In this document: in pieces, positions 1 through 64,000 of the stretch
Numbering within the stretch: the stretch's first letter is position 1
How the letters are laid out: each line of letters begins with the position of its first letter
Source of the DNA: a virus
Taxonomy: Duplodnaviria; Heunggongvirae; Uroviricota; Caudoviricetes
Length of the DNA stretch: 64,000 nucleotides
Direction: 5' to 3' (one strand)
Virus record (IMG/VR): IMGVR_UViG_3300042870_001966
Position numbers and translations under genes: made by a program
The notes under the pieces: generated by a model
Databases searched by the model: none
The model's input: the letters and a program-made list of their open reading frames with translations, nothing else
What the model was told of the DNA's origin: nothing

Positions 1-254
1 GATACAAAAAATCTCTGTCGAAATGGGCAAAGGATTCAGTGAAAGGTGCAGTTAAATTCATTACTTCATTTGAAGATCAATTAGTTTATCAAGCAAAACG
101 CCGAGGTTGCAAAGGAGTTATATGCGGACACATACATAAACCTGAAAACCGAACGATTGATTCAATCCACTATCTTAACTGTGGAGATTGGATAGAAAAT
201 AACAGTTACATCATTTATGATAAAGGACATTTTAACCATTATAATTCCCTGTAA
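1..254 (+). CDS. calcineurin-like phosphoesterase, LpxH-like C-terminal fragment (5' truncated by window edge)
   Basis: Frame is open to position 1. GHIHKP and NCGDW motifs resemble the LpxH/MPP C-terminus. Confidence 0.5.
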   Translation, partial: YKKSLSKWAKDSVKGAVKFITSFEDQLVYQAKRRGCKGVICGHIHKPENRTIDSIHYLNCGDWIENNSYIIYDKGHFNHYNSL

Positions 255-921
255 GAACGAAGAGACTTACATAATTAAAACACTAGAATCAATTGAAAGA
301 CAGAAATATTCAGAGGGCTTACGAGTTATAATAGCTGATGCAAACTCAACTGACTCTACTCGGAGTTTAATCGAAGACTTTGCAACTGATAGTAAACTAT
401 GTGTTGAAATAATTGATGGAGGTCCAGTTGCAGTAGGCCGAAACACTGGAGCAGATTTAGTAACTACTGATTGGCTACTTTTCATAGATGCGGATACTCA
501 ATTACTAAATCATGAAACCTTATTTAATTGCGTCTACCATACCATCTTTGGAACTTACGATATAATAACGTGCACGGTTAAACCGGCTGAACCTAATGCT
601 AAAGTATGGATTGCACATAAGTTATTTAGAGTGACCCAAGCTATTTTACCGGAATCATTTTGCCCAGGAGTATTCTTCTTAATTAGAAAATCAACATACC
701 TGCAATTTGGTAAATTTGACGAGAGCGTGCAGCATTCAGAAGACTACTTATTATCTAGGAATATCAAAAAAGATAAGTTTTTAATATTACCAGACGGAGT
801 TACTCAAGACGATAGGCGTTTTAAAAAAATGGGTTACTTTGGAATGTTTAAATTTATATTCAATAATTACATTAATCGTAAAAACCTAGACCACTTTAGA
901 AAAAACATAAACTATTGGTGA
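217..921 (+). CDS. family 2 glycosyltransferase
   Basis: N-terminal IIIPCKNEE and DxD-type GT2 signature. Confidence 0.75.
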   Translation: MIKDILTIIIPCKNEETYIIKTLESIERQKYSEGLRVIIADANSTDSTRSLIEDFATDSKLCVEIIDGGPVAVGRNTGADLVTTDWLLFIDADTQLLNHETLFNCVYHTIFGTYDIITCTVKPAEPNAKVWIAHKLFRVTQAILPESFCPGVFFLIRKSTYLQFGKFDESVQHSEDYLLSRNIKKDKFLILPDGVTQDDRRFKKMGYFGMFKFIFNNYINRKNLDHFRKNINYW

Positions 922-943
922 TCAATTAAAGTACAATAACTAA

Positions 944-2086
944 ATGAATGTAAACCAAATAAAAACAGAAATTCTTTCAGGTTTAACTATTGCAATTGCT
1001 CTTGTACCTGAAGCAATTTCATTTGCTTTATTAGTCGGAGCTTCTCCTCAAATTGGATTATGGGCAGCAGTCTTCATGGCTCTGTCTACTGCAATATTCG
1101 GCGGAAGACCTGGTTTAATTAGTGGAGCGACTGGGGCAACTGCCGTAATTATGGCCGGCCTCGTATCAATTGCTGGAATTGAATCGCTTTTCCTTGGAGT
1201 AGTAGTTGCTGGAATTATTCAATTGATAATTTGGGCTTCAGGTGCATGGAAAATATTTAAAAAGATTCCGCCTTCTGCTATTTCAGGTTTCTTAATTGCA
1301 CTAGCGATTATGATTTTAGTAAGCCAGTTTAAATACTTAACTATCGGTAATCCATCTTCTACTGGCCTAATATTAACTATATCAACTATATTATTATGCG
1401 CAGCTGCAATGATATGGTCCTCACGGAAATTTAGTTTTCCTCCAGCGTTAGTGTCGATTACAGTTGGTTGCTTAATGGGAATTCCATTAGGCTTAGCGAC
1501 AGTCGGCGATCTATCGCCAGTAACCGCAAGCTTGCCAACGCTAGCTATCCCAACCTTTAGTTGGAGTCTGCTATTGACAGTCTTACCGTATTCATTCGGG
1601 ATGGCTGTGTCTGGCTTAACTGAATCTCTGTTGACTGTCGATACTGTGTCTCATAAATTAAATGAACACGGCGATAAAGCAAAAGAGACATTTGCTCAAG
1701 GGCTTGGTAATATAGTTAGCGGATTCTTTGGAACAATGGGAGGCTGCGTCCTAGTCGGACAGACTAATTTAAACGTAAATGCTGGAGCAAAGCATCGACT
1801 CTCTGGAATAGTTGCAGGGATTGGGCTCTCTCTAATTATTCTATTGTTTGGGAAATGGATTGAACAACTACCGCTAGTTGGATTAATTGGAGTAATGTTG
1901 GTAGTTGTATATCAAACTGGGGATTGGCAAAGCATAAAATCAGGAAATAAACTTAACTTATTGAGTATTATATTGACAGTTATTATTTCGTTAGCTACTC
2001 ATAACTTAGCAATCGGTGTAATCATCGGGTCAATTGTATTCTATTTTAGTAAATTAATATTAAAGCATGACACACGTAAAGAATAA
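944..2086 (+). CDS. SulP-family anion permease, transmembrane domain only (no STAS domain)
   Basis: ALVPEAISFALL(V/A)GASP SulP signature; polytopic membrane protein. Confidence 0.7.
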   Translation: MNVNQIKTEILSGLTIAIALVPEAISFALLVGASPQIGLWAAVFMALSTAIFGGRPGLISGATGATAVIMAGLVSIAGIESLFLGVVVAGIIQLIIWASGAWKIFKKIPPSAISGFLIALAIMILVSQFKYLTIGNPSSTGLILTISTILLCAAAMIWSSRKFSFPPALVSITVGCLMGIPLGLATVGDLSPVTASLPTLAIPTFSWSLLLTVLPYSFGMAVSGLTESLLTVDTVSHKLNEHGDKAKETFAQGLGNIVSGFFGTMGGCVLVGQTNLNVNAGAKHRLSGIVAGIGLSLIILLFGKWIEQLPLVGLIGVMLVVVYQTGDWQSIKSGNKLNLLSIILTVIISLATHNLAIGVIIGSIVFYFSKLILKHDTRKE

Positions 2087-3428
2087 AACAGTAACTGAAT
2101 ACTTAGATCAGGACTATGCGATGTACGGAATGTACACGTTAGAAAACCGGGCAATTCCTTCTGTAATAGATGGTTTCAAACCTACTCAGCGTAAAATCAT
2201 TTATATCTCAGATAAAGTCTGGAAATCAGGCAATGAAAAGCCATTAAAGATATTCCAGTTAGGTGGTAAGATCGCAGCAGATGCCCACTACCATCACGGT
2301 GACGGGTCTCTAAATGGTGCAATCATTGGGATGGCTCAGTCATTTAAGAATTCATTACCTCTTCTTGACGAGATAGGCCAGTTCGGATCTCTAAGATCTC
2401 CTGAAGCTGGTGCGGCTCGTTATATTTCAACTAAACTTACTGGAAATTTTAGACTTCTTTACAAGGATTTTGAATTGCTTGAGAATCAAGTCGAAGAAGG
2501 AAATACGATTGAACCTAAATTCTTCTTGCCAATTATCCCAACCGTTCTACTAAACGGAAGCTCAGGTATTGCAGTAGGATTTGCCACTAACATATTAAAT
2601 CGTAATCCATTAGACTTAGTAGACTCATGTCTTAAAGTATTAGATGGCAAGAAAATAGGCAAACTGCTTCCATGGTGGAGAGACTACATTGGCCCAGTCG
2701 AGTCAGTCGTTGGAACTAACCAGTACATTATGCGTGGAGTATACGAAGTTCTGAATACTACTACTGTCAAGATTACAGAGCTTCCGCCATCAATGACTTT
2801 TCAGAAATACGAAGTTCATTTGAATACTCTACAAGATAGAGGAATTATTGTTTCGTACGATGACAATTCTTCAAATGGAATCAACTACACTCTTAAATTT
2901 GCAAGAGCTACACTAGCTGACCTAATTGGAAAAGGCCGGCTCGACCAAACCCTTAAGATGATTGAGACTGAAACTGAGAACTTAACCTGCTTAAATGAAA
3001 AGGGCAAGCTTGCAATCTTTGAGGACATTACTCAAGTGGTAGATTACTTTGTAAACTTTAGATTAAGTTTCTATGATAAACGCAAAGCATTCTTAATCAA
3101 GAAGTACGGTGAAGAATTAATTTACTTATCGAACCGAGCTAAATTCATTAAGCTTATTATTGATGGTAAACTTAAAGTAAATAACGTTCCACGTAAAGAG
3201 ATCATTCTCTACCTGCAAACGGCAGACTTCGACGAAGTTAATGGATCGTATAACTACTTACTCAACATGCCAATCCACTCTCTGACTAAAGAAACTTACG
3301 AGCAATTATTGAAAGAAGTTGCTGATATTAAATCGCTATTAGTCGATATTAAAAAGAAGGATCCAACTGAGATGTATCGAGAAGATTTATTTGAGCTAAA
3401 GAAAAACCTAAAGTATTCTTCAAAGTAA
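2067..3428 (+). CDS. DNA topoisomerase II GyrA-like DNA-cleavage subunit (T4 gp52-like)
   Basis: RAIPSVIDGFKPTQRKI type IIA topoisomerase motif. Confidence 0.8.
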   Translation: MTHVKNKTVTEYLDQDYAMYGMYTLENRAIPSVIDGFKPTQRKIIYISDKVWKSGNEKPLKIFQLGGKIAADAHYHHGDGSLNGAIIGMAQSFKNSLPLLDEIGQFGSLRSPEAGAARYISTKLTGNFRLLYKDFELLENQVEEGNTIEPKFFLPIIPTVLLNGSSGIAVGFATNILNRNPLDLVDSCLKVLDGKKIGKLLPWWRDYIGPVESVVGTNQYIMRGVYEVLNTTTVKITELPPSMTFQKYEVHLNTLQDRGIIVSYDDNSSNGINYTLKFARATLADLIGKGRLDQTLKMIETETENLTCLNEKGKLAIFEDITQVVDYFVNFRLSFYDKRKAFLIKKYGEELIYLSNRAKFIKLIIDGKLKVNNVPRKEIILYLQTADFDEVNGSYNYLLNMPIHSLTKETYEQLLKEVADIKSLLVDIKKKDPTEMYREDLFELKKNLKYSSK

Positions 3429-3450
3429 AATAAAAATAAAGTAATCAACC

Positions 3451-4002
3451 ATGTTAAAATCATTTAGCCAATTCGTAACTGGATTATTTGAAAAGAAAGG
3501 AGACGCTCATAGTTATGGATGTGCAATGGTCTATTTCAATTTTCCAACAATGCCTGAACTGCATTCAAAAATAGATGAAGCAGATATCTACACAGAAGAG
3601 GGCGATCGTTCATACGGTCTTGAGGATGAACCTCATACAACTCTTTTATATGGACTTCATTCGGCAGATATTAATGACGCTAAGGTATTAGAGATATGTA
3701 AATCTAAACCAATCGGTCAACTGACTCTACATAATGCATCTCTATTTGAGAATGCTAAATACGATGTACTTAAGTTTGATGTAGAAAATCCAGTGTTGGC
3801 TGAGATTAATGCAGAACTTAGTAAGTTACCTCACACTACTGATTTCCCAGACTACCATCCACATGCAACAATCGGGTACCTAAAGCCTGGAACCGGCAAG
3901 AAATACGTTGACTTATTTAATGGTAATCGGCATGAAGTCGCTGCTCATAAAATAGTTTATTCAAAACCTGACGACAGTCGAATCGAAGAAGAATGGAATT
4001 AA
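3451..4002 (+). CDS. 2H phosphoesterase (LigT-like) with CTS-like N-terminus
   Basis: Two HxTx motifs (HTTL, HATI). N-terminus MLKSFSQFVTGLFE. Confidence 0.65.
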   Translation: MLKSFSQFVTGLFEKKGDAHSYGCAMVYFNFPTMPELHSKIDEADIYTEEGDRSYGLEDEPHTTLLYGLHSADINDAKVLEICKSKPIGQLTLHNASLFENAKYDVLKFDVENPVLAEINAELSKLPHTTDFPDYHPHATIGYLKPGTGKKYVDLFNGNRHEVAAHKIVYSKPDDSRIEEEWN

Positions 4003-4448
4003 TTAGTACATACATTTGCAAGCAAGGAGATATTGGTGTCCACAATAATATGTTTGGTGGAATTATCCTTTCTATTATTGACGATGCTGCTGCAAGTTAT
4101 GCATCTCAAATATGCGACACCCAACGAGTAGTAACCCTAAAAATTGACGAGCTGGTTTTTTCAAAGCCAGTAAAGGTCGGTAATATTATAAAAATATACG
4201 GATCAGTAAAGGCGTTTGGAACAACTTCAGTTACTCTATACATTGAAGTTCGTAAGCATAATGTTTACACTGGAGTTCAAACAGTAGTTACTCACACAAA
4301 TATAAAATTCGTTCGGATTGACGATGAGGGTAATTCCCTAGCAATTAGCGAAGGAGTCAAAGTTAGATACACTGATCGAGTTAAGGAATTCGGCAGAGCT
4401 CTACTTGATCCAGACGAAATGTCAACTCGTAAAAATAAAAACAAATAA
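3993..4448 (+). CDS. acyl-CoA thioesterase (hotdog fold)
   Basis: YciA-like hotdog pattern. Confidence 0.55.
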   Translation: MELISTYICKQGDIGVHNNMFGGIILSIIDDAAASYASQICDTQRVVTLKIDELVFSKPVKVGNIIKIYGSVKAFGTTSVTLYIEVRKHNVYTGVQTVVTHTNIKFVRIDDEGNSLAISEGVKVRYTDRVKEFGRALLDPDEMSTRKNKNK

Positions 4449-4626
4449 CATGATAACTCAAGAAATCTTAGACTCATTCGTTTATGAAACGCTTTCCGGA
4501 GAGTGGAACGTAACTGACCCTACTGAATTTGATCAGGTCCTAGTGGCAGGCCCATTTAAAACCAAAGAAGCAGCTGAAGCTGCTCTTATTGAATACGTTA
4601 AAGTAAATGAAATTACTTTCGAGTAA
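4405..4626 (+). CDS. hypothetical protein
   Basis: ORF only. Confidence 0.3.
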   Translation: MIQTKCQLVKIKTNNMITQEILDSFVYETLSGEWNVTDPTEFDQVLVAGPFKTKEAAEAALIEYVKVNEITFE

Positions 4627-5370
4627 TTAAAAGATATACTTTAAAAGAACTGACGCAGTTTCCTGAGAAGGATTAACTGAGTCTGTTATGTAATGAGGGT
4701 AACCTTGATAGCTATACGTATAAACTAATCCTATTTCTAAATTCTTTTTAATCTTAAGTGCGATTGTGTTTGTACTTCGCATGTTTAAATTATCTAGAAA
4801 AGAAACTTCTCTGCTTGAATAAATTGCTGGCTGAAATAGAGTAACTGACGAGATCTTAATCAATCCGCTTTCGTAATTTGCTCTAAGTCTAGATGATGCT
4901 CTTACTGTAAAGTTATTATTTGAAACCTTAATGCTGGACCAAAAATACTCTGGCAAAATTACTTCAGAGAAAACAATATCGAACTTCTTATTCTTGATAA
5001 TTGATACGCCTAATCCCAAACCAGCTGAGCTTCGAAGATCTATTTTTCTCATGTATGATCTCTCATCTTCAGTAAATCCAATAACTTTAAACTTACCTAT
5101 CTGTTTTGAAATATTTCCAGTCAAGTAGACTTCATTTTCGTACTGAGTCATTTCAGATTTTCCATACGCGGATTGCTTGCTCCAACGGTAAGTAGTATTT
5201 AGATTCCATTGATACGATCCAGTATCTCTTTTTAATTCAGCTTTCGTTGTAATACCAATTGCACTAAAGTTTCCCCTAGTTCCATCTCCTCCAACCGATA
5301 TTGATTTTTTAATTTGACTAAATACAGGTAATGAGACTGTCAGTAATAGTATCGTTAATATAAACTTCAT
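4627..5370 (-). CDS. secreted/outer-membrane beta-barrel-like protein
   Basis: Signal peptide ending VFSQ. Alternating C-terminal strand ending in Phe. Confidence 0.5.
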   Translation of the reverse strand: MKFILTILLLTVSLPVFSQIKKSISVGGDGTRGNFSAIGITTKAELKRDTGSYQWNLNTTYRWSKQSAYGKSEMTQYENEVYLTGNISKQIGKFKVIGFTEDERSYMRKIDLRSSAGLGLGVSIIKNKKFDIVFSEVILPEYFWSSIKVSNNNFTVRASSRLRANYESGLIKISSVTLFQPAIYSSREVSFLDNLNMRSTNTIALKIKKNLEIGLVYTYSYQGYPHYITDSVNPSQETASVLLKYIF

Positions 5371-5837
5371 TATTTGTTACGTGTATTTTTTAACTGTATT
5401 ATTTGGTTAACTGCATTTAGGAATAACCAGTCCTCGACATCAGTTAACTTACATAAAAAATTATATTCATGCATGTAACACATGAGCTCCTCTTCTCTTG
5501 CTGTAAACTTAATCAAGTTATTCCATAAGTACAGGTGATACGACTCATGCACCAATACGGCCGCTAAATTATTAATAGACGGACTAGTTACGTCCTTTGT
5601 ATTAATCACAATAGTATTGGGTGGAAGGTTAGTAGATCTATCGCCCATTATAAACTCAATTCGTTTACAATTCGTAATCAGAGTTTGGTAACTAACTGAG
5701 TCAGTATCTTTTACAAGTAAAATAGCCCTCTCGACTCTAGCCTTCCAGCCGTCTCCGACATCGTCTATTACTATTTGAGAAAATCCAAATACTGGAATCG
5801 TTAATATTAATACAATTAAGGCATTTTTAAAATACAT
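5370..5837 (-). CDS. secreted protein with HExxH motif
   Basis: Signal peptide; HESYH. Confidence 0.45.
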   Translation of the reverse strand: MYFKNALIVLILTIPVFGFSQIVIDDVGDGWKARVERAILLVKDTDSVSYQTLITNCKRIEFIMGDRSTNLPPNTIVINTKDVTSPSINNLAAVLVHESYHLYLWNNLIKFTAREEELMCYMHEYNFLCKLTDVEDWLFLNAVNQIIQLKNTRNK

Positions 5838-6289
5838 TGTTCAAGTGCTTTTTTGATAGAATTAGATACTGTCATTTTAGAAAACGGCATAGCACCCTCT
5901 TCCAATTCAATCATTACGGCTCTCACCTCAGTCTCAGACTCGCCAGTCCCTTCGTACTTTTGCCCGTTATAATAAATTCGAACAGCGACTTGTGTAACCT
6001 GCTCAGTCTTTTCTATTCCAGCAATACGTATGGTACTTTTAGGAATACCGAAATAATAGATCTCAATCTTAATTGGGGATCCTGCATCAGATAGACAGTA
6101 TTTAGAAGAAAGTAGGTCTTCTGCTATTTGCTTTACACCAAACCGAATATCACGGTTTCCTAATTCCCTAACCTTTGCGGTAGAATATACTGTGTCTATT
6201 TTAATACACATGTGAATTGGGCTAGTTTGCGAAAAAGCCAGCAGCTGTACCAATAGTAAAACTGCAAGCAATAAAATAAACTTCTTCAT
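5816..6289 (-). CDS. secreted protein
   Basis: Signal peptide MKKFILLLAVLLL..AFSQ. Confidence 0.45.
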   Translation of the reverse strand: MKKFILLLAVLLLVQLLAFSQTSPIHMCIKIDTVYSTAKVRELGNRDIRFGVKQIAEDLLSSKYCLSDAGSPIKIEIYYFGIPKSTIRIAGIEKTEQVTQVAVRIYYNGQKYEGTGESETEVRAVMIELEEGAMPFSKMTVSNSIKKALEQCILKMP

Positions 6290-6302
6290 CTTATAAAATT
6301 TA

Positions 6303-6584
6303 TTATTTTTTTAGTTCAATTATTGCATCCTCAACGTATTTATCACGTTGGTCTTGTAAGTATTGTATTCGATCGAGCATAATTTGTTTATCATCCTTTA
6401 CTGTTTGCTCAGTATAGGCTTTTTGTGCTTCATATAGTTTTTGCCAATACGCTACACGCTCTTCCATCATCACGCCTTGATACCAAATAACCGCTATCAT
6501 AAGTACGATGGTAAATGATTGTTCTTTTAGTTTAGAAAAGAAGGTATCCGTAAATCCTGAAGTAGGGTTTGTTTCTTCTGCCAT
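6303..6584 (-). CDS. small membrane protein
   Basis: One predicted TM helix. Confidence 0.4.
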   Translation of the reverse strand: MAEETNPTSGFTDTFFSKLKEQSFTIVLMIAVIWYQGVMMEERVAYWQKLYEAQKAYTEQTVKDDKQIMLDRIQYLQDQRDKYVEDAIIELKK

Positions 6585-6604
6585 ATTTAATTTGTTTTTT
6601 TTAT

Positions 6605-7783
6605 TTATTGTGTATAGCCAGTCCGTAACAGATAAAAGCTAGTAGTTCCTCCATTAGTTGGTGTTGAAATAATCATTGATTGAACTCCTGGTATACTGGA
6701 GCGTAGATCACTTGTCCCGGAATTAATAGTTGTCCATTGAGCTGGCGTAAATATCCGATACGACGGATATGCATTTATCCAATTTGGAAATCTACCTGAA
6801 ATTTTACCGAATATGCAATAGGAATCCGTTACATTAAACCGAGTATCTTGATTAACGTCCATTGTATAATACAATTTAGAGCTTGGCATCACCGAGTATA
6901 ATAACATTTGAATAGGGTATTGAGCAGCAGTTGATATTGGATTACTAATAGTCAGATTTTCTAATCTAATTTGGAAATCATGGGACGCGTCATCTAAATT
7001 AGGTACCATTGAATATAGACCCAACGAATTAGTGTAATATGTTCCCTTTATGCTGAATGTAGTTTCCGGTGAAGCTGGTGTAAATCTAACTGAATAATTA
7101 GTTGCGCTCCATTGAGATGCATTCTTTCCACCGACTGGAACAACCGTTGACGAAGAAGTTGATATTAGACCGGCGGTCGCGTTATTACTACCACATAAAG
7201 GTTTTGAGGCATAATTTATATCTATTAAATTCGACGTTTCATATAGAATGAACTGAAATGTGTGTAGATTTGTTCTACACCCATAATGCGGAACTGCATT
7301 AAAAGAGACAGTCAACGATCTATTGGGCGATGTTCCTGATGTTACGTATCTGATGTTAGCTGATCCAGGAAATAAGTCCTCCCAATCCGCTAAAATTGCG
7401 TTTAATGGAGACCCTGCATTTGGAATAAAGGCTGCAGTATATCCAGTTGTTTGGCCCGAGCTAAACCCGATCCATCCATTTGATCCAACGTAAAATTGAG
7501 TATACGTATTTCCAAAGTAGGTAAAACTAAATCCTATATTAAATGGTCCATGTGTAGCATCGTCCGATGATGGAATTACGGTACCGGTTGTATAACTAGG
7601 AGAAGTCGGATAAGTAGGAAAAGTTACTTCATATTGAACAATCCTTTTGCCGTATAGCAAGACTGGTATATTTTGTAAGCCTTGACCATTAGCTCCATAA
7701 ACATATCCTGAATAAGTAAATGGTTGAGCATACACCGACCCTATAATCAATGTAGCAATTAGTGTGATGATAAACTTTCTCAT
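6605..7783 (-). CDS. secreted protein
   Basis: Signal peptide ..VYAQ. S/T/Y-rich. Confidence 0.5.
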   Translation of the reverse strand: MRKFIITLIATLIIGSVYAQPFTYSGYVYGANGQGLQNIPVLLYGKRIVQYEVTFPTYPTSPSYTTGTVIPSSDDATHGPFNIGFSFTYFGNTYTQFYVGSNGWIGFSSGQTTGYTAAFIPNAGSPLNAILADWEDLFPGSANIRYVTSGTSPNRSLTVSFNAVPHYGCRTNLHTFQFILYETSNLIDINYASKPLCGSNNATAGLISTSSSTVVPVGGKNASQWSATNYSVRFTPASPETTFSIKGTYYTNSLGLYSMVPNLDDASHDFQIRLENLTISNPISTAAQYPIQMLLYSVMPSSKLYYTMDVNQDTRFNVTDSYCIFGKISGRFPNWINAYPSYRIFTPAQWTTINSGTSDLRSSIPGVQSMIISTPTNGGTTSFYLLRTGYTQ

Positions 7784-9450
7784 AATAGCATGCGAGTTCC
7801 CAGCATGATGGTATAGTTTAATGTGGATTCATTAATCGCCCAAGCTCCACCGGCGTTTATGTTAAGCTTAAATCGTTTAGTTATCCCGATATTAGTTCCC
7901 ATAATAGGTAAAACCACATGTGGTGATTTTAATAGAACATCATTATAGTAACTAACGTATGGGGCATACACGTACAAACATAACATTTTTACTGAAATTC
8001 TCTTAGAGATTTTCCAGTCATACATTCCTCCAGCAATAGCAGCAGTTCCTATAAAAGCAGTCCCTGATACTTGGCCGACTGAACCGGTTAGCATATAAAG
8101 AGCTTTTAGGTTTTTCGGCTTATTTAGAGTCCACATTTGACCTACTGCTAATGTTCCATAGACAGTCATTTGTCTTTCAAAACCAATAGTAAGCGATGTA
8201 GAGATTAAATCTATTCTTCGCTTATTCATGAATGCATAAAAGCCTGTAATATTTGGACCCTTTATAGCAGTCGTATAGTCTGCACTAATTCCGTGAGATC
8301 TCTTTCCGTCCCATCTCATTGATGAGTAACCTCCAGTGACCTTTCCTCCAACTGTAACATCTGAATTTTTAAAATTGAATCCAACGAAATCGCTGCTTGC
8401 TAAAATACTAGGTCGATTCCCATTTTTATTAGAGGCACCGGCTGCTCCTCCACCTGCGGAAGTTGATTCCTGTACTGAACCAACTGATCCGCCAATTAAG
8501 TTAGTTTTTCCACCTGCTTCTGTTTCAGAAGTTGGCGTTGACTGATTATTTGAGCCGCTTGTTCCAGAGCCAGCGGTCGTTCCAGACCCGCCTCCATTAA
8601 CATTGCCGCTATTTGAAGTTGATCCGCTAGCTTGAGATCCGGTAGTTCCGTTGCCGGTTGTTGATCCGCTTCCGGTAGTTGAGCCGGTCGTTGAACCGCT
8701 TCCGGTAGTTGAGCCGGTCGTTGAACCGCTTCCAGTGGTTGATCCACCTGCTTGAGACCCAGAGGTTCCATTGCCAGCTTGAGACCCAGCTGTTCCGTTA
8801 CCGGCAGTTGATCCTGGTTCTCCAGATCCTCCGCTGCTTGTCGAGCCAGTTTCGTTCGAACCTTGAGTCTGTGAGCCCTGTGTCGTAGAAGATCCACTAC
8901 TGCTAGTAGAGCTCCCATTGTTACTAGTGGTCCCAGAGTTAGAGCTACCACCAGTACTTCCATTAGATTGTGCATTTGTTGAAGTACTATTTTCTGCAGG
9001 TTTATCCGCCCCGCCTTTATTTTTGGAGTTACCCTTTGACTTGGAGGAATTTTGTACACTAGAGACAGTTCCGCCAATCATATTACTTGATCCGCCAGCC
9101 ATATCAGATAGAGCCGATAATGAGTTTACTATTCCTAGAAAACTAATTGCTGTATTTTGTGCTATATTAACTGAAGTAGGCATTCCTACTAAACTTGCAC
9201 ATGGGTTGTTATTACCAAAGGAAGAATAAACGCCTTGAGCCCATGTCTCAAAACCTCCATTGTAAAAATCCGTTGGTTGAAATGTATTTACTTGACCGTA
9301 ATAGGTTACTGTTATTCCGTTTGATGGAACTTGTATTGTTTTGTTTATTCCAGTACATGGATCAGTGTAATTGTAGGAAAAGGTTTGAGCCATTCCCAAT
9401 GACGATACTAAGATCCACGCAATAAGCAGTATAATTTTTTTAACATACAT
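7780..9450 (-). CDS. secreted protein with long Ser/Gly/Thr/Asn-rich tandem-repeat region
   Basis: Signal peptide ..GMAQ. GSTTGSGSTTG repeats encoded by a DNA tandem repeat. Confidence 0.55.
   Translation of the reverse strand: MYVKKIILLIAWILVSSLGMAQTFSYNYTDPCTGINKTIQVPSNGITVTYYGQVNTFQPTDFYNGGFETWAQGVYSSFGNNNPCASLVGMPTSVNIAQNTAISFLGIVNSLSALSDMAGGSSNMIGGTVSSVQNSSKSKGNSKNKGGADKPAENSTSTNAQSNGSTGGSSNSGTTSNNGSSTSSSGSSTTQGSQTQGSNETGSTSSGGSGEPGSTAGNGTAGSQAGNGTSGSQAGGSTTGSGSTTGSTTGSGSTTGSTTGSGSTTGNGTTGSQASGSTSNSGNVNGGGSGTTAGSGTSGSNNQSTPTSETEAGGKTNLIGGSVGSVQESTSAGGGAAGASNKNGNRPSILASSDFVGFNFKNSDVTVGGKVTGGYSSMRWDGKRSHGISADYTTAIKGPNITGFYAFMNKRRIDLISTSLTIGFERQMTVYGTLAVGQMWTLNKPKNLKALYMLTGSVGQVSGTAFIGTAAIAGGMYDWKISKRISVKMLCLYVYAPYVSYYNDVLLKSPHVVLPIMGTNIGITKRFKLNINAGGAWAINESTLNYTIMLGTRMLL
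8676..8741. repeat. direct tandem repeat (about 30-33 bp x2+) inside gene 7780..9450
   Basis: tccggtagttgagccggtcgttgaaccgct is repeated. It encodes GSTTGSGSTTG. Confidence 0.7.
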
Positions 9451-9464
9451 TTGCGTTTCATATT

Positions 9465-10184
9465 TTAATTTTTGAAGATATTCTTCTTAATCATTCTCAC
9501 CACTATCCTAGACGATGCTGTCTCTAACGCCTTTTTAGTTGTAATACCAATGGTAGATTGGTTAAATTTAATTTCACTATCGTCCACTCCATCTAAAATA
9601 GAAACGGTTTTAATAGTGGAAGCTTCGCCTAATCCTGAACCAACTAGAACTTCTCCAGTCTCAGCATCAACGAATTTTACCTGTAAACCCAGTCGAGTTG
9701 TTTGAGTTGTTTTAGACTCGCCGTTTATTCTAACGACTTCATCTTCTGATACAGAGAAATCGTAAACTTCAATATAGACAAAGTATTTTGCTAACTTGAT
9801 TTTACCACGGCCGTCTAGTTTATTCTCAGTGAATCCTTTATCAGACGCTTTAAATTGACTAATCATTCTCTCTTTAATTTCAAGTTTGTCTTCAGTAAAT
9901 ACAAAACGGTTTGTGTATTCCAAATATTCCAATACAATATTTGTTACACCAAGACCAACCCGTTTATCCTTTAACTCAGGATACATTTCGTAAAGCTCCT
10001 CATTAATTCCAATCTTTAATAATTGAATAGGAATTTTAATTGTGTCAGTATATTCCGGAACAGAGTCAATTGACATCTTCTTTTCAAAAGAAGCTCGGTA
10101 CTGCTCAGTCTTGATTGAACCAGGCTGAGCAATACATAAGCTTACTGAGAAAAGCATTATTAAGATAAGTGCTAATCTCTTCAT
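9465..10184 (-). CDS. secreted lipoprotein-like protein
   Basis: Signal peptide ..SLCIAQ. Confidence 0.5.
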   Translation of the reverse strand: MKRLALILIMLFSVSLCIAQPGSIKTEQYRASFEKKMSIDSVPEYTDTIKIPIQLLKIGINEELYEMYPELKDKRVGLGVTNIVLEYLEYTNRFVFTEDKLEIKERMISQFKASDKGFTENKLDGRGKIKLAKYFVYIEVYDFSVSEDEVVRINGESKTTQTTRLGLQVKFVDAETGEVLVGSGLGEASTIKTVSILDGVDDSEIKFNQSTIGITTKKALETASSRIVVRMIKKNIFKN

Positions 10185-10186
10185 GA

Positions 10187-10549
10187 TTATTCGGTTACGT
10201 TATTTGAAGTAGTATTAGAAAGAGATACTCCATCTTCTTCGTCAACCTTTTGAATTAACATTTTATCACGATCTTCTGAATTGAACCAGTAGTCAACTAC
10301 TTTATTTAGGTTACCAACAAAGGCTCCCAATAAAAGAAGTAGTAATTCTTTCCAATCTTCTGCGATTGTTACTCCAAAAAATACAGCTGAATTAATTCCA
10401 GCAATAATAAAGAAGAAAAGAAATAGAACGATTCCTGTAATTTTCCAACGGTTTGACTGCATTTGTTGTAGCATGTAGTAGAAGCGATTCTTGTCTTCAA
10501 CCTTTACGTATGCAGATTCACCGATTAATAATTTTTTCAAATTAGACAT
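10187..10549 (-). CDS. membrane protein
   Basis: Two hydrophobic helices. Confidence 0.45.
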   Translation of the reverse strand: MSNLKKLLIGESAYVKVEDKNRFYYMLQQMQSNRWKITGIVLFLFFFIIAGINSAVFFGVTIAEDWKELLLLLLGAFVGNLNKVVDYWFNSEDRDKMLIQKVDEEDGVSLSNTTSNNVTE

Positions 10550-10574
10550 TGTAGTAGTAGTTTATTTTTAGTTC

Positions 10575-10607
10575 TGAAAATAAAAAGGCGGACGTTAATC
10601 CGCCTTC
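10575..10607 (-). terminator. rho-independent terminator (minus strand)
   Basis: AAGGCGGA..TCCGCCTT hairpin with T-run on the minus strand. Confidence 0.6.
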
Positions 10608-10610
10608 TGA

Positions 10611-10952
10611 TTACCAAGGAGCGTCTTCAGACTCGCTCTTCTTCTTTTCCGCTGGTTTTTCAGCTGGAGCTTTCTCAACAACTCTCTCACGGATTACTGT
10701 GTTAGTTCCGCCTGATTGTTTTTGTTGATTTGTATTATTGTTTTCAAGATTAACGTTGATAACTGGTTGAGCTGCTGGTGCAACCTGTTCAGTTTTCGTT
10801 TCTTCTTTTTCATGGTCACCTCCGTTAAATAGAGTAGTTGTAAGCCATGTACCTCCAGCTAAAACTGCCGTAGAGATCGTACCGATCAGGGTCTTCTTAA
10901 GACCTGACCATGTTCCATCATTTGTTTCTGCTGCGTTTGTTTCCTCAGACAT
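10611..10952 (-). CDS. small membrane-anchored protein
   Basis: One TM segment. Terminator lies downstream. Confidence 0.4.
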   Translation of the reverse strand: MSEETNAAETNDGTWSGLKKTLIGTISTAVLAGGTWLTTTLFNGGDHEKEETKTEQVAPAAQPVINVNLENNNTNQQKQSGGTNTVIRERVVEKAPAEKPAEKKKSESEDAPW

Positions 10953-10959
10953 TGTTTGT

Positions 10960-12882
10960 TTATTTTTTTATGATTTTAGTAGAGTTAATTTGATCAACTG
11001 CCTGTAAAGAAGCAACGTATAATCCGCTAGTTAACTGATTAATATTGGAAGAGTATACGTATTTTCCAGCTGGCATGTCTTGATCAAGTATAACAAATTG
11101 TTCTGATCCGTTTAGGTCAACGATTACTAACTTAACCATTCCGCTATTCTTAACTGAGAAGTCAAAGCTTATCTCTCCAGTAGTTGGATTGGGAAATGCG
11201 GTAATTTCAAAGTTATCCAATTGACCAGAAGGTCCAGCCATTTTAGCAACGATTAAGATGCCGTTTGCTGCGGTGATTGATAAATCCCTAGATTGATTGT
11301 CTCCTGAGAATTTTCTAGAAGTATACAAAGGCGATGCCTCCCAATCAATTTGAGGTTTAAGTGCGATAAATCTCAATTTAAAAACTTCATAATTATCTGG
11401 AATCATGTAGCTTTTGTTAGCTGATGGATCGTAACCGGCCCATTCGATAATTCCGCCAGTTGGATTGAATGAAGACATCCACTGCATTGATTTAGCAGAG
11501 TTAGTAATGTCTTTAAATTCCAATAAGGTCTGATCGTATAACATTGCTAATTGAAGAGACGAAATATCCTTTCCTCCAGTTTTAACAGTAACCGGTATTT
11601 CTACTAGATTTCCTGAATTTACAGAAAGATTAGGAAGATTAACTTCAATTGAGCTCGTTGGAAAATCGTATTCAACTGTCATATCAATTACGTTTTCAGT
11701 TTGAGCTGGGGTTCCAGCCGGTGGATTGATCATTACTTCAATTGGCGTTAAACGAGCCATGTTGTAACCCGTACCGTTTGCATCTCCTGGAACAAGTACG
11801 TAATATTGAACTGAATCAGGTTGTCCTGGTAAAATGTCGTAGTAGAAGTTTGTTACTCCAGCATAAGTTGAAGTATAGTTAGTCGATGGAGATCCTGTGA
11901 TTGTTGTGTATTGGGCAGCAGTAAAGAACTTAACATCCTCAACGGCATTAGGCCATTCAGTGAATCTTCCAGCAATTCTACCAAATACTCCGTATGCATC
12001 AGTTATTGTTACGTTAGTTGAACCGTTAACATCTGCTGTATAGAAGTCGAATCCGGAAGGAGTCGCTGACCCTAACACCCATTGATTAATTAATTGAGCA
12101 TCTGCTGTTGATATAACGTTTCCTACCGTCATCGTATCACCTTTAATTGCAAGGCGTACATCATAATAAGTAGTATCAATAATTTCGCTAAATGCAAAAT
12201 TTCCACTTAGGTCAGTTACGTACGTATCATGAGTTCCCCAAGTACCTCCAGCTTTTACCTTTTTCTCAAGAGCTAAAGTTAAGTTCTTTGCTCCAGTTCC
12301 AGTAACGTTTGTAAATTTACCATGGAAGTCTAAAGTAGGCTGTTCCCATACACCGCCGTAGCTATGCTTGCTTAGAGTAGTATCTAAACCTGTCTGAGAT
12401 GCAGCGAGTGTAGTAAAAGAAGCTGCGCCACTAAACGTAAGAGCACTGATTGAGGGTAACGCATAAAACGATGCAGCTGCAACGTGAGTAAAGGTTATTT
12501 CAAAGGTTTCACCGTCCGCTAGAGTATAAGTACTGCTGTTTCCAGTATACACTAATGAAAGGGTTACGTAACCGGTAGCATTACTATCTACTGACTGTAA
12601 ATATAAGTTAGTAGGCGATCCAACTAGCGCAACTGATGCACTAGCAAATGCATCCTTATCGTAAAATATTCGAGTTTGAATACCTGTGTATTTTGAGATA
12701 GTTGCATTCTTTAGCGTGATTCTGGCTTTGGACTGACCTAGCGTACTTGTACCAACTTGATATGTCGTATCAATGATTGTCCAAATTCCTGCGCCTGGGG
12801 CAGGAGGTCCACTTTGAGCATAAACTCCAGTAGAGAGTGCGCACGTGACTAGTGCGAATAGAATAAAGATTATTTTTTTCAT
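10960..12882 (-). CDS. secreted protein with T9SS C-terminal sorting domain
   Basis: Signal peptide ..VYAQ. C-terminal FPNPTTGEISF...SGLYVASL...KIIKK matches the type-A T9SS C-terminal domain. Confidence 0.65.
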   Translation of the reverse strand: MKKIIFILFALVTCALSTGVYAQSGPPAPGAGIWTIIDTTYQVGTSTLGQSKARITLKNATISKYTGIQTRIFYDKDAFASASVALVGSPTNLYLQSVDSNATGYVTLSLVYTGNSSTYTLADGETFEITFTHVAAASFYALPSISALTFSGAASFTTLAASQTGLDTTLSKHSYGGVWEQPTLDFHGKFTNVTGTGAKNLTLALEKKVKAGGTWGTHDTYVTDLSGNFAFSEIIDTTYYDVRLAIKGDTMTVGNVISTADAQLINQWVLGSATPSGFDFYTADVNGSTNVTITDAYGVFGRIAGRFTEWPNAVEDVKFFTAAQYTTITGSPSTNYTSTYAGVTNFYYDILPGQPDSVQYYVLVPGDANGTGYNMARLTPIEVMINPPAGTPAQTENVIDMTVEYDFPTSSIEVNLPNLSVNSGNLVEIPVTVKTGGKDISSLQLAMLYDQTLLEFKDITNSAKSMQWMSSFNPTGGIIEWAGYDPSANKSYMIPDNYEVFKLRFIALKPQIDWEASPLYTSRKFSGDNQSRDLSITAANGILIVAKMAGPSGQLDNFEITAFPNPTTGEISFDFSVKNSGMVKLVIVDLNGSEQFVILDQDMPAGKYVYSSNINQLTSGLYVASLQAVDQINSTKIIKK

Positions 12883-12900
12883 CGAAGAACATTTGTTTTT

Positions 12901-13725
12901 TTATTTTAATAAAGCGTAATACTCGTTAAAGTGTTTAATACGGTCAGCCAAACCAATCGTTCCACCATTAACTCTCTTAGTTACCGCAGTTACAGCAGCA
13001 GTGTCTGCTCCTTTATCACAAATCGCCCATAAGCCATTAGACTGAAAAAAGAAAGCAGCCGATGCGAGTGGGTATTTTGTAGCGACTAGATCCGGATTAG
13101 CAACAGTATCCTCGCCGATAAATTTTGCAAAGTTTGTGTAATTCGATTTACCAGTCAATTGAATGTAACCGCGACCTCTGAATTTAAAACCTTCTTTCGA
13201 AGCTTCATCTCCATTACCCATTCTAGAAGCATACACTCTAGCAGCGATTTTTTCAGGTTGACGAGCATAAGACTCGTTTAAGTTACCAGGAAAATACTTT
13301 CCGAAGATCTTTTTAAGACCGTCAGCTGAATAGTTTAGATTCTCGTTAACTGCTTTGAATCCTCCACTTTCGTGTCCACATTGCGCAAGGAAGTGAGCTA
13401 ATCTTAAAGGATTAGTGATTCCGAATTTTGCAGCTGTGTCAGGAATTTGAGCGATTACTGCTGCTGGTACATGTCCAGCTAGTTTTTCAAGTTTAAAACT
13501 TGATGGTGGGATTGGCGTAGCTGCTGGAGCTGCAACTGGAGCTGCACCAAACATCTTAGCCCAAGTAGCATCTCCGACGATACCGTCAGGAGTAAGCCCG
13601 TTTGCTTGCTGCCATGCTTTGACAGCGGTTTCTGTTCCAGGTCCGAAGCTTCCATCTGCGCCTACTCCTAGGAGTGCTTGCATTTTGGCAACCTCTGGGC
13701 CATTAGATCCATTCTTTAATAGCAT
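12901..13725 (-). CDS. endolysin: PG_binding_1 domain plus GH19/chitinase-like lysozyme domain
   Basis: Peptidoglycan-binding repeat; LAQCGHESGGF catalytic region. Confidence 0.7.
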   Translation of the reverse strand: MLLKNGSNGPEVAKMQALLGVGADGSFGPGTETAVKAWQQANGLTPDGIVGDATWAKMFGAAPVAAPAATPIPPSSFKLEKLAGHVPAAVIAQIPDTAAKFGITNPLRLAHFLAQCGHESGGFKAVNENLNYSADGLKKIFGKYFPGNLNESYARQPEKIAARVYASRMGNGDEASKEGFKFRGRGYIQLTGKSNYTNFAKFIGEDTVANPDLVATKYPLASAAFFFQSNGLWAICDKGADTAAVTAVTKRVNGGTIGLADRIKHFNEYYALLK

Positions 13726-13774
13726 TTGAAAAGGGTTTTTTGTTATTTATCAATTACTGACCTAAAAAAGAGTC

Positions 13775-13803
13775 ATTAAAAAACCCCCAGTTTAAGCTGG
13801 GGG
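13775..13803 (-). terminator. rho-independent terminator (minus strand)
   Basis: CCCCCAG..CTGGGGG hairpin followed by A-run on plus (U-run on minus). Confidence 0.6.
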
Positions 13804-13825
13804 TTACTAGTAAACTCGTAAATTC

Positions 13826-14428
13826 TTAAACAATATCAGTTGATTCCAATAGAGTGTAAGTGAATGAATTTCCGTGGATTGCTTTAGCTAGATTTGCAAG
13901 TTTCATTAAGGCATTAAAGTCTGCAACCTTTTTAAATACTTGACAACCTTCGGACCAGTTTTCAACGTATTCAGATTGAGTTTTTGGGTTAGAGCGGTGA
14001 CCGTTAATTCCAAAGATTCCTTCTTGAATTGTTGTTTCGTCATACTTCATGTCTTTGTTTTTATCACGATAAACTTTAACTGGCTTAACCTGTCTTAGTG
14101 CTTCGTATTTGCCCTGGTGTAATCCAATCGCCCACATTCCACGATATTGTCCTGGAACTACTCGAGCAACTCCATTTGGATTGTGATATTCAAGCATAGC
14201 TTTCTTACCCGGATCAGTAGTTATTGGCCAGCAGTTAAATTGCCATACGCCGTTAACTTTATAAGAAGCAGTCATCCAATCGTCAAATAGATTAGTAACT
14301 TTATCTGCGATTGCCGCTGAGTTATTTCTAACCCCAACTAGATTTAGGTCATAGTCTTTGGCCCCTTCGAACCAAGCATAACCCTTTGCCTTAACTGCAG
14401 CCTCGATCATTTCTTTTGTGTAATTCAT
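13826..14428 (-). CDS. cell-wall enzyme, L,D-transpeptidase (YkuD)-like
   Basis: GINGHRS...SEGCQVF resembles His...SxGC catalytic pair. Confidence 0.4.
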   Translation of the reverse strand: MNYTKEMIEAAVKAKGYAWFEGAKDYDLNLVGVRNNSAAIADKVTNLFDDWMTASYKVNGVWQFNCWPITTDPGKKAMLEYHNPNGVARVVPGQYRGMWAIGLHQGKYEALRQVKPVKVYRDKNKDMKYDETTIQEGIFGINGHRSNPKTQSEYVENWSEGCQVFKKVADFNALMKLANLAKAIHGNSFTYTLLESTDIV

Positions 14429-14469
14429 AATATTTTCCTTTGTACTTTTTATTATTTAACTAACAGGCT

Positions 14470-14871
14470 ATGCTTAAAACTATGATAAATAACCTTACCG
14501 TGAGAGAATACATTAATAAGAAGAGTGCGAATCTTCTTTTGGGATGGTGTATTGAAAAGTATGGCCCAAGTAAGTACAACAATCTCAAAACGTTGAAGAT
14601 TCAGATTGATCCGAACCATATACATTTCGGAATGTATGAACCTTGTCAAAACACAATCATTTTAAATCCAAAAAGACACAGGTCGTTACTTTCTTGGTGC
14701 AGCACAGTAATCCATGAATACACCCATTTCAAACAGGACATGGAAAAATACGGAGAATACCGAACAAGTTACGAAAAACATCCATACGAGATAACGTGTA
14801 ATAAGAGAGGATATCGCGATCAACTTGAGGCCAGAAGATGGCTTATTCGGAAACTCTGCACAAATTCTTAG
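14470..14871 (+). CDS. hypothetical HExxH protein
   Basis: HEYTH motif. Confidence 0.4.
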   Translation: MLKTMINNLTVREYINKKSANLLLGWCIEKYGPSKYNNLKTLKIQIDPNHIHFGMYEPCQNTIILNPKRHRSLLSWCSTVIHEYTHFKQDMEKYGEYRTSYEKHPYEITCNKRGYRDQLEARRWLIRKLCTNS

Positions 14872-14912
14872 TATAATAATTCTCTAAATTAAAAACAAAA
14901 ATAACCAGAAAC

Positions 14913-15086
14913 ATGAAGAAATCAATTTTGCTTTTCGCTTTTGCACTAGTTGCAATGATCGCTATCACTAGCTGTTCTAACTCTGCTCCAGCTGACTCTA
15001 CTGTTACTGTTGCTGACTCAACTCTAGTTGACTCAACTTCAGTAACCACTGACTCAACTCTAGTTGACACAGTTACTGTAAAGTAA
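14913..15086 (+). CDS. small lipoprotein (57 aa)
   Basis: MKKSILLFAFALVAMIAITSC signal peptide plus lipobox. Not in ORF track because shorter than 60 aa. Terminator follows. Confidence 0.4.
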   Translation: MKKSILLFAFALVAMIAITSCSNSAPADSTVTVADSTLVDSTSVTTDSTLVDTVTVK

Positions 15087-15108
15087 TCAGAGAAACCTCT
15101 CGACTCTA

Positions 15109-15136
15109 AGTGCCTAGATTTCTAGGCATTTTTTGT
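15109..15136 (+). terminator. rho-independent terminator
   Basis: GCCTAGAtttCTAGGC followed by TTTTTTG. Confidence 0.6.
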
Positions 15137-15188
15137 TTAACTTGTTAAACCCTTTCGACTTTTATAGTAGAATAAATTAAACTGAAAT

Positions 15189-15434
15189 ATGGATCAAAAT
15201 GTCAGAGTCGGTCTTGAAAATTCAAGCCCAATCGTTTGCGAATCTTGCGGGAACGATACGTTTAAAGAAGCGAGCTACTTACGTAGAGTTTCTAAATTAT
15301 TAACAGGATCAGCTGAGGATATGATTGTCCCAGTTCCTACTTTTACCTGCTCAAAGTGCTCTCACGTAAATGAACAGTTTCAAGTAAAGGACGCTAAACC
15401 TCAATCAACTGACAAACCTAAAATTATCTCTTAA
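15189..15434 (+). CDS. zinc-ribbon protein
   Basis: CxxC...CxxC. Confidence 0.45.
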   Translation: MDQNVRVGLENSSPIVCESCGNDTFKEASYLRRVSKLLTGSAEDMIVPVPTFTCSKCSHVNEQFQVKDAKPQSTDKPKIIS

Positions 15435-15437
15435 CTT

Positions 15438-15716
15438 ATGTTAATTATAACAGACTATTGGGCTCCATGGTGCGGTCCTTGTAAAGTAATGATGCCAGCT
15501 ATTTCAGAATTATCGGAACGATTTAATGTACCTGATTCTCAAATTGAGATTAGAAAGGTAAACGTTGACGAAAATCCTGAACTTGCCAGTAAATTTGGAA
15601 TCAGGGGAATCCCTACTCTTATTTTTGTTAAAGACGATCAAGAAGTAAAGAGACTTAGTGGTCTTAGAACAAAGAATCAGATACTTGAAGAAATCGAAAC
15701 AATACAAAATTCATAA
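15438..15716 (+). CDS. trx: thioredoxin
   Basis: WCGPC active site. Confidence 0.85.
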   Translation: MLIITDYWAPWCGPCKVMMPAISELSERFNVPDSQIEIRKVNVDENPELASKFGIRGIPTLIFVKDDQEVKRLSGLRTKNQILEEIETIQNS

Positions 15717-16399
15717 TGGAAATTACATTTATAAGTGATACACATTGGATTGTATCTGATCCAGTTAATACAGAAGACCTAAATGATCTTCTGCCTGGAG
15801 GTCCTATCTTGGTCCACGCAGGTGATGTATCTGGGCGTGGAACTGAGCGTGAAATTAGAGTATTCCTTAAATGGTTTAGTTCACAACCCTATATGCATAA
15901 GATCCTAATTGCTGGAAACCACGACTTCTTTTTTGAGGTAGCAAAACCAGAGGAGGTTCAGGCTCTGCTTGCTGAGTATCCTGGAATTACCTACTTAAAT
16001 GATAGTGGCGTAACGATTGAGGGTATTAAATTCTGGGGAAGTCCAGTAACTCCATTCTTTCATAATTGGGCATTTAATCGATATGAAAATGAAATAGGTC
16101 CACATTGGGATCTTATTCCGGAAGGAATTGATGTTCTGATAACGCACGGGCCTCCTCATGGAATCTTGGATAAAACTATCAGAGAAGGTTGGAGCGTTGG
16201 TTGTAAAAGTCTAAAGGCTAAGGTTGATCAAATTAAACCCCAAGTTCATGTATTCGGCCACATACACGAAGAGATGGGCCAAGTAGAAATAGGCGGTACT
16301 ACATTTATTAATGCGTCAGTGGTCGATGAACGATATCGACTATGGCATAATCGCCCGCCAGTTATTAACGTTGAACCAAGATCAGAAAATTTAGTATAA
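15716..16399 (+). CDS. calcineurin-like metallophosphoesterase
   Basis: DTH...GDVSGRG...GNHD...HGPP...GHIHE motifs. Confidence 0.7.
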   Translation: MEITFISDTHWIVSDPVNTEDLNDLLPGGPILVHAGDVSGRGTEREIRVFLKWFSSQPYMHKILIAGNHDFFFEVAKPEEVQALLAEYPGITYLNDSGVTIEGIKFWGSPVTPFFHNWAFNRYENEIGPHWDLIPEGIDVLITHGPPHGILDKTIREGWSVGCKSLKAKVDQIKPQVHVFGHIHEEMGQVEIGGTTFINASVVDERYRLWHNRPPVINVEPRSENLV

Positions 16400-16403
16400 T
16401 AAC
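16393..16403 (+). promoter_or_regulatory. recurrent promoter-like motif AGTATAATAAC
   Basis: One of at least 9 copies of (A/G)GTATAATAAC, each 4-60 nt upstream of a start codon or tRNA. Confidence 0.45.
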
Positions 16404-16406
16404 TCT

Positions 16407-16625
16407 ATGGAAATAGAAACTAATAAACCACGAGTTGTTTGGAATCCTGGAATTTATTCAATCTTTGCACTGCTAACTGCGATGATCGGTTATCAGATTC
16501 ACAATAGCATTTTTTGGGCGATCATGGACTTCTTTTTCATGCCATTCGCTTGGATTAAATGGTTAATCATGCATGAAGTAAATATCACAATCATTAAGGA
16601 AACGTTTTCCTTTTTTCTAAAATAA
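16407..16625 (+). CDS. small membrane protein
   Basis: Two TM segments. Confidence 0.35.
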   Translation: MEIETNKPRVVWNPGIYSIFALLTAMIGYQIHNSIFWAIMDFFFMPFAWIKWLIMHEVNITIIKETFSFFLK

Positions 16626-16633
16626 AAATCAAT

Positions 16634-16897
16634 ATGAAAAAATTAGTAATTTTAACAGCGATCCTATTCTCATTCGCTTCATGTACTGAAAACTCGCGAG
16701 TTAAAAACTTCGGCGGTGAAGGCACTATCAATTTACCAAAGGGCAGAAAATTGGTAACTGTAACGTGGAAAGAGACTCAAATCTGGTATTTGACTCGGCC
16801 GATGGATTCAAGTGATGTTGCTCAAACCTATCAGTTCCATGAAGAATCGAGTTATGGCGTAATGGAAGGTACGTATAATATAATCGAGTCTAAGTAA
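16634..16897 (+). CDS. lipoprotein
   Basis: Signal peptide plus lipobox FASC. Confidence 0.45.
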   Translation: MKKLVILTAILFSFASCTENSRVKNFGGEGTINLPKGRKLVTVTWKETQIWYLTRPMDSSDVAQTYQFHEESSYGVMEGTYNIIESK

Positions 16898-16903
16898 CTC
16901 AAA

Positions 16904-16991
16904 GGAGGATTGGCAGAGTGGTCGATCGCGGCAGTCTTGAAAACTGTTGTACCGCAAGGTACCGTAGGTTCGAATCCTACATCCTCCGCCA
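16904..16991 (+). tRNA. tRNA-Ser(TGA), type II, CCA encoded
   Basis: Manual fold: acceptor GGAGGAT/ATCCTCC, anticodon loop CTTGAAA, long variable arm, T-loop TTCGAAT. Confidence 0.75.
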
Positions 16992-17007
16992 AAAAAATCA
17001 ATAAACA

Positions 17008-17196
17008 ATGGGACTATTCGGAGCAATCGCTAATATAGCAAGCGCAACAGTAAAAACAGCATTGTCACCAATCGCAGTCGTAAAGGATGCAGTTGACGTG
17101 GCAACCGGTGGCGAAGCTACCGCAACAAAGGATTTAATAAACTCGGTCGGCGAAGACTTATCTGACGCAGTCGATGAGGTAGTTGATCCTTATTAA
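17008..17196 (+). CDS. small hypothetical protein
   Basis: ORF after tRNA-Ser. Confidence 0.3.
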   Translation: MGLFGAIANIASATVKTALSPIAVVKDAVDVATGGEATATKDLINSVGEDLSDAVDEVVDPY

Positions 17197-17210
17197 AAAA
17201 ATAACAGTAT

Positions 17211-17909
17211 ATGTTAATTAAAAATCAAACGCCATACCTTGGCAAAATTCAGTTGAAGTTCGAGAGATTTCCTCACTACACTGGCAAAACTAAATTAAAT
17301 AAGATCCACTTGGATCTGGGATTTACTAAGTTAGTAAGCCGAATCCGACCTGAAAGAGATTTGGAAGGTTGGGCTGTAAATCCTGAATGTATTAAACAAA
17401 TTGAAGCAACTACTGGGCTAAAGGTAGGAGTTCATAAGTTCGGACCAGACGATGAGTACTCATTACCCAATTCATGCATGAATCCAGACGGAGTTTACGT
17501 TGGATCAATTGAAGAAGGTTGGTGGTACTACAACAATGGCCTCAGAGCAACAAAGGGATCTCATCCTCATACTGCATGGAGTAAGAAGGCAAAGCAGTGG
17601 ATTGGTTATTCTCACCGTGCTTCTTGTGCATTCGGAAAAGGCGATAAACTATTTGATGCTAAATGGAAACCTGCTGAACAAGACCTTCCTCAATACGAAA
17701 AGTTCTACGGCAAGCACCTGGACTCGTATTATAAAGAGTGCGAAGAATGGGCAAAGAGTACCTCTGACCATAAAGCGTCAGAAGAAGAAATGACCCTTGC
17801 TGGTTGGGCAGTAGATCATATTCCTTTTAGACTACGTGGTGCTAAGACAATTCATTCGTATGAAGATGCTTACAAGGCAGCAGTTAACTTTGCAAAATAC
17901 GTATCGTAA
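17211..17909 (+). CDS. hypothetical protein
   Basis: ORF only. Confidence 0.5.
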   Translation: MLIKNQTPYLGKIQLKFERFPHYTGKTKLNKIHLDLGFTKLVSRIRPERDLEGWAVNPECIKQIEATTGLKVGVHKFGPDDEYSLPNSCMNPDGVYVGSIEEGWWYYNNGLRATKGSHPHTAWSKKAKQWIGYSHRASCAFGKGDKLFDAKWKPAEQDLPQYEKFYGKHLDSYYKECEEWAKSTSDHKASEEEMTLAGWAVDHIPFRLRGAKTIHSYEDAYKAAVNFAKYVS

Positions 17910-18166
17910 TGGCAAAAGGCTCTATATTAAATGCACTAAAGAACGAGGCGGACATGAAACGTCTCGTTCTTGAGTTTACTGAGAAATTAGAACATGACCC
18001 GTACCAACCGGGGCTAGTTCATCCGGAAGTCTATCCGGACGATGTTCAGGAAGTACTTGAAGATCTACTGTGGATTAGGGGATTCGATGAAGCGACTATC
18101 AGAGTTAGAAAGAATCCAGATGGAGTATCTGTATCAGTAGAAGTTTTGGGCAGAACTAAGGGATAA
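17909..18166 (+). CDS. hypothetical protein
   Basis: ORF only. Confidence 0.45.
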   Translation: MAKGSILNALKNEADMKRLVLEFTEKLEHDPYQPGLVHPEVYPDDVQEVLEDLLWIRGFDEATIRVRKNPDGVSVSVEVLGRTKG

Positions 18167-18187
18167 ATAATAAAAATAAGATCCCTA

Positions 18188-18739
18188 ATGAAACTTAAGA
18201 GATTTTCACAATTTGTAAAAGAGAGCTTGATAACAGAATCTTCGTCAGTTATTGAAGTTGAAGAAAATATATTCTTAATAGACGAAATAATCTACATAAT
18301 TTGGCTTGTTACACTAGACGTATCTTTCGATTATGAGCCTGACGATAGCAGTGTCGGATTCGTTGGCGGCTATTCAGTTGATGATGTTGACTTTGATGGA
18401 GTAGACGGAGTGTATAAAGTAACTGATCCTTCAGTAATTTCGCAGGTTAAAGCCATGCTAGATTCCCCTGAAGCTGAAGAGTTAAAAAGCATGGGATTTG
18501 AAGGAGCTGATGAATATGCAGCAATTGGCGATTTAATATACGATGCAGAGCAAGAAGAAATTACAGGAGAAGAGCTCAAGGACTTCATTAATAAATTCAA
18601 AGCTCTTTACGATTCAAATACTCTAGTCGATTTAACTGGTACTTTCAAAAAAAGAACTGACTCTGCTCTCGATAGAGCGGTTGAGGATTTTGAACCTGAT
18701 GAGCCTGACTACGATGATTACGACGATGATCGTTATTAA
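18188..18739 (+). CDS. acidic protein with CTS-like N-terminus (MKLKRFSQFVKE)
   Basis: Shares N-terminal motif with 18766, 40926, 43623 and 63082. ATAAATAA lies upstream. Confidence 0.55.
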   Translation: MKLKRFSQFVKESLITESSSVIEVEENIFLIDEIIYIIWLVTLDVSFDYEPDDSSVGFVGGYSVDDVDFDGVDGVYKVTDPSVISQVKAMLDSPEAEELKSMGFEGADEYAAIGDLIYDAEQEEITGEELKDFINKFKALYDSNTLVDLTGTFKKRTDSALDRAVEDFEPDEPDYDDYDDDRY

Positions 18740-18765
18740 TAAATAAACAAAAATTACTTTTTAAA

Positions 18766-19329
18766 ATGAAACTTAAAAGATTCACACAATTTGTTAACGA
18801 AGCAAAGATTAACGAAGCTCAAATCAAAGATAAAACTATCGTTGCTAAGCTTGATAGAATTCACGAAATCAAAACTCGATTAAAAGAATTGACAGCTGAA
18901 ACAAAAGCTATCAATACTGAGCTTGGTGCATTTGATGCAACAATGAAGCCGATCTTTGATGCAATGAAAGTCCTAAATGATAAGCTTGCAACAACTGAAA
19001 AATACGTTATCAAGATTTCAAGATACGGCGGATCTTCTGAAAACCCATCTTATGCTAAAGCTGTAGAGCAGGCACTAGGGTTAGTCGATGCTGCTGCTCA
19101 AGCAATTATCAACGAATGTGTTAGACAAAACACAGCAATATCAAACGTAAAACACTCATACGATATTGAAAAACTAGATGAATCTAAATTAACTGATAAA
19201 GCTAAAGCGATCGTTGCTAGGTTGTCTGGTAAAATCACAGCAATCGTTGCCAAGTTAAAGTCTTTCTTTGAGTCTAAATTCTCTAAGATCGATCAAGCAA
19301 ACGAAAAACTTGCAGCAATGATAAAGTAA
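18766..19329 (+). CDS. coiled-coil protein with CTS-like N-terminus (MKLKRFTQFVNE)
   Basis: Paralogous N-terminus. Confidence 0.55.
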   Translation: MKLKRFTQFVNEAKINEAQIKDKTIVAKLDRIHEIKTRLKELTAETKAINTELGAFDATMKPIFDAMKVLNDKLATTEKYVIKISRYGGSSENPSYAKAVEQALGLVDAAAQAIINECVRQNTAISNVKHSYDIEKLDESKLTDKAKAIVARLSGKITAIVAKLKSFFESKFSKIDQANEKLAAMIK

Positions 19330-19362
19330 TTTTTAGTAAAGGGAAACCTTTTTTAAAAAGTT

Positions 19363-19373
19363 GGTATAATAAC
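19363..19373 (+). promoter_or_regulatory. GGTATAATAAC motif upstream of leader and tRNA array
   Basis: Same motif. Confidence 0.45.
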
Positions 19374-19562
19374 TAGATAAATAACTAGACAAAAAAATTA
19401 AACTCGTGCAAATAACTACGAACATATCAAAAAATACTCAAAACTGGAATCAGTATCCGGCAGGCACAGTTAATGTGATTGCAATGGAGACGATTAAAGA
19501 TTTTGGGGTATTGCGAGGTTCTAGTGGTATAAGTTAAGAAATTACATAACTAACAACAACGA

Positions 19563-19597
19563 ACCTCGAACCTAAAAAATTCGAGGTTTTTTGTTTT
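19563..19597 (+). terminator. rho-independent terminator upstream of tRNA array
   Basis: CCTCGAAcct..TTCGAGG followed by TTTTTTG. Confidence 0.6.
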
Positions 19598-19602
19598 AGC
19601 AT

Positions 19603-19678
19603 GGTGAGGTAGCTCAGATGGTAGAGCACAGGACTGAAAATCCTGGTGTCGGCGGTTCGATCCCGCCCCTCACCACCA
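19603..19678 (+). tRNA. tRNA-Phe(GAA)
   Basis: Cloverleaf fold; anticodon loop CTGAAAA; CCA encoded. Confidence 0.8.
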
Positions 19679-19756
19679 ACAAAAAAATGAATAAGAATAT
19701 GAAACGTAAACGCTAAAGGCCCAGTGACTCCCAGAGTTACAGGTCTAAATACACAG

Positions 19757-19830
19757 GTCTTCGTAGCTCAGTTGGTTAGAGCACCTCACTTTTAATGAGG
19801 GAGTCACAGGTTCGAGTCCTGTCGGGGACA
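19757..19830 (+). tRNA. tRNA-Lys(TTT)
   Basis: Anticodon loop CTTTTAA. Confidence 0.75.
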
Positions 19831-19836
19831 CTAAAC

Positions 19837-19913
19837 TGGAATATAGCTCAATTGGTTAGAGCATTCGCCTGATACGCGAAAGGTTATAGGTTCGATTCCT
19901 ATTATTCCAACCA
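19837..19913 (+). tRNA. tRNA-Ile(GAT)
   Basis: Anticodon loop CTGATAC; CCA encoded. Confidence 0.75.
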
Positions 19914-19918
19914 AACAT

Positions 19919-19996
19919 TGCGGGATGCGTAGAAAGCGGTTATCTCGTCAGTCTCATAAGCTGAAGTTCCCGGTTCGAGTCCGGGTCCCGCAACCA
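19919..19996 (+). tRNA. tRNA-Met or Ile2 (CAT), atypical D-arm
   Basis: Perfect acceptor TGCGGGA/TCCCGCA; anticodon loop CTCATAA; CCA encoded. Confidence 0.6.
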
Positions 19997-20005
19997 AAAG
20001 AATAC

Positions 20006-20076
20006 ACGGATGTGGTGCAATGGTAGCATGCGGGTCTCCAAAACCCTAGATGGGAGTTCGAATCTCTCCGACCGTG
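20006..20076 (+). tRNA. tRNA-Trp(CCA)
   Basis: Anticodon loop CTCCAAA. One acceptor mismatch. Confidence 0.6.
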
Positions 20077-20173
20077 CAAATCTTTCGAAAGAAAGTGACT
20101 AAATTAAACCTAATGTGGTATAGTAATCATATAAGTTTAACAAGAGTTCTTTGACTTATTGGAGATTGAAAAT

Positions 20174-20244
20174 TGTCCTGTGGTGTAATGGCAGCACGTC
20201 TGGTTTTGGTCCAGAAGATCGAGGTTCGAATCCTTGCGGGACAA
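20174..20244 (+). tRNA. tRNA-Gln(TTG)
   Basis: Anticodon loop TTTTGGT. Confidence 0.7.
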
Positions 20245-20249
20245 CATAT

Positions 20250-20321
<72 letters not shown>

Positions 20322-20326
20322 CTAAT

Positions 20327-20432
20327 GATTAGATGGGCGTAATGCGGGATGGTACCCAAGTCCCGAACTCGAAAGAGGTAAGGTTGTCTACTCCGTCTTG
20401 CACGGTATCCGGTTCGAGTCCGGCTCTAATCA
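20327..20432 (+). tRNA. tRNA-like element, 106 nt, anticodon undetermined
   Basis: Perfect 7-bp acceptor GATTAGA/TCTAATC. Canonical T-arm TCCGG-TTCGAGT-CCGGC. The internal 72 nt do not fold as a standard D/anticodon arm. Confidence 0.4.
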
Positions 20433-20541
20433 CCCGGATCCATGCACGTCGAGCGCAAACCAATCGCTCTTCAGGTAGATTTGCATGGATAAACAACCCG
20501 TCACGGTATACCCACAGGGTAGGAGTGAACTGGAGAGAAAT

Positions 20542-20613
20542 GGTCCTGTAGTTAATCGGCTATAACGCCGCCCTGTCACGGCGGTATGCCGGGTTCGATT
20601 CCCGGTGGGACCG
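20542..20613 (+). tRNA. tRNA-Asp(GTC)
   Basis: Anticodon stem CCGCC/GGCGG, loop CTGTCAC. Confidence 0.8.
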
Positions 20614-20802
20614 CGAAAGTATATCAACAGAAGTCCGACTTGCACGGATGAAAGGAACCTTGGCTCCATGGGATTAGCTACCCAACCGGAGAGATATAAA
20701 TGACCCAAGGTACTCTGTTCAGGTCCCTGCTCTACTGTGCACAGTATCAGGTTATGGGGAACAAACCATAAGTAAAAACCGGAGCACGGTATACTTTTAT
20801 TT

Positions 20803-20874
20803 GGCCCGTTAGTCTATCGGTTAGGACACGCCCCTTTCACGGGTGAGAGACGAGTTCGATTCTCGTACGGGCTA
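20803..20874 (+). tRNA. tRNA-Glu(TTC)
   Basis: Loop CTTTCAC. Confidence 0.75.
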
Positions 20875-21020
20875 CTAAGAACAACGGTCTCTCCGGCCAA
20901 TGTGATGTCGACAATCACGGTCGGATCAAGAGTTCACCACCCTCAGCCTGGGCCCAGAGAAAACTCTGATGAAGCTGTTAAGATTGGAGCGAGACGGGTA
21001 CTCCAACGTTGTTCTTAAAT

Positions 21021-21097
21021 GGGCTGTTAGCTCAGTTGGCTAGAGCACCGCACTTGCACTGCGGGGGTCGAGAGTTCGAGTCTCTCACGGTCCACCA
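21021..21097 (+). tRNA. tRNA-Ala(TGC)
   Basis: Loop CTTGCAC; CCA encoded. Confidence 0.8.
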
Positions 21098-21102
21098 ACA
21101 TT

Positions 21103-21176
21103 GCCTCCTTAGCTCAGTTGGCCAGAGCGCCTCACTTGTAATGAGGATGTCGGCGGTTCGAATCCGTCAGGAGGCT
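21103..21176 (+). tRNA. tRNA-Thr(TGT)
   Basis: Perfect acceptor GCCTCCT/AGGAGGC; loop CTTGTAA. Confidence 0.8.
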
Positions 21177-21355
21177 CACATCGTATTAGGGTCGTGCCGC
21201 ATTTTGCCACGATACGAAATAGACTTGAGAGGATCAGAGGCGGCCGTGACTACCTCAAGTCGAAGTTAGATAGTGTCTCGGTACGCTCTGGTTAGTCGCA
21301 AGACTTTCTAACGACGAGGTCCCGGTGGGCAGAACGCGTCTGATCCCACCCACTT

Positions 21356-21431
21356 GCGGGAGTAGCTCAGTTGGTAGAGCGCAACCTTGCCAAGGTTGAG
21401 GTCGCCGGTTCGAACCCGGCCTCCCGCTCCA
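21356..21431 (+). tRNA. tRNA-Gly(GCC)
   Basis: Loop TTGCCAA; CCA encoded. Confidence 0.8.
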
Positions 21432-21434
21432 TAA

Positions 21435-21507
21435 GCGGATGTCGTATAATGGCTTATTACTCCAGCCTTCCAAGCTGGAGATGCGAGTTCGATTCTCGCC
21501 ATCCGCT
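21435..21507 (+). tRNA. tRNA-Gly(TCC)
   Basis: Loop CTTCCAA. Confidence 0.75.
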
Positions 21508-21588
21508 CGACCGGTGGCTCCCTTAATGGTTCGAGGCCGACCTCAAACATCGGTGATACGTCATACAGGGGGCGAAAGCGTATCAAAC

Positions 21589-21661
21589 AGTCCTTTAGCT
21601 CAGTTGGTAGAGCATCTGTTTTACATGCAGAGGGTCGTAGGTTCGAATCCTACAGGGACTA
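21589..21661 (+). tRNA. tRNA-Val(TAC)
   Basis: Loop TTTACAT. Confidence 0.75.
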
Positions 21662-21950
21662 CTATGAGCAAGAGATACTCAGTAAGATTGGTCGCATTCT
21701 TTAAAAAAGCGATGGTAGTGAAAAAGTCCTCGACCTTAATGGGGGATCGATTCGGGTAAACGTGAGCAAGACTCTGCCGCGCCGACGTAGAGAGTTGACA
21801 GGTTTTTATGTGGTAAGACACTAATGAAAAAGACTTATTGGGGGAGGACCGTATAGTCTAAGACGTCAATAAGGGATATGGTTCTCGAAACAGTCAGAGA
21901 AACCCGTTAAAATCCAGTCTTCGTACAAGTCTCAGTATGGAGCAAATTAT

Positions 21951-22027
21951 CGAGATGTTGGGGAGTCCGGTTACCCCGCCTGCTTTGGGAGCAGGAGAAC
22001 TCGCAGGTTCGAATCCTGCCATCTCGA
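21951..22027 (+). tRNA. tRNA-Pro(TGG)
   Basis: Loop TTTGGGA; 7-nt variable region. Confidence 0.65.
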
Positions 22028-22135
22028 CAAAAGAACCTTAGTAGAGGCTGACTCCACCAGCTAGGACGTAACGTTCAAGCCTAGCTGAAAGCACGCGCTT
22101 GCGCTGAAATGGTGGTCGAGGTTCTTTTATTTTAT

Positions 22136-22210
22136 TGGGTGTTAGCTCAGCGGTAGAGCTCTCGACTGTTAATCGAGTGGTCCCAGGTTCGAATCCTGGA
22201 CACCCAGCCA
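22136..22210 (+). tRNA. tRNA-Asn(GTT)
   Basis: Loop CTGTTAA; CCA encoded. Confidence 0.8.
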
Positions 22211-22348
22211 AGGTTGATTAGGGAATGATTGTGTCAATAGTTCGAGAGTGAATGCTGACTGACATAATCGGAGTTTGCAGGCATTCACCAGAGTAATGCT
22301 AATCGTAAAATGAGATGTCCACTGAACCATCTTCTCATTTCCTTACCT

Positions 22349-22435
22349 GCCGTAGCGCTGAAGTTGGAGAGTCAGGACAGACTGTAAATCTGTTGTCGTA
22401 AGGCTGAGTAGGTTCGAATCCTACCTGCGGCACCA
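22349..22435 (+). tRNA. tRNA-Tyr(GTA), type II
   Basis: AGACTGTAAATCTG anticodon arm identical to E. coli Tyr; CCA encoded. Confidence 0.75.
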
Positions 22436-22486
22436 AGTAGTTTTGAGGTGGGCGAATTCTACTCTAAAAAAATAATCCCTCCACCA

Positions 22487-22560
22487 GGACCTTTAGCTCA
22501 GTTGGTTAGAGCAGCGCACTCATAATGCGAAGGTCTCAGGTTCGAGCCCTGAATGGTCCA
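22487..22560 (+). tRNA. tRNA-Met or Ile2 (CAT)
   Basis: Loop CTCATAA; one acceptor mismatch. Confidence 0.65.
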
Positions 22561-22644
22561 CAAATTTTTTAGATTTTTTATCATCCGATTAAACCTAAAT
22601 CGATTTTTAATAGTATAGTAATAGTGTATCTTAATTTAAAACAA

Positions 22645-23034
22645 ATGACAAATACAAATTTAACTAACACAGTAGAACGATTAATGGAATTGCCTCAAGC
22701 AATCCAAGAATTGCAAATGGAAATTTTAGACCTAAACACTGAGTCTAACAAGAGTACCGAATTAATCTCCAATATCCAGTCAAAAATCAAGGTTGAAATT
22801 AACTCTGAAGTTGATGCAAACGGAAAGAAAACTTTCTCTAATGCAGAGGCAAGAGATGCTGAATTCATTGAGCGTACAAAGTTCAATTCTGAATTAGCAG
22901 GCCTTCGATCAGAGCATGACGCTTTACAGAGAGAAATTCAAGAGAAGAAAATTCAAGTTGAGTGCTTATCAAATGAGCAACGCAATAGCCGTTCAATCCT
23001 GAACTTTTTTGCAGGAGAAAACGAGACAGTTTAA
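22645..23034 (+). CDS. coiled-coil hypothetical protein
   Basis: ORF track 22624 starts at GTG. Internal ATG at 22645 is more plausible. Confidence 0.45.
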   Translation: MTNTNLTNTVERLMELPQAIQELQMEILDLNTESNKSTELISNIQSKIKVEINSEVDANGKKTFSNAEARDAEFIERTKFNSELAGLRSEHDALQREIQEKKIQVECLSNEQRNSRSILNFFAGENETV

Positions 23035-23526
23035 AGACATTAACTTTTAGCACTTTAGTTAATAAAGTTTCGATGAGTACTTTTCGCGAAACTCCAAAAA
23101 GGCCAACATTTGTAACGTTTATGTTGTAAAGGGTGACACTACCTGCAGAGGCAAATCATCCAATAACGATACAAGCTATTTCATTTAGCGTCTTTATGAA
23201 GTAGTGGTTGCTGACCCCAACCAGCAAGACCAAAGCATGTAACTATGCGGGTAGAGTTTGGGACAAAGGCGTGAGGAACAGTAAAGGCAGCCATGACTAC
23301 TTGATTGGAAATGTTTTACCCAGTACAATAAACCTTGCCGGGATGGTTACTACGCTGCAACGTGTCTTGCGGATATGGCAAAGGGATACTATAGACTCTG
23401 ACTATATAAACATCGAATTGAAAGGTACTTAATTGCCGGAAGAGGAGATAAAAAGAGTGTAGCTGAACAGAGCAGCGATGACACAGCACTCTTTTGATTT
23501 TAAACCACCATTCATTAATAATTAAA

Positions 23527-23552
23527 ACCGGCGTCAGCCGGTTTTTTTATGT
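23527..23552 (+). terminator. rho-independent terminator
   Basis: CCGGCgtcaGCCGG followed by TTTTTTT. Confidence 0.65.
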
Positions 23553-23584
23553 GAGATAAATAATAACACAAAATAATTAATTGG

Positions 23585-24454
23585 ATGGCGACTACTCCAT
23601 TTGCATACAACCCATCGCAAGCTACAATCTCAGGAGCTACTAATTTAGTAAATCTTGCAATAGGCGAGTCTGCTCAAGACTATTCAGCTCAGCCAGGCGG
23701 AGTTACTTGGTGGATGGGACCTGAAGATACAACCGGTTACTTAATTTGTAGACCTGTACCTGCAGGTAATCAGCCAACTCAATTAGGCGCAATCGGAACA
23801 GTTCGATTTGCCAGAAGTGCAGCTAAAACCGATCAATCTTTTCTAGACCTGGCGAATTATTTAAAGAGGGACTTGGGAGGATCTCCTAATTTAGCTAGCG
23901 CATCGGCTGCTCTTACTTGGTTAAATTCAAATGGATTTTGGACTTCATGGGTTCAGCCTTACGTTGCAGGTTTATATAAAACTACATACTCTGGGTATTT
24001 TGCAGATAATGTCAGTTTCTTTGCAACCGCAACGCCTCAAACATTCGGAGCAAATCCAGCTACTTCAGTACAAACTACTGTAATTACTGAACCGGGAACA
24101 GACGATGGATCAGATTTTAGTTGCCAATGGTTAGGTTATTTCAAACCAGCTACTACTGAAACTTATACATTTTACACATCAAGTGATGATGCATCGTATA
24201 TGTGGATAGGTGCAAATGCTCAGACCGGTTTCACTACAACAAATGCAACGGTTAATAATGGTGGATTACATGGGCCGGTAGAAGCATCAGGTACAGCATC
24301 ATTAACGGCCGGCGCGTATTATCCGGTCCGAATTCAATTTGGCGAACGCGGTGGAGGTGATGTACTAACATTTAACTACTCAACTCCGACTATCACTAAA
24401 ACGACTAATGTAACCGGATTAGTTTTCTATAATTCATCTACTAATAACTTCTAA
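23585..24454 (+). CDS. PA14-domain protein (putative carbohydrate-binding/structural)
   Basis: GYFKP..YTFYTSSDDASYMWIG..PVRIQFGERGGG PA14 pattern. Confidence 0.5.
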   Translation: MATTPFAYNPSQATISGATNLVNLAIGESAQDYSAQPGGVTWWMGPEDTTGYLICRPVPAGNQPTQLGAIGTVRFARSAAKTDQSFLDLANYLKRDLGGSPNLASASAALTWLNSNGFWTSWVQPYVAGLYKTTYSGYFADNVSFFATATPQTFGANPATSVQTTVITEPGTDDGSDFSCQWLGYFKPATTETYTFYTSSDDASYMWIGANAQTGFTTTNATVNNGGLHGPVEASGTASLTAGAYYPVRIQFGERGGGDVLTFNYSTPTITKTTNVTGLVFYNSSTNNF

Positions 24455-24483
24455 TTGTCTATTCATATTGGTATATTAATACC

Positions 24484-25149
24484 ATGATGAATGAATTTCA
24501 AAAGTACGCAATGAGCGAGCACGGGGTGTCCTCATTGAAATTAGATTATTACGGTAAACAAGTTGAGTCATCGATGACTCCTTATATTTTAGAGGAACGT
24601 GAAATGCGAGTTACTCAAATGGATATTTTCTCCAGATTAATGAGGGATCGTATTCTATGGGTCGCTGGACCAGTAAACGACTACATGTCAACTATTGTAC
24701 AGGCTCAGTTAATGTTCCTAGATTCTGTTGATAATTCAGATATCACAATGCACGTTGACTCTCCAGGAGGATCGGTTAAGTCTGGTCTATCAATGGTCGA
24801 CGTAATGGACTATATCAAAGCCGATATCCGAACCGTAAATACTGGCATGGCCGCATCGATGGGATCAGTGCTATTGGGCGCAGGAACAAAAGGCAAACGT
24901 AGTTCCCTAAGACACTCAACCACAATGCTGCACCAATCGTCTGGCGGTTTTAGCGGCAATATTCAGGATGCTGAAGTTGACTGGGCTGAATGGCAAAAAG
25001 TCAATCATGAACTTTTCGTTCTACTTGGTAAATACTGTGGTAAGAAAGCTGACCAAGTAAAGAAGGATGCAACCAGAGATTTCTGGTTAAATGCTGAAGA
25101 GGCAGTTAAGTACGGAATTATAGATCAAGTAATCACAAAGAAACCTTAA
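24484..25149 (+). CDS. clpP: ClpP-family serine protease
   Basis: SPGGSV...GMAASMG...HQSSGG catalytic triad context. Confidence 0.8.
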   Translation: MMNEFQKYAMSEHGVSSLKLDYYGKQVESSMTPYILEEREMRVTQMDIFSRLMRDRILWVAGPVNDYMSTIVQAQLMFLDSVDNSDITMHVDSPGGSVKSGLSMVDVMDYIKADIRTVNTGMAASMGSVLLGAGTKGKRSSLRHSTTMLHQSSGGFSGNIQDAEVDWAEWQKVNHELFVLLGKYCGKKADQVKKDATRDFWLNAEEAVKYGIIDQVITKKP

Positions 25150-25150
25150 T

Positions 25151-25567
25151 ATGAATAGAGTCTTAATTCTCCTACGTGGAGTTCCTGGTGCAGGTAAATC
25201 AACTGTTGCCAATTCAATATGGAATGAGTATGCCGTTTGCGAAGCTGACAAGTATTTTCACAACAAGGAAACTGGTGCATACGAATTTGATGTTACTAAA
25301 CTGAAGGATGCACATGAATGGTGTAGATCCCAGGTCGAGACCAGAATGAAAGACAGTCTGGTGAATCCACAATTTTACCCAGAGATTGTTGTCTCAAACA
25401 CATTCACCCAAGAGTGGGAGATGCAGGCATACTTCGATCTTGCAAAACAATACGATTACCGAGTAGTTTCTCTAATCGTTGAGAACCGTCATGGTGGAGA
25501 GAACGTGCATGGAGTACCAGCAGATAAGGTACAAGCAATGAGGGATCGTTTCCAAATTAAATTATGA
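25151..25567 (+). CDS. P-loop kinase, polynucleotide kinase (Pnk) kinase-domain-like
   Basis: Walker A LLRGVPGAGKST. VVSNTF resembles the T4 Pnk IISDTN motif. Confidence 0.5.
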   Translation: MNRVLILLRGVPGAGKSTVANSIWNEYAVCEADKYFHNKETGAYEFDVTKLKDAHEWCRSQVETRMKDSLVNPQFYPEIVVSNTFTQEWEMQAYFDLAKQYDYRVVSLIVENRHGGENVHGVPADKVQAMRDRFQIKL

Positions 25568-25795
25568 TAAAAACCGAGTCCTTTCTGGAGTATAGGATTA
25601 CTTACTCATGTCCGTTGACTGGCATGACTGGTGTGTGCTTCTGTAAGTGGTATGAGAAACTTAATGAGGTAATTAATATTTTTAAAATACCAAGTGAGTT
25701 TAAGCTGGAAGGATTTGACGGACTCAATTGGAAACTTATTAACAATAGCGTGCCAATTTTGGTATAATAATATAAACCTTAAACATATAAAAGTT

Positions 25796-26131
25796 ATGGA
25801 CAAAAAACAAGTAATGCAAACGATCCTAGATAAATTAGGAAAGTTGAGCAAAAAATTGGGCAACTTAATGATTTTAGCATTAGCTCTAGTTGCAGGCTTC
25901 TTTATTGGTTATTACTACTGGATGGTAACAAATAAAACCGCAAAAACTGAATGGGAAAATATTAAACCCCTATCAGAAACATCGGTTGCAATCAATGAGC
26001 GAAATGAATTGCTTGTAATCGACCGAAAATCTGGAATCTATTCAATTTATCAGGATTCAATCGGTATCGTTATTTTTAACCTGTATGCCAATCGCATCTA
26101 CAAACAAGTGGCACCAGCTGCTCAACAATAA
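25796..26131 (+). CDS. membrane protein (holin/spanin-like position)
   Basis: Internal ATG follows the GGTATAATAAT motif. One TM helix. Lies upstream of the transglycosylase. Confidence 0.4.
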   Translation: MDKKQVMQTILDKLGKLSKKLGNLMILALALVAGFFIGYYYWMVTNKTAKTEWENIKPLSETSVAINERNELLVIDRKSGIYSIYQDSIGIVIFNLYANRIYKQVAPAAQQ

Positions 26132-26651
26132 AATCATGTTCTCCGTAAAATCTCTAGTTGTTCTAATATGCTTAGTAGTATTTGGCGCAACATGGGCTTA
26201 CGAAATGCGTGAAAGGAAATCGAATGAATTGCCGGATGGGGTAATGAATATTCAAGATGCCCCTCCGTCAATTCAATTATACGACTACTTAAAGAAATAC
26301 TCTGAACAATATGGAGTTCCTTTCAATATCGCGTATGGAGTGGCTCACAAAGAAACAGGTTATGATGGTCCATTTGATTGGAAATACAATCCACAATTAA
26401 CTTCATCAGCCGCAGCGTATGGTGCAATGCAGATACAGGTTCCAACTGGCCAATCTGCATGGAAAGACGTCAAGGTAACTAAACACATGCTGTTGACTGA
26501 TCTTGAATTCAATGTCGAAACATCAATGCGAGTTCTTTCTAAATTAAAGAAGAGATTTGGCAGATGGGATATTGCTCTTGGCTGTTATAACACTGGAAGA
26601 CCTTTGGTAAACTCATACGCAATCGCAATCATAAACACAAAGATAAATTAA
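26085..26651 (+). CDS. membrane-anchored lytic transglycosylase (SLT domain)
   Basis: N-terminal TM helix. AHKETGY...YGAMQIQ. Alternative start at 26136. Confidence 0.55.
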   Translation: MPIASTNKWHQLLNNKIMFSVKSLVVLICLVVFGATWAYEMRERKSNELPDGVMNIQDAPPSIQLYDYLKKYSEQYGVPFNIAYGVAHKETGYDGPFDWKYNPQLTSSAAAYGAMQIQVPTGQSAWKDVKVTKHMLLTDLEFNVETSMRVLSKLKKRFGRWDIALGCYNTGRPLVNSYAIAIINTKIN

Positions 26652-26653
26652 TA

Positions 26654-26926
26654 ATGGCAGACTTTTGTAATAAATGCGCAGACGAAATGTTCGGCGAAGA
26701 TGCTTCACCGGATATTCAAGTTGAATCAATTGCAACTGGCCTTGAACCGGGATATTACATGCCAGTTCTATGCGAAGGTTGCGTAATGAGAATGATCGTC
26801 AAAGAAGAAGACGGCACAGTTAAAATTGGATACGATCCGCTTGACGACAGTGACGAATTTGTATTTGAAACTCTTGAAGAGTACTTACGTAAAGACTCTT
26901 CCCTTAACCGTGAACCCCTCCGTTGA
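26654..26926 (+). CDS. small Cys-containing protein
   Basis: CNKC...CEGC. Terminator downstream. Confidence 0.4.
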   Translation: MADFCNKCADEMFGEDASPDIQVESIATGLEPGYYMPVLCEGCVMRMIVKEEDGTVKIGYDPLDDSDEFVFETLEEYLRKDSSLNREPLR

Positions 26927-26928
26927 TA

Positions 26929-26962
26929 GTATCGGCGGACCGACGGCCTCCGATTGGAGGCC
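26929..26962 (+). terminator. rho-independent terminator
   Basis: GGCCTCCgattGGAGGCC followed by a T-run. Confidence 0.65.
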
Positions 26963-26977
26963 GTTTATTTTTTCGAT

Positions 26978-26988
26978 AGTATAATAAC
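26978..26988 (+). promoter_or_regulatory. AGTATAATAAC motif
   Basis: Same motif. Sits after a terminator and before the ORF at 27001. Confidence 0.45.
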
Positions 26989-27000
26989 TAAAAATATAAA

Positions 27001-27255
27001 ATGACTGAGTTAGAAAAATTTCAAATAGTAAATTCTTGCGAAACTCCTAAGGAGTTAGCTGATACGCTAATAAAATTAGCAGATCCTGAAACTGGCAGAA
27101 TCCAAGGCAGACTTAAAAGCTTTGATGCAAAGAGAATGTCTATATGCATCGGCCCAGTAATCTACGAAGGAGCTCCTGCTAATTTATTAACAAGAGAGTT
27201 TGGGATTCGACAACAAGCTCTCTATATTAGGTACTGTATACAAAACGGAATATAA
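27001..27255 (+). CDS. hypothetical protein
   Basis: ORF after promoter motif. Confidence 0.4.
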   Translation: MTELEKFQIVNSCETPKELADTLIKLADPETGRIQGRLKSFDAKRMSICIGPVIYEGAPANLLTREFGIRQQALYIRYCIQNGI

Positions 27256-27509
27256 TGAAAGTATTAAGACCTGAAGTACAAGCTTGCCTAAAATCAGTCC
27301 TACCTGGCAAGCATGGAATAACTGACCTAATGGATGACATGATGATCTCCAGCTTTAACATAACTGACGATGAGTTTGATTTCATTTGCGAAAATGCAGA
27401 AGAGTCCGAATTAAACGCAATCGTTTTACCGGACGGCGCCTCGTTTTCTAAAAGACGAAAAGCGATCGAAATCCGAAATAAGTACCTTGAACTTTTTAAC
27501 AATCAATAA
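27255..27509 (+). CDS. hypothetical protein
   Basis: ORF only. Confidence 0.4.
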   Translation: MKVLRPEVQACLKSVLPGKHGITDLMDDMMISSFNITDDEFDFICENAEESELNAIVLPDGASFSKRRKAIEIRNKYLELFNNQ

Positions 27510-27511
27510 AA

Positions 27512-27898
27512 ATGAGAGACGTAAACATGGACGGCATTACACCAAATGAGTACATCTCAAAAGCTCTGGTGCAGTTACGTAATTTTAAACAGGCTGCTCT
27601 GCTTGAAAGATCTTTACTTACGACTAAACATGTTGTTAGTGAAGAACTTAAGTCAGCCAATCCGCAGTTAGATATTGATAAGATGGTAAGTGCTCAGCTG
27701 ATGCAGAAAGTCGCAAAGCACATGATTGACGAGTTTGAAGATCAGATAACAACAGAACCTCATCCAATCATTGGAGGCGAGACCTTATACACGTTTCAGG
27801 TAATGGTACTACCGACCGACGACTTAAAACATATTGTAGAATATTGCATTCGCCAAATCCCTGAGGAAATCTTGAGTAAAATAAAAAAAGGAGAATAA
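27512..27898 (+). CDS. hypothetical protein
   Basis: ORF only. Confidence 0.45.
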   Translation: MRDVNMDGITPNEYISKALVQLRNFKQAALLERSLLTTKHVVSEELKSANPQLDIDKMVSAQLMQKVAKHMIDEFEDQITTEPHPIIGGETLYTFQVMVLPTDDLKHIVEYCIRQIPEEILSKIKKGE

Positions 27899-27900
27899 CT

Positions 27901-28449
27901 ATGACAACTGTAGATAAAATTAAGAGCCTAATTTCAGCAATTTCAAAAAGAGGAATTGGCCATACTGAGCTAATGAGGCAAGGAACTAATCACTACGATC
28001 GACCCTTTGCTATTGTTGCAAATACAATGGACTCCGCAAAGCGATTGGCCGGCGAGTCTGACCTCGCTACACCAGTTACGATAAGTAATATTGATCACTT
28101 AATAGGATCAGATTTGCCAGTTGCAATAGATCATTACCAAGTTCAGCAATTACTACAGTCAGCTCTAATTGAGATTTCCGATAGAGATTTTAAATTACAG
28201 AGAGCAATGACCATCCAGGAAAAGATGATGACACTTGTTGAATTGTATCAGAAGAGAGCTCATGAAATTGAGTCAATTAGTTCAGATCTATTGGCATGTA
28301 ATTGGTGGGACGTTAAGAAGATTATCTCTACTGAACGTAAGCTTCATAAAGCAATCTTAAAATACAATACTGAATACGATGGTATTGCCCAAACGTTTGA
28401 CACCTTAACTAAAATAGCAAAACATACACATGAGACTACTAACTCTTAA
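27901..28449 (+). CDS. hypothetical protein
   Basis: ORF only. Confidence 0.45.
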   Translation: MTTVDKIKSLISAISKRGIGHTELMRQGTNHYDRPFAIVANTMDSAKRLAGESDLATPVTISNIDHLIGSDLPVAIDHYQVQQLLQSALIEISDRDFKLQRAMTIQEKMMTLVELYQKRAHEIESISSDLLACNWWDVKKIISTERKLHKAILKYNTEYDGIAQTFDTLTKIAKHTHETTNS

Positions 28450-29359
28450 TCTAGCAAATCCGGAAAACGAAGGACGAGACCACTTTGAAAGAAGTGCATT
28501 CGTTGATTTCAAAGTTTCAAAGTTTGCTGACGGTCAACAGTCATTAACTCTAACTGGCGATATGCGTGGAAACTTAAGTTACCTACACGAAGCTGATGTC
28601 GTAATAAAATCTAGACTAAATAACTTCAAGGATCTTGAGTTAATTATCTGTGCAAATCAGGCTCTTCGCGAATGTGGAGTCGCGACAGTTTCCCTGTATG
28701 TTCCCTATTTCTTGGGAGCACGTAGTGACCGTAAATTCTCAGAAGGTTCTTCAAATTACCTAAAGACCGTTATTTGCCCAATCATTAATTCTCAGAAATT
28801 TGAATCTGTGCAGGTTCTGGATCCTCACTCTGATGTATTGGAAGCCTGTCTCAATAATTTCCAAAAAGTATCTAATTACTTACTCGTTAAGTACGCGCTT
28901 ACTGATATTGATAACACGAATCAGGCAAGAGAGAATATTGTTCTTGTTTCTCCAGACGCAGGTGCTCTAAGGAAAATTTACAAAGTCGCTGACTGGTTTG
29001 ACTTAAATGAGGTGGTGACTGCGGTAAAGCACAGAGATCCAAAAACCAGTAAAATCACTCACACCGATATTTCCTTAAAACCATTAGTGCATGAGTACGG
29101 CAAGAAATTCGTTATCGTGGACGATATTTGCGATAGTGCTGGAACTTCAATTGAATTAGCAAAAGCAATCAAGGAGAGAACTCAAGATTCGAAAATATAC
29201 TTGATAGCGACCCATGGAATTTTCAGTTCAGGATTATTTGATCTTTCTGCATACTTCGAAAAAGTTTACTGTACAAATTCAGTACAGGATATTAAAGCTG
29301 ACGAGTACTCTGACTACACAGTTAGCGCAGATTTCGTAAAACAATTTAACTTATTTTAG
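28430..29359 (+). CDS. prs: ribose-phosphate pyrophosphokinase (PRPP synthetase)-like
   Basis: VPYFLGARSDRK resembles PYfgYaRQDRK. DDICDSAGT PRPP-binding loop. Confidence 0.6.
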   Translation: MRLLTLNLANPENEGRDHFERSAFVDFKVSKFADGQQSLTLTGDMRGNLSYLHEADVVIKSRLNNFKDLELIICANQALRECGVATVSLYVPYFLGARSDRKFSEGSSNYLKTVICPIINSQKFESVQVLDPHSDVLEACLNNFQKVSNYLLVKYALTDIDNTNQARENIVLVSPDAGALRKIYKVADWFDLNEVVTAVKHRDPKTSKITHTDISLKPLVHEYGKKFVIVDDICDSAGTSIELAKAIKERTQDSKIYLIATHGIFSSGLFDLSAYFEKVYCTNSVQDIKADEYSDYTVSADFVKQFNLF

Positions 29360-29381
29360 TAACATAAAAAACCCATAAATT

Positions 29382-29648
29382 ATGATAGGTATAACTACCC
29401 TCCTTATTACAACAGTGGCAGCCTTTGTTCTATTTGTTGTGCTAGGCTTGGCACTAGGCAACAGACGCGATAGAATTGCAGCAGAGCACTATATGAAATC
29501 GCTTGACGAATTTAAAAGAGCAAACAAAGAGGCGGAAGCCAACGGCGAACCTCTATTTTGTGAGTCTACTAAAAAGCCAAGCGAGAATCTTTATCGCGAA
29601 GTACTAACTACGACTCAGTCCCCATCGAGCACAGATGACAACGATTAG
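29382..29648 (+). CDS. membrane protein
   Basis: N-terminal TM helix. Confidence 0.4.
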   Translation: MIGITTLLITTVAAFVLFVVLGLALGNRRDRIAAEHYMKSLDEFKRANKEAEANGEPLFCESTKKPSENLYREVLTTTQSPSSTDDND

Positions 29649-29688
29649 TACGGTGCCCAGTTTAAAACTAGTCAACTATTAAAAATAA

Positions 29689-29716
29689 AAAGGAACCGAC
29701 TAGGTTCCTTTTTTGG
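29689..29716 (+). terminator. rho-independent terminator
   Basis: GGAACCgactaGGTTCC followed by TTTTTT. Confidence 0.65.
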
Positions 29717-29728
29717 TAAATTAGATTT

Positions 29729-30397
29729 ATGAAAATTACATTACAGCCTCATCAGCGAATATGGTTCACGTCAGATACTCACTACAAACACTCAAATATT
29801 TGTAGAGGAACGTCTAATTGGCCGGCCGAGAGTAAGACCAGAGATTTCGATACCCTGGATAAAATGAATGATACGATTGTTAACAATATCAATCACCTAG
29901 TCAGCGAAGACGATATTCTTTTCCACTTAGGAGACTGGTCGTTCGGAGGATTTGATAACATCCAGGAGTTCAGAGACAGGTTGCTCTGTAAGAACATTCA
30001 TTTGGTTCTAGGTAATCACGACCAGCACATCGAGAATGACAAGGGAGGAGTCAAGGCTCTATTTGCATCAGTGAATCATTACGTTAGACTGGAACTTACT
30101 GTTCCAAACGTGCCGAACGAAATAAATCCAGCGAAGACTATTAAGAAAACGTTTGTGCTATGTCATTACCCAATCGCAAGTTGGCACGATATGAACCGTG
30201 GAGTAATTCAATTACATGGTCACGTTCACTTAGGCCCACACAATAAATTACATGCAGGTAAAGCAATGGACGTTGGCATGGACGGCAACTTCATGGACCC
30301 ATATTCTCTTCAAGAAATCGCAAAGATTATGAGAGACCGTCCAGTTAAGTGTTTGGTTTTACCGAACGATCACCATGAAACAAACGAAGGAAGATGA
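29729..30397 (+). CDS. calcineurin-like metallophosphoesterase
   Basis: SDTHY...GDW...GNHD...HGHVH motifs. Confidence 0.7.
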   Translation: MKITLQPHQRIWFTSDTHYKHSNICRGTSNWPAESKTRDFDTLDKMNDTIVNNINHLVSEDDILFHLGDWSFGGFDNIQEFRDRLLCKNIHLVLGNHDQHIENDKGGVKALFASVNHYVRLELTVPNVPNEINPAKTIKKTFVLCHYPIASWHDMNRGVIQLHGHVHLGPHNKLHAGKAMDVGMDGNFMDPYSLQEIAKIMRDRPVKCLVLPNDHHETNEGR

Positions 30398-30831
30398 TAC
30401 AGAATACACACAATAAAATCGGCGAGGGTAATCGACTCCTTGCGCAATTCATGGGAGGCACAATTGTCTCTAGTGAAACCTACGAAATGCCACACGGCTC
30501 AAACGGCAAAGGCGTCTTTGAAAAATGGGGTGGACTCTCTGGAATTCCCAGTCACGATCAGGAATTGGCTGCACTTGGAATATTTAGATATGAAACCTCA
30601 TGGAGCTGGATTTTTCCAGTAATCGAAAAGATCGAGAGTCTTGGTTTCTGCGTCAGCATTCACCGTAGAGGAATTCAAATTATTAAGTACGACAAGGATC
30701 GAAGATTTGAAGCGACTGACCTAATTATCGATGAAGACTTCTTAGATGATTATTCTGGAGATGTTAAGCGAATTGCTGCATGGGACTGTTGCGTTTCTTT
30801 TGTTGACTGGTACACAAAGAGGAGCCAATAA
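30394..30831 (+). CDS. hypothetical protein
   Basis: ORF only. Confidence 0.45.
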   Translation: MIQNTHNKIGEGNRLLAQFMGGTIVSSETYEMPHGSNGKGVFEKWGGLSGIPSHDQELAALGIFRYETSWSWIFPVIEKIESLGFCVSIHRRGIQIIKYDKDRRFEATDLIIDEDFLDDYSGDVKRIAAWDCCVSFVDWYTKRSQ

Positions 30832-31217
30832 TGGAATTAACGGGACCCTCTAAACTAGTAGTCGCATCCAGTCCAATACACGGACTTGGAGTATTCGCAA
30901 CGCAATCTATTAGCCCAGGCGAGATTATTGAAGAATGTCATTTCATAACATTCGATGCGACATCAGATGATCCTATTTTTAATGATTATCGATTCATAGT
31001 CGGCCGTTCTGAGAAATTAGGCTGCGTAGAGTATGGCGTTCTTCTTGGATTCGGAGGAATCTACAATCACAGTGAAACTCCAAATATAAATTGGAGACAT
31101 GATACTGAAAAGAATTGTTTTACGTTCTTTGCACTAGTCGATATTAATCCAGGAGACGAATTGTGCTCGTATTACGGAGGGCCTGAATATTGGAAATCAA
31201 TTGGTATGGAAATTTAG
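30831..31217 (+). CDS. SET-domain protein (putative lysine methyltransferase)
   Basis: GLGVFA..GE.I, NHSETPN, GDELCSYYG SET motifs. Confidence 0.6.
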   Translation: MELTGPSKLVVASSPIHGLGVFATQSISPGEIIEECHFITFDATSDDPIFNDYRFIVGRSEKLGCVEYGVLLGFGGIYNHSETPNINWRHDTEKNCFTFFALVDINPGDELCSYYGGPEYWKSIGMEI

Positions 31218-31226
31218 TATAATAAC
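31216..31226 (+). promoter_or_regulatory. AGTATAATAAC motif
   Basis: Upstream of the flotillin gene. Confidence 0.45.
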
Positions 31227-31291
31227 AAAGTAGTTAGCTAATCGGGCTAATGTAATCTCTATATTTTAATAATTAATAAAAACAAAAAAAA

Positions 31292-32725
31292 ATGACAGAA
31301 ATCATCACATCATCACTTATGTACGGACTACCGGCCTTAATAGGGGTAATCGTATTTTTTTATGCACTATCTCTACGTCGAATCGTGCCAACTAACGTAG
31401 TCCACATCGTTCAACGAGGAGACAAAACTGTTTCCTATGGCGTAGGTAAAGGCTCTAACGTTTATTATGAGTGGCCGAAGTGGTTACCTAAAATCGGAGT
31501 TATGGTCAGATCATTGCCAGTATCTAACTTTGATATTGACTTAGCTAAATATTCAGCGTATGATAAGGACCGTGTCCCTTTCGTAGTTGACGTTAAGGCA
31601 TTCTTCCACATTGCTGATACAAATAAAGCTGCCGAGAAAGTAGAATCATTTGACGAGTTGAAAAAGCAGCTGGAAAATGTAGTTCAAGGAGCAGTTCGTT
31701 CTATTTTAGCAAAGTCTAAATTGGAGGAAATTATGGAAGAACGATCTATCTTTGGCGAAAAATTTACTGAAAGTGTTAAAGTTGATTTATCTAATTGGGG
31801 AGTTGAGCCTATTAAAAATATCGAGTTAATGGATGTTAGAGATACTGACGGTTCGAGCGTTATTCACCAGATTATGGCTAAGCGAATGTCTGCGATTGAT
31901 ATGGAATCCAGAACTGAAGTTGCTAAAAACACTAAATTGGCAGAGCAGGCGGAACTAACTGCTCAACAAGAAATTGATGTAACTAAAGCAGAAACTCAGA
32001 AAATTGCAGGAGAGGCGCAAGCTCAATCAATACAGGCAATCGGTATTGCCAAAGCAGAGGCTACAAAAAAGGCAGGTATTGCAGAACAAGAGTCAATATC
32101 AGATATCGCTCAAGCTGAACGAGCTACTGCTGAACAGCAAATGGAGGTCGTTAAAGTTAATGAGATTAAGCAGGCTGAAATTGATAAGGAAAAGGCAATT
32201 ATTGCAGCTGAGCAACAAAAACGCAAAACTGAAATTGACGCAGAGGCTAATAAATTTAGAATTGAGACTGAGGCTTCTGCTACACTTGAAGCACAGATCA
32301 AAAATGCAGAAGGTGTTAAAACTCTGGGCCAAGCAGAAGCAGATATTATTAAAGCAAAGGGTATATCGCAGGCTGAATCCAAGAAAGCAATGGAGCTTGC
32401 TGGAGTAACTGCCCAAACAACCCTAGCAAAAGAGATTGGCGAAAACAAATCTTACCAAGAATACTTGATCAAAATTAGAGAAGTTGAAGTAACTCAAGTA
32501 GTCGGAGTTGCACAATACGAATCGATGGCAAAAGCAATGGCTGGAGCTGACTTGAAACTATTGGTAAATAGTGGAGACGTACACTCAGGAATTGGCAAGT
32601 TAAGCGACCTATTCACAGCTAAAGGAGGTTCACAGATTAACGGGCTTCTTGAATCATTGAAACAGACACCTGAAGGTAAAGGCTTACTGGCTATGCTTAA
32701 CAAGCTTACACCAGGCGCAGAATAA
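31292..32725 (+). CDS. SPFH/band-7 (flotillin-like) membrane protein with long coiled coil
   Basis: N-terminal TM helix, SPFH core, QAE/KAE-rich heptads. Confidence 0.65.
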   Translation: MTEIITSSLMYGLPALIGVIVFFYALSLRRIVPTNVVHIVQRGDKTVSYGVGKGSNVYYEWPKWLPKIGVMVRSLPVSNFDIDLAKYSAYDKDRVPFVVDVKAFFHIADTNKAAEKVESFDELKKQLENVVQGAVRSILAKSKLEEIMEERSIFGEKFTESVKVDLSNWGVEPIKNIELMDVRDTDGSSVIHQIMAKRMSAIDMESRTEVAKNTKLAEQAELTAQQEIDVTKAETQKIAGEAQAQSIQAIGIAKAEATKKAGIAEQESISDIAQAERATAEQQMEVVKVNEIKQAEIDKEKAIIAAEQQKRKTEIDAEANKFRIETEASATLEAQIKNAEGVKTLGQAEADIIKAKGISQAESKKAMELAGVTAQTTLAKEIGENKSYQEYLIKIREVEVTQVVGVAQYESMAKAMAGADLKLLVNSGDVHSGIGKLSDLFTAKGGSQINGLLESLKQTPEGKGLLAMLNKLTPGAE

Positions 32726-32741
32726 TTTTTAATAAATTTAA

Positions 32742-32778
32742 GACAAAAAGTCTCTAGATTTGTCTAGAGACTTTTTTA
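32742..32778 (+). terminator. rho-independent terminator
   Basis: GTCTCTAGAtttgTCTAGAGAC followed by TTTTTT. Confidence 0.65.
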
Positions 32779-32806
32779 TTTTGGTATAATAGTAAAAAGA
32801 AATAAC

Positions 32807-33544
32807 ATGACAGCACCATTTGAATTTTACGAAGTAGGCGGAAAGGTAAGAGACGAGATCTTGGGACTTCAGTCCAAAGACGTTGATTACGTAGCCGTGC
32901 CGAAAGCAACTCTGCTTGAGGAATTTCCTGAGGCGGCTGATATGTTTGACTTGCTAGTTGACTACTTAACTCGTGAAAAATTCCAGATATTCCTGATCAC
33001 CAAAGAATGTTACACAATCAGAGCAAAATTTCCAGACGGACATAAGTACCAAGGAGTTGCTGATTTTGTAATGTCTAGAAAAGAGACTGGATACGTGCCG
33101 TTTACCAGAACTCCGATCATTAAGCCTGGAACCCTATTCGACGATTTACAGAGAAGAGACTTTACTCTTAATGCCCTGGCAAGAGAAGCGGACGGCTCGA
33201 TCATTGACTACTTTGATGGGCTGACTCACTTGAAGCTTGGGCTATTAGTAACGCCATTACCTTGCGAGGAAACGTTTCACGATGATCCTTTGAGAATCTT
33301 GAGAGCTATTAGATTTTCAATCACTAAAGGATTTACTATCCCTGAGGAAATGTCTCAAGTAATAAAGCACTACGATTACGAAGTTAAGATGTGTGTAGTA
33401 TCAGCTGAGAGAATCAGGGAAGAGCTCTTTAAGTGTTTCAAACATGACACTCATGCAACGATACTTAAGTTATCAGAGTACCCTTTCCTTATGGAATACA
33501 TTTTTAGAACACAAATCTGGTTAAAACCAACAATGGAAGAATAA
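32807..33544 (+). CDS. cca: CCA-adding tRNA nucleotidyltransferase (head/neck domains)
   Basis: GGKVRDEILG, DVDY, RRDFTLNA motifs. Confidence 0.75.
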   Translation: MTAPFEFYEVGGKVRDEILGLQSKDVDYVAVPKATLLEEFPEAADMFDLLVDYLTREKFQIFLITKECYTIRAKFPDGHKYQGVADFVMSRKETGYVPFTRTPIIKPGTLFDDLQRRDFTLNALAREADGSIIDYFDGLTHLKLGLLVTPLPCEETFHDDPLRILRAIRFSITKGFTIPEEMSQVIKHYDYEVKMCVVSAERIREELFKCFKHDTHATILKLSEYPFLMEYIFRTQIWLKPTMEE

Positions 33545-34098
33545 TGGAAGCAACAATAAATGGAAGAATAATGGAAGCAAAAATAAACTGGGTTCTAGAC
33601 CAACATAGAGACACGAATCACATGTACGATAAGTACTTGCCTTATGAATTTCATTTACGTATGGTCGTTGAAGTTGCAAAGAAATTTCAATCTTTAATTA
33701 CGTATGAGAAAGATTTTGAGCATGTACTACTTGGAGCATGGGGCCATGATCTTATTGAAGACACCAGAGTTTCATACAATGATGTTAAGCAGGCGCTTGG
33801 AGAAATGGCAGCAGATATTGTCTATGCGTGCTCAAACGAGAAAGGCAAGAGTCGTAATGATCGGGCTAACTACCGATACTACGATGGAATCAGAACAACG
33901 CCGTATGCGATATTCGTTAAGTTATGCGACCGAATTGCAAACGTGCAGTACTCAAAAATGTCTGGCAGCAGAATGTTCGAGATGTACAGAAAAGAAAATC
34001 CCGAATTCATGCAGCAATTAGGCTGGACGGCTGAAGAAAAATATCTTCATGAGTATGCCAATATGTTTGTATACTTAAGTAAATTATTCGAAGACTGA
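33544..34098 (+). CDS. HD-domain phosphohydrolase (stand-alone)
   Basis: H..GHDLIEDT...D motifs. Adjacent to the CCA enzyme, as in bacterial fused CCA enzymes. Confidence 0.65.
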   Translation: MEATINGRIMEAKINWVLDQHRDTNHMYDKYLPYEFHLRMVVEVAKKFQSLITYEKDFEHVLLGAWGHDLIEDTRVSYNDVKQALGEMAADIVYACSNEKGKSRNDRANYRYYDGIRTTPYAIFVKLCDRIANVQYSKMSGSRMFEMYRKENPEFMQQLGWTAEEKYLHEYANMFVYLSKLFED

Positions 34099-34117
34099 AA
34101 ATAAAAAAATTAATATA

Positions 34118-35320
34118 ATGGAAAATCAAAACAGCGTATGTTACATTGGAAAAGTAACAGAAATCAAGGCAATCGAAGGAGCTGACAATATTGAGTTAGC
34201 GATCATCGGTGGATGGAATTGTATTACTAAAAAAGGACTACACAAGGCGGACGAATTTGTTATCATTGCAACAACTGATGCAGTTATTCCGGAAGAGTTA
34301 TCCGAAAAATTGGGAGTAACCGGTTACCTGCGTAAGGGCAATCGAGTTAGAACAGTTAAGTTGAGAGGAGTTTACAGTGAGTGTCTAATCATTCCGCTTA
34401 ATGTGCTTGAAGGTTCAGAAGAAATGAAGATCGGAGTTAGTAAACAGCCTTGGGGCGATCAATTACAGTTGGGCCCTTATGACGATGCACTCGTTATTGA
34501 AGAAGGAGTTGACGTTAGTGAGATGCTTGGAATTTTCAAGTACGAACCGCCAGTTAGACAGGTCCAACTTGCTTCAGGTAAAAAGGTTCGTTATCAAGAC
34601 AATCCAAACTTTCATGTCTACTACAAGTTTCCTAACTTGAAAAATGTTAGTGGAATGTTTACTGAAGAGGATATTGTGCAAATCACGCGTAAGATCCACG
34701 GTACGAATGCACGATACGGTATAGTTAAGAAGAATCGCTTGTCCTTCATGGATAGGATTAAAAAATTCTTTGGATTCGCCGGAGAGCTCTTTGAGTACGA
34801 GTACGTTTATGGATCTCATAATGTCGAGAAGGGTTCTGATTCTCAAGGGTTCTATTCAACTGATGTCTGGAGAACAATTGCCGAGAAGTACGATATCAAG
34901 AACAGGTTGCTTACCTTAGCAAAAACTAAAAATAGGATTGGTGAACTTGGAGCTGGTATTGTAATTTACGGAGAAATTTACGGTGCAGGTATTCAAAAGA
35001 ATTACGAGTACGGTCTGACTGATATTGAATTCGTTGGATTCGATGCCACAGTAAACGGCAAATACGAGTCCACTATTTACACTGAATTCCTTTTCAAAGA
35101 AGCGCTAGAGTTACCTCACGTTGGAGTCCTATACACAGGACCGTGGTCACAAGAGACACAAGACCAGTTCGTCTTTGGTAATATGATCAAAGGAACTAAG
35201 GTGCCGCATGAAGGCATTGTTATTAAGCACATAAGCGGTGAGCGTAATCGAGTAGCAAAGGTAATTAATCCAGACTATTTGATTTACGGAGAAAAGCACG
35301 ATATTGGAGACTCACATTAA
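34118..35320 (+). CDS. ATP-dependent RNA ligase (Rnl2-like motifs) fused to N-terminal tRNA-binding OB (Myf/Trbp111-like) domain
   Basis: N-terminal GKV.EI..IEGADNIELA..GG tRNA_bind pattern. Ligase motifs KIHGTN (I), EGIVIK (IV), AKVIN (V). Confidence 0.65.
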   Translation: MENQNSVCYIGKVTEIKAIEGADNIELAIIGGWNCITKKGLHKADEFVIIATTDAVIPEELSEKLGVTGYLRKGNRVRTVKLRGVYSECLIIPLNVLEGSEEMKIGVSKQPWGDQLQLGPYDDALVIEEGVDVSEMLGIFKYEPPVRQVQLASGKKVRYQDNPNFHVYYKFPNLKNVSGMFTEEDIVQITRKIHGTNARYGIVKKNRLSFMDRIKKFFGFAGELFEYEYVYGSHNVEKGSDSQGFYSTDVWRTIAEKYDIKNRLLTLAKTKNRIGELGAGIVIYGEIYGAGIQKNYEYGLTDIEFVGFDATVNGKYESTIYTEFLFKEALELPHVGVLYTGPWSQETQDQFVFGNMIKGTKVPHEGIVIKHISGERNRVAKVINPDYLIYGEKHDIGDSH

Positions 35321-35334
35321 TAAAACAAATACAA

Positions 35335-35808
35335 ATGGAAGAAGAAAAATTACCGATCAGAATCTATTTAGATGACGTTCGAACACCAATTGAACAGGAC
35401 TGGATAGTTGTTAGATCATACCAGGAGTTCAAGGACAAGGTGATGGAAATTGGATTAAAGAACATTCACATGATCTCATTGGATCACGACTTGGGTGACT
35501 CAGCTATGTCAGAGTACTTCACGAATGTAAGTCCTAACTATAAGCTAGACTACACGAACATTACTGAAAAAACTGGAATGGATTGCACTAAGTGGTTGGT
35601 GAATCAGTTCTACGACGAGAATCCAAAGAGAATTGAGATGAGTCGTTTCGATAAGCGTAATGTGCCGATTCGGTTTCCAGCAGTCTACGTACACTCAGCG
35701 AATCCAATTGGATCAGCGAACATGATGGGTTACATTAATAACTTCTTCATGAATGAGGGAGAACCTCAAAACTGCGTGAGAGTTCAGATACCTCACACGG
35801 TAATGTAA
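35335..35808 (+). CDS. hypothetical protein
   Basis: ORF in the RNA-repair block. Confidence 0.45.
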   Translation: MEEEKLPIRIYLDDVRTPIEQDWIVVRSYQEFKDKVMEIGLKNIHMISLDHDLGDSAMSEYFTNVSPNYKLDYTNITEKTGMDCTKWLVNQFYDENPKRIEMSRFDKRNVPIRFPAVYVHSANPIGSANMMGYINNFFMNEGEPQNCVRVQIPHTVM

Positions 35809-35829
35809 TTATTAAAAATAGATTAACTA

Positions 35830-36372
35830 ATGAAAGTTGTACAAGAATTTCCTAACGGGCTTATATCAGTTTATCCATCCGTGTTTGGCGATGAAAGAGG
35901 ATTTTTTCTAGAATCGTTTAATCAGCTGAAATATTCTGAATTTCTTAATGAGCATTCATTTGTTCAGGATAATTTATCTAGATCCAAAAAAGGAGTCCTT
36001 CGTGGATTGCATTTTCAAGCTCCACCGTTTGATCAAGGAAAATTGGTTCAGGTAATTACAGGAAGCGTGTTGGATGTTGCGGTAGATATTCGTCGAGACT
36101 CTCCAAGCTACGGTAAATCCTTTCAAGTTGTATTAAATACGACTGATCGCAATCAACTTTGGATTCCACCAGGCTTTGCGCATGGCTTCGTTAGCCTAGA
36201 AGACGACACTATTTTTTCCTATAAATGCACAAACGGTTATTCAAAAGAACATGAAGGCTGTATATTATGGAATGATGCGGACTTAGCGATTGATTGGGAA
36301 ATTGAAAATCCTATCATTTCGGATAAAGATCAATTGGGAACCCCGTTTAAAGAGTTAATCAGCCCATTCTAA
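35830..36372 (+). CDS. rmlC: dTDP-4-dehydrorhamnose 3,5-epimerase (RmlC, cupin)
   Basis: LRGLHFQ and ERGFF motifs. Confidence 0.8.
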   Translation: MKVVQEFPNGLISVYPSVFGDERGFFLESFNQLKYSEFLNEHSFVQDNLSRSKKGVLRGLHFQAPPFDQGKLVQVITGSVLDVAVDIRRDSPSYGKSFQVVLNTTDRNQLWIPPGFAHGFVSLEDDTIFSYKCTNGYSKEHEGCILWNDADLAIDWEIENPIISDKDQLGTPFKELISPF

Positions 36373-36424
36373 CGAGAATTGCTGAAAATAAAAAATGACC
36401 TCAGGAAATTATTAATAGTTATTG

Positions 36425-36435
36425 GGTATAATAAC
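36425..36435 (+). promoter_or_regulatory. GGTATAATAAC motif upstream of tRNA-Leu
   Basis: Same motif. Confidence 0.45.
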
Positions 36436-36464
36436 TTTATAACAAAACAAACGTTCTTTAAGTT

Positions 36465-36545
36465 GCCCTCTTGGCGGAATTGGTAGACGCGCTAGACTTA
36501 GGATCTAGTCTTAGGGTGAGAGTTCGAGTCTCTCAGAGGGTACCA
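36465..36545 (+). tRNA. tRNA-Leu(TAG)
   Basis: Class-II D-arm TGGCGGAATTGGTAGACGC. Loop CTTAGGA. Short (9 nt) variable region. CCA encoded. Confidence 0.6.
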
Positions 36546-36697
36546 AACACATATCACAAATAAAAATGTGAGTTACTTTGAAATAGCCAATTATAAGCCA
36601 ACATAAAGCCGTTGGGTACAGAAGGAGTAATTAACCGGAGTATAGGCAACAATTGTGACACTGTAACAAATACCCATTTGAGTGGTATGTTTTAAAT

Positions 36698-36818
36698 AGT
36701 CAGGTGGCGGAATTGGTAGACGCTATGTGGTGCGGAACTCGCTTCGTTCACCACTCCCTTAGCGGGGAAAACAAAGGTAAGAGATGTGACCATGCAGGTT
36801 CGAATCCTGTCCTGACTA
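36698..36818 (+). ncRNA. 121-nt tRNA-like RNA (Leu-like acceptor/D/T arms with about 45-nt extra internal sequence)
   Basis: Acceptor AGTCAGG/CCTGACT. D-arm identical to the tRNA-Leu at 36465. T-arm GCAGG-TTCGAAT-CCTGT. Internal hairpins GTGGT..ACCAC and GAAC-TCGCTTC-GTTC. Confidence 0.4.
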
Positions 36819-36984
36819 CGATTGTTAACACGCTTGCTTCGTGTTGAAATTGTCAGATAACGTGCAACGATAGTTTAAAGACTGTAGAAAAAGAAACACT
36901 GACTGGAAGGATTCTTATGGACGCATAAGAAGTAAAAGTCCACAACTAAACCTACTTACAATTGGCAAGGTAAATTGAATTAAG

Positions 36985-37012
36985 GCGATCGATCTAACGG
37001 TCGCCTTTTTTA
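36985..37012 (+). terminator. rho-independent terminator
   Basis: GGCGAtcgatctaacggTCGCC followed by TTTTTT. Confidence 0.55.
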
Positions 37013-37025
37013 GTATATTAGACTT

Positions 37026-37769
37026 ATGAAAGTACTACACAAACAGGAGAATTCAAAGCTTATTAATTATGAGTTGTATGAAATCGCTCCAAAGATTTAT
37101 GCAGTCTTGGCAAAGGACTCTTTTGAGAGAGCGATGCTCTTTCTTAGAGCACAAGAGTATTATGAATCCCCTTTTCCTGAATTTAGAGGACAGGACTTTG
37201 ATATTTTTGTCTACATGAATCGTTACCGAAAAGAGAGATCAGCTAACTATTTTAGTTACACAGCGGACTGGAGCGGATACAATGTTCCTAGCGAATCTCT
37301 TGAAGCCTGTATGCGAGGAGTTTATCAGTATCATACTGACATAACTTCGTACGATCATGAAATGACAGAGGTTGTGTCTATTATTAGACAGTACCAGAAA
37401 AAAGGTAAGTTCTATCTACTTGGAGTCGATTCATTGGAATCAAGAGTAATGGATCATGAATTTGCTCACGGGCTATTCTATACAAATAAGGCGTATAAAA
37501 CCGAGATGATGGAGTTAGTATTATCTTTAAAGCGAGATCTATACGAACAGCTTGAAAGCTACTTGATTCAAATCGGCTACACAAGCCACGTAATCGCGGA
37601 TGAGATTCAGGCTTATATGGCGACAGGATTAACGGCAACGATGGCAAAGACCAGAGGCTCAGTTACGGCAGCTAAGAAATTCGAAAAGATATTTAAGAAA
37701 TACAAGAAACAATATGGCAAACACGATAATATCAATAACCCTAAACGACAAGCAGCAGAAAAAGTTTGA
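37026..37769 (+). CDS. hypothetical protein with HExxH motif
   Basis: HEFAH. Confidence 0.45.
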   Translation: MKVLHKQENSKLINYELYEIAPKIYAVLAKDSFERAMLFLRAQEYYESPFPEFRGQDFDIFVYMNRYRKERSANYFSYTADWSGYNVPSESLEACMRGVYQYHTDITSYDHEMTEVVSIIRQYQKKGKFYLLGVDSLESRVMDHEFAHGLFYTNKAYKTEMMELVLSLKRDLYEQLESYLIQIGYTSHVIADEIQAYMATGLTATMAKTRGSVTAAKKFEKIFKKYKKQYGKHDNINNPKRQAAEKV

Positions 37770-37903
37770 TGCTTGGGGTAAGCACCTAAAAGCCCTGTTT
37801 GGCGAATGGGGAAACTTAACCTGGACAGTATCATCATGTGGAATCGGAGACACAATCACTGTCACTAGCAGCAATGCACCAAAACATCCATTAGACTTAA
37901 CTG

Positions 37904-38212
37904 ATGTCGGTAGCTGGTAAGGAACGTTGCGACTGCGGAAAGATCGCAACTTGGTGTTACGGGCCAGGTTATAGAGATGGAGGTAATCCAAATTCATGTG
38001 ATGATTGTGTCTCTCGTGGATGTGATTGTAATCACAATTACGTTAGTGTAAACTCGTATCATCCACCACTAGACTCACCTAATTTACCGGAAGGCGAAGA
38101 GGGAGTTGACTGGAAGTGGATTAAAGCTGATAAAGTTTGGTGCTGGATTGATGAGCGCGGTAGAGAATATCCATGCTGTGAGTACGACTACATAATAGGA
38201 TCAGAAGATTAA
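37904..38212 (+). CDS. Cys-rich hypothetical protein
   Basis: Multiple CxC/CxxC pairs. Confidence 0.4.
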   Translation: MSVAGKERCDCGKIATWCYGPGYRDGGNPNSCDDCVSRGCDCNHNYVSVNSYHPPLDSPNLPEGEEGVDWKWIKADKVWCWIDERGREYPCCEYDYIIGSED

Positions 38213-38223
38213 TTAAACGAAAT

Positions 38224-38604
38224 ATGAGAATAGCAGTAATTGCACACGATAATAAAAAGGCGGACATGGTGGCATTCATCATGAAGCGTCTTGATTTTTT
38301 TAAGCAGCACGAGGTTGTTGCAACTGGTACGACCGGTACTCACATTGAGCATGCAGGTCTTGAGGTCGACCGAATGAAGTCTGGACCGCAAGGCGGAGAC
38401 GCTCAGATCGCAGCAGAGTTAGTCAACGGTAAAATAGATGGAGTTATCTTCTTTATTGATCCATTAACTGCACATCCGCATGAAGTTGACGTTCAAATGT
38501 TACTTAGATTGTGTAATGTGTATAATATTCCTATTGCAACGAACTATTCGACTGCAAGCTTGTTGATACAGGCAGTTTCTTCTAAAAATAACAACGATAA
38601 ATGA
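38224..38604 (+). CDS. mgsA: methylglyoxal synthase
   Basis: IALVAHD..K, ATGTTG, SGPxGGDxQ, IDxxIFFxDPL..PHxxDV..LLRL...IPxATN align along the whole MgsA length. Confidence 0.8.
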   Translation: MRIAVIAHDNKKADMVAFIMKRLDFFKQHEVVATGTTGTHIEHAGLEVDRMKSGPQGGDAQIAAELVNGKIDGVIFFIDPLTAHPHEVDVQMLLRLCNVYNIPIATNYSTASLLIQAVSSKNNNDK

Positions 38605-40337
38605 GTAAACTCACACGGGACTTTGAAGAGTTCATAAAAGGTAAACATCCGAGCATTGAGTTTAGACCTCAGCAAAAAGAAGCGATAATCGATATTATTT
38701 CAGCATACGAAGAAGACCATAATGGAATTTATCTACTTGATGCGCCGACTGGATCAGGCAAGTCAGTTATCGCAATGTTATTTGCTGATTTTCTTGCATT
38801 TAAGGGAAATCGCGGCTATATCTTAGCATCTGACCTCTCTCTTCATGAACAATACGTCAAAGATTTTAAAAAGTTGCAGGTATGGAATTGGGGTAATATA
38901 AAAGGTGTTGATAACTACCGATGCGTTGTGAACGACGAGAAATTTTCAGTCGGTGAGTGCAAGAGTAAAGGAACCTCTTATGAAAAGGCTGAATCTCTTC
39001 CGTGTTTCAAACAATGTGGCTACTTGACCTCAAGAAAAAAGGCAATCAAGTCGCCAGTCTCTCTGTTAACCTATCCATACGCCCTGATTCAACGAAATTA
39101 CGTTGAGCAAAATCAGCAAGGCAACGGTAAGGGCTCCCCATTTCCACAAAGAGATTTTGTAGTATGCGATGAGGCCCATAAGCTACTTGATATTGTACAG
39201 AGCCATTTCAGTCCAATCGTTTCGCATGAAATTGTTAAAAAGACTGAGAGCTTAATTGAAAGCACCGGCGATATTGGCCAAAAGATACCACAAGTGGACA
39301 CTGAACGATTAGCAAAAGTGATTGATATGATTTACGAACAGGAGGATCATGGCAACTTGCTTAAATTACTTAAGGAGGTTACTAGACTCTTGAGCATTGC
39401 AGTTCAGGCAACCTCTTCGCTTAGAGAAAATGCATCAATTGAATTTTTAGAGGGCAGCATTCCATCCGAATGGTTGGCTGTCTTTGGCATGGCGGACTGG
39501 TGTAAGGACGTTCACTGTAAACTAGAAGACTATTGTAAAATCATTGAACAAGTAGGTCTTGAGAAGCTCGTAAAGAATCCTGGCGAAAAGTCAATCACAT
39601 TCAACTGTATCGATGAGTACTACCTATTACAGAAACACTTCTTTACGAAATTTGGATTCAAGTTACTGATGACTGCTACAATGGGCAGTCCCAGCGATTT
39701 CATGAGAAATCACGGAATCAAGAAGGCTAAGTACTTTAAGATTGAAAGTCATTTCAATTGGGAGAAGTCACCTATCATTTTCTATCCAGGTAAAAAAATG
39801 TCAACCAGATTCCTACAAGAGAATCTACAATGGGCAATTGATTCAGTAACCAGAATAGTCAGGGAGAACTCTGAGCACTCCGGAATCATTCATTCAGGTT
39901 CTTATGAATTGAATACTAAGATCTGGACAGGTCTTCCCAAAGATGTTAAGAAACGCATTGTTCTCTATAAAGGATCTGAAGAGAAAGAGATCGCGCTAAA
40001 GATAATGAAGAAGAAGAAGGCAATGGTACTGATGGGTCCATCTATTCTTGAAGGCTTGAACATGGTTGACGACCAGAGTAGATTCCAAATCTTCTTAAAG
40101 GTTCCGTACCCTCATCTCGGCGACAAGTACGTTGCTGCTAAATTGGAATACAGCCAGCAATGGTACAATTGGAAGACCTCAATCGCTGTCCTGCAAGGAG
40201 TAGGCCGCTCAATACGTACACCTGAGGATTGGGCGGTGACTCATCTACTTGATGGATGTTTCGCAGACCTAATGAAATCCGCAGGTGATCAATTCCCACC
40301 TGACTTCAAAGCGAGATTGCGAATAGAGTATAAATAA
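38601..40337 (+). CDS. Rad3/DinG-like DNA helicase with Fe-S cluster
   Basis: Walker A APTGSGKS, DEAH-like VCDEAH, four-Cys cluster. Confidence 0.7.
   Translation: MSKLTRDFEEFIKGKHPSIEFRPQQKEAIIDIISAYEEDHNGIYLLDAPTGSGKSVIAMLFADFLAFKGNRGYILASDLSLHEQYVKDFKKLQVWNWGNIKGVDNYRCVVNDEKFSVGECKSKGTSYEKAESLPCFKQCGYLTSRKKAIKSPVSLLTYPYALIQRNYVEQNQQGNGKGSPFPQRDFVVCDEAHKLLDIVQSHFSPIVSHEIVKKTESLIESTGDIGQKIPQVDTERLAKVIDMIYEQEDHGNLLKLLKEVTRLLSIAVQATSSLRENASIEFLEGSIPSEWLAVFGMADWCKDVHCKLEDYCKIIEQVGLEKLVKNPGEKSITFNCIDEYYLLQKHFFTKFGFKLLMTATMGSPSDFMRNHGIKKAKYFKIESHFNWEKSPIIFYPGKKMSTRFLQENLQWAIDSVTRIVRENSEHSGIIHSGSYELNTKIWTGLPKDVKKRIVLYKGSEEKEIALKIMKKKKAMVLMGPSILEGLNMVDDQSRFQIFLKVPYPHLGDKYVAAKLEYSQQWYNWKTSIAVLQGVGRSIRTPEDWAVTHLLDGCFADLMKSAGDQFPPDFKARLRIEYK
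40329..40336 (+). promoter_or_regulatory. T4 late-promoter-like TATAAATA
   Basis: Exact TATAAATA 5 nt upstream of the ATG at 40342. Confidence 0.45.
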
Positions 40338-40341
40338 CTCT

Positions 40342-40926
40342 ATGAAACACCTTAAACTATACGAAGAATTTGATCTTGACAGATTCCTAGACAATCCAGA
40401 AAAGGAATTAGCTGATGACAATTCACCAGAGATCAATGTAGGAAATTACGTTGACTCATACCGAGGTAAAGGCCAAGTGCTTGATATCGATAGCGATTTT
40501 GCAAAAGTTGAATTACATAACTCAAAAGGCAATATTGTTAAAGTTCCAGTTTTTGCTCTAACTAAAATATCTCACGAAGACCTAACTTCAGCCAAGGTCG
40601 GAGATTCTCAAGCTGAACTTGCGGAGCTAGTGAGTCAGGCCAGACAGTACAATGATTACCTTGACTCAACTGAAGATTATGATAACGAAGATGAAGAGGA
40701 TGGAGTTTACTCAGCAAGTCAGGTAAATTTCGATACCCTACTAGCATATATTCAAGATACAACGATCGATGTTATCTCTATTAAAAATAACGATAGTGCA
40801 TACGATACCTATTCAGAATATCACGAACTGATTAATTTAGTCGGCTCAATCGCTGGAGCAATTCAGAGAGCAAGACCGGACTTAATGGATGAAGTTGATG
40901 CAGCACTAGACAATTTCCCAGGATAA
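40342..40926 (+). CDS. acidic hypothetical protein
   Basis: TATAAATA lies immediately upstream. Weak CTS-like N-terminus LKLYEEFD. Confidence 0.5.
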   Translation: MKHLKLYEEFDLDRFLDNPEKELADDNSPEINVGNYVDSYRGKGQVLDIDSDFAKVELHNSKGNIVKVPVFALTKISHEDLTSAKVGDSQAELAELVSQARQYNDYLDSTEDYDNEDEEDGVYSASQVNFDTLLAYIQDTTIDVISIKNNDSAYDTYSEYHELINLVGSIAGAIQRARPDLMDEVDAALDNFPG

Positions 40927-42257
40927 TGAGACTTAAACGATTTACACAATTCGTTAATGAAAATACTGATGATGCTGAAGAATTAGCAGCATTAGGTTTT
41001 AATTCAAAGATTGACACGGATGAAATTCAAGGATTAATGGCCGAATACAACCCAGAGGAGAAGACCGACACGACATTAGGTTTCGATTTGGGATTTGATA
41101 TGACAGCTGATGATTTAGGACTTGATCCAGAAAGAGCAGAGGCTGCTGAATTAGATAGCGTGTTCCTTGTTCAGTACTATGTTGATTTCGACTTTGAGAC
41201 AATGAAATCTAAAGTACAAGTGGCAGTCTTAAATTCTGGGATTGATTTTGACGGTGCAGGTAATGCGTATGAAGTTGATTTTAAACTGGATTCAGAAAAT
41301 CACGATTCTCAAGGAATCGCTGATGAGTTAACTCAGATTTTGCAGCGAATTGAATACGAAGGCATGTTTGTAGACATGGCAGTCGATATAGTAAATGACA
41401 TAATCGATAGACGTCTTGGAGAAGTATCAGAAAAGAAGAAACTTAAATGGCATGATTCTGATGAGCCTAACACAAAAGGAAAATTCATAATTGAGAACTT
41501 ATCTGATGAAGAAGCTGCAGAACTAAGAGCAATGGGTTTTGGTGGAGTTGACACTGATGCAATCGCAGAACTAGTCAATGGAGCAACTGCAGAAGATCAA
41601 ATCGTTATTGTTTCAGGCCAGTTCAATCAATCTATAGATGATTACGGAATAGATTCATCCGAATATCCGGATATAGAAAGAGACGTATGGACTGATTTTG
41701 AAGTCAGAATAAACTTTATCGATGAAACTGTTAAGTCGTCAGTTAGTGTCGCACAAAAAGATATCGGACTTTACGAAGATGCTGAACTTGAAGACTATGA
41801 ATGGTCTGACCTATTCCAAAATGGAGATCCAGTTTCAATGAAGTCTAATGAGATAGCTGAAGATATTGAACTCTTTATGAGTGCCGTAACTGGTTTCGAA
41901 GACTCGCTTGGAATGTACGACAAAATTCAAGATCTTTTAAATAAGGCAATTGAGGAACAGTATCACAGATGGGATGACGAAGAAGATGATGAAGCTGATG
42001 AAGATGAAATTTCAGAAAAGAAAAAACTTAAATGGCACGATTCTGATGCACCTGATGCAAATGGAAAATTCAGAGACCTTGGAGTTAATAAATTAGCGGA
42101 TTGGTTAATCAGAACAAGAGGTGGTAACATGCAAAAGATTACTGGATCGCTAAATCAACAAATTAATTTTAACAAGCGAAAAAATCCAAGTTATGCCAAG
42201 AAAATGGAGTCGACTCGGGAAGCAGTTAAAAGAAAATTAGCAAAAAGAAAAGAATAA
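40926..42257 (+). CDS. acidic protein with CTS-like N-terminus (MRLKRFTQFVNE) and internal duplication
   Basis: EKKKLKWHDSD(E/A)P..GKF occurs twice. Confidence 0.55.
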   Translation: MRLKRFTQFVNENTDDAEELAALGFNSKIDTDEIQGLMAEYNPEEKTDTTLGFDLGFDMTADDLGLDPERAEAAELDSVFLVQYYVDFDFETMKSKVQVAVLNSGIDFDGAGNAYEVDFKLDSENHDSQGIADELTQILQRIEYEGMFVDMAVDIVNDIIDRRLGEVSEKKKLKWHDSDEPNTKGKFIIENLSDEEAAELRAMGFGGVDTDAIAELVNGATAEDQIVIVSGQFNQSIDDYGIDSSEYPDIERDVWTDFEVRINFIDETVKSSVSVAQKDIGLYEDAELEDYEWSDLFQNGDPVSMKSNEIAEDIELFMSAVTGFEDSLGMYDKIQDLLNKAIEEQYHRWDDEEDDEADEDEISEKKKLKWHDSDAPDANGKFRDLGVNKLADWLIRTRGGNMQKITGSLNQQINFNKRKNPSYAKKMESTREAVKRKLAKRKE

Positions 42258-42393
42258 ATAAAACCAATTAGAAATATTGTAGTATATTATTAACATGAAA
42301 ACATTATCCTTACATTCACTTTGTTTACGTTCGTTGAGATTAAGTCTCGATGTGTCTAGGCCGTGATGTAAGATAAGAAAACTTCTACTGAAA

Positions 42394-42427
42394 AGGCTTA
42401 GACTAACGTTTAAGCCTTTTTTGTTTT
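42394..42427 (+). terminator. rho-independent terminator preceding tRNA cluster
   Basis: GGCTTAgactaacgttTAAGCC followed by a T-run. Confidence 0.6.
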
Positions 42428-42428
42428 T

Positions 42429-42498
42429 GGTCAGTTTGGTCGTGGAGGCCGTCAGGTCTGCAAAATCTGAGGAGTTGGTTCGATTCCAACATTGACCT
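42429..42498 (+). tRNA. tRNA-Cys(GCA)
   Basis: Loop CTGCAAA. Confidence 0.65.
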
Positions 42499-42506
42499 CA
42501 AAAACT

Positions 42507-42590
42507 GGAAGAGTAATTCAGCTGGCGCTGGACCTAGTCTTGAAAACTAGTGGTACCTTCGGGTATGGGGATCGATACCTCACTCTTCCG
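42507..42590 (+). tRNA. tRNA-Ser(TGA)-like, type II, non-canonical T-loop ATCGATA
   Basis: 8-bp acceptor. Anticodon arm CTAGT-CTTGAAA-ACTAG. Variable-arm hairpin with TTCG loop. Confidence 0.5.
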
Positions 42591-42605
42591 CTCGTTCTTT
42601 TACAT

Positions 42606-42683
42606 GGTAGACGTAGCTCAGTTGGTTAGAGCGCCTGATTGTGGTTCAGGAGGTCGTCGGTTCGATCCCGATCGTTTACCCCA
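42606..42683 (+). tRNA. tRNA-His(GTG) with encoded G-1
   Basis: Loop TTGTGGT. G-1 pairs with C73. CCA encoded. Confidence 0.75.
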
Positions 42684-42686
42684 ACT

Positions 42687-42762
42687 GCCTCTGTGGGTAA
42701 ACTGGTAAAGCCGCTTGACTTAGGATCAAGAGATTTTGTGGGTTCGAATCCCACCAGAGGTA
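42687..42762 (+). tRNA. tRNA-Leu(TAG)-like, type-I length (7-nt variable region)
   Basis: Anticodon arm CTTGA-CTTAGGA-TCAAG; T-arm GTGGG-TTCGAAT-CCCAC. Confidence 0.55.
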
Positions 42763-42769
42763 CAAAAAT

Positions 42770-42850
42770 GCTCCCGTGGTGAAACTGGTAAACACGCTCG
42801 GCTTAAGATCGAGTGCGCAATGCTTGTGGGTTCGAGTCCCACCGGGAGTA
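42770..42850 (+). tRNA. tRNA-Leu(TAA), type II
   Basis: Loop CTTAAGA; 12-nt variable region. Confidence 0.7.
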
Positions 42851-42855
42851 CTAAT

Positions 42856-42943
42856 GGAGAGTGAAGCAACAAGGTGTTGTCGCCGCCTGCTAAGCGAGCG
42901 GTTCCCGAAAGGGAATGGGGATCGAGACCTCCACTCTCCGCCA
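42856..42943 (+). tRNA. tRNA-Ser(GCT)-like, type II, non-canonical T-loop ATCGAGA
   Basis: Acceptor GGAGAGT/ACTCTCC plus CCA. Bulged anticodon stem, loop CTGCTAA. Variable-arm hairpin TTCCC-GAAA-GGGAA. Confidence 0.5.
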
Positions 42944-42944
42944 T

Positions 42945-43018
42945 AGTCCAGTAGCTCAGTGGAATAGAGCAACCGCCTTCTAAGCGGTAGGTCGCAGGTT
43001 CGAGTCCTGCCTGGATTA
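42945..43018 (+). tRNA. tRNA-Arg(TCT)
   Basis: Loop CTTCTAA. Confidence 0.75.
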
Positions 43019-43042
43019 CAAATTATTTAGTACAATATAGCT

Positions 43043-43273
43043 ATGGAAGAAATAACAAACGCAGAAAGAGAATTCATGTTCTATAAGATTGGAACAGCTG
43101 GATCGTTTCACACAGCCTTGATTCAGACAATTATGAAGGCTGATATTCGTAATCAGGCTAAGCTTGCACTAGGTTTTCCCGAAGATGTTCAAGTGGTTCA
43201 ACGTTTTCAAAACGAAAGTGGCTACTGGGAAGGTCTGCAAGAGCGCTGGAAAGCTGCACATAACCGAAACTAA
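43043..43273 (+). CDS. hypothetical protein
   Basis: ORF between tRNAs. Confidence 0.4.
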   Translation: MEEITNAEREFMFYKIGTAGSFHTALIQTIMKADIRNQAKLALGFPEDVQVVQRFQNESGYWEGLQERWKAAHNRN

Positions 43274-43282
43274 TTAGTACCT

Positions 43283-43355
43283 GCCCCGGTAGTTCAATGG
43301 ATCAGAACACACGGCTACGGACCGTGAGATGGGGGTTCGAATCCCTCCTGGGGTA
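43283..43355 (+). tRNA. tRNA-Arg(ACG)
   Basis: Loop CTACGGA. Confidence 0.7.
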
Positions 43356-43370
43356 CTTAACTTAATCAAC

Positions 43371-43583
43371 ATGGCAAATTTAAAAAAGGGTAATATCATA
43401 GTCTTTTCTAGAAAGGACAAACCTAATGAAACTATAATTAAGGGCTCAAGCGATCCAATTAATGGAATGGTCACTACCGACAAGCAGGAATACTCAGTAG
43501 ATTTCCTTAATCGATGGGTCCATTTTGGTTTCTGTAGAGTATTTAAACCTGCAGATCTGCCTTCAGAATACGTAGGGAAGTAG
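43371..43583 (+). CDS. small hypothetical protein
   Basis: Internal ATG chosen because the ORF track start overlaps tRNA-Arg. Confidence 0.3.
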   Translation: MANLKKGNIIVFSRKDKPNETIIKGSSDPINGMVTTDKQEYSVDFLNRWVHFGFCRVFKPADLPSEYVGK

Positions 43584-43591
43584 TCGAGTCG

Positions 43592-43599
43592 TATAAATA
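43592..43599 (+). promoter_or_regulatory. T4 late-promoter-like TATAAATA
   Basis: Exact TATAAATA 24 nt upstream of the CTS-family gene at 43623. Confidence 0.45.
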
Positions 43600-43622
43600 A
43601 ACTTCAAATAGAATGATTAATT

Positions 43623-44519
43623 TTGAAGTTACTTAAATTTACACAATTCATAACTGAAGCCCGAATCTCTTCTCACGGAGAGGGTCGTATAGATCAACGA
43701 ATCTATAATCTAGAGTCAATTAACTTACCTAAGCCAGCGAGACAATTTATTCGAGAAGCTGGATTTGAAATAAACGAAGTCTACTCTCAACTCATTGATG
43801 CTATTAAATCTGAATTTAAAAAGAGCCAAGACCATATTGAGAGAACTCAATTTCCATCAGGCCATAAAGCCCTACCAGTAGTTGCACCATTCTTAAAGAT
43901 AGAGGGTACCTCTTATCCAGTAACAATGTCTGTAAAATCATTTAGTGGAGAGATTGAAAAAATTCACATCGGCGAGCGAGTTTTCGCCTATATTTCAGAT
44001 GATGTTCTTACAACAATCAAGGTGCTCCCTCACAGAATGTCTCATAAAGATATTCAAATGGATTTGGAAAATCATCTTTCTAGAAAGGGTAAAACTGGAT
44101 CAGTTACCGTATATGAATTACCAGAAGAGACAGTAAATAGCGTATTTGAACTTACAGAAGACGGTCAAGTAATCCCAGAAAGAAGAGCTGCCTATACTCC
44201 AGCAGTTATTAGCGGAGAACAACAATACTCAGTCGCAGCTGGTAGAAAAATTAAGGTGTTTATTCCATTCCTAAAAGAGTTCACTGAATGCACAATTGAT
44301 GGTGTCCTAAACCGTGATTCTTTTAGAGAAGACCGATTCTTGAAATTGGGAATTATTTTACCGGATGGCAGAAAGATTGCCAAAACTCTAAATCCTGGAG
44401 ATACAGTCGAGCTCCCAATTGGAGAAAATGGGGACTGGGTAAAGACAAAAATCGCAGATTCACTTTACGTATACGATAAGAGAACTGCTGAACCTATTTC
44501 ACTTAAAGCAATCGCTTAA
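43623..44519 (+). CDS. protein with CTS-like N-terminus (TTG start; MKLLKFTQFITE)
   Basis: TATAAATA lies 24 nt upstream. Confidence 0.5.
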   Translation: MKLLKFTQFITEARISSHGEGRIDQRIYNLESINLPKPARQFIREAGFEINEVYSQLIDAIKSEFKKSQDHIERTQFPSGHKALPVVAPFLKIEGTSYPVTMSVKSFSGEIEKIHIGERVFAYISDDVLTTIKVLPHRMSHKDIQMDLENHLSRKGKTGSVTVYELPEETVNSVFELTEDGQVIPERRAAYTPAVISGEQQYSVAAGRKIKVFIPFLKEFTECTIDGVLNRDSFREDRFLKLGIILPDGRKIAKTLNPGDTVELPIGENGDWVKTKIADSLYVYDKRTAEPISLKAIA

Positions 44520-44658
44520 TCTTCTCGAGAAACTTTCTAAATTTTCTGAGTTAAATATTACTGGAACATAGAGCCTCGCTCTGTTCGTCTAGGGTTTACG
44601 AGCCCTTGAGTAATCGCGAAAGGTTACAAATAGATGAGCAAAAAATAACATAACTACT

Positions 44659-45465
44659 ATGTACCAACAAACAATCACAACTGGTGGTTCAACTGCAGTA
44701 TTTAATACTTTCAGCAGCCAACCCCAACCTACTGCCCACATAACAAAGGGCAGGGGAAGACTAAAGACCTACGGTCAGTCAGTCTATCTAAAAGACAGTT
44801 CACATTTTGAAATTGAACTGCACAATCCAAAAACAACACCAGTTCTTGCAAAAATCTGGATAAATGGGAAACTGTTATCGAATGCAGGAATTATCGTGAA
44901 ACCAGGCCAGAGAGTCTATCTTGAAAGATTTATGGATGTTGCTAAAAAATTCAAGTTTGAAACTTACGACGTTGATACGTCAACTGGAACTGTTCGAGCA
45001 ATCGCCGATAACGGCAAGGTCGAAGTACAGTTCTATGATGAATCGTCTTATCAGCTAAACGGCAATTCAGGTACGAATATTTGGCAACAGCCATTTACGT
45101 ACACGACTCACCAGTGGCCAGGTCATACGCTAACTTCTAATATTGGAGGTTCAGCTAATGCATTTTACTGCGCAAGTTCGCTAGGTCCACAAGGTTCAAA
45201 CGGCCCTCAAGGTCCAGCCGGAATACCGGGGTCGATGGAAACGGGTCGAATTGAAAAGGGCGAAAGCTCTAGTCAAAACTTCGAATATGCAGACGGCCAA
45301 TACAATTCATGGAGCTGTACAACCGTCAGGTGGCAGATTCTACCGGAAAGTAAAAAACCTGTTGAAATGGGAGAAATTCGCTCTTATTGCACAGGTTGCG
45401 GTACTCGCCACAAAAAATCAAGTTGGAAATTCTGCCCTAATTGCGGAACCTCCATAACTGAGTAA
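44659..45465 (+). CDS. protein with short collagen-like GPQG repeats and C-terminal zinc ribbon
   Basis: GPQGSNGPQGPAGIPG; CTGCG...CPNCG. Confidence 0.5.
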   Translation: MYQQTITTGGSTAVFNTFSSQPQPTAHITKGRGRLKTYGQSVYLKDSSHFEIELHNPKTTPVLAKIWINGKLLSNAGIIVKPGQRVYLERFMDVAKKFKFETYDVDTSTGTVRAIADNGKVEVQFYDESSYQLNGNSGTNIWQQPFTYTTHQWPGHTLTSNIGGSANAFYCASSLGPQGSNGPQGPAGIPGSMETGRIEKGESSSQNFEYADGQYNSWSCTTVRWQILPESKKPVEMGEIRSYCTGCGTRHKKSSWKFCPNCGTSITE

Positions 45466-45533
45466 CATTAGTCCTGAGCGGGGCTCTAAATGTTCCAGTT
45501 ATACAGATAAATAAACTCAAATTATTCAAACAA

Positions 45534-45830
45534 ATGCATAATAATAAAATTTTAAGTTTCGAAGAATTCGTTCAACAAGGAACAGGCGAAATGGGTCAGG
45601 AAATGGGCCACGAAATGGACCATACTGCTGAAATGCCACAGGGCGGAGAAGATCAAGCACTATTACCAGCACCAGCTGAAGAAGTAGAAGGCGGAGAAAC
45701 TGAACACAACGTTCCAAACCACATGCAAGATGATTCAGAAGAAGGAACTTCTGACAATGAACCTAATATTGAAGTTGAAACATCAGCTAACGATATTGAA
45801 GCACACACCGACGAAAACGGCGGATTCTAA
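45534..45830 (+). CDS. acidic His/Glu/Met-rich protein
   Basis: Weak CTS-like LSFEEFV. Confidence 0.4.
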   Translation: MHNNKILSFEEFVQQGTGEMGQEMGHEMDHTAEMPQGGEDQALLPAPAEEVEGGETEHNVPNHMQDDSEEGTSDNEPNIEVETSANDIEAHTDENGGF

Positions 45831-45851
45831 AAAACTTTTCTTGCTAATCAA

Positions 45852-46244
45852 ATGAGCGGTAGAACTAGAAATAACCAAGATGTCGATACTATGATGAACG
45901 ACATACTTGATGCGCTCGACGTAATCAAGGCCAAATTGCCAAATGGCGAACTTAAGATAATTCAAGAGAGAATGGAAGGTTTAGAATCTTCCCAAGAGGA
46001 CATGCACGAAGATCTGAGACAGATCAAAAAGCAGCTGCTTGATCCTGAAGACGGTATTGTCGTTAGAGTAAATAAGAACACTGAATTTCGTAAAAGGAAG
46101 GAAGAGGAGGCTAGAATTTATCAAGTAATATTGGATGAACATAAGGAGCTTATGTCATGGAAATCTACTGTAACTAAAATACTATGGATTATAGTAACGG
46201 CAGTTGTCGGAATTGCAGTGGGTATGATTTTTAAGTCAAATTAA
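45852..46244 (+). CDS. coiled-coil protein with C-terminal TM helix
   Basis: Terminator follows. Confidence 0.45.
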   Translation: MSGRTRNNQDVDTMMNDILDALDVIKAKLPNGELKIIQERMEGLESSQEDMHEDLRQIKKQLLDPEDGIVVRVNKNTEFRKRKEEEARIYQVILDEHKELMSWKSTVTKILWIIVTAVVGIAVGMIFKSN

Positions 46245-46254
46245 CGATTCATCA

Positions 46255-46300
46255 TTTTTTTTTTTTGAAGTCTCACTTTTGTGGGACTTTTTTTGTTTTT
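46255..46300 (+). terminator. rho-independent terminator
   Basis: T-run, GTCTCAC..GTGGGAC hairpin, T-run. Confidence 0.5.
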
Positions 46301-46337
46301 ATTAGTATATTATAAGTAATAAACAAAAAATATACTT

Positions 46338-46610
46338 ATGGCAACATTCGAAGTAGACGTAGACGTTTCTGATATCTTATCGGAATTATCATCTCGTGAA
46401 AAGCGAGAAATGTACGAAGATTTAAAAGAAGAACTTGAAGAGGACGATGTTTCAAAAAATCCTGAGGATCTATTTAACAGCGGCACCTCCTACATGGAAC
46501 AGGAAATTGGAAAGGCTTTGGCTTGGATGTGGGAATACCGCAATATGCTGACGACCTCTCAAAGAAACCGAATCCTAGCAATCACAAAAGAAAACTTCGT
46601 TGAGCAATGA
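46338..46610 (+). CDS. hypothetical protein
   Basis: ORF only. Confidence 0.4.
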   Translation: MATFEVDVDVSDILSELSSREKREMYEDLKEELEEDDVSKNPEDLFNSGTSYMEQEIGKALAWMWEYRNMLTTSQRNRILAITKENFVEQ

Positions 46611-46852
46611 AATACTACACTAGTCTCTTAATCGTGGCTTTGTTGGTAACAAGCTGCGGTTATAACAAACCGGAACCAATTCGAATTGAAAAGTACAAGG
46701 TGGTACGTACCTTTAAAAAGACCCCAATATCAATTCACGATGAAATGTCTCCACGATATAGAGCAGTATTGACGAATGGAGATACGGTTGCATGCAGAGA
46801 ACACTGCAAGGCTGGAGACACAATAACATTTGAATATTATGGGACTAGATAA
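46607..46852 (+). CDS. lipoprotein
   Basis: LLVTSCG lipobox. Confidence 0.4.
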   Translation: MKYYTSLLIVALLVTSCGYNKPEPIRIEKYKVVRTFKKTPISIHDEMSPRYRAVLTNGDTVACREHCKAGDTITFEYYGTR

Positions 46853-47051
46853 AATAGACTACAAAGAAGACTTGTATGAGGCAGTGCTTATTAAGCAAGC
46901 ATACGACTTCATGAGTTCAGGCAAAGAAAATATAATAGTCTTTTTTGAAGAGAATTGCAACGGCCCAATTTTCCAGGAAATGGTAAGATTAAATGGAGCA
47001 AAGAGCGTTATCAACGACTTAGTAGACACAATTAACAATTTAAACTCGTAA
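46830..47051 (+). CDS. hypothetical protein
   Basis: ORF only. Confidence 0.35.
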   Translation: MNIMGLDKIDYKEDLYEAVLIKQAYDFMSSGKENIIVFFEENCNGPIFQEMVRLNGAKSVINDLVDTINNLNS

Positions 47052-47053
47052 AC

Positions 47054-47395
47054 ATGAAAAATTTATTTTTATCGATGGTATGTGCAATTATCACCATCTC
47101 AGCAAGTGCACAAATGCCGATAATAACGGCAGAAAATTCAAAGACCGTATTTGTTGATAAACCTGGAAAATGGTTAATCTATCAAACTGGAGAAATTGTA
47201 GAATTACCTGAATCAGCGGATGCTCGCAAAATATTGGTAGAGTGCGCAGATCAAGGCTGTTTTGGCTGGGTTGTTGAAAACTTGGAAGGTCAACAGTGCT
47301 ACGTAACGATTACTGACGAAGGTGTTAAATTTCGCCACTCAAGAAAACCTATCGCTTCAAAGAAGGCTGACGGTTTAACGACCTCAGTTAATTAA
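47054..47395 (+). CDS. secreted protein
   Basis: Signal peptide ..SASAQ. Confidence 0.4.
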   Translation: MKNLFLSMVCAIITISASAQMPIITAENSKTVFVDKPGKWLIYQTGEIVELPESADARKILVECADQGCFGWVVENLEGQQCYVTITDEGVKFRHSRKPIASKKADGLTTSVN

Positions 47396-47413
47396 AAAAA
47401 AAATCCATTAATT

Positions 47414-47662
47414 ATGGCCGCAAGAAGTAACCAACCTGGGGATATTATTGTCTGGATAGAAAATATTATTGCATCATGCACGCATCCCATGCAGGAAAGT
47501 GTTGCTAGAAAGTTAATTGATCTATTTGACAAAAAGCTCGAAAGAACAAAGTATCCAACCAGTTTAAGAATACTTATTTACCGTAACCTTAGAGATAAGA
47601 TTGACGATAAAATGTACGACCGAATACAAAAAAATCTAGAAAACAATGCCGACTTTAATTAA
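47414..47662 (+). CDS. hypothetical protein
   Basis: ORF only. Confidence 0.35.
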   Translation: MAARSNQPGDIIVWIENIIASCTHPMQESVARKLIDLFDKKLERTKYPTSLRILIYRNLRDKIDDKMYDRIQKNLENNADFN

Positions 47663-47942
47663 AATACACCCAGACGGACGAGAAGAGTTCAAAGAACGAG
47701 GAGCTCGAGTTGAAGCAATCGCATGGAACGAAGATCGTACCTACAAAGAGGTAGTTGACTCAATTCCAGTAGTTGGATGCTCTCTCCTAGTTGGATCAGT
47801 TACTGCCAGATCCTATTCAGCTCAAGACTATTGGTTGACTACTGTAGTAACTGAAATTCTAGAAGAGCGCAAAGACTCGGACGGCAGGTTTGAGTTTGTA
47901 AAATTTAAAACAGAAAATTCAGTATATGAGCTCAGAGGATAA
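47646..47942 (+). CDS. hypothetical protein
   Basis: ORF only. Confidence 0.35.
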   Translation: MPTLIKIHPDGREEFKERGARVEAIAWNEDRTYKEVVDSIPVVGCSLLVGSVTARSYSAQDYWLTTVVTEILEERKDSDGRFEFVKFKTENSVYELRG

Positions 47943-48183
47943 AACCGTCCAGGACATTACTCACGGAATAGTTGCAGTAAGACGAGACGATAAAAAGAAT
48001 GAAATGTACGTTCTGCATTTTTGTGGGTTCTTTGAAGAGCCTAGCGCTGCAGACTACGACCACCTACGAAAAGAATTAGAAGAGGATCCTGAATTTGGAT
48101 TAACTGATCAGGAATTTGAATTAATCGCAGCGACTCCTCAAATGCTGGAGTACGTCAAAAATGATGCAAATCAAGGTAACTAA
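47926..48183 (+). CDS. hypothetical protein
   Basis: ORF only. Confidence 0.35.
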   Translation: MSSEDKTVQDITHGIVAVRRDDKKNEMYVLHFCGFFEEPSAADYDHLRKELEEDPEFGLTDQEFELIAATPQMLEYVKNDANQGN

Positions 48184-48755
48184 TGAAGGTAATTTTTTTA
48201 GACCATGATGGAGTTATTTGCCTAGCTACTGAATGGGGAAGTCGATTTAAGAAGACTAAAAGGTCTAAGACTGCGATGCAAATTAATACTAAAGACAATC
48301 CAGTTGAGTTTAGATTTGACAACTTTAATCAGAAAGCAGTTTCAATACTTAACGATATTATAAAGCAGACTGATGCTGAAATTGTAGTAAGTTCAGATTG
48401 GACACGTTGGGCGACCGTTGAAGAAATGGGCGAGTATTATGAATCAAAGGGCATCTGTAAAAAGCCGATCGCATTTACCCCAGACCTAAAGGACTGTACT
48501 GTGCATGGAAGTATTTTTATCTGGTCACCGGATTGGGATCTTGAACAAGTAAGATCTATTGAAATTAAGCAGTACTTACACGATCATCCTGAAATAACTC
48601 ATTGGGTTGCAATTGACGACTTAAACATGGGTAAAAGCGGCGAGAGTTGGAAAGATGTGTGGGCCTTAGATAATTTCGTACTTACACCAAAGCGAATGGA
48701 AGGCATTAAGCAGTCTGGAATAAAGGATAAAATCTTAAAATTTTTAAAGGATTAA
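48183..48755 (+). CDS. HAD-family phosphatase, Pnk 3'-phosphatase-domain-like
   Basis: VIFLDHDGVI (DxDG nucleophile motif) and WVAIDD motif resemble T4 Pnk VIFDVDGTL / LAIDD. Confidence 0.5.
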   Translation: MKVIFLDHDGVICLATEWGSRFKKTKRSKTAMQINTKDNPVEFRFDNFNQKAVSILNDIIKQTDAEIVVSSDWTRWATVEEMGEYYESKGICKKPIAFTPDLKDCTVHGSIFIWSPDWDLEQVRSIEIKQYLHDHPEITHWVAIDDLNMGKSGESWKDVWALDNFVLTPKRMEGIKQSGIKDKILKFLKD

Positions 48756-48780
48756 GAGTACAATATAAAAAACAAATACT

Positions 48781-49029
48781 ATGTCAGAAAACACAAATGC
48801 CGAACTTGGATTAATCCAAACAATAGCTAGAACTGGTGCAATCGAAACAGTTCAAGCCCTAGCACTTGCTCAACAAATGGGAATGGTCAATTCACAAGAA
48901 GAATTAACTGAATTAATTGCAGCAGGAATGGAGACGATCCTTGAAGAATACGTTCAACAAATAGAAAACCAATCTAAAATTATCCTAAATGAAGCTGGAA
49001 GTATTCGAGAAGGTAATAAACCAAATTAA
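48781..49029 (+). CDS. hypothetical protein
   Basis: ORF only. Confidence 0.3.
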   Translation: MSENTNAELGLIQTIARTGAIETVQALALAQQMGMVNSQEELTELIAAGMETILEEYVQQIENQSKIILNEAGSIREGNKPN

Positions 49030-49372
49030 AGAACAAGACGAAAAAATCAGTGCCCTGTACAAAATGGGAGTTGATTTAATCGAGTTTAGCGATTCATATT
49101 CGTCATTACGGTCTCTACTGCTTAGAGCCTATTATGGAGAAGAAGGCGAAGACTGGATTTCGTGGTTTCTTTATGAAAGAGACAGTTCAGTAGGAGCCGA
49201 TCCTAATCAAGCATGGGACAAAGATGGAACACCTATTTGTTACGATATTCCAAGTTTATGGAAATGTGTTGAGGAGAGTCGATGTTCAACTGATTTTGTT
49301 GAATATGAGCTTCCTAAATCAAGAGCGACCGCTGATGATTTGTTAAATCATATAGTAAACGGACTAGGTTAA
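48989..49372 (+). CDS. hypothetical protein
   Basis: ORF only. Confidence 0.4.
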   Translation: MKLEVFEKVINQIKEQDEKISALYKMGVDLIEFSDSYSSLRSLLLRAYYGEEGEDWISWFLYERDSSVGADPNQAWDKDGTPICYDIPSLWKCVEESRCSTDFVEYELPKSRATADDLLNHIVNGLG

Positions 49373-49395
49373 TAAATTAGTAGTATAATAATCTT

Positions 49396-49839
49396 ATGAA
49401 AACACACAATTCAGATAGAGTCGGTGCTATTAAACATAGAGCTAAGCGCATTTTTCAAAGAGTCGGTATTAAAATGACCCGATTATTTAATCCACTTGAT
49501 GTAATAAGAGCTGAAGAAAATTCATCGGATCGAGATGCCTCAATTCTTTTTAGAAAGATGATTTTACAAAAGGACAGCGAATTACTAATAAGTCCAATTA
49601 GCAACCGATACTTTGTAAAAAATGATGCAAATAACATCCTATTAATCTTAGAAGAATACGAATTAGTTATTATTAATCATGTATTTGGATACAACATTAA
49701 ACTTTCACAAAAGGCTTACCGTCAATTATACACAGCTTTCGTAAATGAAGTGGAGGACCGTAGAAAGCAGATGGAAAGAACTTTTAGTAAAAATGTAAAG
49801 CACTCATTACAAACGTTAATTCAAAGATTAGATGACTAA
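49396..49839 (+). CDS. hypothetical protein
   Basis: Promoter motif upstream. Confidence 0.4.
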   Translation: MKTHNSDRVGAIKHRAKRIFQRVGIKMTRLFNPLDVIRAEENSSDRDASILFRKMILQKDSELLISPISNRYFVKNDANNILLILEEYELVIINHVFGYNIKLSQKAYRQLYTAFVNEVEDRRKQMERTFSKNVKHSLQTLIQRLDD

Positions 49840-50098
49840 ATACACAAAACTATCACTACTTGGACTATCTCCAGTTATTACGATCATACTAATGGTTGCT
49901 ATTGGAACTGTATTAGCTAGATCAAGAAACTCTAAAGAAGTTCCATTCGCGAGCTCTTCTAAAATTGACACAGTTTACGTTGAAAAGCGAGTTGAGGTTG
50001 AAGTAAAGCCTGACACCGTATATTTTATTAAACCTTGTAAAAAATCACATTGCGATACAGAATCAGTTAAACCCCCAAAAATAGACTCAATACAATAA
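49832..50098 (+). CDS. membrane protein
   Basis: N-terminal TM helix. Confidence 0.35.
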   Translation: MTKYTKLSLLGLSPVITIILMVAIGTVLARSRNSKEVPFASSSKIDTVYVEKRVEVEVKPDTVYFIKPCKKSHCDTESVKPPKIDSIQ

Positions 50099-50721
50099 TG
50101 GAAGTAAAATTCGCAGATACATTCGGAGATAGCTTAAAGCGTCTCAGGTGGCATGAAAGTAAAATTTATAAATTCTACTCGTTTTTTCGGTACGATATCG
50201 GGCGTTTCGTTAAAAACGTTTGGCGTTTTAAAAAGGCACTAAACGGTCATTACTGGTGGGACCATCATGGCTCTCTACAGTTCATGGAGATTGCGTTAAC
50301 TCACATAGCTGACAATCTTGAGAAGCGAGGTCTTGAAGTAGACGGGCCTAGGCTAAAGAAGGTTGCTAAGATGCGTAGAGCAGTTGAACTTATTAAGAAT
50401 TACAATCAAGATAATTATATTGAAATGGCTGAGGCTGAACTGGGCGAAATTATTCATCATGAATGGGAGTTCGAAGCGGTTCCAGACAAACCTGGATATT
50501 CTCAATTAGTCGACAACGATACTCCAGAGGAAAAAGAGCACAATCGTAAAGTTTTCAATAGAGCACGTGAAATCGAAGATACTGAATGGTCTGAACTATG
50601 GGCCATCTTACAAGGGCAAAACCGAACTCAATTTACCATGTTTGCAGACAAGTCAACTGACAAAGATTCAGCTTGGGACAATTGGTTTGATGGATCAGGT
50701 ATGAAAGGTTGGTGGGATTAA
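50098..50721 (+). CDS. hypothetical protein
   Basis: ORF only. Confidence 0.45.
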   Translation: MEVKFADTFGDSLKRLRWHESKIYKFYSFFRYDIGRFVKNVWRFKKALNGHYWWDHHGSLQFMEIALTHIADNLEKRGLEVDGPRLKKVAKMRRAVELIKNYNQDNYIEMAEAELGEIIHHEWEFEAVPDKPGYSQLVDNDTPEEKEHNRKVFNRAREIEDTEWSELWAILQGQNRTQFTMFADKSTDKDSAWDNWFDGSGMKGWWD

Positions 50722-50732
50722 CACTTAAAAAG

Positions 50733-50743
50733 AGTATAATAAC
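50733..50743 (+). promoter_or_regulatory. AGTATAATAAC motif upstream of Clp ATPase
   Basis: Same motif. Confidence 0.45.
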
Positions 50744-50748
50744 TGTAT

Positions 50749-52731
50749 ATGGCAAAACAAAACAACAAAACCGGAAAAACTCCAATGCTCGATTCGTTCG
50801 GGAAAGATCTTACTCAATTAGCTATTGAGGGAAAGTTAGATCCAGTCGTTGGTAGGGAAAAAGAAATAAAGCGTTGCAGTCAAATACTCGCACGTAGAAA
50901 AAAGAACAATCCTCTCTTGATTGGAGAGCCTGGAGTTGGTAAAACTGCCATCGTCGAAGGTCTTGCAAAAATGATCATTGACAAAACTTGTCCACGAGTT
51001 CTATTCGATAAAAAGATCGTTACTCTTGAGCTTGCGAATTTAGTAGCAGGTACAAAGTACAGAGGTCAATTCGAAGAGCGAATGGAACAAATAATTGACG
51101 AAGTTCAACAAAATCCGCATGTTATCCTATTCATAGATGAGATTCATACCCTAATTGGAGCTGGCTCAGCTAGCGGATCATTGGATGCGGCGAATATCCT
51201 GAAACCTGCACTTTCTCGTGGACAGATTCAGTGTATTGGTGCAACAACGCTTGACGAATTTAGAGGATCTATTGAAAAAGATGGTGCCCTGAATCGTAGA
51301 TTTCAGCAAGTGATGGTAGATCCATCTACGCCAGAACAAGCTCGCCAGATCATCCAGAATATACGCCAGAAGTACGAAGACCATCACTCAGTAAGATACA
51401 CTGACGAAGCACTTGATGCTTGCGTTACCTACAGTGATCGATACTTACAGGACAGATTTCTACCGGATAAAGCGATTGACTTAATGGACGAAGCTGGCTC
51501 AGCAGTTCACATAAACGGAGTAGTTGTACCTGAAGAAATTAAGTCACTTGAGGTAAAATTAGTTGAGGTAAGCGAACGCAAACAAAAGGCAGTAGATGGA
51601 CAACAGTACGAAGCGGCTGCTAAATTGAGAGACGAAGCACTTAAGGTAATGTCAGAAATTGACGAAGAAAAATCAAAATGGGAAGAATCATTAAAGGTGA
51701 ATCGCCTAAATGTTTCAGAAGAAGATATCGCATCAGTAGTTGCCGCAATTACTGGAATTCCAATTACTAGACTCAAAGGTTCTGAGCTTGAAAGACTTGC
51801 TAATATGGCAAGCTGGTTAAAGGATCGAGTAATCGGTCAGCCTGAAGCAGTGGTCAAATTAACAAAAGCAATCCAGCGATCAAGAGCAGGGCTTAAGTCT
51901 AAAAATAGACCAATTGGGACTTTCATGTTCCTCGGCCCAACTGGTGTTGGTAAAACCGAATTGGCAAAGCAGCTTGCAAAATTCATGTTCGACTCAGAGG
52001 ACTCGTTAATCAGAATAGACATGACTGAGTTTGGAGAAAAATTTACGTCGACTAAATTAATAGGAGCTCCTCCAGGATACGTTGGATACGATGAAGGTGG
52101 TCAGCTTACTGAGAGAGTTAAGCGTAAACCCTATTCAGTAGTTCTATTGGACGAGGTCGAAAAAGCTCATCCTGATATTTTTCACACTCTACTTCAAGTA
52201 TTGGATGAAGGCCATTTAACTGATGGGCTTGGTCGTAAAATAGATTTTAAAAATACTGTGATTATTATGACTTCTAATTTGGGAGTTAAGGAATTGCAAG
52301 ATTTTGGAGGAGGTATTGGATTCTCGTCAGCTGTTGATCAATTTGAAAAGCAGAAAGAGATCGCAGCAAGCGTTCTAAAGAAGGCTGTTAGTAAGCAGTT
52401 TGCACCAGAGTTTATCAATCGACTAGATGATATTATTATCTTCGAGACTCTTAAGAAAGAAGATATTACTAAGATCGTTGAAATTGAACTTTTAGACCTG
52501 TATGCTAGAGTTAAGGAAAATGGATACACTGTTGAGTTGACTAAACAGGCAAAAGAATTCTTAATTGAAAATGGCTATGACCCTAAATTTGGAGCTCGTC
52601 CACTAAAGAGAGTTATTCAAAATCACGTAGAAGATCTTATAGCAGAGGCCTTTATCGACGGAAAGATTAAAGATGGTGATAAATTGGTGATTACTCATAA
52701 AGCCAAAGAAGAAAACTTATCATTTAAGTAA
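50749..52731 (+). CDS. ClpA/ClpC-like AAA+ ATPase (two nucleotide-binding domains, no N-domain)
   Basis: GEPGVGKTAIVEGLA (D1) and GPTGVGKTELAKQLA (D2) Walker A motifs. Confidence 0.8.
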   Translation: MAKQNNKTGKTPMLDSFGKDLTQLAIEGKLDPVVGREKEIKRCSQILARRKKNNPLLIGEPGVGKTAIVEGLAKMIIDKTCPRVLFDKKIVTLELANLVAGTKYRGQFEERMEQIIDEVQQNPHVILFIDEIHTLIGAGSASGSLDAANILKPALSRGQIQCIGATTLDEFRGSIEKDGALNRRFQQVMVDPSTPEQARQIIQNIRQKYEDHHSVRYTDEALDACVTYSDRYLQDRFLPDKAIDLMDEAGSAVHINGVVVPEEIKSLEVKLVEVSERKQKAVDGQQYEAAAKLRDEALKVMSEIDEEKSKWEESLKVNRLNVSEEDIASVVAAITGIPITRLKGSELERLANMASWLKDRVIGQPEAVVKLTKAIQRSRAGLKSKNRPIGTFMFLGPTGVGKTELAKQLAKFMFDSEDSLIRIDMTEFGEKFTSTKLIGAPPGYVGYDEGGQLTERVKRKPYSVVLLDEVEKAHPDIFHTLLQVLDEGHLTDGLGRKIDFKNTVIIMTSNLGVKELQDFGGGIGFSSAVDQFEKQKEIAASVLKKAVSKQFAPEFINRLDDIIIFETLKKEDITKIVEIELLDLYARVKENGYTVELTKQAKEFLIENGYDPKFGARPLKRVIQNHVEDLIAEAFIDGKIKDGDKLVITHKAKEENLSFK

Positions 52732-52768
52732 ACGTCTGCAGATAAATAATCAAAAATAACCATACATA

Positions 52769-53737
52769 ATGGGAAGATTTGGTAAAAACAGAGTGCCTAA
52801 TTTCATGAAAGGTAAAGAAGATGCAATTGGCGCTAATCCAAGAGTAGCTGATGAAAATTTGGATGAAATGCATCCAGTAGAAATAGTTTCATTGGGAGAT
52901 CATGGAGACGACCATGCAATGATCGTTATTAGAAGTAAATCAGGTGAAGAGCTTGAGCTTAGATTCGACTATGACGGTAACGGCATGCTAACGGCAATGC
53001 ACGGAGATCATGAGTACTCTATTCCAGTAGAACTTGAAGTTGTATCTGATGAAATTGACGAAAAACTTAAAGGTAAACAAAAGAACTTAGATAAGAATCG
53101 AAATGGAAAAATTGATTCAGGCGATTTTAAATTACTTAATAAGTCGAAAGAGGATACTGAAGGTAAAGCTTCTAACACATTTGAAAATTTCGTTAATGAG
53201 TGTTGGTCACCAATGACCGAAGGCTACAGCCCAGCAATGTCAGAAGAAGCACAGAATGCAGTTAAATCAGTATGCGAAGAAATTCTAATTAAAGAGGCTC
53301 AAATGTGCGATGAAGACGCAGATCCTAACCATACATACGAGAATTACTTAAATGAAGTTGGCTCGTACATGAGTAAGTGTATGATGGAAGCAGCGGCTGA
53401 GGTTGATGTGGAAGAGCCGATTAACGAAAGAGCTATTCAATATCCAAAGGCTGGAGGAAAATGGGTAACACCAGATGCGAGTAAATACGTAGTATATGTA
53501 GGAAAAACCCCATATAAAGTAACGGTGAAGTCTCCGATCTACAGCGGCCCTATCATTATTCAACACATAGACGGTCCAAAAGAAGGTTGGATGGGAAATT
53601 ACTATACGGTAACTGATAGTAAAGGACAAACTAAAGACTTTGATGAAAGCGAAATTGCTGCACTTGTTAAAAAAGAAGGAAGTAATGTTATTGAACTAGG
53701 CGGAGCATTAGGCAAAGCTATTTTTACTAAAGCTTAA
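52769..53737 (+). CDS. acidic hypothetical protein
   Basis: ATAAATAA upstream. Confidence 0.5.
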   Translation: MGRFGKNRVPNFMKGKEDAIGANPRVADENLDEMHPVEIVSLGDHGDDHAMIVIRSKSGEELELRFDYDGNGMLTAMHGDHEYSIPVELEVVSDEIDEKLKGKQKNLDKNRNGKIDSGDFKLLNKSKEDTEGKASNTFENFVNECWSPMTEGYSPAMSEEAQNAVKSVCEEILIKEAQMCDEDADPNHTYENYLNEVGSYMSKCMMEAAAEVDVEEPINERAIQYPKAGGKWVTPDASKYVVYVGKTPYKVTVKSPIYSGPIIIQHIDGPKEGWMGNYYTVTDSKGQTKDFDESEIAALVKKEGSNVIELGGALGKAIFTKA

Positions 53738-53759
53738 ATTCATAATTAAATATAAAACT

Positions 53760-53787
53760 AAAGCTCGGAACATTCCGAGCTTTTTTA
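53760..53787 (+). terminator. rho-independent terminator
   Basis: AAGCTCGGAacaTTCCGAGCTT followed by TTTTTT. Confidence 0.65.
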
Positions 53788-53817
53788 TTTAGGTTAGGCC
53801 GTGAATAAATAATCAAT

Positions 53818-54075
53818 ATGGACAATCCACATAATAATAAAATGTCATCTGGTGAAATTACTGTACCAGCCAGTTCATTTCAACAAAGAACTGATATGAA
53901 TATTCAACCTACTCCAGTAAATGTGGCTGTGGGTGGGCTTCCTCAGCACTGGTTGAATACAGCGCCGTATTCTAAGCGAGATATGACAACTAATTCGACT
54001 CCATCCAGAATCGGCTCAAATCCTAGAGTTTATAAAGTCCTACGATTTAACGAGTATATGGAATCTAATAAATAA
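53818..54075 (+). CDS. hypothetical protein
   Basis: ORF after terminator. Confidence 0.35.
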   Translation: MDNPHNNKMSSGEITVPASSFQQRTDMNIQPTPVNVAVGGLPQHWLNTAPYSKRDMTTNSTPSRIGSNPRVYKVLRFNEYMESNK

Positions 54076-54090
54076 TAAAAAGTAACTACT

Positions 54091-54456
54091 ATGAGTAACA
54101 AAATTTTAAACTTCGACGATTTTCATAAAGGGTCTAACTTAAGCGATCCCAAGAAACATGCAACGGCCTCAAAACCTGATCAAGTTAAGAAAGAAAAAAC
54201 AATTGATCAAGTTAAGAGTGCTGATCTATCTCAAGTTAAGGTAACTGAGCCTGATTACACGAAAGTATCTAAAACTCCTATTCAAGAGAGCTCAGCTGAT
54301 ACTCAAGCACAGATCGATATAATTAATCAGACCAAAGCACTTAGGGACCAAGTCGCAGCTGCTGCAACTGATGCAGAAAAGATTCAGCTATTGACTAAAA
54401 TCAAGCAGATTGAACAACAAGCTGAGCAGAAAGCAAAGGCTACTAAGACTGCATAA
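54091..54456 (+). CDS. hypothetical protein (weak CTS-like N-terminus ILNFDDF)
   Basis: ORF only. Confidence 0.4.
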   Translation: MSNKILNFDDFHKGSNLSDPKKHATASKPDQVKKEKTIDQVKSADLSQVKVTEPDYTKVSKTPIQESSADTQAQIDIINQTKALRDQVAAAATDAEKIQLLTKIKQIEQQAEQKAKATKTA

Positions 54457-54470
54457 AATTACTTAACGAA

Positions 54471-55211
54471 ATGACGTTAGACGAGTTAATATTAGACATC
54501 CAGGATGAATTAACGTTTGCAAAAGCGCTACCTTATTCTATTCCAGAACCAGAGATTAAACGTATCATCACTAATTCTGAGAGATATTTTTATGATAACT
54601 GGAAACATGCAGTTGAACCGCGATATTTACTGATTCCTCAAGAAGTTTTTACGTCTACTGGATTTAAGCAGCACAGAACGATTCAGTTACCTGAGTGCGT
54701 AGGTTTCGTTCATGATGTTAAGCAGCCCAATTCTTCAGGCTCAATGTTTGGAACAATGGATGCGGATTTTGCGGATAATAAGTTCATTGGGTCAGAGGTA
54801 TTTTTAACACCATTCATTGGGGAATCTATTATGTACAGAACGATTATCTTCTCGTTTCTTGACCTAGTTAAAGGCTTTACCATTGACACTTTTGCATACG
54901 ACTACAATAAGAATACTCGAAAACTAACAATACTCGGAAGAACCCCTAGACAAAACGGTATTGTTCTAACGATCGCTAAGAAAATCCCAGCTGATGATCT
55001 GTATAATGATGAATTGTTTCAAAGATACGTAAGAGCAAAGGCTAAATTGAGACTTGGTGATCTGTTAACGACATTCGATTATAATCTTCCAGGCGGAATC
55101 AAACCTAACTACACAAATCTAGTCACTAAAGCTGAAAATGAGCTTACTCAAGTACTTGAAATGATGAAAGGCGAAAATACTCCAGACTTCTTGTACTTTG
55201 CAAGATGGTAA
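54471..55211 (+). CDS. hypothetical protein
   Basis: ORF only. Confidence 0.5.
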   Translation: MTLDELILDIQDELTFAKALPYSIPEPEIKRIITNSERYFYDNWKHAVEPRYLLIPQEVFTSTGFKQHRTIQLPECVGFVHDVKQPNSSGSMFGTMDADFADNKFIGSEVFLTPFIGESIMYRTIIFSFLDLVKGFTIDTFAYDYNKNTRKLTILGRTPRQNGIVLTIAKKIPADDLYNDELFQRYVRAKAKLRLGDLLTTFDYNLPGGIKPNYTNLVTKAENELTQVLEMMKGENTPDFLYFARW

Positions 55212-55218
55212 TTAAGAC

Positions 55219-55608
55219 ATGGCAACACAACCAGTAGGAAAAGACCTATACTTACGAGCACCAGGCGATCCAAACTACCAAGAAGGTATTTATGAATCAA
55301 ATGACTCAATTGAAAATGCTCTTCAACAAATTAGAATGACGCTACTTACTAGAGCAGGTGAAGTTCTTGGGGAAGATATTGGATTCAATGCCGAAAAGTA
55401 TCTTTTTGAATTTGAGCAATCAGACATTAGCGCTATGGAAAAGGAGGCAAACGATCAAATTAATGAATATGTTTTATTCAGTCGACCTTACTCAATTGCA
55501 GCTAATGCATTTAAAATGGACGATATATCTGATCCATATAAAGTAGGATTAGGCTTGGACATTAAGATAGACGGACAGTCTGCGTTTGCTACAATGTTTG
55601 ACCTTTAA
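55219..55608 (+). CDS. hypothetical protein
   Basis: ORF only. Confidence 0.45.
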   Translation: MATQPVGKDLYLRAPGDPNYQEGIYESNDSIENALQQIRMTLLTRAGEVLGEDIGFNAEKYLFEFEQSDISAMEKEANDQINEYVLFSRPYSIAANAFKMDDISDPYKVGLGLDIKIDGQSAFATMFDL

Positions 55609-56512
55609 GCCAATCTTCTAATTTAATTAACGGGTTCCAATCAAGATACGATTTAGCGGCAGTGACGTCAGCTAAACTAATCTTCGGCTCTAATCTAAAA
55701 CCTACATTTACCGTTTTTCCGCCAACCATTTCAGCGATTTGATTTACGCTGATATTTTCTCCACTTCCTATATTAATAATTCGGTGATACTTATCTGAAG
55801 CGTTAGCGAGCGCATTGTATGCTGGTGAGTGTAATGCAGCAATATTTGCTCTAACTACATCTGATACGTGAATAAAATCTCTTCGCTGTTCTCCGTCATT
55901 TGTGATTGGTAAAGGTTTGCCAGCCTTAGCTTTTTCTAAAAATATTGGAATGACTGAGCGGTATGAACTGTCAGGATTTGAATTTGGACCGTAAACATTG
56001 AAATATCTAAGGCACGTCGTTTTTATTCTGTAAATTGAAGAATATAATTTGCAATAATTTTCCCCAATCTGTTTAGTTAACGCATAGGTTGAAATTGGAT
56101 CAAGCGGTACAGATTCATTAGTTGGAAATAACTCAGTGTTTCCGTATACTGCACTAGTTGAGCTAAACACTAATTCCGATACACCAGCGATTCGACACGC
56201 TTCAAGCACGTTTGAGGTTCCTATTACATTTACTAAATTATATAGAGTAGGTGATTCTAATGACTCCTGGACAGAAGTTAATGCGGCTAAATGGAATACG
56301 CATTCTGAACCTTTAATGATGGCGGCGATCTTCTTGGGATCCCCTGTAATATCGTAGACTCTTAGGTCAATCGCTAAGTTTTTAATGTTGCTTTTCTTAC
56401 CGGTCGATAGATTATCGATTACGGTTACTCGGAACCCTTGCTCTACGAGTGATTTAACAAGGTGAGATCCGATAAATCCGGCCCCACCTATTACTGTTAC
56501 TTTACGATTCAT
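55589..56512 (-). CDS. NAD-dependent epimerase/dehydratase (GalE-like)
   Basis: GGAGFIGSHL Rossmann motif. YALTK catalytic YxxxK. Confidence 0.8.
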   Translation of the reverse strand: MNRKVTVIGGAGFIGSHLVKSLVEQGFRVTVIDNLSTGKKSNIKNLAIDLRVYDITGDPKKIAAIIKGSECVFHLAALTSVQESLESPTLYNLVNVIGTSNVLEACRIAGVSELVFSSTSAVYGNTELFPTNESVPLDPISTYALTKQIGENYCKLYSSIYRIKTTCLRYFNVYGPNSNPDSSYRSVIPIFLEKAKAGKPLPITNDGEQRRDFIHVSDVVRANIAALHSPAYNALANASDKYHRIINIGSGENISVNQIAEMVGGKTVNVGFRLEPKISLADVTAAKSYLDWNPLIKLEDWLKGQTL

Positions 56513-56524
56513 GTATACCTAAAA

Positions 56525-58207
56525 TTAAAGTTGTCCTGGTGTTCCTACTTCAGATGAGGTTTCTCCACCAGCCGGTTCTTCTCCAGCTGGGGCAGCAGGC
56601 GCTCCACCAGCAGCAGCGGCTCCACCAGCAGCGGCGCCACCGTCAGCTTTAGCATCATTGTCTTGAGTTGCTTGGTAGCTTCGGTTTTTAGCAATATCCT
56701 CGTCACTTAATTTCAAGTATTCTTTAATTAAGTATTCGGTTGAGAAGTAAGGTTTAGCATCATCATTCACTACCGCTTTCATTGCATTAAGGGTAGCAAG
56801 ACGTTTATTAAGTAATTCCTGAGTTTTAATCTCCTCGAATACATTATCATTGTGCCATAGCATACCTACTGCATTTGAGAAACGGTGATCCGTTTTTAAA
56901 TCCTTAATATCTAAGCACATTTGCAAATACAGAGGTTTGGTGATTAACTCTTTGAAGGCTGATCTTAATCTCTTGATGAATTTATTGTAGCGAATCTCCT
57001 CTCTTGAAATACCTTCCGCATTCATAGTGTATGCACCTTGACCTTCTGACCAACGTGAATATGGAAGTTTAGAGTCAAGCTTTAGTTTATCTTGAAAGTA
57101 TTTTAATAATTCAGAGCCTGATAAATTTGGGCCTGGATATTCAAGTGCTTCAATATCGATTTTCTCGCCTCTATCGTTTACTGGAAGAACGTAGTTTTTA
57201 TAGAAAAGAATATTAGGTTTTCCATCAACCATTAATTCTCCAGAGCTACCATCGAATGTTATATCTTCTTTTAAGGTATTGGTAAACTCACGAACATCTT
57301 CTTTGGCTTTTTGCATTGATTTTGTTCCAACTGGTACGCTTGTTTTTAAACGAATTGGCGCATTCATTGTATGCCAAATAATCTTAGAGTGTTCAATTAA
57401 ACGAAGTAGGTTAAATGAACGAAGTAGTCTCTCTACGAAACTAACTCGCTTGGTTCTAAATTCATTTGAATATGAAATGTAGATAATTTGTGAATCAGTT
57501 AAGGTACGATTCATCTTATTAATGGGATCACGTTGAGACCATTGCAGATAAATTTTTCCGCCTGAATCTTTTTTTACTTCAGGATAAAGAGTAGATGGAT
57601 CTAATTCCTTAAATCCAATAATATCTTTTGGATTTGAGATATTGTCGTAAATGATTTCAAATGCCAAGTGACCTTCAATTAACCATTGGTAAAAGTACTG
57701 CCATGCTGAAATTCCTCTGTCGAAACTCCATGCACTATAGATCTTTGCAAAATTTTCTTGGTACTTCTCAATTACTTTTTCTTGATAGTTAAGACGTTGG
57801 TCTTTATTCTTTCCTCGGTAATTAATTTCTCCAACTAGGTCATTTGGATAACAGAATCGATTATCTTCATCGTATACAATTGCATCATCTGCAATAGTTT
57901 CAATAACGAATTCAATTTCGCCATTTGATGCAAGATCCCTAAGTCTCTCTCTTTTCTGAACATAGTCTAATTGAAAGAACGCGATTGACTTGTTCTTTAA
58001 TGAGGATGTCGTATCGGATAGAGCAAGAGTAGCCTTCATCAGATCATCTCCCATTGCGTTGTTGAAACCCGTTAACTGACCTTCAATGTAACCTATCGCT
58101 TGTGAGTTCTTCACAAGAAGGTCATCGTATTTCATACCAAATCGACTTAGTGCGGTTAAGCTTGATCTAAGCCCTTTCATTGGGTTACTGTCTAAAAATC
58201 CTGCCAT
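56525..58207 (-). CDS. portal vertex protein (T4 gp20-like)
   Basis: DDAIVYDED resembles T4 gp20 SDAIVYEDD. Size about 560 aa. Confidence 0.65.
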   Translation of the reverse strand: MAGFLDSNPMKGLRSSLTALSRFGMKYDDLLVKNSQAIGYIEGQLTGFNNAMGDDLMKATLALSDTTSSLKNKSIAFFQLDYVQKRERLRDLASNGEIEFVIETIADDAIVYDEDNRFCYPNDLVGEINYRGKNKDQRLNYQEKVIEKYQENFAKIYSAWSFDRGISAWQYFYQWLIEGHLAFEIIYDNISNPKDIIGFKELDPSTLYPEVKKDSGGKIYLQWSQRDPINKMNRTLTDSQIIYISYSNEFRTKRVSFVERLLRSFNLLRLIEHSKIIWHTMNAPIRLKTSVPVGTKSMQKAKEDVREFTNTLKEDITFDGSSGELMVDGKPNILFYKNYVLPVNDRGEKIDIEALEYPGPNLSGSELLKYFQDKLKLDSKLPYSRWSEGQGAYTMNAEGISREEIRYNKFIKRLRSAFKELITKPLYLQMCLDIKDLKTDHRFSNAVGMLWHNDNVFEEIKTQELLNKRLATLNAMKAVVNDDAKPYFSTEYLIKEYLKLSDEDIAKNRSYQATQDNDAKADGGAAAGGAAAAGGAPAAPAGEEPAGGETSSEVGTPGQL

Positions 58208-58215
58208 TTAATTGT

Positions 58216-58881
58216 TTATTTTATTTCAAATAGAGAGAAACTTGATCTAGCCGATATTGTCCTGTCAGTTGAATAGTTCGCTAAGTGTAAGTTAGGAACA
58301 GTATCCCAGTCGATAAGGGTTAAGTTTCGCATCTTTTCTCTATTGTATTTATTCACCAGAAGATTGAATTTAATGTCCGGCATTCCAAGTAGGGTCTTTA
58401 TAAATGTCGTATCGACCGTAAAAAATGGAGCAACTGCTCGTTCCCTGATTCGTTTATTAAATTCCATTAGGTTGCCGTCTTCAAAACAGTTAGCTAATGG
58501 AGTACTCATTTTATTTAAGTATGTCCGAATAAACCGTTTTCTTAGAGGTTGGGACATTAATTTAACATTTAGGCCCAATCCATCAGGGCTTAATGCTAGA
58601 AATATGGGGCGGTTATCATAATACGGCTTCTTTACTCGATATTTTGCAGCAAGGGCCACATCTTTTACGGAAGGATATTTAAGTAATTCGTATTCGTCCC
58701 AAGTTGGAACCTGATCTGGCCCAATTGGTTCAAGTTCAGTATGAGTATAAAAATGACCAGGAATCAGAATAGTACGGTCTCCACCACGAGTCATATTTAT
58801 GAATACGTGATTTGGGTTTGGACTAAAGTCCGGGTCTGTTCCGTTTTGATAAAAGTCTTGTATAGTTTCTAATTGCGTCAT
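58216..58881 (-). CDS. hypothetical protein
   Basis: ORF only. Confidence 0.5.
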   Translation of the reverse strand: MTQLETIQDFYQNGTDPDFSPNPNHVFINMTRGGDRTILIPGHFYTHTELEPIGPDQVPTWDEYELLKYPSVKDVALAAKYRVKKPYYDNRPIFLALSPDGLGLNVKLMSQPLRKRFIRTYLNKMSTPLANCFEDGNLMEFNKRIRERAVAPFFTVDTTFIKTLLGMPDIKFNLLVNKYNREKMRNLTLIDWDTVPNLHLANYSTDRTISARSSFSLFEIK

Positions 58882-58890
58882 TTATATCTT

Positions 58891-59397
58891 TTATATTGAT
58901 TTGAACAGAAAGTTTTCGGTTATTATCCCAAATTTTAAACCTCTTACTGAAGCGAACTCTTTAGCTGCTTCAAATTTTGCCTGATTTACAATGTATTGCT
59001 TGGCTGCATATACATAACTTGCAGTTTGCTTGTCAGTCATTCTTGCTGGGGCAGTAGGTGGTTTGGTATACTTGTCAGGCTTTACCTCAATTAACCAAGA
59101 CTGCTCCTTTCCTGAGCTATCTTTGGTTACGATATAAAAATCAACATAATATGTGTGTCCGCGTTTATCAAGAGGAGAATAGTAAGGAATTCCTACTGGT
59201 TCGCTTGAGTATTTAATAACAGTCGGGCTGTGATCACACCATTTTAGGAATTTGAATTCCCAGCTTGATCTGAATATTATTTGCGAAGTATCGCCAACGT
59301 ACTTCTCAGGGAACGCTGGTTTAAAGTATCCCTGACGGATTGTTCCAGCTCGCGGTTTTAAGAAAGTCTTGATGCTCTTCTGCTCTTTCGGTTTCAT
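58891..59397 (-). CDS. PD-(D/E)xK nuclease-like protein
   Basis: YVDFYI...LIEVKP pattern. Confidence 0.4.
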   Translation of the reverse strand: MKPKEQKSIKTFLKPRAGTIRQGYFKPAFPEKYVGDTSQIIFRSSWEFKFLKWCDHSPTVIKYSSEPVGIPYYSPLDKRGHTYYVDFYIVTKDSSGKEQSWLIEVKPDKYTKPPTAPARMTDKQTASYVYAAKQYIVNQAKFEAAKEFASVRGLKFGIITENFLFKSI

Positions 59398-59405
59398 ATA
59401 GTTAT

Positions 59406-60530
59406 TTATAGGTACGCCATGTCAAACACGGAATCGCTAAAATAACTATTGATCCATTCATTAAAGCTTTCAATTGAAGTATTTGAATTTCTGTCATGCA
59501 TGTAACAGAAAAGGTCATTAATATCTTTGACTTTTTGTAGAGCCATCATATCTTCAGTAGAACTAAATTTTCTCTTTAGGTCACCGATTGCTTTATTCCA
59601 CAAAAACACAGAGTATCCTTGCTGGATAAAATTCATCATTTGAGTCTTGCCTGCCTTATCTCGGTCAAATATAACTTGAGTAGCACCCTTTGACCCTAGA
59701 TTAGAGAAAATACTTCTGGCTTTAGATGCACCAGAGGTTGCAATCGCGTTAGTTATGAACATTGAATCGAATTGACCCTCAGTCATTCTGATTGGCTTGC
59801 TGAAGTCAACGTTCAAGATATTGAAGTAGTTATTAAGAAAGTTCGCATCTTCCACCAGATCCTTCGAGAGTCCTATCTGAGAGAAGATATGAATAATATC
59901 GGAATATGACTTGATTATGTACTTACGTTCGGAATTTGGATCGAGACTTCTAATTGAGAATCCTAGTATTTTACCGGATCTTCTATCGAAATTAAAAATA
60001 TAGACTTTATTATCGGATGAATCAGTATAGAGACAATCTCCGAAATCTTCAATTAAGTTGATCGCTCGGCCCTTTATGTACTGATACGCTCTAGATTCTT
60101 CTGAAACCATATCAAGTCTCTTTAACGAGAACCTATTGATTACTTCAGTTATTGTAACAAGACTTGATGTATCGGATGTTAAGAATCTAATTAATTGATT
60201 CTCTGTCTTTTTGGGTTTTGCAACTGGTGAGTATTCTGTATCTAGGATAAAGCTTGGAAGCATGATTCCATGTTCCTTACTCATTCTGGCAACAAATTCT
60301 CCCATGGTCATATATGCCATACAACCATCATTAAAACATTTATAAGCCCCAGTATCTAAATAGAGGTTACCACGCTTCTTTGAAACCTTCTTGTCCGAGT
60401 CTCCGCAAATTGGACACGCGAAATTTAGCTTACGGCCAGTCTCTCCATCAATTTTTTGTTTCTCAGGAACATCGTGGAATCTCTTACGTAATAAGGTTTC
60501 AATGAATGCGGTTATTTCCTCAATTCTCAT
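59406..60530 (-). CDS. DNA primase (zinc-ribbon plus TOPRIM; gp61/DnaG-like)
   Basis: CPICGDS...C..C zinc ribbon. FDRDKAG DxD motif. Confidence 0.6.
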   Translation of the reverse strand: MRIEEITAFIETLLRKRFHDVPEKQKIDGETGRKLNFACPICGDSDKKVSKKRGNLYLDTGAYKCFNDGCMAYMTMGEFVARMSKEHGIMLPSFILDTEYSPVAKPKKTENQLIRFLTSDTSSLVTITEVINRFSLKRLDMVSEESRAYQYIKGRAINLIEDFGDCLYTDSSDNKVYIFNFDRRSGKILGFSIRSLDPNSERKYIIKSYSDIIHIFSQIGLSKDLVEDANFLNNYFNILNVDFSKPIRMTEGQFDSMFITNAIATSGASKARSIFSNLGSKGATQVIFDRDKAGKTQMMNFIQQGYSVFLWNKAIGDLKRKFSSTEDMMALQKVKDINDLFCYMHDRNSNTSIESFNEWINSYFSDSVFDMAYL

Positions 60531-62145
60531 CAGTTATAGTTACCTTCTTTACAGGTTTTGGTTTAGTTGCGTTTTTGTAAGCTTTGTCAAGATCGTATCC
60601 CATTTTGTAGTAATCCTTTCCGGTTTTAACAGCTTTTTCGTACTTGTCAGTTTGCAACCATGAACCACCAGACGGAGTATTGATTATTTCGCTCCAGCCA
60701 TTCGATCTTAAGTATTCTTGCATCACTTCAACTGGAATTGCAAATGGATCTTCTACTTCAATTCCTAATTTCTTTGCTACTCGATCGCGATACTTAGTAA
60801 GTTCGTGTTTTGGAACGATTACTGTATTTAGGCCAAATTTAGAAATTGCTGAAATGTAAACTGGGAATAAATTCGCAGGTACCGGCTTGTCTGGATTACC
60901 AATGTATTCTTGGCAGCTTTCCGGAATTTCAGAATAGGCTAGAGTTTTTGAGTCAACTGCATACAGTGGGAAAGTTTCTTCGTTTGTGAATTCTTTGCTA
61001 CGGCTTCTTGATTTAACAAGTTCAACTTTACGAACAAGGGCTGAAGTTAATTCCGGATAACCCATTGCAACTAATAATTTATTAATTGGCTCAATGATTA
61101 ATCGGAAGAACTGTTGATCTCTATCCATAGGCACTGCGAATTCTTCTGGATAAGAGCCTGGAGCGTACGCAAAAATATCAAATTCATACTCATTCGGCGA
61201 AGCATAGTAAAATTTAATCTTTGAACCGCTTCGTATCAATGCATACTTTTGATTTTTGGTTTTCTTTATCACGTGATTGTGATATGCAGCAGCTCTACCG
61301 TAAATCGGCATTCCTTTCTCCATTACTAATGGATTTAGGCTCTTTAGGTAATCTTCGTAAACTCGAACTGAGAAGTTAAAAGCAATCTCATCGACCGTTA
61401 GCGAATTACACTCGTCTTTTAGAGCCTGTAATTTCGGAATCAAGTCTTCTTCAAGATCCAAGTTATACCCGATTCCTAAAAGATATGAATACAGCTTTTG
61501 TAAGTGCTGTCTTGCCCAAATTGGATAGGAAGCTTGAATTGCTTCAAGACCCTTAATGATTAATGATTCTTTATCAAGTAGTCGTTCGTGCTTATTATCT
61601 TTATATGATACGCTTAAGATGTATTTCTTCTTAGCGAGCCAGATTCCTGAACTAGAAAGATTTTCAAGCTCAAAATTTTGGCGATTGTCTGTGTTGAAAT
61701 GAACTGCGTATTTCTCAAAAGCTTGTTCAAAATAATCCTTTAATCGGTTTCGGTTAATTGCCAAACAGAACTCAAGAGACTCTTTATTATCTAAGTCTAA
61801 TCCTTCTACTGACTGAATTGCATAATCAAAACAGACATACACAGAGTCAGTATCTGTGTAAATTGCAGCTTCTTTTTCAATTTGAGAAACTTTTTTGTCT
61901 GAAATTCCTAAAATTTCATGAAGTTCAGTATCTAGGTGCCACTTGTGCTGAAAGTAGTGATTTACTGCCCGGATTGAGAATTTAATTAAATCTTGACCTT
62001 GTAGAGTAATAGATTTAGCTATTTCGTTATTATGAAAATAGAAATATCGGTTACCGAAGGCACCATAGAATGAGTTAATTAAGATTTTAATTGCATTCTG
62101 CTTTAAATCTAGTGATTTAATTTGCTGTTCTAACTGTTTTGACAT
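60520..62145 (-). CDS. family-B DNA polymerase, C-terminal fragment (motifs B, C and thumb only)
   Basis: KILINSFYGAFG (motif B) 20 aa after Met. YTDTDSV (motif C). No exonuclease or motif A. Confidence 0.8.
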   Translation of the reverse strand: MSKQLEQQIKSLDLKQNAIKILINSFYGAFGNRYFYFHNNEIAKSITLQGQDLIKFSIRAVNHYFQHKWHLDTELHEILGISDKKVSQIEKEAAIYTDTDSVYVCFDYAIQSVEGLDLDNKESLEFCLAINRNRLKDYFEQAFEKYAVHFNTDNRQNFELENLSSSGIWLAKKKYILSVSYKDNKHERLLDKESLIIKGLEAIQASYPIWARQHLQKLYSYLLGIGYNLDLEEDLIPKLQALKDECNSLTVDEIAFNFSVRVYEDYLKSLNPLVMEKGMPIYGRAAAYHNHVIKKTKNQKYALIRSGSKIKFYYASPNEYEFDIFAYAPGSYPEEFAVPMDRDQQFFRLIIEPINKLLVAMGYPELTSALVRKVELVKSRSRSKEFTNEETFPLYAVDSKTLAYSEIPESCQEYIGNPDKPVPANLFPVYISAISKFGLNTVIVPKHELTKYRDRVAKKLGIEVEDPFAIPVEVMQEYLRSNGWSEIINTPSGGSWLQTDKYEKAVKTGKDYYKMGYDLDKAYKNATKPKPVKKVTITDEN

Positions 62146-62216
62146 ATACGAGTATTGTACTTGTGAATATTCATTTGGGTTTAATTTACCAAATAAATAA
62201 CTAAAAAGTTGAAAAC

Positions 62217-62819
62217 ATGGTAAACACTGATCGCTCTGTAATTAATAGAGCTTATCCATTTTTAAGCAATTTTCCATTTGATAAAGACTTTGATATTCAA
62301 ATATCAACTTCTCCAGTCGCTGCTGTGATGTTCGATGACGATTTTGAAACAAGCAGATCATCAACTCCGTATGTTATCAATTTTAGACACACCGGATCTC
62401 CAATCAACGCAAGTATCTCAATTGTAAAGGATGAACTTATTTGGATCGGTGAAATTGCTGAATCCATCACAAAACTTGACAGGATAGCTAAGCGAATTGA
62501 CCGAGGTATTAAAACCAAGGATCTTTTAGTAAAACGCGACATGTCTTTAGAAGCGGATGAATGGATGACTCTTGTTTCAGATCGCAAGAGCTCTCTTAGC
62601 CAGGAAACGTTTAACGAAGTGCTGGCAGGTCTAGTAGGAAATAGGTCAGTTAACCAAACTGTGACACTAATAAATAATTTGAATAAGCTTTACACTAAAA
62701 CTGGTCTGGTTAAATTATCAAAGGCAGAATGTGACGTGATTTTCACGTTTCTTCATTTTAGACTGATTTATGCAAAGCTAATACTTGGCATTGTAATTGC
62801 CTCAAAAATATCAATCTAA
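62217..62819 (+). CDS. hypothetical protein
   Basis: Divergent from polymerase fragment. Confidence 0.45.
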   Translation: MVNTDRSVINRAYPFLSNFPFDKDFDIQISTSPVAAVMFDDDFETSRSSTPYVINFRHTGSPINASISIVKDELIWIGEIAESITKLDRIAKRIDRGIKTKDLLVKRDMSLEADEWMTLVSDRKSSLSQETFNEVLAGLVGNRSVNQTVTLINNLNKLYTKTGLVKLSKAECDVIFTFLHFRLIYAKLILGIVIASKISI

Positions 62820-63092
62820 ATGGAACAATTGGATTCATTCATTGAGTATCTGTATACGGTAGAAGAGAACTTAACTCAACTAACGACAGATCAAGTAAAA
62901 AAGCTACAGTCAATTCAAACTAAAGTAAGTGAATTAGTTAATAAAATTCAAACGCCTCAACCGGCCCAGCCTCAAAGCCAACCCCAAGTTCAAGTACGAT
63001 CAATGGAATTACAGTTAGCTGAAAATAAGGTTCAAAGCTTCTCAAACTACATGGAGTTAAAAGAAACAACTAAAGCAAAGAATGCTAGGTAA
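62820..63092 (+). CDS. hypothetical protein
   Basis: ORF only. Confidence 0.4.
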   Translation: MEQLDSFIEYLYTVEENLTQLTTDQVKKLQSIQTKVSELVNKIQTPQPAQPQSQPQVQVRSMELQLAENKVQSFSNYMELKETTKAKNAR

Positions 63093-63882
63093 AAGACTCC
63101 ATACATTTTCACAATTTATTCTAGAAAGAGGTGATTGGAATTACGCAAATCACTATGCTCAATACCTAAATAAGTTCACAGAAGATTCTGTTATATTGGA
63201 TCTACTTAAAGACTTTGATAAACAGGTTAATGAATTGGAGGATACTTACTGGTATAATAGAGAAAGTCGAAATTTTAGAAACGACCATTATGCACTAGAC
63301 ATGAAAATCCACTCATACCCAGATGTACAGAAATGGGCAGCACTAAAAGGATATTCAGCTGAGGAAATTGAAGAAGATGAGTCGTCATTAGAATCAGCAA
63401 TGTGGGATCAGTGGGGTAGATTCATGGAAGAGACTTACGAAGTTAATTCAGAAGACTATATGAATACGTATGACTGGTTAACTAAAGTTGGAGTAGGGGG
63501 CCAAAGCGGAGGCTGGCTATTACTAGCAATGGAGGACAGTCATTCTGACTTGGAAAGAATTCTAGAAGATAAATTCGATATGTACTTAGAAGAAGTAGCA
63601 GACGCAAATGCTGGATCAATTCAGTTACTAAAACAAATCATTGAAAATCCAGAAGAGACTGCTGAGCTCATTGAGTTTGGAATAATTGATGAAGAGACTG
63701 CTGCTAAAGCAGAGGAGATTATTGAAGCTCGAGATGAAGTTGAAAACTGGTTACGTGAAAAACTGAATGAATTGTATCAAATAGAAAGGGATCTTGATGC
63801 AATTAAAGATGATATTAATAGATTTAGACAGACTGCATTAGCTGATTTTTACGTATGGACCTCTGATTCAGAAGACTATTAA
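63082..63882 (+). CDS. acidic protein with CTS-like N-terminus (..RLHTFSQFILE)
   Basis: Paralogous N-terminal motif. Confidence 0.5.
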   Translation: MLGKRLHTFSQFILERGDWNYANHYAQYLNKFTEDSVILDLLKDFDKQVNELEDTYWYNRESRNFRNDHYALDMKIHSYPDVQKWAALKGYSAEEIEEDESSLESAMWDQWGRFMEETYEVNSEDYMNTYDWLTKVGVGGQSGGWLLLAMEDSHSDLERILEDKFDMYLEEVADANAGSIQLLKQIIENPEETAELIEFGIIDEETAAKAEEIIEARDEVENWLREKLNELYQIERDLDAIKDDINRFRQTALADFYVWTSDSEDY

Positions 63883-64000
63883 TTAACGAATCTATTTAAG
63901 TCAAATTTGTGTTTTGACACAATGAATTTCTGACTCTTATAAATTTTCTCTCTAGCATGACCGTGCTTAACGATGTAGCCATTAAGATCGTCTATTAGAT

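Follow-up and report, generated by a model that had tools for sequence, protein, structure and literature searches.

A probable RNA-repair and tRNA-maintenance gene set around an Rnl5-family RNA ligase in a large phage

The window, by which we mean the whole 64,000-nucleotide stretch of DNA that was analysed, comes from a large phage of Bacteroidota-type hosts, and the region around its RNA ligase gene is probably (we put this at roughly 60%) where a set of phage genes for RNA repair and tRNA maintenance, assembled from known enzyme families, has its core. Each component belongs to a described family, making this an ordinary new example with no new architecture; phage RNA-repair kits of like composition have been published before (PMC7824862, PMC9503650). 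What is modestly new is that a truncated 245-aa enzyme of CCA type recurrently adjoins a small alarmone hydrolase (SAH), suggesting a rescue of tRNA 3' ends from toxins that pyrophosphorylate CCA, and, as a side point, that a family of tRNA-Leu-framed structured RNAs lies next to these genes. An earlier note on this DNA had proposed that the phage carries genes to heal and seal RNA ends and to maintain tRNA 3' ends, and profile, structure and context searches bear out the families concerned. The open reading frames it named are present where it placed them, with the quoted motifs readable in their translations, while a cREC protein and a calcineurin-type phosphoesterase (MPE1) had been overlooked.

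The genes form a packed unit (32807-36545) in the order CCA-type enzyme, SAH, Rnl5 ligase, cREC, RmlC-like gene and tRNA-Leu, followed by a tRNA-like element (Table 1). The gaps between its five open reading frames are, in order, -1, 19, 14 (from the ligase stop to the cREC start) and 21 nt, the first being a TAATG stop/start overlap. Terminator-like hairpins lie at both ends; as such sites are not above chance in the region (5 observed versus 4.1 expected), the boundary at the upstream hairpin is suggestive only. The kinase, MPE1, HAD and 2H genes are dispersed in the window, 2.4-30 kb from the ligase unit, but related phages have them beside the ligase.

Table 1. Features of the window considered in the analysis
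Feature	Coordinates	Strand	Details and basis
2H phosphoesterase (LigT/ThpR-like cyclic phosphodiesterase, weakly Acb1-like)	3451..4002	+	Pfam, PHROG, motifs
Stand-alone P-loop kinase, polynucleotide-5'-kinase-like	25151..25567	+	138 aa; Pfam, PHROG, PDB profile
Calcineurin-like metallophosphoesterase (MPE1), candidate 2',3'-cyclic or 3'-phosphate end-healing	29729..30397	+	Pfam, PHROG, motifs
Terminator-like hairpin	32745..32776	+	14 bp + T-run; after upstream Band-7 gene, before CCA gene
Truncated class II tRNA nucleotidyltransferase, CCA-adding type	32807..33544	+	245 aa; Pfam, PHROG, PDB, motifs
Small alarmone hydrolase (SAH; RelA/SpoT-homologue, Mesh1-like)	33544..34098	+	184 aa; PDB phmmer, family profile, Foldseek
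Rnl5-family ATP-dependent RNA ligase (DraRnl/NgrRnl, TIGR02306)	34118..35320	+	400 aa; Pfam, NCBIfam, PDB profile, Foldseek
cREC (cyclic-phosphate-processing receiver-like) protein	35335..35808	+	Pfam cREC_REC, PHROG
tRNA-Leu(UAG), CCA encoded	36465..36545	+	ARAGORN; Rfam 57.8 bits
Terminator-like hairpin	36982..37007	+	10 bp, 6 GC, + T-run; 3' end of packed unit
Stand-alone HAD phosphatase, 'Swiss-army-knife' RNA-repair family	48183..48755	+	190 aa; Pfam, motifs

The family assignments, the conservation of catalytic motifs and the gene linkage are documented below; as to which substrates are used, in what order the steps run and which host weapon is countered, we infer the following scheme. 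Metal-independent host nucleases would cut RNA, most plausibly tRNA, leaving 2',3'-cyclic-phosphate and 5'-OH ends. The cyclic phosphate might then be opened by the 2H, cREC or metallophosphoesterase protein, the phosphate taken off by the HAD or metallophosphoesterase, and the 5'-OH phosphorylated by the kinase, whereupon Rnl5 would join 3'-OH to 5'-PO4 via lysyl-AMP on K192, its OB domain aiding adenylylation as in NgrRnl. Separately, the CCA-type enzyme would complete or rebuild tRNA 3' ends, and the SAH might strip off the 3'-pyrophosphate that toxSAS/CapRel-type defences attach to CCA ends, or else hydrolyse (p)ppGpp/(p)ppApp.

Among the predicted end-healing enzymes, the kinase matches Pfam AAA_33 (4e-11), PHROG 2071 (8e-38) and PHROG 505 'polynucleotide kinase' (3.6e-6), with the bacterial Pnkp kinase domain as best NCBIfam match (2.8e-4). 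The best full-domain match of its family profile in the PDB is T4 Pnk (1ltq/1ly1, 7e-4 to 1e-3, residues 1-104), whereas adenylate kinases match at the P-loop only; to judge from sequence, it is closest to polynucleotide kinases, which agrees with the T4 Pnk-like assignment of the earlier note. Homologues of this stand-alone kinase occur in 626 cultured-phage records, an annotated RNA ligase lying under or beside the kinase match in several of the matches listed. The HAD protein belongs to an RNA-repair family (HAD_SAK_2 6e-22, 78.9 bits against a cut-off of 27.5) and carries the DxDG motif FLDHDGV as well as AIDD; it is no detached T4 Pnk domain, its family being one that 'tends to occur as a standalone domain' (PMC7824862). 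A genetically split Pnk, which had been regarded as unusual, is thus the common phage state, the kinase being stand-alone in hundreds of cultured phages. MPE1 is recognized by Pfam Metallophos (4.5e-7), PHROG 547 (1.4e-42) and the motifs DTH, GDW, GNHD and HGHVH. The 2H phosphoesterase mentioned in the earlier note was located, with two HxT motifs (HTTL and HATI), PHROG 755 (2.3e-10), TIGR02258 (1.3e-3) and two Pfam matches under cut-off (2_5_RNA_ligase2 2.5e-4 and Acb1 2.3e-4; 21.5 versus 27 bits). The cREC protein is identified by cREC_REC (2.3e-20, 73.5 bits against 27) and PHROG 1479 (1.5e-24); published work links cRec to RNA ligases within operons (PMC7824862), and the domain is experimentally uncharacterised (PMC9503650).

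Linkage was counted in 80 ligase-centred viral loci, together with 80 SAH-centred and 80 CCA-centred ones. Around the ligase, the kinase is present in 59/80 loci and within 1.5 kb in 49/80, MPE1 in 36/80 (mostly directly upstream of the kinase), cREC in 21/80, a 2H homologue 2-5 kb downstream in 17/80, the SAK-HAD in 10/80, the CCA-type enzyme in 7/80 and the SAH in 3/80. The unrelated neighbours of the window, namely Band-7, SET, RmlC-like and g52, are found in 0/80 of these loci, and ClpP in 1/80. The pattern persists after dereplication at 90% identity to 56 ligase clusters, of which 38 have the kinase, 27 MPE1 and 15 cREC. The HAD gene lies within 6 kb of the ligase, SAH and CCA genes in 10/80, 11/80 and 22/80 loci, respectively. 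Two loci, L028 and L082, show the window order in a compact 8 kb form, with ClpP, kinase, MPE1, SAH, HAD, ligase and cREC in succession (other genes separating kinase and MPE1), the HAD lying between SAH and ligase. SAH and CCA genes are adjacent, in either order, in 18/80 SAH-centred and 13/80 CCA-centred loci; a partner within 6 kb is absent in 61/80 and 64/80, respectively.

The HD protein had been taken in the earlier note for the domain normally fused to CCA enzymes; instead, PDB, NCBIfam and Foldseek searches all point to RSH hydrolases, and it is an RSH-family SAH of the Mesh1/SpoT type. Its Pfam HD match (1.7e-3, 19.1 bits) falls under the 22-bit cut-off, while 13 of 25 close homologues match HD_4. 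In the PDB, phmmer recovers Mesh1 (3nqw, 6.5e-7) and the Pseudomonas aeruginosa SAH (6yvc, 1.8e-6); all 14 matches of the family profile are RSH hydrolases, and NCBIfam gives spoT_relA and SpoT only. An AF2 model (pLDDT 89) retrieves PaSAH (TM 0.70-0.75), along with MESH1, the Bacteroides caccae (p)ppApp hydrolase, RelH and Rel/SpoT. The family-invariant residues are H37, H68-D69, E72-D73, D129 and N133, and the true start is likely Met10 at 33571. Like PaSpo (Salmonella phage SSU5), PbcSpo (PVP-SE1), ATfaRel and MESH1, it is a single-domain RSH hydrolase of ~180 aa with the same catalytic residues, and that group neutralises toxSAS, including toxins that pyrophosphorylate tRNA CCA ends; it is, however, only ~25% identical to the nearest solved SAH. 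SAHs restore toxSAS-pyrophosphorylated tRNA (bioRxiv 10.1101/2021.04.30.441581), the phage SAHs from PVP-SE1 and SSU5 neutralise every toxSAS tested (PMC7229694), and CapRel is present in Bacteroidetes (PMC9712102). Unlike the known stand-alone SAHs, that of the window has a CCA-type nucleotidyltransferase and an RNA ligase as translationally juxtaposed partners, an arrangement of which we found no description in the literature.

These similarities also bring up a somewhat unlikely alternative, namely that the genes clear small molecules, the link to the ligase reflecting only a shared counter-defence island. The SAH would then hydrolyse (p)ppGpp/(p)ppApp, blunting either the stringent response of the host or abortive infection by (p)ppApp toxins, while nucleotide immune signals or derivatives of ADP-ribose would be broken down by the cREC, 2H, HAD and metallophosphoesterase proteins. 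The (p)ppApp hydrolase and the promiscuous P. aeruginosa SAH among the nearest structures, the match of the 2H protein to the anti-CBASS Acb1 besides LigT, a Tad6 anti-Thoeris homologue within the window, the prediction of cREC and 2H as possible processors of ADPr>P or cADPR (PMC9503650) and the interpretation of the Pakpunavirus SAH as an alarmone modulator (PMC12846349) are all consistent with it. Yet it leaves no role for the kinase and ligase, the tightest-linked pair of all; RNA-repair contexts are what define HAD_SAK_2 and cREC (Pfam names; PMC7824862), and the SAH specifically adjoins a tRNA 3'-end enzyme in either gene order.

That enzyme has the CCA-adding nucleotidyltransferase head domain claimed for it (PolyA_pol 6e-15, 56 bits against a cut-off of 23) and a neck (PolyA_pol_RNAbd 1.5e-4). 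It matches PHROG 24229 'tRNA nucleotidyltransferase' (3.5e-53, a profile of 245 positions) and contains the motifs GGKVRD..DVD, RRDFTLNA, DGLTHL, DDPLRILRAIRF and ERIREEL. Its PDB matches (CCA-adding and A-adding enzymes and poly(A) polymerases) cover approximately the first 250 residues of chains of 390-580 aa, and the best NCBIfam matches are CCA tRNA nucleotidyltransferases, all far under the equivalog cut-offs. As the tRNA-binding body and tail of known enzymes are absent, candidate products are CCA, CC, A or poly(A). ARAGORN predicts 26 tRNAs in the window, of which 10 encode CCA; the other 16 encode C74 only, followed by a non-C base, in line with the earlier report of many tRNAs devoid of CCA. 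A homologous tRNA is kept 3' of cREC in L028, L082 and five further loci (L081, L161, L117, L121 and L084). The tRNA-Leu-framed structured RNAs adjoin ligase, kinase and SAH genes in relatives.

It could accordingly be supposed, and we regard this as unlikely, that the set merely matures the RNAs of the phage itself with no host nuclease or toxin involved, the CCA-type enzyme finishing the 16 CCA-less tRNAs and the tRNA-like RNAs, and the ligase and end-processing enzymes serving biogenesis. The incomplete 3' ends, the tRNA-Leu and tRNA-like element within the packed unit, and the position of such elements in relatives would fit. Nevertheless, a kinase, phosphatase, cyclic phosphodiesterase and ligase are unneeded in ordinary bacterial tRNA maturation, and of the intron models tried on the tRNA-like elements none is consistent. 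Moreover, hosts whose tRNA genes lack CCA possess their own CCA-adding enzyme.

The ligase, which the earlier note had typed as Rnl2, is by sequence an RNA ligase of the Rnl5 family, and neither a DNA ligase nor a capping enzyme. It matches Pfam RNA_ligase (3e-15) and, along positions 6-339 of 341, TIGR02306 (4.4e-27; 94.8 bits, under the curated cut-off of 151), the Rnl2 profile TIGR02307 giving a local match only (1e-5). In the PDB its profile finds NgrRnl (7e-22) far ahead of T4 Rnl2 (1e-3), and Foldseek with an AF2 model (pLDDT 73) finds NgrRnl along the full length (2e-19), the remaining RNA ligases scoring 1e-6 or weaker. An N-terminal OB domain (aa 10-95) precedes the nucleotidyltransferase, a C-terminal module being absent, and K192-x-H194-G195, E286, E365-G-x-x-x-K370, K381, D54 and K141 are invariant. 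The predicted tRNA-binding-like OB domain is present, but spans aa 10-94 (PHA02142 OB-fold, 2.6e-12) and not ~180 aa; its similarity to tRNA-binding OB folds is seen with Pfam tRNA_bind (E=0.05) and, by Foldseek, 3bu2 (2.7e-3) and Trbp111 3ers (1.9e-2). The fusion, thought unusual, is the published hallmark of the DraRnl clade, phage members included, since 2007 (PMC1807946), and ligase relatives are present in 577 cultured-phage records. Like DraRnl (D. radiodurans DRB0094) and NgrRnl (Naegleria gruberi; PDB 5cot), the window ligase combines N-terminal OB and C-terminal nucleotidyltransferase domains and stops ~30 aa past motif IV. It shares with them the DraRnl-type motif I KxHG, conserved residues of motifs III, IV and V, and the Asp and Lys of the N-domain which in NgrRnl make the contacts to ATP and metal. 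It differs in its low identity (~19% to NgrRnl), its length (400 against 340 aa, with a low-confidence insert at aa 100-125) and its phage setting with healing enzymes.

DraRnl and NgrRnl seal duplex nicks with RNA as the 3'-OH strand, and the DraRnl knockout is radiation-sensitive (PMC5397189, PMC4408790). That the characterised Rnl5 ligases act on such nicks and not on broken anticodon loops speaks against the preferred reading, and their physiological role is called 'uncharted' (PMC5397189); PrrC/RloC-type anticodon nucleases, named in the earlier note as the target, were a conjecture. That Rnl5 acts on nicked RNA:DNA or RNA-containing duplexes while the phage replicates or during repair, a role suggested in Deinococcus, and not on tRNA, is nonetheless quite improbable: its constant phage partners are a 5'-kinase and 3'-end phosphoesterases healing RNase-type ends, and in the window tRNA 3'-end enzymes and a tRNA gene lie on either side of it. 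The novel architecture envisaged in the earlier note (a Trbp111-Rnl2 fusion, a split-off CCA HD domain and a T4-type Pnk in two genes) is scarcely credible despite the resemblance of the N-domain to tRNA-binding OB folds, as the two ligase domains are collinear with NgrRnl over the full length and published (PMC1807946), the HD protein belongs to the RSH hydrolases, and the kinase and HAD families stand alone in hundreds of phages (PMC7824862).

RNA repair with tRNA maintenance, the preferred reading, has several counterparts among known systems. In T4, tRNA repair is done by Rnl1, and the repair of tRNA-Lys by Pnk and Rnl1 against PrrC follows the same logic, a tRNA-rich phage combining a 5'-kinase with a 3'-end phosphatase and an ATP-dependent ligase; in the window, however, kinase and phosphatase are separate genes of other families (AAA_33 stand-alone; SAK-HAD and calcineurin-type) and the ligase is Rnl5. 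As in bacterial Pnkp/Hen1, a kinase, calcineurin-type phosphoesterase and ligase would act together, and relatives have contiguous genes in the order MPE1-kinase-ligase, but these are three separate proteins in place of one polypeptide, with a ligase of another family; no Hen1 methyltransferase was found in the window. In Pakpunavirus (Pseudomonas phages JG004, Adele and PaP1), a few kb near a tRNA cluster contain an SAH, an annotated RNA ligase, a homologous stand-alone kinase, an MPE1 homologue and a PRPP-synthetase homologue (PMC12846349). In JG004, an independent lineage, the SAH, MPE1 homologue, ligase and kinase lie inside 3.8 kb, the MPE1 homologue being between the SAH and the ligase-kinase pair; unlike in the window, Pakpunavirus shows no adjacent CCA-type enzyme, and the kinase-adjacent ligase of JG004 gives no match to the window Rnl5 at E<=0.01. 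The published phage RNA-repair kits (Burroughs & Aravind 2016, cited in Iyer et al. 2021, PMC7824862; PMC9503650), as far as their available text goes, speak of Rnl1 and Rnl2 ligases and do not include an SAH, and the window differs from them in its Rnl5 ligase and the 245-aa head-neck form of its CCA-type enzyme. The parts list is otherwise the same: an ATP-dependent RNA ligase, polynucleotide kinase, stand-alone SAK-type HAD, 2H, ligase-linked cRec, calcineurin-like phosphoesterase, CCA-adding enzyme and many phage tRNAs.

The window derives from an uncultured 271-kb phage that is kin to phages of Bacteroidota. Its GC content is 38.7%, and its gene content is that of a large phage, with a T4-type portal, a family B polymerase, ClpP, a ClpB-like ATPase and a protein with a T9SS sorting domain. 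Proteins identical to those of the window are already present in public collections, on contigs of up to 271 kb. There they carry machine-given names, namely 'RNA ligase (TIGR02306 family)', which is the JGI label of the identical ligase protein, 'tRNA nucleotidyltransferase/poly(A) polymerase', '(p)ppGpp synthase/HD superfamily hydrolase', 'predicted kinase' and 'calcineurin-like phosphoesterase'. Among cultured phages, a near-identity DNA search with positions 32000-37000 returned a tRNA as its sole match. The cohesin-domain protein with its T9SS C-terminal sorting signal and the lysin with PG_binding and chitinase-class-I domains point towards a host in the Bacteroidota. Of the cultured phages seen, the nearest, reached via the small alarmone hydrolase (SAH) described below, is the 235-kb Tenacibaculum phage pT24 (locus L237 of the related viral loci), which is a further clue to the host; nearly all genes around its SAH are annotated as 'hypothetical', and of the query proteins the SAH alone matched there. 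All five ORFs from which the earlier note had assembled a tRNA repair kit are present, at the positions listed in the table.

Features of the window discussed in the text, with positions, strand and length where reported
Feature	Position	Strand	Length
2H phosphoesterase	3451-4002		
T9SS cohesin-domain protein; PG_binding/chitinase-class-I lysin	10960-12882, 12901-13725	-	
Tad6 homologue	17211-17909	+	
ClpP	24484-25149	+	
Pnk-type kinase	25151-25567		138 aa
PRPP synthetase-like protein	28430-29359	+	
MPE1, calcineurin-type phosphoesterase	29729-30397		
SET-domain protein	30831-31217	+	
Band-7/SPFH protein	31292-32725	+	477 aa
Terminator-like hairpin, upstream	32745-32776		
CCA-type nucleotidyltransferase	32807-33544	+	245 aa
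Tandem duplication at CCA/SAH overlap	33532-33587		27-bp unit
SAH	33544-34098	+	184 aa
RNA ligase	34118-35320	+	400 aa
cREC	35335-35808	+	
RmlC-like epimerase	35830-36372	+	
tRNA-Leu-framed element	36698-36818	+	121 nt
Terminator-like hairpin, downstream	36982-37007		
tRNA-Sec-like element	42507-42589	+	
HAD phosphatase (HAD_SAK_2)	48183-48755		
ClpB/ClpA-type double AAA+ ATPase	50749-52731	+	
Family B DNA polymerase ORF	60520-62145	-	541 aa

The ligase combines an N-terminal OB-fold (PHA02142, residues 10-94, 2.6e-12) with a C-terminal nucleotidyltransferase domain (RNA_ligase, PF09414, residues 186-383, 3e-15), and ends 30 residues past the EGIVIK motif without a further C-terminal domain. 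When a profile of 24 homologues was compared with the PDB, the RNA ligase of Naegleria gruberi (NgrRnl) was recovered as a full-length collinear match at 7e-22, as against 1e-3 for T4 Rnl2. The AlphaFold model (pLDDT 73) likewise retrieved NgrRnl over its full length in Foldseek (2e-19), with other RNA ligases at 1e-6 or weaker. Among NCBIfam models, TIGR02306 (the DRB0094 family) is covered from end to end at 4.4e-27, with a score of 94.8 bits that lies under the equivalog cut-off of 151.15, and the protein is a divergent member of that family. Motif I is of the type seen in the Deinococcus ligase DraRnl (T-x-K192-I-H194-G195, or KxHG). Alignments of 24-30 homologues show no variation in the K192-I-H194-G195 tract, E286, E365/K370, K381 and, in the N-domain, D54 and K141. 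D54 and K141 align with D53 and K121 of NgrRnl, whose E227 and E312 are also aligned; the N-domain residues of NgrRnl touch the gamma-phosphate of ATP as well as the metal, and are required for lysine adenylylation (PMC7261155). Taken together, the NgrRnl and TIGR02306 matches, the KxHG motif and the N-domain residues identify the ligase as an Rnl5 and not, as the earlier note had proposed, an Rnl2: the Rnl2 model TIGR02307 (1e-5) and T4 Rnl2 align solely through a local stretch of 45-70 residues around motif III, and the C-terminal helical domain specific to Rnl2 is absent from the window ligase. From its family, the enzyme is predicted to seal nicks with 3'-OH(RNA)/5'-PO4 ends through a ligase-AMP intermediate.

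The suggestion that the ligase carries a Trbp111-like tRNA-binding domain stands at the level of the fold, but not as membership of PF01588. Foldseek returned the tRNA-binding protein 3bu2 (2.7e-3), PheRS-beta chains and Trbp111 itself (3ers, 1.9e-2), whereas PF01588, although it ranked second in Pfam, reached only E=0.052 (14.1 bits; cut-off, 27), on residues that match the PHA02142 OB at 2.8e-13. This kinship of the DraRnl OB domain with tRNA-binding domains was described by Raymond and Shuman in 2007, a phage homologue included (PMC1807946). The OB-ligase fusion, which had been called unusual, was therefore published long ago, and relatives of the ligase occur in 577 cultured-phage records and among more than 5,600 matching database proteins.

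The assignment of the CCA-type ORF to the nucleotidyltransferase head domain proved solid, with 56 bits to Pfam PolyA_pol (cut-off 23), a match to PHROG 24229 at 3.5e-53 and readable motifs A-E, of which motif D starts with D rather than E (DDPLR). The protein stops after the neck: its PDB alignments cover approximately the first 250 residues of enzymes of 390-580 residues, and the body and tail domains, which hold the tRNA elbow, are absent from the ORF. The entire PHROG 24229 has the same 245-position form and is thus a phage family of minimal enzymes. The ORF falls short of all NCBIfam equivalog cut-offs by a wide margin, and its sequence would fit a class II CCA-type enzyme without separating CCA-, CC- or A-adding from poly(A) activity.

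The adjacent ORF had been interpreted as the HD domain normally fused to bacterial CCA enzymes, here encoded separately. It is instead a stand-alone SAH. Of the two ORFs, only the CCA-type one is matched at E<=0.01 by the NCBIfam model NF008137 ('multifunctional CCA addition/repair protein'); the HD ORF had spoT_relA and SpoT as its sole NCBIfam matches. Among solved structures the HD protein is nearest to Drosophila Mesh1 (6.5e-7) and the SAH of Pseudomonas aeruginosa, PaSAH (1.8e-6), followed by Rel/SpoT hydrolase domains, and all 14 PDB matches of the family profile are RSH hydrolases. The structural model (pLDDT 89) superimposes on PaSAH with a TM score of 0.70-0.75, and essentially all Foldseek matches below an E-value of about 0.6 are RSH hydrolases, including the (p)ppApp hydrolase of Bacteroides caccae. 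The H..HD..ED..D..N set (H37, H68, D69, E72, D73, D129 and N133) is invariant in the family. The generic Pfam HD model scores 19.1 bits, under its cut-off of 22; HD_4 (PF13328) does not match the window protein, and is matched by 13 of 25 close homologues, at best with 4.8e-6. The enzyme would be expected to hydrolyse a 3'-pyrophosphate, be it on (p)ppGpp, (p)ppApp or tRNA. No CCA-SAH fusion of the 'Rosetta stone' kind was found among the best 120 SAH homologues, all of which are stand-alone proteins of 160-213 residues. The overlap of the CCA stop and the SAH start (ATGGAAGAATAATGGAAGCAA) has itself been duplicated in tandem (2.1 copies of a 27-bp unit, 96% match), adding nine residues at the N-terminus, and the homologues begin at Met10 of the window protein.

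The kinase is recognized by AAA_33 (4e-11) and PHROG 2071 (8e-38), and among NCBIfam models the bacterial Pnkp kinase domain fits it best. A single-sequence search of the PDB gave nothing significant; with a profile of 31 sequences the best full-domain match is T4 Pnk, at a weak 7e-4 to 1e-3. Adenylate kinases match this profile at the P-loop only, so that the objection that the protein might be a thymidylate or adenylate kinase does not apply. From sequence alone a Pnk-type assignment would be weak, but the gene context strongly supports it. The idea of a Pnk split into two genes did not survive: the kinase is a stand-alone protein, and the phosphatase, 23 kb away, belongs to HAD_SAK_2 (PF18143, 6e-22, 78.9 bits against 27.5; nucleophile motif D7-H-D9-G) and is no domain split off from T4 Pnk. 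HAD_SAK proteins have been described as usually stand-alone in jumbo phages (PMC7824862). Neither of the architectures regarded as unusual holds.

A further gene, missed by the earlier note, encodes a cREC protein 14 nt past the ligase (PF20274, 2.3e-20, 73.5 bits against 27; motifs YLDDVR and SLDHDLG). An operonic linkage of cREC with RNA ligases has been published (PMC7824862), and in the literature the activity of cREC is a prediction only (PMC9503650). The 2H protein retains both HxT motifs and matches PHROG 755 at 2.3e-10; its Pfam score of 21.5 bits is sub-threshold (27), and Acb1 matches equally weakly. MPE1 has a complete set of metallophosphoesterase motifs.

The association of these genes was examined in 80 viral loci around each of the ligase, SAH and CCA-type genes, onto which the window proteins were mapped by tblastn with flanks of at most 6 kb. 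The ligase is accompanied by the kinase in 59 of its 80 loci (in 49 at no more than 1.5 kb, as a rule directly upstream), by MPE1 in 36, cREC in 21, a second metallophosphoesterase in 20, 2H in 17, SAK-HAD in 10, the CCA-type enzyme in seven and SAH in three. Among the control proteins, Band-7, SET, g52 and the RmlC-like protein were found in none of these loci and ClpP in one. The 80 SAH-centred loci contain the CCA-type gene in 19 cases (18 adjacent, in both gene orders), cREC in 18, the ligase in 12 and HAD in 11, and those centred on the CCA-type gene contain HAD in 22, SAH in 16 (13 adjacent), cREC in 14 and the ligase in 10. The pattern is kept after dereplication at 90% identity. In two related loci (L028 and L082) the order seen in the window is squeezed into 8 kb (ClpP-kinase-..-MPE1-SAH-HAD-ligase-cREC-g60), and two others (L162 and L164) have MPE1-CCA-ligase-cREC without SAH. 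The toolkit, called distributed in the earlier note, is thus the expanded form of a compact, shuffling island. In Pseudomonas phage JG004, of an unrelated lineage, a stretch of a few kb holds SAH, an annotated RNA ligase and homologues of MPE1, the kinase and PRPP synthetase, and a study of Pakpunavirus reports the same kinase-ligase pair with a kinase lacking a phosphatase domain (PMC12846349).

Within the window, the five ORFs from the CCA-type to the RmlC-like gene are separated by -1, 19, 14 and 21 nt, and this unit lies between the two terminator-like hairpins that are the longest in the region, although the hairpin count is not above chance. The last ORF, between cREC and a tRNA-Leu, encodes a dTDP-4-dehydrorhamnose 3,5-epimerase (RmlC-type cupin, 2.5e-64) and, given its absence from all 80 ligase loci, looks like a lineage-specific insertion. 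Just upstream of the unit lie two genes, one for a SET-domain protein and one for a Band-7/SPFH protein whose coiled-coil tail is long and rich in Ala, Glu and Lys, both unlinked to the repair genes in relatives. ClpP precedes the kinase directly, as it also does in L028 and L081-L083, and the window has a ClpB/ClpA-type ATPase in addition. The PRPP synthetase (ribose-phosphate pyrophosphokinase)-like protein is encoded between the kinase and MPE1; in JG004 a gene of this kind stands beside the kinase and next to nicotinamide phosphoribosyltransferase, and a link to NAD+ reconstitution is possible.

The analysis shows to which families the proteins belong, that their catalytic residues are conserved and that their genes are linked; the established chemistry of these enzyme families allows us to infer a heal-and-seal route. 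A 2',3'-cyclic phosphate would be opened by 2H, cREC or the metallophosphoesterase, the phosphate taken off by HAD or the metallophosphoesterase, the 5'-OH phosphorylated by the kinase, and the break sealed by Rnl5. What Rnl5 acts on is the least secure element of this route. Characterised Rnl5 enzymes seal duplex nicks and their physiological role has been termed 'uncharted' (PMC5397189), so that a kit directed against PrrC, RloC or colicin-type nucleases, as had been envisaged, is unproven. The same property speaks for a rival and less likely view, that Rnl5 seals replication-associated nicks; against it speaks the usual company of a 5'-kinase. In a second alternative the enzymes would solely mature phage RNAs. 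ARAGORN finds 26 tRNA genes in the window, of which 10 encode CCA and 16 encode C74 alone followed by A, T or G, so that the earlier note was right about the ends CTA, CAA and CAC. C74 is encoded uniformly in all 26 genes, including the 16 without CCA. A third alternative is that the enzymes clear small-molecule signals.

Parallel to the heal-and-seal route, a 3'-end route may be envisaged in which the CCA-type enzyme builds or rebuilds CCA, needed by those 16 phage tRNAs, and SAH strips a 3'-pyrophosphate or hydrolyses alarmones. The reassignment of the HD protein bears on function here, since some SAHs reverse the pyrophosphorylation of tRNA CCA ends by toxSAS enzymes. MESH1 and ATfaRel restore tRNA with a CCA end pyrophosphorylated by toxSAS (bioRxiv 10.1101/2021.04.30.441581), all toxSAS enzymes tested were neutralised by the stand-alone SAHs that phages PVP-SE1 and SSU5 encode (PMC7229694), and PaSpo achieves this neutralisation 'by removing the tRNA modification' (PMC11245113). 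The toxSAS of the CapRel type act against phages and have Bacteroidetes among their carriers (PMC9712102). That the CCA-type enzyme and SAH form a rescue module dedicated to tRNA 3'-ends attacked by CapRel/toxSAS is a tentative proposal, which we regard as possible and somewhat doubtful. In more general terms, the SAH assignment and the recurrent, translationally coupled adjacency to the CCA-type gene suggest that phages may pair two restorations of the tRNA 3'-end, namely de-pyrophosphorylation and re-synthesis, an idea testable against CapRel-type defences.

The unit that holds the CCA-type gene also contains a tRNA-like gene that ARAGORN does not call, and that Rfam detects as tRNA only with permissive filters (34.5 bits against a gathering score of 29). 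It keeps an intact acceptor stem, a D-arm of the tRNA-Leu type, a T-arm, A73 and C74, and 51 nt replace the anticodon arm. This frame recurs nearly identically around completely different interiors, the total length being mostly 100-129 nt. In the first 236 loci there are 22 such copies, up to four per locus, often abutting ligase, kinase or SAH genes (L001 4804, 5064; L031 5860; L048 1545/1819/2303/2685; L089 90/6776/7047/8767; L137 378/3431/3752; L152 1887). Further copies are found from L239 onward. The frame occurs in at least 119 viral contig stretches, with at least 145 distinct interiors in at least 104 sequence clusters among the matches listed. Most members are missed by ARAGORN, several often occur per phage, and the 84-nt members alone form a canonical tRNA-Leu(UAG). 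The family likewise encodes C74 (...A-C-(A/T)AAA). An intron fails as a consistent model, since in the intron mode of ARAGORN the window element has a poor anticodon stem, and anticodons and intron sites disagree across the 22 members. An antisense or repeat origin was also rejected, the interior of the window element having no other significant match in the window. In two interior clusters, compensatory double changes at two pairs in each preserve the helices, in small samples. We consider it improbable that the enzymes and these RNAs make up one functional system, in which the RNAs would either be matured, recycled or cut and rejoined by the CCA-type enzyme, SAH and the heal-and-seal enzymes, or serve as decoys for tRNA-directed defences. 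The RNAs may merit separate study.

Elsewhere in the window, an element between tRNA-Cys and tRNA-His, again without an ARAGORN call, scores 47.9 against the Rfam tRNA-Sec gathering score of 47. A counter-defence gene in the early-gene region encodes a homologue of Tad6, the inhibitor of type I Thoeris (PF25188, 9e-21). The polymerase ORF covers only positions 142-450 of the 453-position family B profile, and the exonuclease part is not found in the adjoining ORFs, suggesting that the polymerase may be split or interrupted.

With regard to known systems, PADLOC gave no informative match, and the Mom-type tRNA-dependent DNA modification (PMC13219725) was considered and found not relevant. In bacterial Pnkp/Hen1 systems the kinase, phosphoesterase and ligase form a single polypeptide, whereas in the window they are separate genes, and the whole-window Pfam scan found no Hen1-type methyltransferase. 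Two earlier accounts describe phage kits with an ATP-dependent ligase, kinase, SAK-HAD, 2H, cRec, calcineurin-like phosphoesterase and CCA-adding enzyme (PMC7824862, PMC9503650), and the present kit is one more example of this catalogued class. Knowledge of the Rnl5 architecture goes back to 2007, and that of phage SAHs to 2020. In the literature as far as it was accessible, we found neither a description of the recurrent adjacency of SAH and the minimal CCA-type enzyme nor Rnl5 so named as the ligase of a phage kit; both are refinements and not a new kind of system. In a large clade of phages Rnl5 is the preferred ligase, partnered by a 5'-kinase (59/80 loci) and 3'-end phosphoesterases, and this partnership provides a concrete setting for asking what Rnl5 repairs.

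Follow-up and report, generated by a model that had tools for sequence, protein, structure and literature searches.

When phosphate is limiting, methylglyoxal synthase (MgsA) frees inorganic phosphate (Pi) from DHAP; it is itself inhibited by Pi, and the methylglyoxal that it makes is a strong and toxic electrophile (PMC11850910). The biochemical reference is the E. coli enzyme (1B93), in which Arg150 of the C-terminal tail forms a salt bridge with the neighbouring subunit and transmits the phosphate allosteric signal (PMC4133812). A shorter type of the enzyme, 119–137 aa in length, is found in B. subtilis (6F2C), Thermus (1WO8, 2X8W and 2XW6), Flavobacterium and Ekhidna. In B. subtilis the enzyme is under the control of Crh.

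The MgsA described here is encoded in a 64,000-nucleotide stretch of viral DNA that was analysed as a whole (the window). At 126 aa it shares the length class of the short-type bacterial enzymes and is 51–60% identical to them, with identical catalytic and phosphate-binding residues and TM-scores of 0.87–0.88; it differs from them in being phage-encoded, in belonging to a phage-only clade and in carrying four conservative signature substitutions. It is 49% identical to the E. coli enzyme (TM 0.85–0.86) and shares all 14 of its catalytic or phosphate-pocket residues, but it starts 11 residues later and has no C-terminal tail, ending 19 residues past the PIATN motif as compared with 33 in E. coli and having no residue aligned with Arg150. 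The closest Bacteroidota MgsAs (119–124 aa) also lack the tail, and the tailless form is therefore a matter of ancestry and not a phage innovation; loss of the tail as a phage-specific deregulation is ruled out.

The phage metabolic genes known to date for the most part raise nucleotide, photosynthetic or pentose-phosphate supply, and the auxiliary metabolic genes (AMGs) of cyanophages that act in central carbon and phosphate metabolism include talC, CP12, zwf, gnd, pstS and phoH. The mgsA gene resembles these in being a host-derived metabolic gene that purifying selection maintains in large aquatic phages of the T4-like kind, and it may plausibly tune the flux of carbon or the supply of phosphate for nucleotide synthesis. 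Unlike them, it encodes a different enzyme that acts at a glycolytic branch point and makes a toxic product, and its hosts are probably heterotrophic Bacteroidota rather than cyanobacteria. This physiology is unusual for a phage gene, with a well-conserved viral gene placed at the triose-phosphate branch point, a toxin as its product and free phosphate as the by-product.

That mgsA occurs in viruses has been flagged in pipelines before, and the enzyme itself is an ordinary one. Viral copies appear in automated AMG tables from Lake Baikal (PMC8066274), plastisphere viromes (PMC12397222) and brine-pool viruses (bioRxiv 10.1101/2024.01.25.577265), where they are filed under propanoate or methane metabolism, as a KEGG call only. 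The copy from Lake Baikal, an oligotrophic lake, lies on a 120-kb viral scaffold of a T4-like virotype that accounts for up to 8.8% of the reads in one sample (PMC8066274). In our full-text literature search viral mgsA came up only as an entry in such automated tables, and the gene goes unmentioned in a paper on the 'moraphages', which are large aquatic phages of Bacteroidota. The table entries are probably genes of the same kind as that in the window; in contrast to the present analysis, the papers that list them did not check the catalytic residues or look at phylogeny, synteny and selection. What is new here is the verified active site, the single-clade origin near Bacteroidota and the long-term purifying selection, together with a cassette-like mobility and the repeated occurrence of phosphoesterase and RNA-repair genes near mgsA.

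Profiles, active site and predicted fold of the mgsA product

A first-pass annotation, made from the sequence alone, had read the ORF at 38224–38604 as a phage copy of MgsA and proposed profile searches with PF02142 and TIGR00160, and these uphold the reading. The protein matches the NCBIfam equivalog NF003559 at 173.4 bits (cut-off 84, E = 2e-51), TIGR00160 at 166.5 bits (cut-off 146.9) and PF02142 at 59.6 bits, as well as 11 solved MgsA chains (E = 3e-36 to 6e-29), and its identity to solved MgsA structures is 45–54%; the matches include 1S89 and 1S8A, the structures of the H98N and H98Q mutants. The motifs quoted in the annotation (AHDxxK, ATGTTG, SGPxGGDxQI, KID...LLRL and NIPxATN) are all present, as AHDNKK at residues 7–12, ATGTTG at 33–38, SGPQGGDAQI at 53–62, KIDGVIFFIDPLTAHPHEVDVQMLLRL at 70–96 and NIPIATN at 101–107.

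Functional residues were mapped from E. coli MgsA, using a reference sequence that was checked to be identical to PDB 1B93. The catalytic residues H8, D9, D59, D79, H86 and D89 are present (E. coli His19, Asp20, Asp71, Asp91, His98 and Asp101), as are the phosphoryl-binding pocket residues K12, T34, T36, T37, S53 and G54 (Lys23, Thr45, Thr47, Thr48, Ser65 and Gly66) and also P80 and R95 (Pro92 and Arg107), so that 14 of the 14 catalytic or phosphate-pocket residues are accounted for. In the E. coli enzyme, mutagenesis and structural work assign Asp71 as the catalytic base and His98 and Asp101 as essential residues. All 14 residues are invariant across every phage copy that covers them, the three truncated ORF calls (L018–L020) lacking H8, D9 and K12.

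An AlphaFold2 model of the protein was built with 44 homologues (pLDDT 86.9, pTM 0.81), and the best 26 Foldseek matches to it in the PDB are all MgsA (TM 0.84–0.88, rmsd 1.6–1.9 Å), whereas the MGS-like domains of CarB and PurH are distant structural matches only (TM 0.55–0.72, 14–19% identity). Assignment to CarB or PurH, without the catalytic Asp and His, had been named in the annotation as the outcome that would count against MgsA. The MgsA equivalogs match instead and the residues are in place, and these scores, the catalytic Asp/His and the weaker structural match rule out a CarB or PurH domain. Judged on its sequence the ORF is securely identified as a genuine MgsA (EC 4.2.3.3), and the protein is predicted to be a catalytically competent short-type enzyme, for which conversion of DHAP to methylglyoxal and Pi would follow from family membership.

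The phage and the genes around mgsA

The window derives from a large T4-like phage, as confirmed by a gp20 portal (PF07230, E = 4e-66 in a profile search), a family B DNA polymerase (PolB) and two tRNA arrays totalling 26 genes; it also encodes a topoisomerase II subunit, a ClpB-like ATPase and ClpP, and the phage origin claimed for mgsA is borne out by these genes. The portal finds its best tblastn matches in LR756500, an uncultured huge phage of 462 kb (41.7%), and in Prevotella Lak phages (34.5%), and the GenBank phage collection holds no close relative of the window at the DNA level. RNA-repair and anti-defence genes are dense in the window, including calcineurin-like phosphoesterases, SPFH, a CCA-adding enzyme, an HD phosphohydrolase and an RNA ligase, and there are further conflict-type genes, namely cREC, HAD_SAK_2, a 2H/Acb1-like domain and Tad6. 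One window protein carries a T9SS C-terminal sorting domain, and a relative (L022) encodes a protein with a gliding-motility-type C-terminal domain of the T9SS sorting type. From these domains, the relatives of the portal and the MgsA phylogeny, the hosts are most likely Bacteroidota.

Table 1. Features at and around mgsA in the window, with positions counted from its first nucleotide
Feature	Coordinates	Strand	Remarks
Calcineurin-like phosphoesterase	29729-30397	+
RNA-repair-type cluster, 2.4 kb upstream of mgsA	29729..35808	+	Six gene families
SPFH	31292-32725	+
CCA-adding enzyme	32807-33544	+
HD phosphohydrolase	33544-34098	+
RNA ligase	34118-35320	+
cREC	35335-35808	+
Terminator-like hairpin that would close the upstream unit, before the putative mgsA operon	36982..37007	+	10-bp stem and T run
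First gene of putative operon, 247 aa	37026..37769	+	HExxH motif (HEFAH)
Cys-rich ORF, 102 aa, immediately upstream of mgsA	37904..38212	+	Conserved in relatives
mgsA, methylglyoxal synthase, 126 aa, short type	38224..38604	+	ATG to TGA; NF003559, TIGR00160
ATGA stop/start overlap of mgsA and helicase	38601..38604	+	TGA 38602-38604, ATG 38601-38603; possible translational coupling
DinG/Rad3-family DNA helicase, 578 aa	38601..40337	+	PF13307 (Helicase_C_2), PF04851 (ResIII), PF00270 (DEAD)
Two acidic ORFs, 194 and 443 aa, downstream of helicase	40342..42257	+	No assigned function
Terminator-like hairpin after last gene of putative operon	42390..42421	+	14-bp stem and T run
T4-type portal protein	56525..58207	-	PF07230; phage hallmark, used for lineage placement

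As the annotation had it, mgsA lies directly upstream of a DinG-like helicase with an overlapping stop and start (Table 1). The helicase matches phrog_2488 ('DNA helicase') at 331 bits and PADLOC typeIV_DinG at 184 bits, and it scores well below every NCBIfam DinG/YoaA equivalog cut-off, so that no claim beyond 'DinG-like' is warranted. Both genes belong to a same-strand gene string (37026–42257) bracketed by two terminator-like hairpins, which come from a consensus scan only. A sigma-70 promoter scan, of a kind unsuited to Bacteroidota-type promoters, gave no enrichment (14 against 18.8 expected from shuffles).

The other genes of the string have counterparts in related phages. The 247-aa ORF is conserved at 54–57%, with the motif reading HEMAH there, and copies of the 102-aa Cys-rich ORF that are 53–80% identical occur in relatives with or without mgsA (L001, L002, L005, L006 and L152–L163); neither ORF belongs to a family in Pfam or PHROG. 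The two acidic ORFs are kept 3′ of the helicase in relatives. The families of the RNA-repair-type cluster, which sit 2.4–8 kb upstream of mgsA in the window, flank mgsA directly in related phages. No glyoxalase and no Pho-regulon gene (phoH, pstS) was found with Pfam among about 57 of the longer ORFs in the window, which is part of a ~270-kb genome, and within the scanned ORFs there is thus no tie to phosphate stress or to methylglyoxal detoxification.

Distribution, origin and mobility of mgsA

A protein identical to the window MgsA is recorded on 49 contigs of up to 271 kb, and a pattern-based scan of IMG/VR yielded at least 124 contigs, up to 373 kb long, with a close relative. Eighty of the 124 were kept, which together with the window make 29 groups (28 without it) at <95% MgsA identity, many of them on contigs of 200–373 kb. 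In this lineage of large uncultured aquatic phages mgsA is common and old. The description of the gene as a rare AMG therefore holds for cultured and curated phages, in which no PHROG family matches the protein and the GenBank record examined is bacterial, but fails for the uncultured aquatic lineage with its 124 or more contigs. As to AMG status, mgsA is a host-type gene with viral genes on both sides, and selection acts on it within a monophyletic phage clade.

The order orf247, orf68, orf102, mgsA, helicase, orf194, orf443 recurs on independent contigs, and mgsA is close to its neighbours in composition (GC 0.412 against 0.394 ± 0.015; GC3 0.378 against 0.361 ± 0.067). In a neighbour-joining tree of 118 columns, for which the cellular sampling is biased by the pattern-based search, the phage MgsAs form one clade whose sisters are the Ekhidna and Flavobacterium enzymes (55–60% identity). 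Members of the main clade are 70–93% identical to the nearest phage copy, as against 54–67% to the nearest cellular enzyme. Values of dN/dS range from 0.03 to 0.31 with a median of 0.17 (40 pairs with dS <1.5); in the other pairs dS is saturated and dN is 0.1–0.3. The phage clade is set apart from cellular enzymes at four positions (N to R22, L to F26, L to I/V31 and A to V67), all of them conservative substitutions and none in the active site, and there is no sign of active-site remodelling or neofunctionalisation. The single clade, the dN/dS values and the invariant active site point to one old capture followed by long retention with the catalytic machinery unchanged, and these sequence comparisons indicate that the donor was Bacteroidota-like and that the gene has been kept under purifying selection.

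Within the phages mgsA is a flexible accessory gene found in several genomic contexts, with a cassette-like mobility. The helicase lies directly 3′ of mgsA in only 4 of the 29 groups. Among 17 loci anchored on the helicase, mgsA is immediately upstream in eight and absent from the slot in nine, where orf102 and the helicase have either no gene between them (L160) or a calcineurin-like phosphoesterase together with a GT2 glycosyltransferase (L155, L162); with nine of 17 close relatives lacking it at this slot, mgsA is dispensable. The adjacency of mgsA and the helicase is a local arrangement and not a conserved functional pairing, and a functional pair is not supported at what is a cassette hot spot.

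Elsewhere the gene directly 3′ of mgsA belongs to either of two calcineurin-like phosphoesterase families, and in the 373-kb phages the two genes overlap by 4 nt; in other groups cREC is the immediate neighbour of mgsA, with RNA ligases near. A calcineurin-like phosphoesterase, cREC or RNA ligase lies within three genes of mgsA in 13 of the 29 groups and next to it in ten, in at least four gene orders, these being counts over related phages with kinship ignored. No such linkage is seen in a more distant subclade (L055–L080) or in seven other groups. A link between cREC and MgsA was not found in the literature, and the jumbo-phage comparative genomics that defined cREC makes no mention of MGS.

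Possible roles during infection

On the sequence evidence these phages very probably keep a functional MgsA as an AMG. The fuller explanation, in which the retained enzyme brings a phosphate or overflow benefit, is the one that we favour with moderate confidence, and phosphate release or overflow as the specific role is put forward tentatively. Large T4-like aquatic phages, most likely growing on Bacteroidota, would carry MgsA as a flexible AMG that was shuffled among accessory slots of their genomes after a single capture. In the window the gene may be translationally coupled to the DinG-family helicase, and because both lie in the same-strand string the enzyme is probably made with the replication-phase genes. 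In the infected cell, host DHAP would be turned into methylglyoxal and Pi; when phosphate runs short or triose phosphates accumulate, MgsA would free Pi that is locked in sugar phosphates and keep upper glycolysis running to supply the large nucleotide demand of the phage. Host detoxification would take the methylglyoxal on to lactate and pyruvate, and inhibition by Pi would make the phage enzyme self-limiting.

A phosphate or overflow role fits the nucleotide demand of a large phage in an aquatic habitat and the report of the Lake Baikal scaffold (PMC8066274). The cost of producing a toxic electrophile during infection is not accounted for by it, and the lack of a Pho or glyoxalase gene among the scanned window ORFs and the dispensability of mgsA among close relatives stand against it. 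The carriers are abundant large phages of what are probably freshwater Bacteroidota, important degraders of organic matter. Were phosphate release or relief of overload the role of the enzyme, it would be a new viral route that reshapes carbon and phosphorus flow in phosphate-poor lakes, and it would correct the pipeline filing of viral mgsA under methane or propanoate metabolism.

Other explanations assign the gene no function in the phage, or a different one. That mgsA is a passenger or an artefact, either misassembled host DNA or a recent capture without phage function, is a reading for which GenBank offers examples, although for the gene described here it is exceedingly improbable. The GenBank phage collection gives 22 tblastn matches to MgsA, all <54% identical and in unannotated records; the 'phage' record that was examined, MT835478.1, is bacterial chromosomal DNA with mreBC, PBP2, minCD, rodA and mgsA, and a Listeria 'phage' record with a match is flagged UNVERIFIED_ORG. 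None of these matches is taken as evidence that GenBank phages acquired mgsA independently. In the aquatic phages, by contrast, the gene order is repeated, flanked on either side by phage genes, on independent contigs that come from many samples, the composition of mgsA matches that of the phage, the closest cellular homologue is only about 60% identical, as against 70–86% among phage copies, and purifying selection persists past synonymous saturation. Host contamination and misassembly are ruled out on these grounds, and the passenger reading is effectively refuted by synteny, phylogeny and selection. Methylglyoxal might instead be the purpose of the enzyme, arresting host growth and macromolecular synthesis or damaging competing elements; growth arrest had been raised in the first-pass annotation, next to a rewiring of host glycolytic overflow. 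The enzyme is intact in sequence, the scan of window ORFs gave no glyoxalase, the accessory region around mgsA has many conflict genes (Tad6, Acb1-like 2H, cREC and HAD_SAK_2), and the electrophile is strongly toxic (PMC11850910). Yet methylglyoxal hits nucleic acids and proteins indiscriminately, phage replication included, and no partner gene for self-protection was found in the window; the pocket through which Pi inhibits characterised MgsAs is retained, so that the output of the phage enzyme would still depend on metabolic state, and the idea is without experimental precedent in phages. We regard toxicity as an unlikely role, less likely than phosphate release or overflow.

The company of phosphoesterase and RNA-repair genes raises the further suggestion that MgsA was recruited to an RNA-repair or phosphoesterase module, acting on a substrate other than DHAP or within a phosphate-scavenging set, and being an MgsA by descent and not by role. 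The linkage in 13 of the 29 groups, which involves phosphoesterases of two families, and the 4-nt overlap in the 373-kb phages speak for such a recruitment, as does the presence, in relatives without mgsA, of another calcineurin-like phosphoesterase in its slot. Against it, the catalytic residues are invariant with no clade-specific change in the active site, the protein scores above the MgsA equivalog cut-offs, and the subclade and seven further groups mentioned above show no linkage; moreover, the phages are related, and the linkage may therefore be that of an ancestral accessory module, inherited and reshuffled. We consider this recruitment improbable. A broader formulation, in which MgsA is part of a phage conflict toolkit, either with the phosphoesterase, cREC and RNA-ligase module or through a deliberate shutdown of host or rivals by methylglyoxal, is doubtful as well; if true, it would be a new use of an enzyme producing a reactive electrophile in virus-host conflict. 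Between these readings and the favoured phosphate or overflow benefit the role is directly testable, because the enzyme is small and easy to assay and sister phages naturally have or lack mgsA.

One further contig may bear on the host. L084, which is 1.9 kb long and was binned as Flavobacteriaceae, falls inside the phage clade and is 96% identical to a phage copy (L056); most probably this is a phage fragment that was mis-binned, though it could be a link to the host.

Neighbours of mgsA in related phages

Calcineurin-like phosphoesterases of two families, cREC proteins and RNA ligases are recurrent neighbours of the methylglyoxal synthase (MGS) gene mgsA among related phages, and they occur in at least four gene orders. 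When the phage loci are clustered at <95% MgsA identity, one of these genes lies no more than three genes from mgsA in 13 of the 29 groups and directly adjoins it in 10. The arrangement is found in the comparison loci L003, L011, L016, L017, L025-L052 and L147, and the window has counterparts of these families at 29729-35808. We found no link in the literature between MGS and an RNA-repair module of phosphoesterase, cREC and RNA ligase.

Comparison with relatives shows the slot between orf102, the Cys-rich ORF just upstream of mgsA, and the DinG-family helicase gene to be a hot spot for cassettes. It contains mgsA in some relatives and a calcineurin-like phosphoesterase together with a GT2 glycosyltransferase in others, and is empty in L160. 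The gene that opens the putative mgsA operon (37026-37769) encodes a protein with an HExxH motif (HEFAH in the window, HEMAH in L002) and with 54–57% conservation in relatives; it matched no family in Pfam, PHROG or PADLOC.

Cellular and doubtful records, and clues to the host

GenBank entries named 'Bacteriophage sp.' and 'Listeria phage LM' also carry mgsA (L150, MT835478.1 78179-94535, and L151, OR848172.1) but bear the flag UNVERIFIED or UNVERIFIED_ORG. L150, the one examined, was rejected as phage DNA, being plainly bacterial chromosome by its gene content (mreB, mreC, PBP2, minC, minD, rodA, mgsA and a D-Ala-D-Ala carboxypeptidase), and these two records are contaminants of the phage collection. 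A 1.9-kb contig from a Flavobacteriaceae MAG (L084, CBFHOD010000112.1) encodes an MgsA that shares 96% identity with the enzyme of phage locus L056 and groups within the clade of phage copies. Either this contig comes from a phage and was mis-binned, or it ties the phages directly to a host.

Two proteins provide clues to a possible Bacteroidota host, judging from their predicted domains. The product of window gene 10960-12882 (- strand) combines a cohesin domain with a C-terminal sorting domain of the T9SS type, and in L022 a large protein encoded directly after mgsA (10402-12864) has a C-terminal domain of the Bacteroidota gliding-motility type.

Betaproteobacterial MgsAs (L109-L113; 51–52% identity) are among the closest cellular matches, and come from Comamonadaceae, 'beta proteobacterium' MAG contigs and Rhodoferax lacus, mostly as short MAG contigs of 6–27 kb.

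Accessory and tRNA genes of the window

Genes for anti-defence and RNA repair in the window comprise those for the Tad6 homologue, the 2H/Acb1-like phosphoesterase, the 'Swiss Army Knife' HAD domain and cREC. The window also carries host-like accessory genes, including a transporter, a thioesterase, a glycosyltransferase and two sugar-epimerase-type enzymes.

Coordinates of features in the window and in comparison loci
Feature	Locus	Coordinates	Remark
GT2 glycosyltransferase	window	217-921	
Sulfate permease family transporter	window	944-2086	
2H/Acb1-like phosphoesterase	window	3451-4002	
4HBT thioesterase	window	3993-4448	
tRNA-Ser	window	16904	lone gene
Tad6 homologue	window	17211-17909	type I Thoeris inhibitor
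Main tRNA array	window	19603-22561	18 genes
ClpP protease	window	24484-25149	
PRPP-synthetase-like protein	window	28430-29359	
SET-domain protein (lysine methyltransferase-like)	window	30831-31217	128 aa; between phosphoesterase and SPFH genes
cREC protein	window	35335-35808	
dTDP-4-dehydrorhamnose 3,5-epimerase (RmlC)	window	35830-36372	
tRNA-Leu	window	36465-36545	lone gene
orf102-helicase slot	window	38212-38601	
orf102-helicase slot	L155	4596-5998	
orf102-helicase slot	L162	4543-5969	
orf102-helicase slot	L160	5770-5977	
Second tRNA array	window	42429-43356	6 genes
'Swiss Army Knife' HAD RNA-repair domain	window	48183-48755	
ClpB/ClpA-like ATPase	window	50749-52731	two AAA domains
NAD-dependent sugar epimerase/dehydratase	window	55589-56512	- strand
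mgsA	L147	8001-8378	
Metallophos	L147	8375-9031	

There are 26 tRNA genes, in two arrays plus two lone genes. The stretch around the lone tRNA-Leu gene (36464-36546) is 84% identical to LR756501, a 735-kb uncultured phage, and this is the sole DNA-level match of the window within the phage collection.

Follow-up and report, generated by a model that had tools for sequence, protein, structure and literature searches.

The window, i.e., the whole stretch of 64,000 nucleotides of phage DNA analysed in this study, carries a gene for a T4 gp43-type family B DNA polymerase which covers only the C-terminal part of the enzyme (termed C-half in the following; Table 1). On the right, the window ends ~1.9 kb upstream of this gene. 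A free-standing C-terminal fragment had been proposed in the original prediction, and the ORF itself, Pfam, sequence alignments and an AlphaFold match confirmed this view: the coding sequence opens with an ATG, the lysine of motif B is already residue 20, and the second finger helix with motif B is followed by the palm with motif C and KKKY, by the thumb and by a C-terminal extension. At the profile level, Pfam DNA_pol_B (PF00136) was matched with E = 1.2e-16 and only over profile positions 145–450 of 453, phrog_262 with E = 4e-62 over positions 500–838 of 856, and phrog_1918, a PHROGs family of C-halves only with a profile of 382 positions, with E = 1e-63, residues 2–363 of the ORF falling on positions 25–368. 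Consistently, residues 483–819 of gp43 from cyanophage S-CAM22 align with the ORF, the alignment to T4 gp43 begins at T4 residue 552, and motif B is aligned to K560–G568 of T4/RB69. The AlphaFold model was matched by Foldseek to RB69/T4 gp43 over ~365 columns (E ~1e-12), in line with the expected succession of motif C and thumb. As also foreseen, the 3′–5′ exonuclease domain (Exo I–III) and palm motif A are absent from the polypeptide according to Pfam and the alignments.

Table 1. Features of the polymerase locus in the window and of the separately encoded N-terminal half.
Feature	Position	Strand	Basis or remark
C-terminal subunit CDS, split T4 gp43-type family B DNA polymerase, 541 aa	60520..62145	-	ORF listing, ATG start
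Residues 1–47: new N-terminus, second long finger helix (equivalent to RB69 helix P), motif B region	62005..62145	-	
Motif B KILINSFYG, residues 20–28	62062..62088	-	Sequence coordinates
Motif C YTDTDS with catalytic aspartates, residues 96–101	61843..61860	-	Sequence coordinates
KKKY (KKRY-type primer-terminus motif), residues 172–175	61621..61632	-	Sequence coordinates
C-terminal extension, residues 378–541, two small alpha/beta modules	60523..61014	-	Absent from T4-like gp43
DNA primase, 374 aa	59406..60530	-	phrog_47, E = 5e-30
Divergent intergenic region, 71 bp, upstream of the C-half	62146..62216	.	Sequence
Divergent 200-aa ORF, upstream boundary of the C-half transcription unit	62217..62819	+	No Pfam or PHROG match
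N-half tail helix sequence, ..RVDTKNEMKKLEEQLNAK			N-half C-terminus

Most of the AF2 model reaches pLDDT values of 75–95, and residues 1–47 remain at 35–52. Because of this low confidence, and because the C-fragment of the split Pfu polymerase needs its N-fragment (PMC3061061), residues 1–47 are predicted to depend on a partner subunit for folding. A further observation, not mentioned in the original prediction, is the clade-specific extension of 164 aa at the other end of the protein, which is missing in T4-like polymerases. It is confidently folded in the AlphaFold model, and no fold match to it was found. Module 1 (about residues 385–465) is present in all members of the clade and module 2 (about 466–530) only in the ~540-aa forms, while the shorter C-halves of ~475 aa end in an acidic tail in its place.

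Downstream, the C-half CDS ends 11 nt past the ATG of the primase gene, and this overlap suggests that both genes are co-transcribed and are probably translationally coupled. The pair is kept in a 55%-identical relative, and it recurs at the loci L004 and L005 with a faint Toprim_2 match. Upstream, the neighbour had been described as divergent and unrelated, which it is: the gene lies on the opposite strand, is not related to polymerases, and a divergent gene of ~200 aa stands at the same position in the relatives. No missing piece, intron or intein could be encoded in the gap between the two genes, and the frame above the C-half ATG adds only 33 codons from stop to stop, so that no hidden upstream continuation of the C-half exists. 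Between 59300 and 62900, sigma-70-type promoter-like and terminator-like matches were not more numerous than expected from shuffled sequence, in a scan that does not cover Bacteroidota or phage promoters. Two genes downstream of the C-half, a TnsA-like endonuclease match (58891–59397) was considered as a relic of a homing endonuclease and rejected, as its match to phrog_218 (E = 2e-50) assigns the gene to a head-closure (connector) family that we take to be T4 gp4-like.

The N-terminal half of the polymerase (N-half) was not found inside the window by tblastn with full-length S-CAM22 gp43, the N-half of Tenacibaculum phage PTm1 or the N-half of a close relative as queries (best E = 0.12), and regular expressions for motif A and Exo I gave no match in its six frames; the absence noted for the ORF thus extends to the whole window. 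A weak match at 9396–9545 spans two ORFs and was dismissed as noise, and the large ORFs 7780–9450 and 40926–42257, both devoid of a Pfam match, showed no sequence match in the PDB and no match to the N-half by tblastn. Likewise, no N-half was located within ±10 kb of the C-half at 42 IMG/VR loci or at the loci L003–L005. A megablast search of the phage collection gave no match that would point to a phage genome near-identical to the window.

In relatives, however, a separate N-half is encoded on the same strand as the C-half, as the original prediction of an N-terminal half located elsewhere would require. Eight IMG/VR contigs carry both halves, with the N-half 37.8–49.1 kb upstream of the C-half, and nine further candidate pairs, recognised by equal lengths of their contigs, were found among the best 120 homologues of each half. 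The halves are even 100–280 kb apart in the huge phages LR756504, LR745206 and LR756502 and in Lak-A2. The N-half of the relatives (~457 aa; reference of 457 aa at L128:2986–4356) comprises the N-terminal domain, the exonuclease, motif A and the first finger helix, with the motifs DIE, GWNVIGFD, YNIID and DFASMYP, and matches Pfam PF03104 as well as profile positions 16–143 of PF00136. Among its best 120 homologues, the complete ones measure 456–478 aa and end 70–89 aa after motif A; ten shorter entries (289–436 aa) originate mostly from contigs of <2 kb. MazG, UvsX and a DnaB-type helicase are encoded in its neighbourhood, i.e., in a different operon from that of the C-half. The closest relative of the window is ~92–95% identical in DNA, and we infer from the relatives that the window's own genome encodes such an N-half, which would be expected ~36–47 kb beyond the right end of the window.

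Both halves abut at positions 143/145 of the PF00136 profile, which corresponds to the tip of the fingers (RB69 residues about 500–540). The N-half ends at approximately RB69 residue 499 and the C-half starts with M1 at approximately residue 541; N-half residue 447 corresponds to RB69 489, its R442 and K446 are equivalent to RB69 R482 and K486, and K20 of the C-half corresponds to RB69 K560. The break hence falls between the two long finger helices (RB69 ~490–545), as in the gp43A/gp43B split. Only 11 aa follow the conserved finger lysine in the N-half and 19 aa precede the motif B lysine in the C-half, and the finger tip is ~40 residues shorter than in RB69. The halves are two independent ORFs: the ATG of the C-half is conserved, the N-half has its own stop codon, neither contains an intein domain, and the gap of 71 bp is too short for an intron. 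They are not adjacent cistrons (2 bp–3 kb) of one transcription unit, given the divergent neighbour and the distance of 37.8–49.1 kb in the relatives.

This arrangement is widely conserved. More than 100 C-half homologues from independent assemblies (54–98% identity) start at the same place. The best 120 at this range of identity are mostly 471–562 aa long and all lack an exonuclease domain, the exceptions in length being three truncated entries (302–478 aa) and one protein of 719 aa with an intein; in 114 of the 120, the motif B lysine is residue 19–24. Across 48 homologues, down to 52% identity, K20, N24, Y27 and G28 of motif B, Y96, T97, D98, T99, D100 and S101 of motif C, and K172, K173 and Y175 of KKKY are invariant, and the dN/dS of the C-half amounts to 0.05–0.08. 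Free-standing C-halves make up 108 of the 150 nearest representatives of clusters at 50% identity, which, together with the existing C-half-only family phrog_1918, is at odds with the rarity that the original prediction ascribed to the split arrangement.

Based on these data, the C-half very probably represents a subunit equivalent to gp43B of an obligately two-subunit replicative polymerase of the T4 type, whose partner is encoded separately. In this enzyme, the second finger helix including motif B, the palm strands that bear motif C and KKKY, the thumb and the C-terminal extension would come from the C-half; the partner, equivalent to gp43A, would supply the N-terminal domain, the 3′–5′ exonuclease, palm motif A and the first finger helix, on which the conserved Arg/Lys is located. 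The two polypeptides would assemble non-covalently, without any protein or RNA splicing: each chain would bring one of the two long finger helices, which would pack against each other in antiparallel orientation, and both chains would contribute strands to the complete palm sheet, by which a single active site would be restored. Physical assembly and activity are extrapolated here from gp43A/B of phage 25 and from split Pfu, and would indirectly be supported by the complementary domains, the invariant catalytic residues and the low confidence of the unpartnered helix.

Other explanations have to be weighed against this reading. Looking at the single window alone, the abrupt start just ahead of motif B could resemble a truncation, and a frameshift, chimeric join or mis-assembly at ~62146 that cuts a contiguous full-length gene had been named as the scenario that would overturn the original prediction. 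It is effectively refuted and practically without any remaining probability: the start MSKQLEQQIK... and the divergent upstream gene recur in many independent assemblies (ENA, JGI, Logan, IMG/VR), in the eight contigs a distant locus encodes the N-half as an intact ORF closed by a stop codon of its own, no frame within ±10 kb of the 42 related C-half loci contains N-half-like sequence, and only 71 bp separate the C-half from the gene upstream. A C-half that is merely the decaying remnant of a disrupted polymerase gene, with replication being performed by another enzyme, could be considered in view of the additional split Pol III alpha-like enzyme that Iyer et al. (PMC7824862) report for the group 2.2 jumbo phages, to which they assign Lak-B8 and PTm1; another polymerase may thus exist. 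This option is very unlikely, since strong purifying selection acts on the gene, all catalytic motifs are invariant, both halves are kept together across the clade and the C-half and primase genes form a conserved operon in which they overlap. The shared start in >100 homologues, the low dN/dS and the invariant catalytic residues thus exclude an assembly artefact as well as a relic.

The original prediction had left the choice between a two-subunit polymerase, trans-splicing and the relic of an intein or homing endonuclease. Post-translational joining of the halves by a split intein is brought to mind by relatives, as ORF-239 and ORF-241 of PTm1 carry intein halves at motif C, the relative P0028 has an intein directly after motif C, and several representatives of 550–650 aa, whose match is interrupted between two stretches, might contain insertions of this kind. 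Those inteins, however, reside at motif C and not at the finger tip, whereas at the junction considered here no room is left for intein blocks: the N-half stops 11 aa past the finger lysine without any spare residues, the 19 aa before the motif B lysine all align as finger helix, an HN-C/S/T junction is lacking in the C-half and no Pfam intein domain was detected in either half. This mechanism is therefore excluded for lack of space, and its chances are vanishingly small, while the two-subunit polymerase is favoured. It could also be argued that the C-half performs an independent role, e.g., as a DNA-binding or primase-associated accessory factor acting via its C-terminal modules, without re-forming a canonical polymerase; the unique, confidently folded extension without a known fold, the conserved overlap with the primase gene and the location of the halves in different operons would fit such a role. 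Nevertheless, it appears improbable, as the invariant K/N/Y of motif B, the aspartates of motif C and KKKY would serve no purpose outside a complete active site, the two halves meet without a gap and are found together, and a finger helix without its partner is predicted to be unstable alone.

Returning to the two-subunit polymerase, PTm1 and LR756504 are broken at the homologous position, and the N-half of Lak-A2 shares its end point with the other finger-tip N-halves, which suggests one ancient split. Its cause was probably the insertion of a homing endonuclease, with later genome rearrangements that would have moved the halves apart. The relatives PTm1 and LR756500 make this origin, raised in the original prediction, plausible, but a relic is no longer present in the window. 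More speculatively, the finger-tip split could be a fixed and exploited replisome feature of a very large uncultured lineage, from ~150-kb phages to the gut Lak megaphages of 540 kb, rather than a neutral scar. The catalytic core would then be an obligate heterodimer, with subunits from different operons permitting a regulated or stoichiometric assembly and the C-terminal modules docking the clamp, primase or helicase. Nucleotide selection might be loosened by the split tip as well, e.g., towards modified dNTPs, in analogy to engineered split Pfu with its additional point mutation. We regard this reading as rather unlikely at present.

A division of the polymerase at the finger tip is not a new principle, considering the precedents of the Aeromonas phages 25 and 44RR, of Methanothermobacter and of split Pfu; unusual here are the wide separation of the halves and their persistence throughout a clade. 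Natural examples of split family B polymerases mark the finger tip as a permissive seam of an otherwise highly conserved enzyme, one that has already been exploited for engineering polymerases that accept modified nucleotides. The same seam is used constitutively across a broad and mostly uncultured clade including Lak megaphages and other huge phages. The split architecture is frequent in metagenomes and a permanent trait of a large group of uncultured relatives of Bacteroidota phages, and in the 150 nearest sequence clusters full-length enzymes are fewer than free-standing C-halves. Unless the two distant genes are paired, annotation pipelines and polB phylogenies will mis-score such genomes and record their polymerase as truncated or missing, and tools for genome completeness and marker genes should expect two polymerase genes. 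Moreover, the clade is a source of natural, putatively heterodimeric polymerases with a new C-terminal domain for studies on the assembly of split replicases and on operon separation.

Among known systems, the split gp43 (43A/43B) reported for the Aeromonas phages 44RR2.8t, 25, 31 and 65 and for phage 133 is the most similar (Petrov et al., 2006, 2010, as summarised in PMC3061061 and PMC2988022), and gp43A/B of phage 25 are stated to co-purify and to be active (PMC2988022). The site of the break is the one already described for T4-related phages (PMC3061061). In the 44RR type as in the window clade, it lies in the loop between the long finger helices, with a separate stop and start and no intein, and divides the enzyme into an N-half with exonuclease and motif A and a C-half with motifs B and C and the thumb; a direct alignment with 43/43B of 44RR2.8t placed both breaks in the same loop. 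The cistrons of T4-related split gp43 are, however, generally 2 bp–3 kb apart according to PMC3061061 (49 nt in 44RR2.8t), whereas the halves of the window clade are separated by at least 10 kb, and by 38–49 kb in the relatives, and lie in different operons. Furthermore, the finger tip between the conserved lysines comprises 11 + 19 residues in the window clade and about 30 + 46 in 44RR, and the 164-aa extension distinguishes the window's C-half from the 44RR type. As the 44RR type is closer in sequence to the unsplit enzymes of T4, RB69 and cyanophages, the split of the window clade probably arose independently.

The Bacteroidota phage PTm1 is related (portal 30% identical), and its polymerase consists of ORF-236, ORF-239 and ORF-241 (GenBank AP019524), already annotated there as a split DNA polymerase. 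It shares the homologous finger-tip break and a similar N-half tail (..LE.EL..), but all pieces are located within 6.3 kb on one strand, two ORFs, including a DUF7487 endonuclease-like ORF, stand between the N-half and ORF-239, and a split intein spans a second break at motif C, where a VSR endonuclease gene separates the pieces. The window's C-half, in contrast, has neither an intein nor a neighbouring endonuclease. Closest by portal and polymerase are LR756504, LR745206, LR756502 and the Prevotella Lak megaphages, whose database records are unannotated and for which we found no published description of the finger-tip split. They likewise encode free-standing halves that end at the finger tip and lie far apart; their halves are on opposite strands, unlike the same-strand halves of the window relatives, and they have shorter C-halves (408 aa in LR756504). 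In some huge-phage records the C-half matches in two separated pieces, which suggests an insertion.

Outside this group, the intein-fractured polymerases of Nanoarchaeum (Neq Pol), phage MIJ3 and PolB16 OarG (PMC6892783; PMC10189870) are also encoded by two genes, but their parts become one covalent chain through split inteins inserted at or near motif C, and no splicing blocks flank the break in the window clade. The split PolB of Methanothermobacter thermautotrophicus consists, as described in PMC3061061, of two polypeptides from genes 85 kb apart that require no splicing (Kelman et al., 1999). It resembles the window clade as a family B enzyme from two distant genes and assembles without splicing, whereas it is archaeal and broken within the palm, ~83 residues beyond the finger-tip site towards the C-terminus, and the break of the window's polymerase is N-terminal to motif B. 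In engineered split Pfu, cut at the finger tip (467/468), fragments produced separately restored activity, and the use of nucleotide analogues was broadened when the split was accompanied by a point mutation (PMC3061061); the folding requirement of its C-fragment matches the low-confidence N-terminal helix of our model. Split Pfu is artificial, archaeal and bicistronic, and the window clade differs from it and from gp43A/gp43B by the distance between the halves, their separate operons and the extra C-terminal modules.

The C-terminal part of a T4 gp43-type family B DNA polymerase (C-half) encoded in the window had been described as a free-standing, Met-initiated fragment featuring motifs B and C, but neither exonuclease domain nor motif A, with a divergent gene upstream, and the original prediction was accurate on all of these points. 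Its match to Pfam DNA_pol_B (E = 1.2e-16) is confined to profile positions 145-450 of 453, and solely residues 483-819 of the full-length cyanophage S-CAM22 gp43 align to it (tblastn; 33% identity, E = 2e-40). The frame upstream of the ATG ends after 33 codons, and 71 bp separate the gene from its neighbor. In phmmer searches against PDB sequences, residue 15 corresponded to residue 552 of T4 gp43 and residue 19 to RB69 residue 559. Consistently, Foldseek matched an AlphaFold2 model built from 48 homologues (mean pLDDT 79.7) to RB69 and T4 gp43 over ~365 columns (E ~ 1e-12).

The reading of the C-half as an artefact or a relic is ruled out by its conserved start, its free-standing homologues, its low dN/dS and its invariant catalytic residues. 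Here, a search over 5.8 billion proteins gave more than 120 matches (54-98% identity), which are mostly 471-562 aa long, apart from three truncated entries and one 719-aa intein protein; PF00136 is the sole Pfam family wherever any is matched, and the motif B lysine lies at residue 19-24 in 114 of 120 homologues. We also scanned 1.84 billion cluster representatives exhaustively with HMMER, which yielded 2666 matches; the best 150 comprised 12 full-length enzymes, 30 fragments and 108 proteins that start with Met and reach the motif B lysine within the first 15-52 residues. Moreover, the C-half matches phrog_1918 (E = 1e-63), a PHROGs family of C-halves only (382 positions). Purifying selection is reflected by a dN/dS of 0.05-0.08 against six relatives, and no variation at K20, N24, Y27, G28, D98, D100, K172, K173 and Y175 occurs among 48 aligned sequences with identities down to 52%.

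The break is located at the tip of the two-helix fingers domain. The partner gene (N-half) of a relative matches PF03104 as well as PF00136 positions 16-143, which abut exactly positions 145-450 of the window's C-half, and the domains of both halves are complementary. This N-half aligns to RB69 residues 85-489, placing R442/K446 at the dNTP-contacting residues R482/K486 of RB69. It terminates 11 residues past this site (...KKLEEQLNAK), while the C-half starts 19 residues ahead of K20 (RB69 K560), and the finger tip is ~40 residues shorter than that of RB69. The conserved break aligns with those of the huge phage LR756504 and Tenacibaculum phage PTm1, which have the ..LE.EL.. tail in common with it. 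The loop interrupted by the break also holds the 43/43B break of Aeromonas phage 44RR2.8t, in which 49 nt separate the cistrons.

With regard to the mechanisms proposed originally, an intein did not hold, as neither terminus has residues to spare for intein blocks and Pfam detects none at the junction, where splicing elements are absent. Inteins of relatives are instead located at motif C (PTm1 and the C-half homologue P0028), and the latter case indicates that mobile elements are still invading the C-half gene within the clade. The two-subunit option, in the form of a non-covalent polymerase, is best supported. Here, the two antiparallel finger helices would be contributed by different chains, and motif A of the N-half together with motif C of the C-half would complete the palm active site. 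Physical assembly and activity of the halves appear probable by analogy, since gp43A/B of phage 25 co-purify and are active (PMC2988022), and reconstituted split Pfu is fully active, its C-fragment folding solely with the N-fragment (PMC3061061). The low pLDDT of residues 1-47 in the C-half model (35-52), against high confidence for most of the palm, thumb and extension, is consistent with partner-dependent folding.

That the N-terminal half is encoded elsewhere agrees with its absence from the window and its distant location in related contigs; for the window's own genome, we infer it. Searches of the window by tblastn with S-CAM22 gp43, the N-half of PTm1 and that of a close relative produced no match below E = 0.12, and regexes for the motifs were negative as well. 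Up to 10 kb to either side of the C-half, an N-half is likewise absent from both a 92-95% identical contig and 42 IMG/VR loci. The portal protein places the huge phages LR756500-504 and LR745206, Prevotella Lak megaphages and PTm1 closest among database relatives, and probing with the PTm1 N-half located huge-phage N-halves far from the C-halves. Queries with a profile of these, followed by a close relative's N-half, recovered eight IMG/VR contigs in which an N-half co-occurs with an 81-85% identical C-half, in all eight 37.8-49.1 kb upstream on the same strand. The missing N-half is therefore expected ~36-47 kb past the right end of the window, on the minus strand. For nine more N/C cluster pairs, the longest contigs were of equal size.

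The split could have arisen when a homing endonuclease inserted at the finger tip in an ancestor and later rearrangements moved the halves apart. DUF7487 ORFs by the N-half fit such an origin: a DUF7487-repeat ORF follows 3' of it, directly adjoining in LR756500 (where it may represent a homing endonuclease of the split site) and with one ORF between in PTm1. Endonuclease-like ORFs lie between the PTm1 polymerase pieces; its finger-tip break spans two ORFs, one of them DUF7487, and its motif C carries a split intein, between whose halves lies a VSR endonuclease gene. GenBank labels ORF-239 "intein-containing split DNA polymerase precursor." Among Pfam and PHROG matches, no endonuclease remnant was found at either junction of the present clade. 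A Tn7_TnsA-like_N match two genes downstream of the C-half is ruled out as transposase, homing endonuclease or mobile nuclease by its phrog_218 match, which we read as T4 gp4-like.

A leftward unit opens with the C-half gene, which overlaps the primase gene (phrog_47, E = 5e-30) by 11 nt; the gp4-like head-completion and gp20 portal genes come next, and a 55%-identical relative retains the polB-C/primase pair. N-halves of relatives are flanked by a MazG-like gene on one side and UvsX/RecA and DnaB-type helicase genes on the other. Elsewhere, the window encodes a SulP permease, seemingly an uncommon auxiliary gene, and a protein with a Bacteroidota-specific Por_Secre_tail, which points to the host phylum. 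Of its epimerase/dehydratase gene, ~620 bp are deleted in the 92-95% identical contig, leaving residues 18-93. The window also holds 26 tRNA genes (16904-22561 and 36465-43356), of which 18 form a dense array at 19603-22561 that accounts for a sharp GC peak of 0.51 at 20-22 kb, and six a second cluster at 42429-43356.

Table. Polymerase features, related loci and other genes (coordinates refer to the window unless a locus is named).
Feature	Location	Strand	Remarks
C-half polymerase ORF	60520-62145	-	ATG start, 541 aa
Motif B KILINSFYG	C-half residues 20-28		
Motif C YTDTDS	C-half residues 96-101		
KKRY-type motif KKKY	C-half residues 172-175		
N-half of relative	L128 2986-4359		457 aa; Exo I (DIE), Exo II (GWNVIGFD), Exo III (YNIID), motif A (DFASMYP)
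P0028, 71%-identical C-half	L041 1511-3640		719 aa; PF14890 intein, residues ~117-282, immediately past motif C
PTm1 polymerase locus	L051 15174-21501 = AP019524 165174-171501		three annotated genes, one strand
PTm1 ORF-236			497 aa; exonuclease, motif A, first finger helix
PTm1 ORF-239			motif B through motif C, N-intein
PTm1 ORF-241			C-intein, remainder of polymerase
LR756500.1 ORF after N-half	L053 4416-6356		647 aa; three DUF7487 repeats (E = 4e-55), weak REase_MTES_1575 match
LR756504 N-half; C-half	256 kb; 538 kb	+; -	
Lak-A2 N-half; C-half	123 kb; 346 kb	-; +	
LR745206 N-half; C-half	233 kb; 131 kb		
LR756502 N-half; C-half	254 kb; 121 kb		
Tn7_TnsA-like_N match	58891-59397	-	phrog_218 head-closure (connector), E = 2e-50
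SulP sulfate permease family	944-2086	+	Pfam E = 9e-40
Topoisomerase IV/gyrase A-like subunit	2067-3428		
Cohesin-domain protein	10960-12882	-	640 aa; C-terminal Por_Secre_tail (type IX secretion sorting)
SPFH/Band 7 protein	31292-32725		
RNA ligase	34118-35320		PHA02142 OB domain
Rad3/XPD-like helicase	38601-40337		
ClpB/Hsp104-like double AAA+ ATPase	50749-52731	+	660 aa; ClpB D2-small domain; kept in the 92-95% identical contig (L003)
NAD-dependent epimerase/dehydratase	55589-56512	-	intact; PF01370, E = 3.5e-62; adjoins portal gene

We found no paper, in an incomplete coverage of the literature, on a finger-tip split that extends across the clade, lacks inteins and places the two genes far apart, be it in Lak phages, huge phages or the smaller relatives of these. 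Specialists are unlikely to find the split very surprising; yet the result matters for annotation, and the clade offers a natural system to study heterodimeric replicases. Split-intein polB genes occur in several phages and archaea (PMC6892783, PMC10189870), and Iyer et al. described a Pol III alpha-like enzyme that is split in related jumbo phages (PMC7824862). Finger-tip gp43 splits are on record for five T4-related phages, where 2 bp-3 kb lie between the two parts; Methanothermobacter has a palm split whose genes are 85 kb apart, and RM378 another kind of split (PMC3061061). The solution at the protein level is already known, and what is new is the genomic organisation, the extra C-terminal domain and the unexpectedly high prevalence; compared to the known T4-like splits, gene separation and operon context differ.
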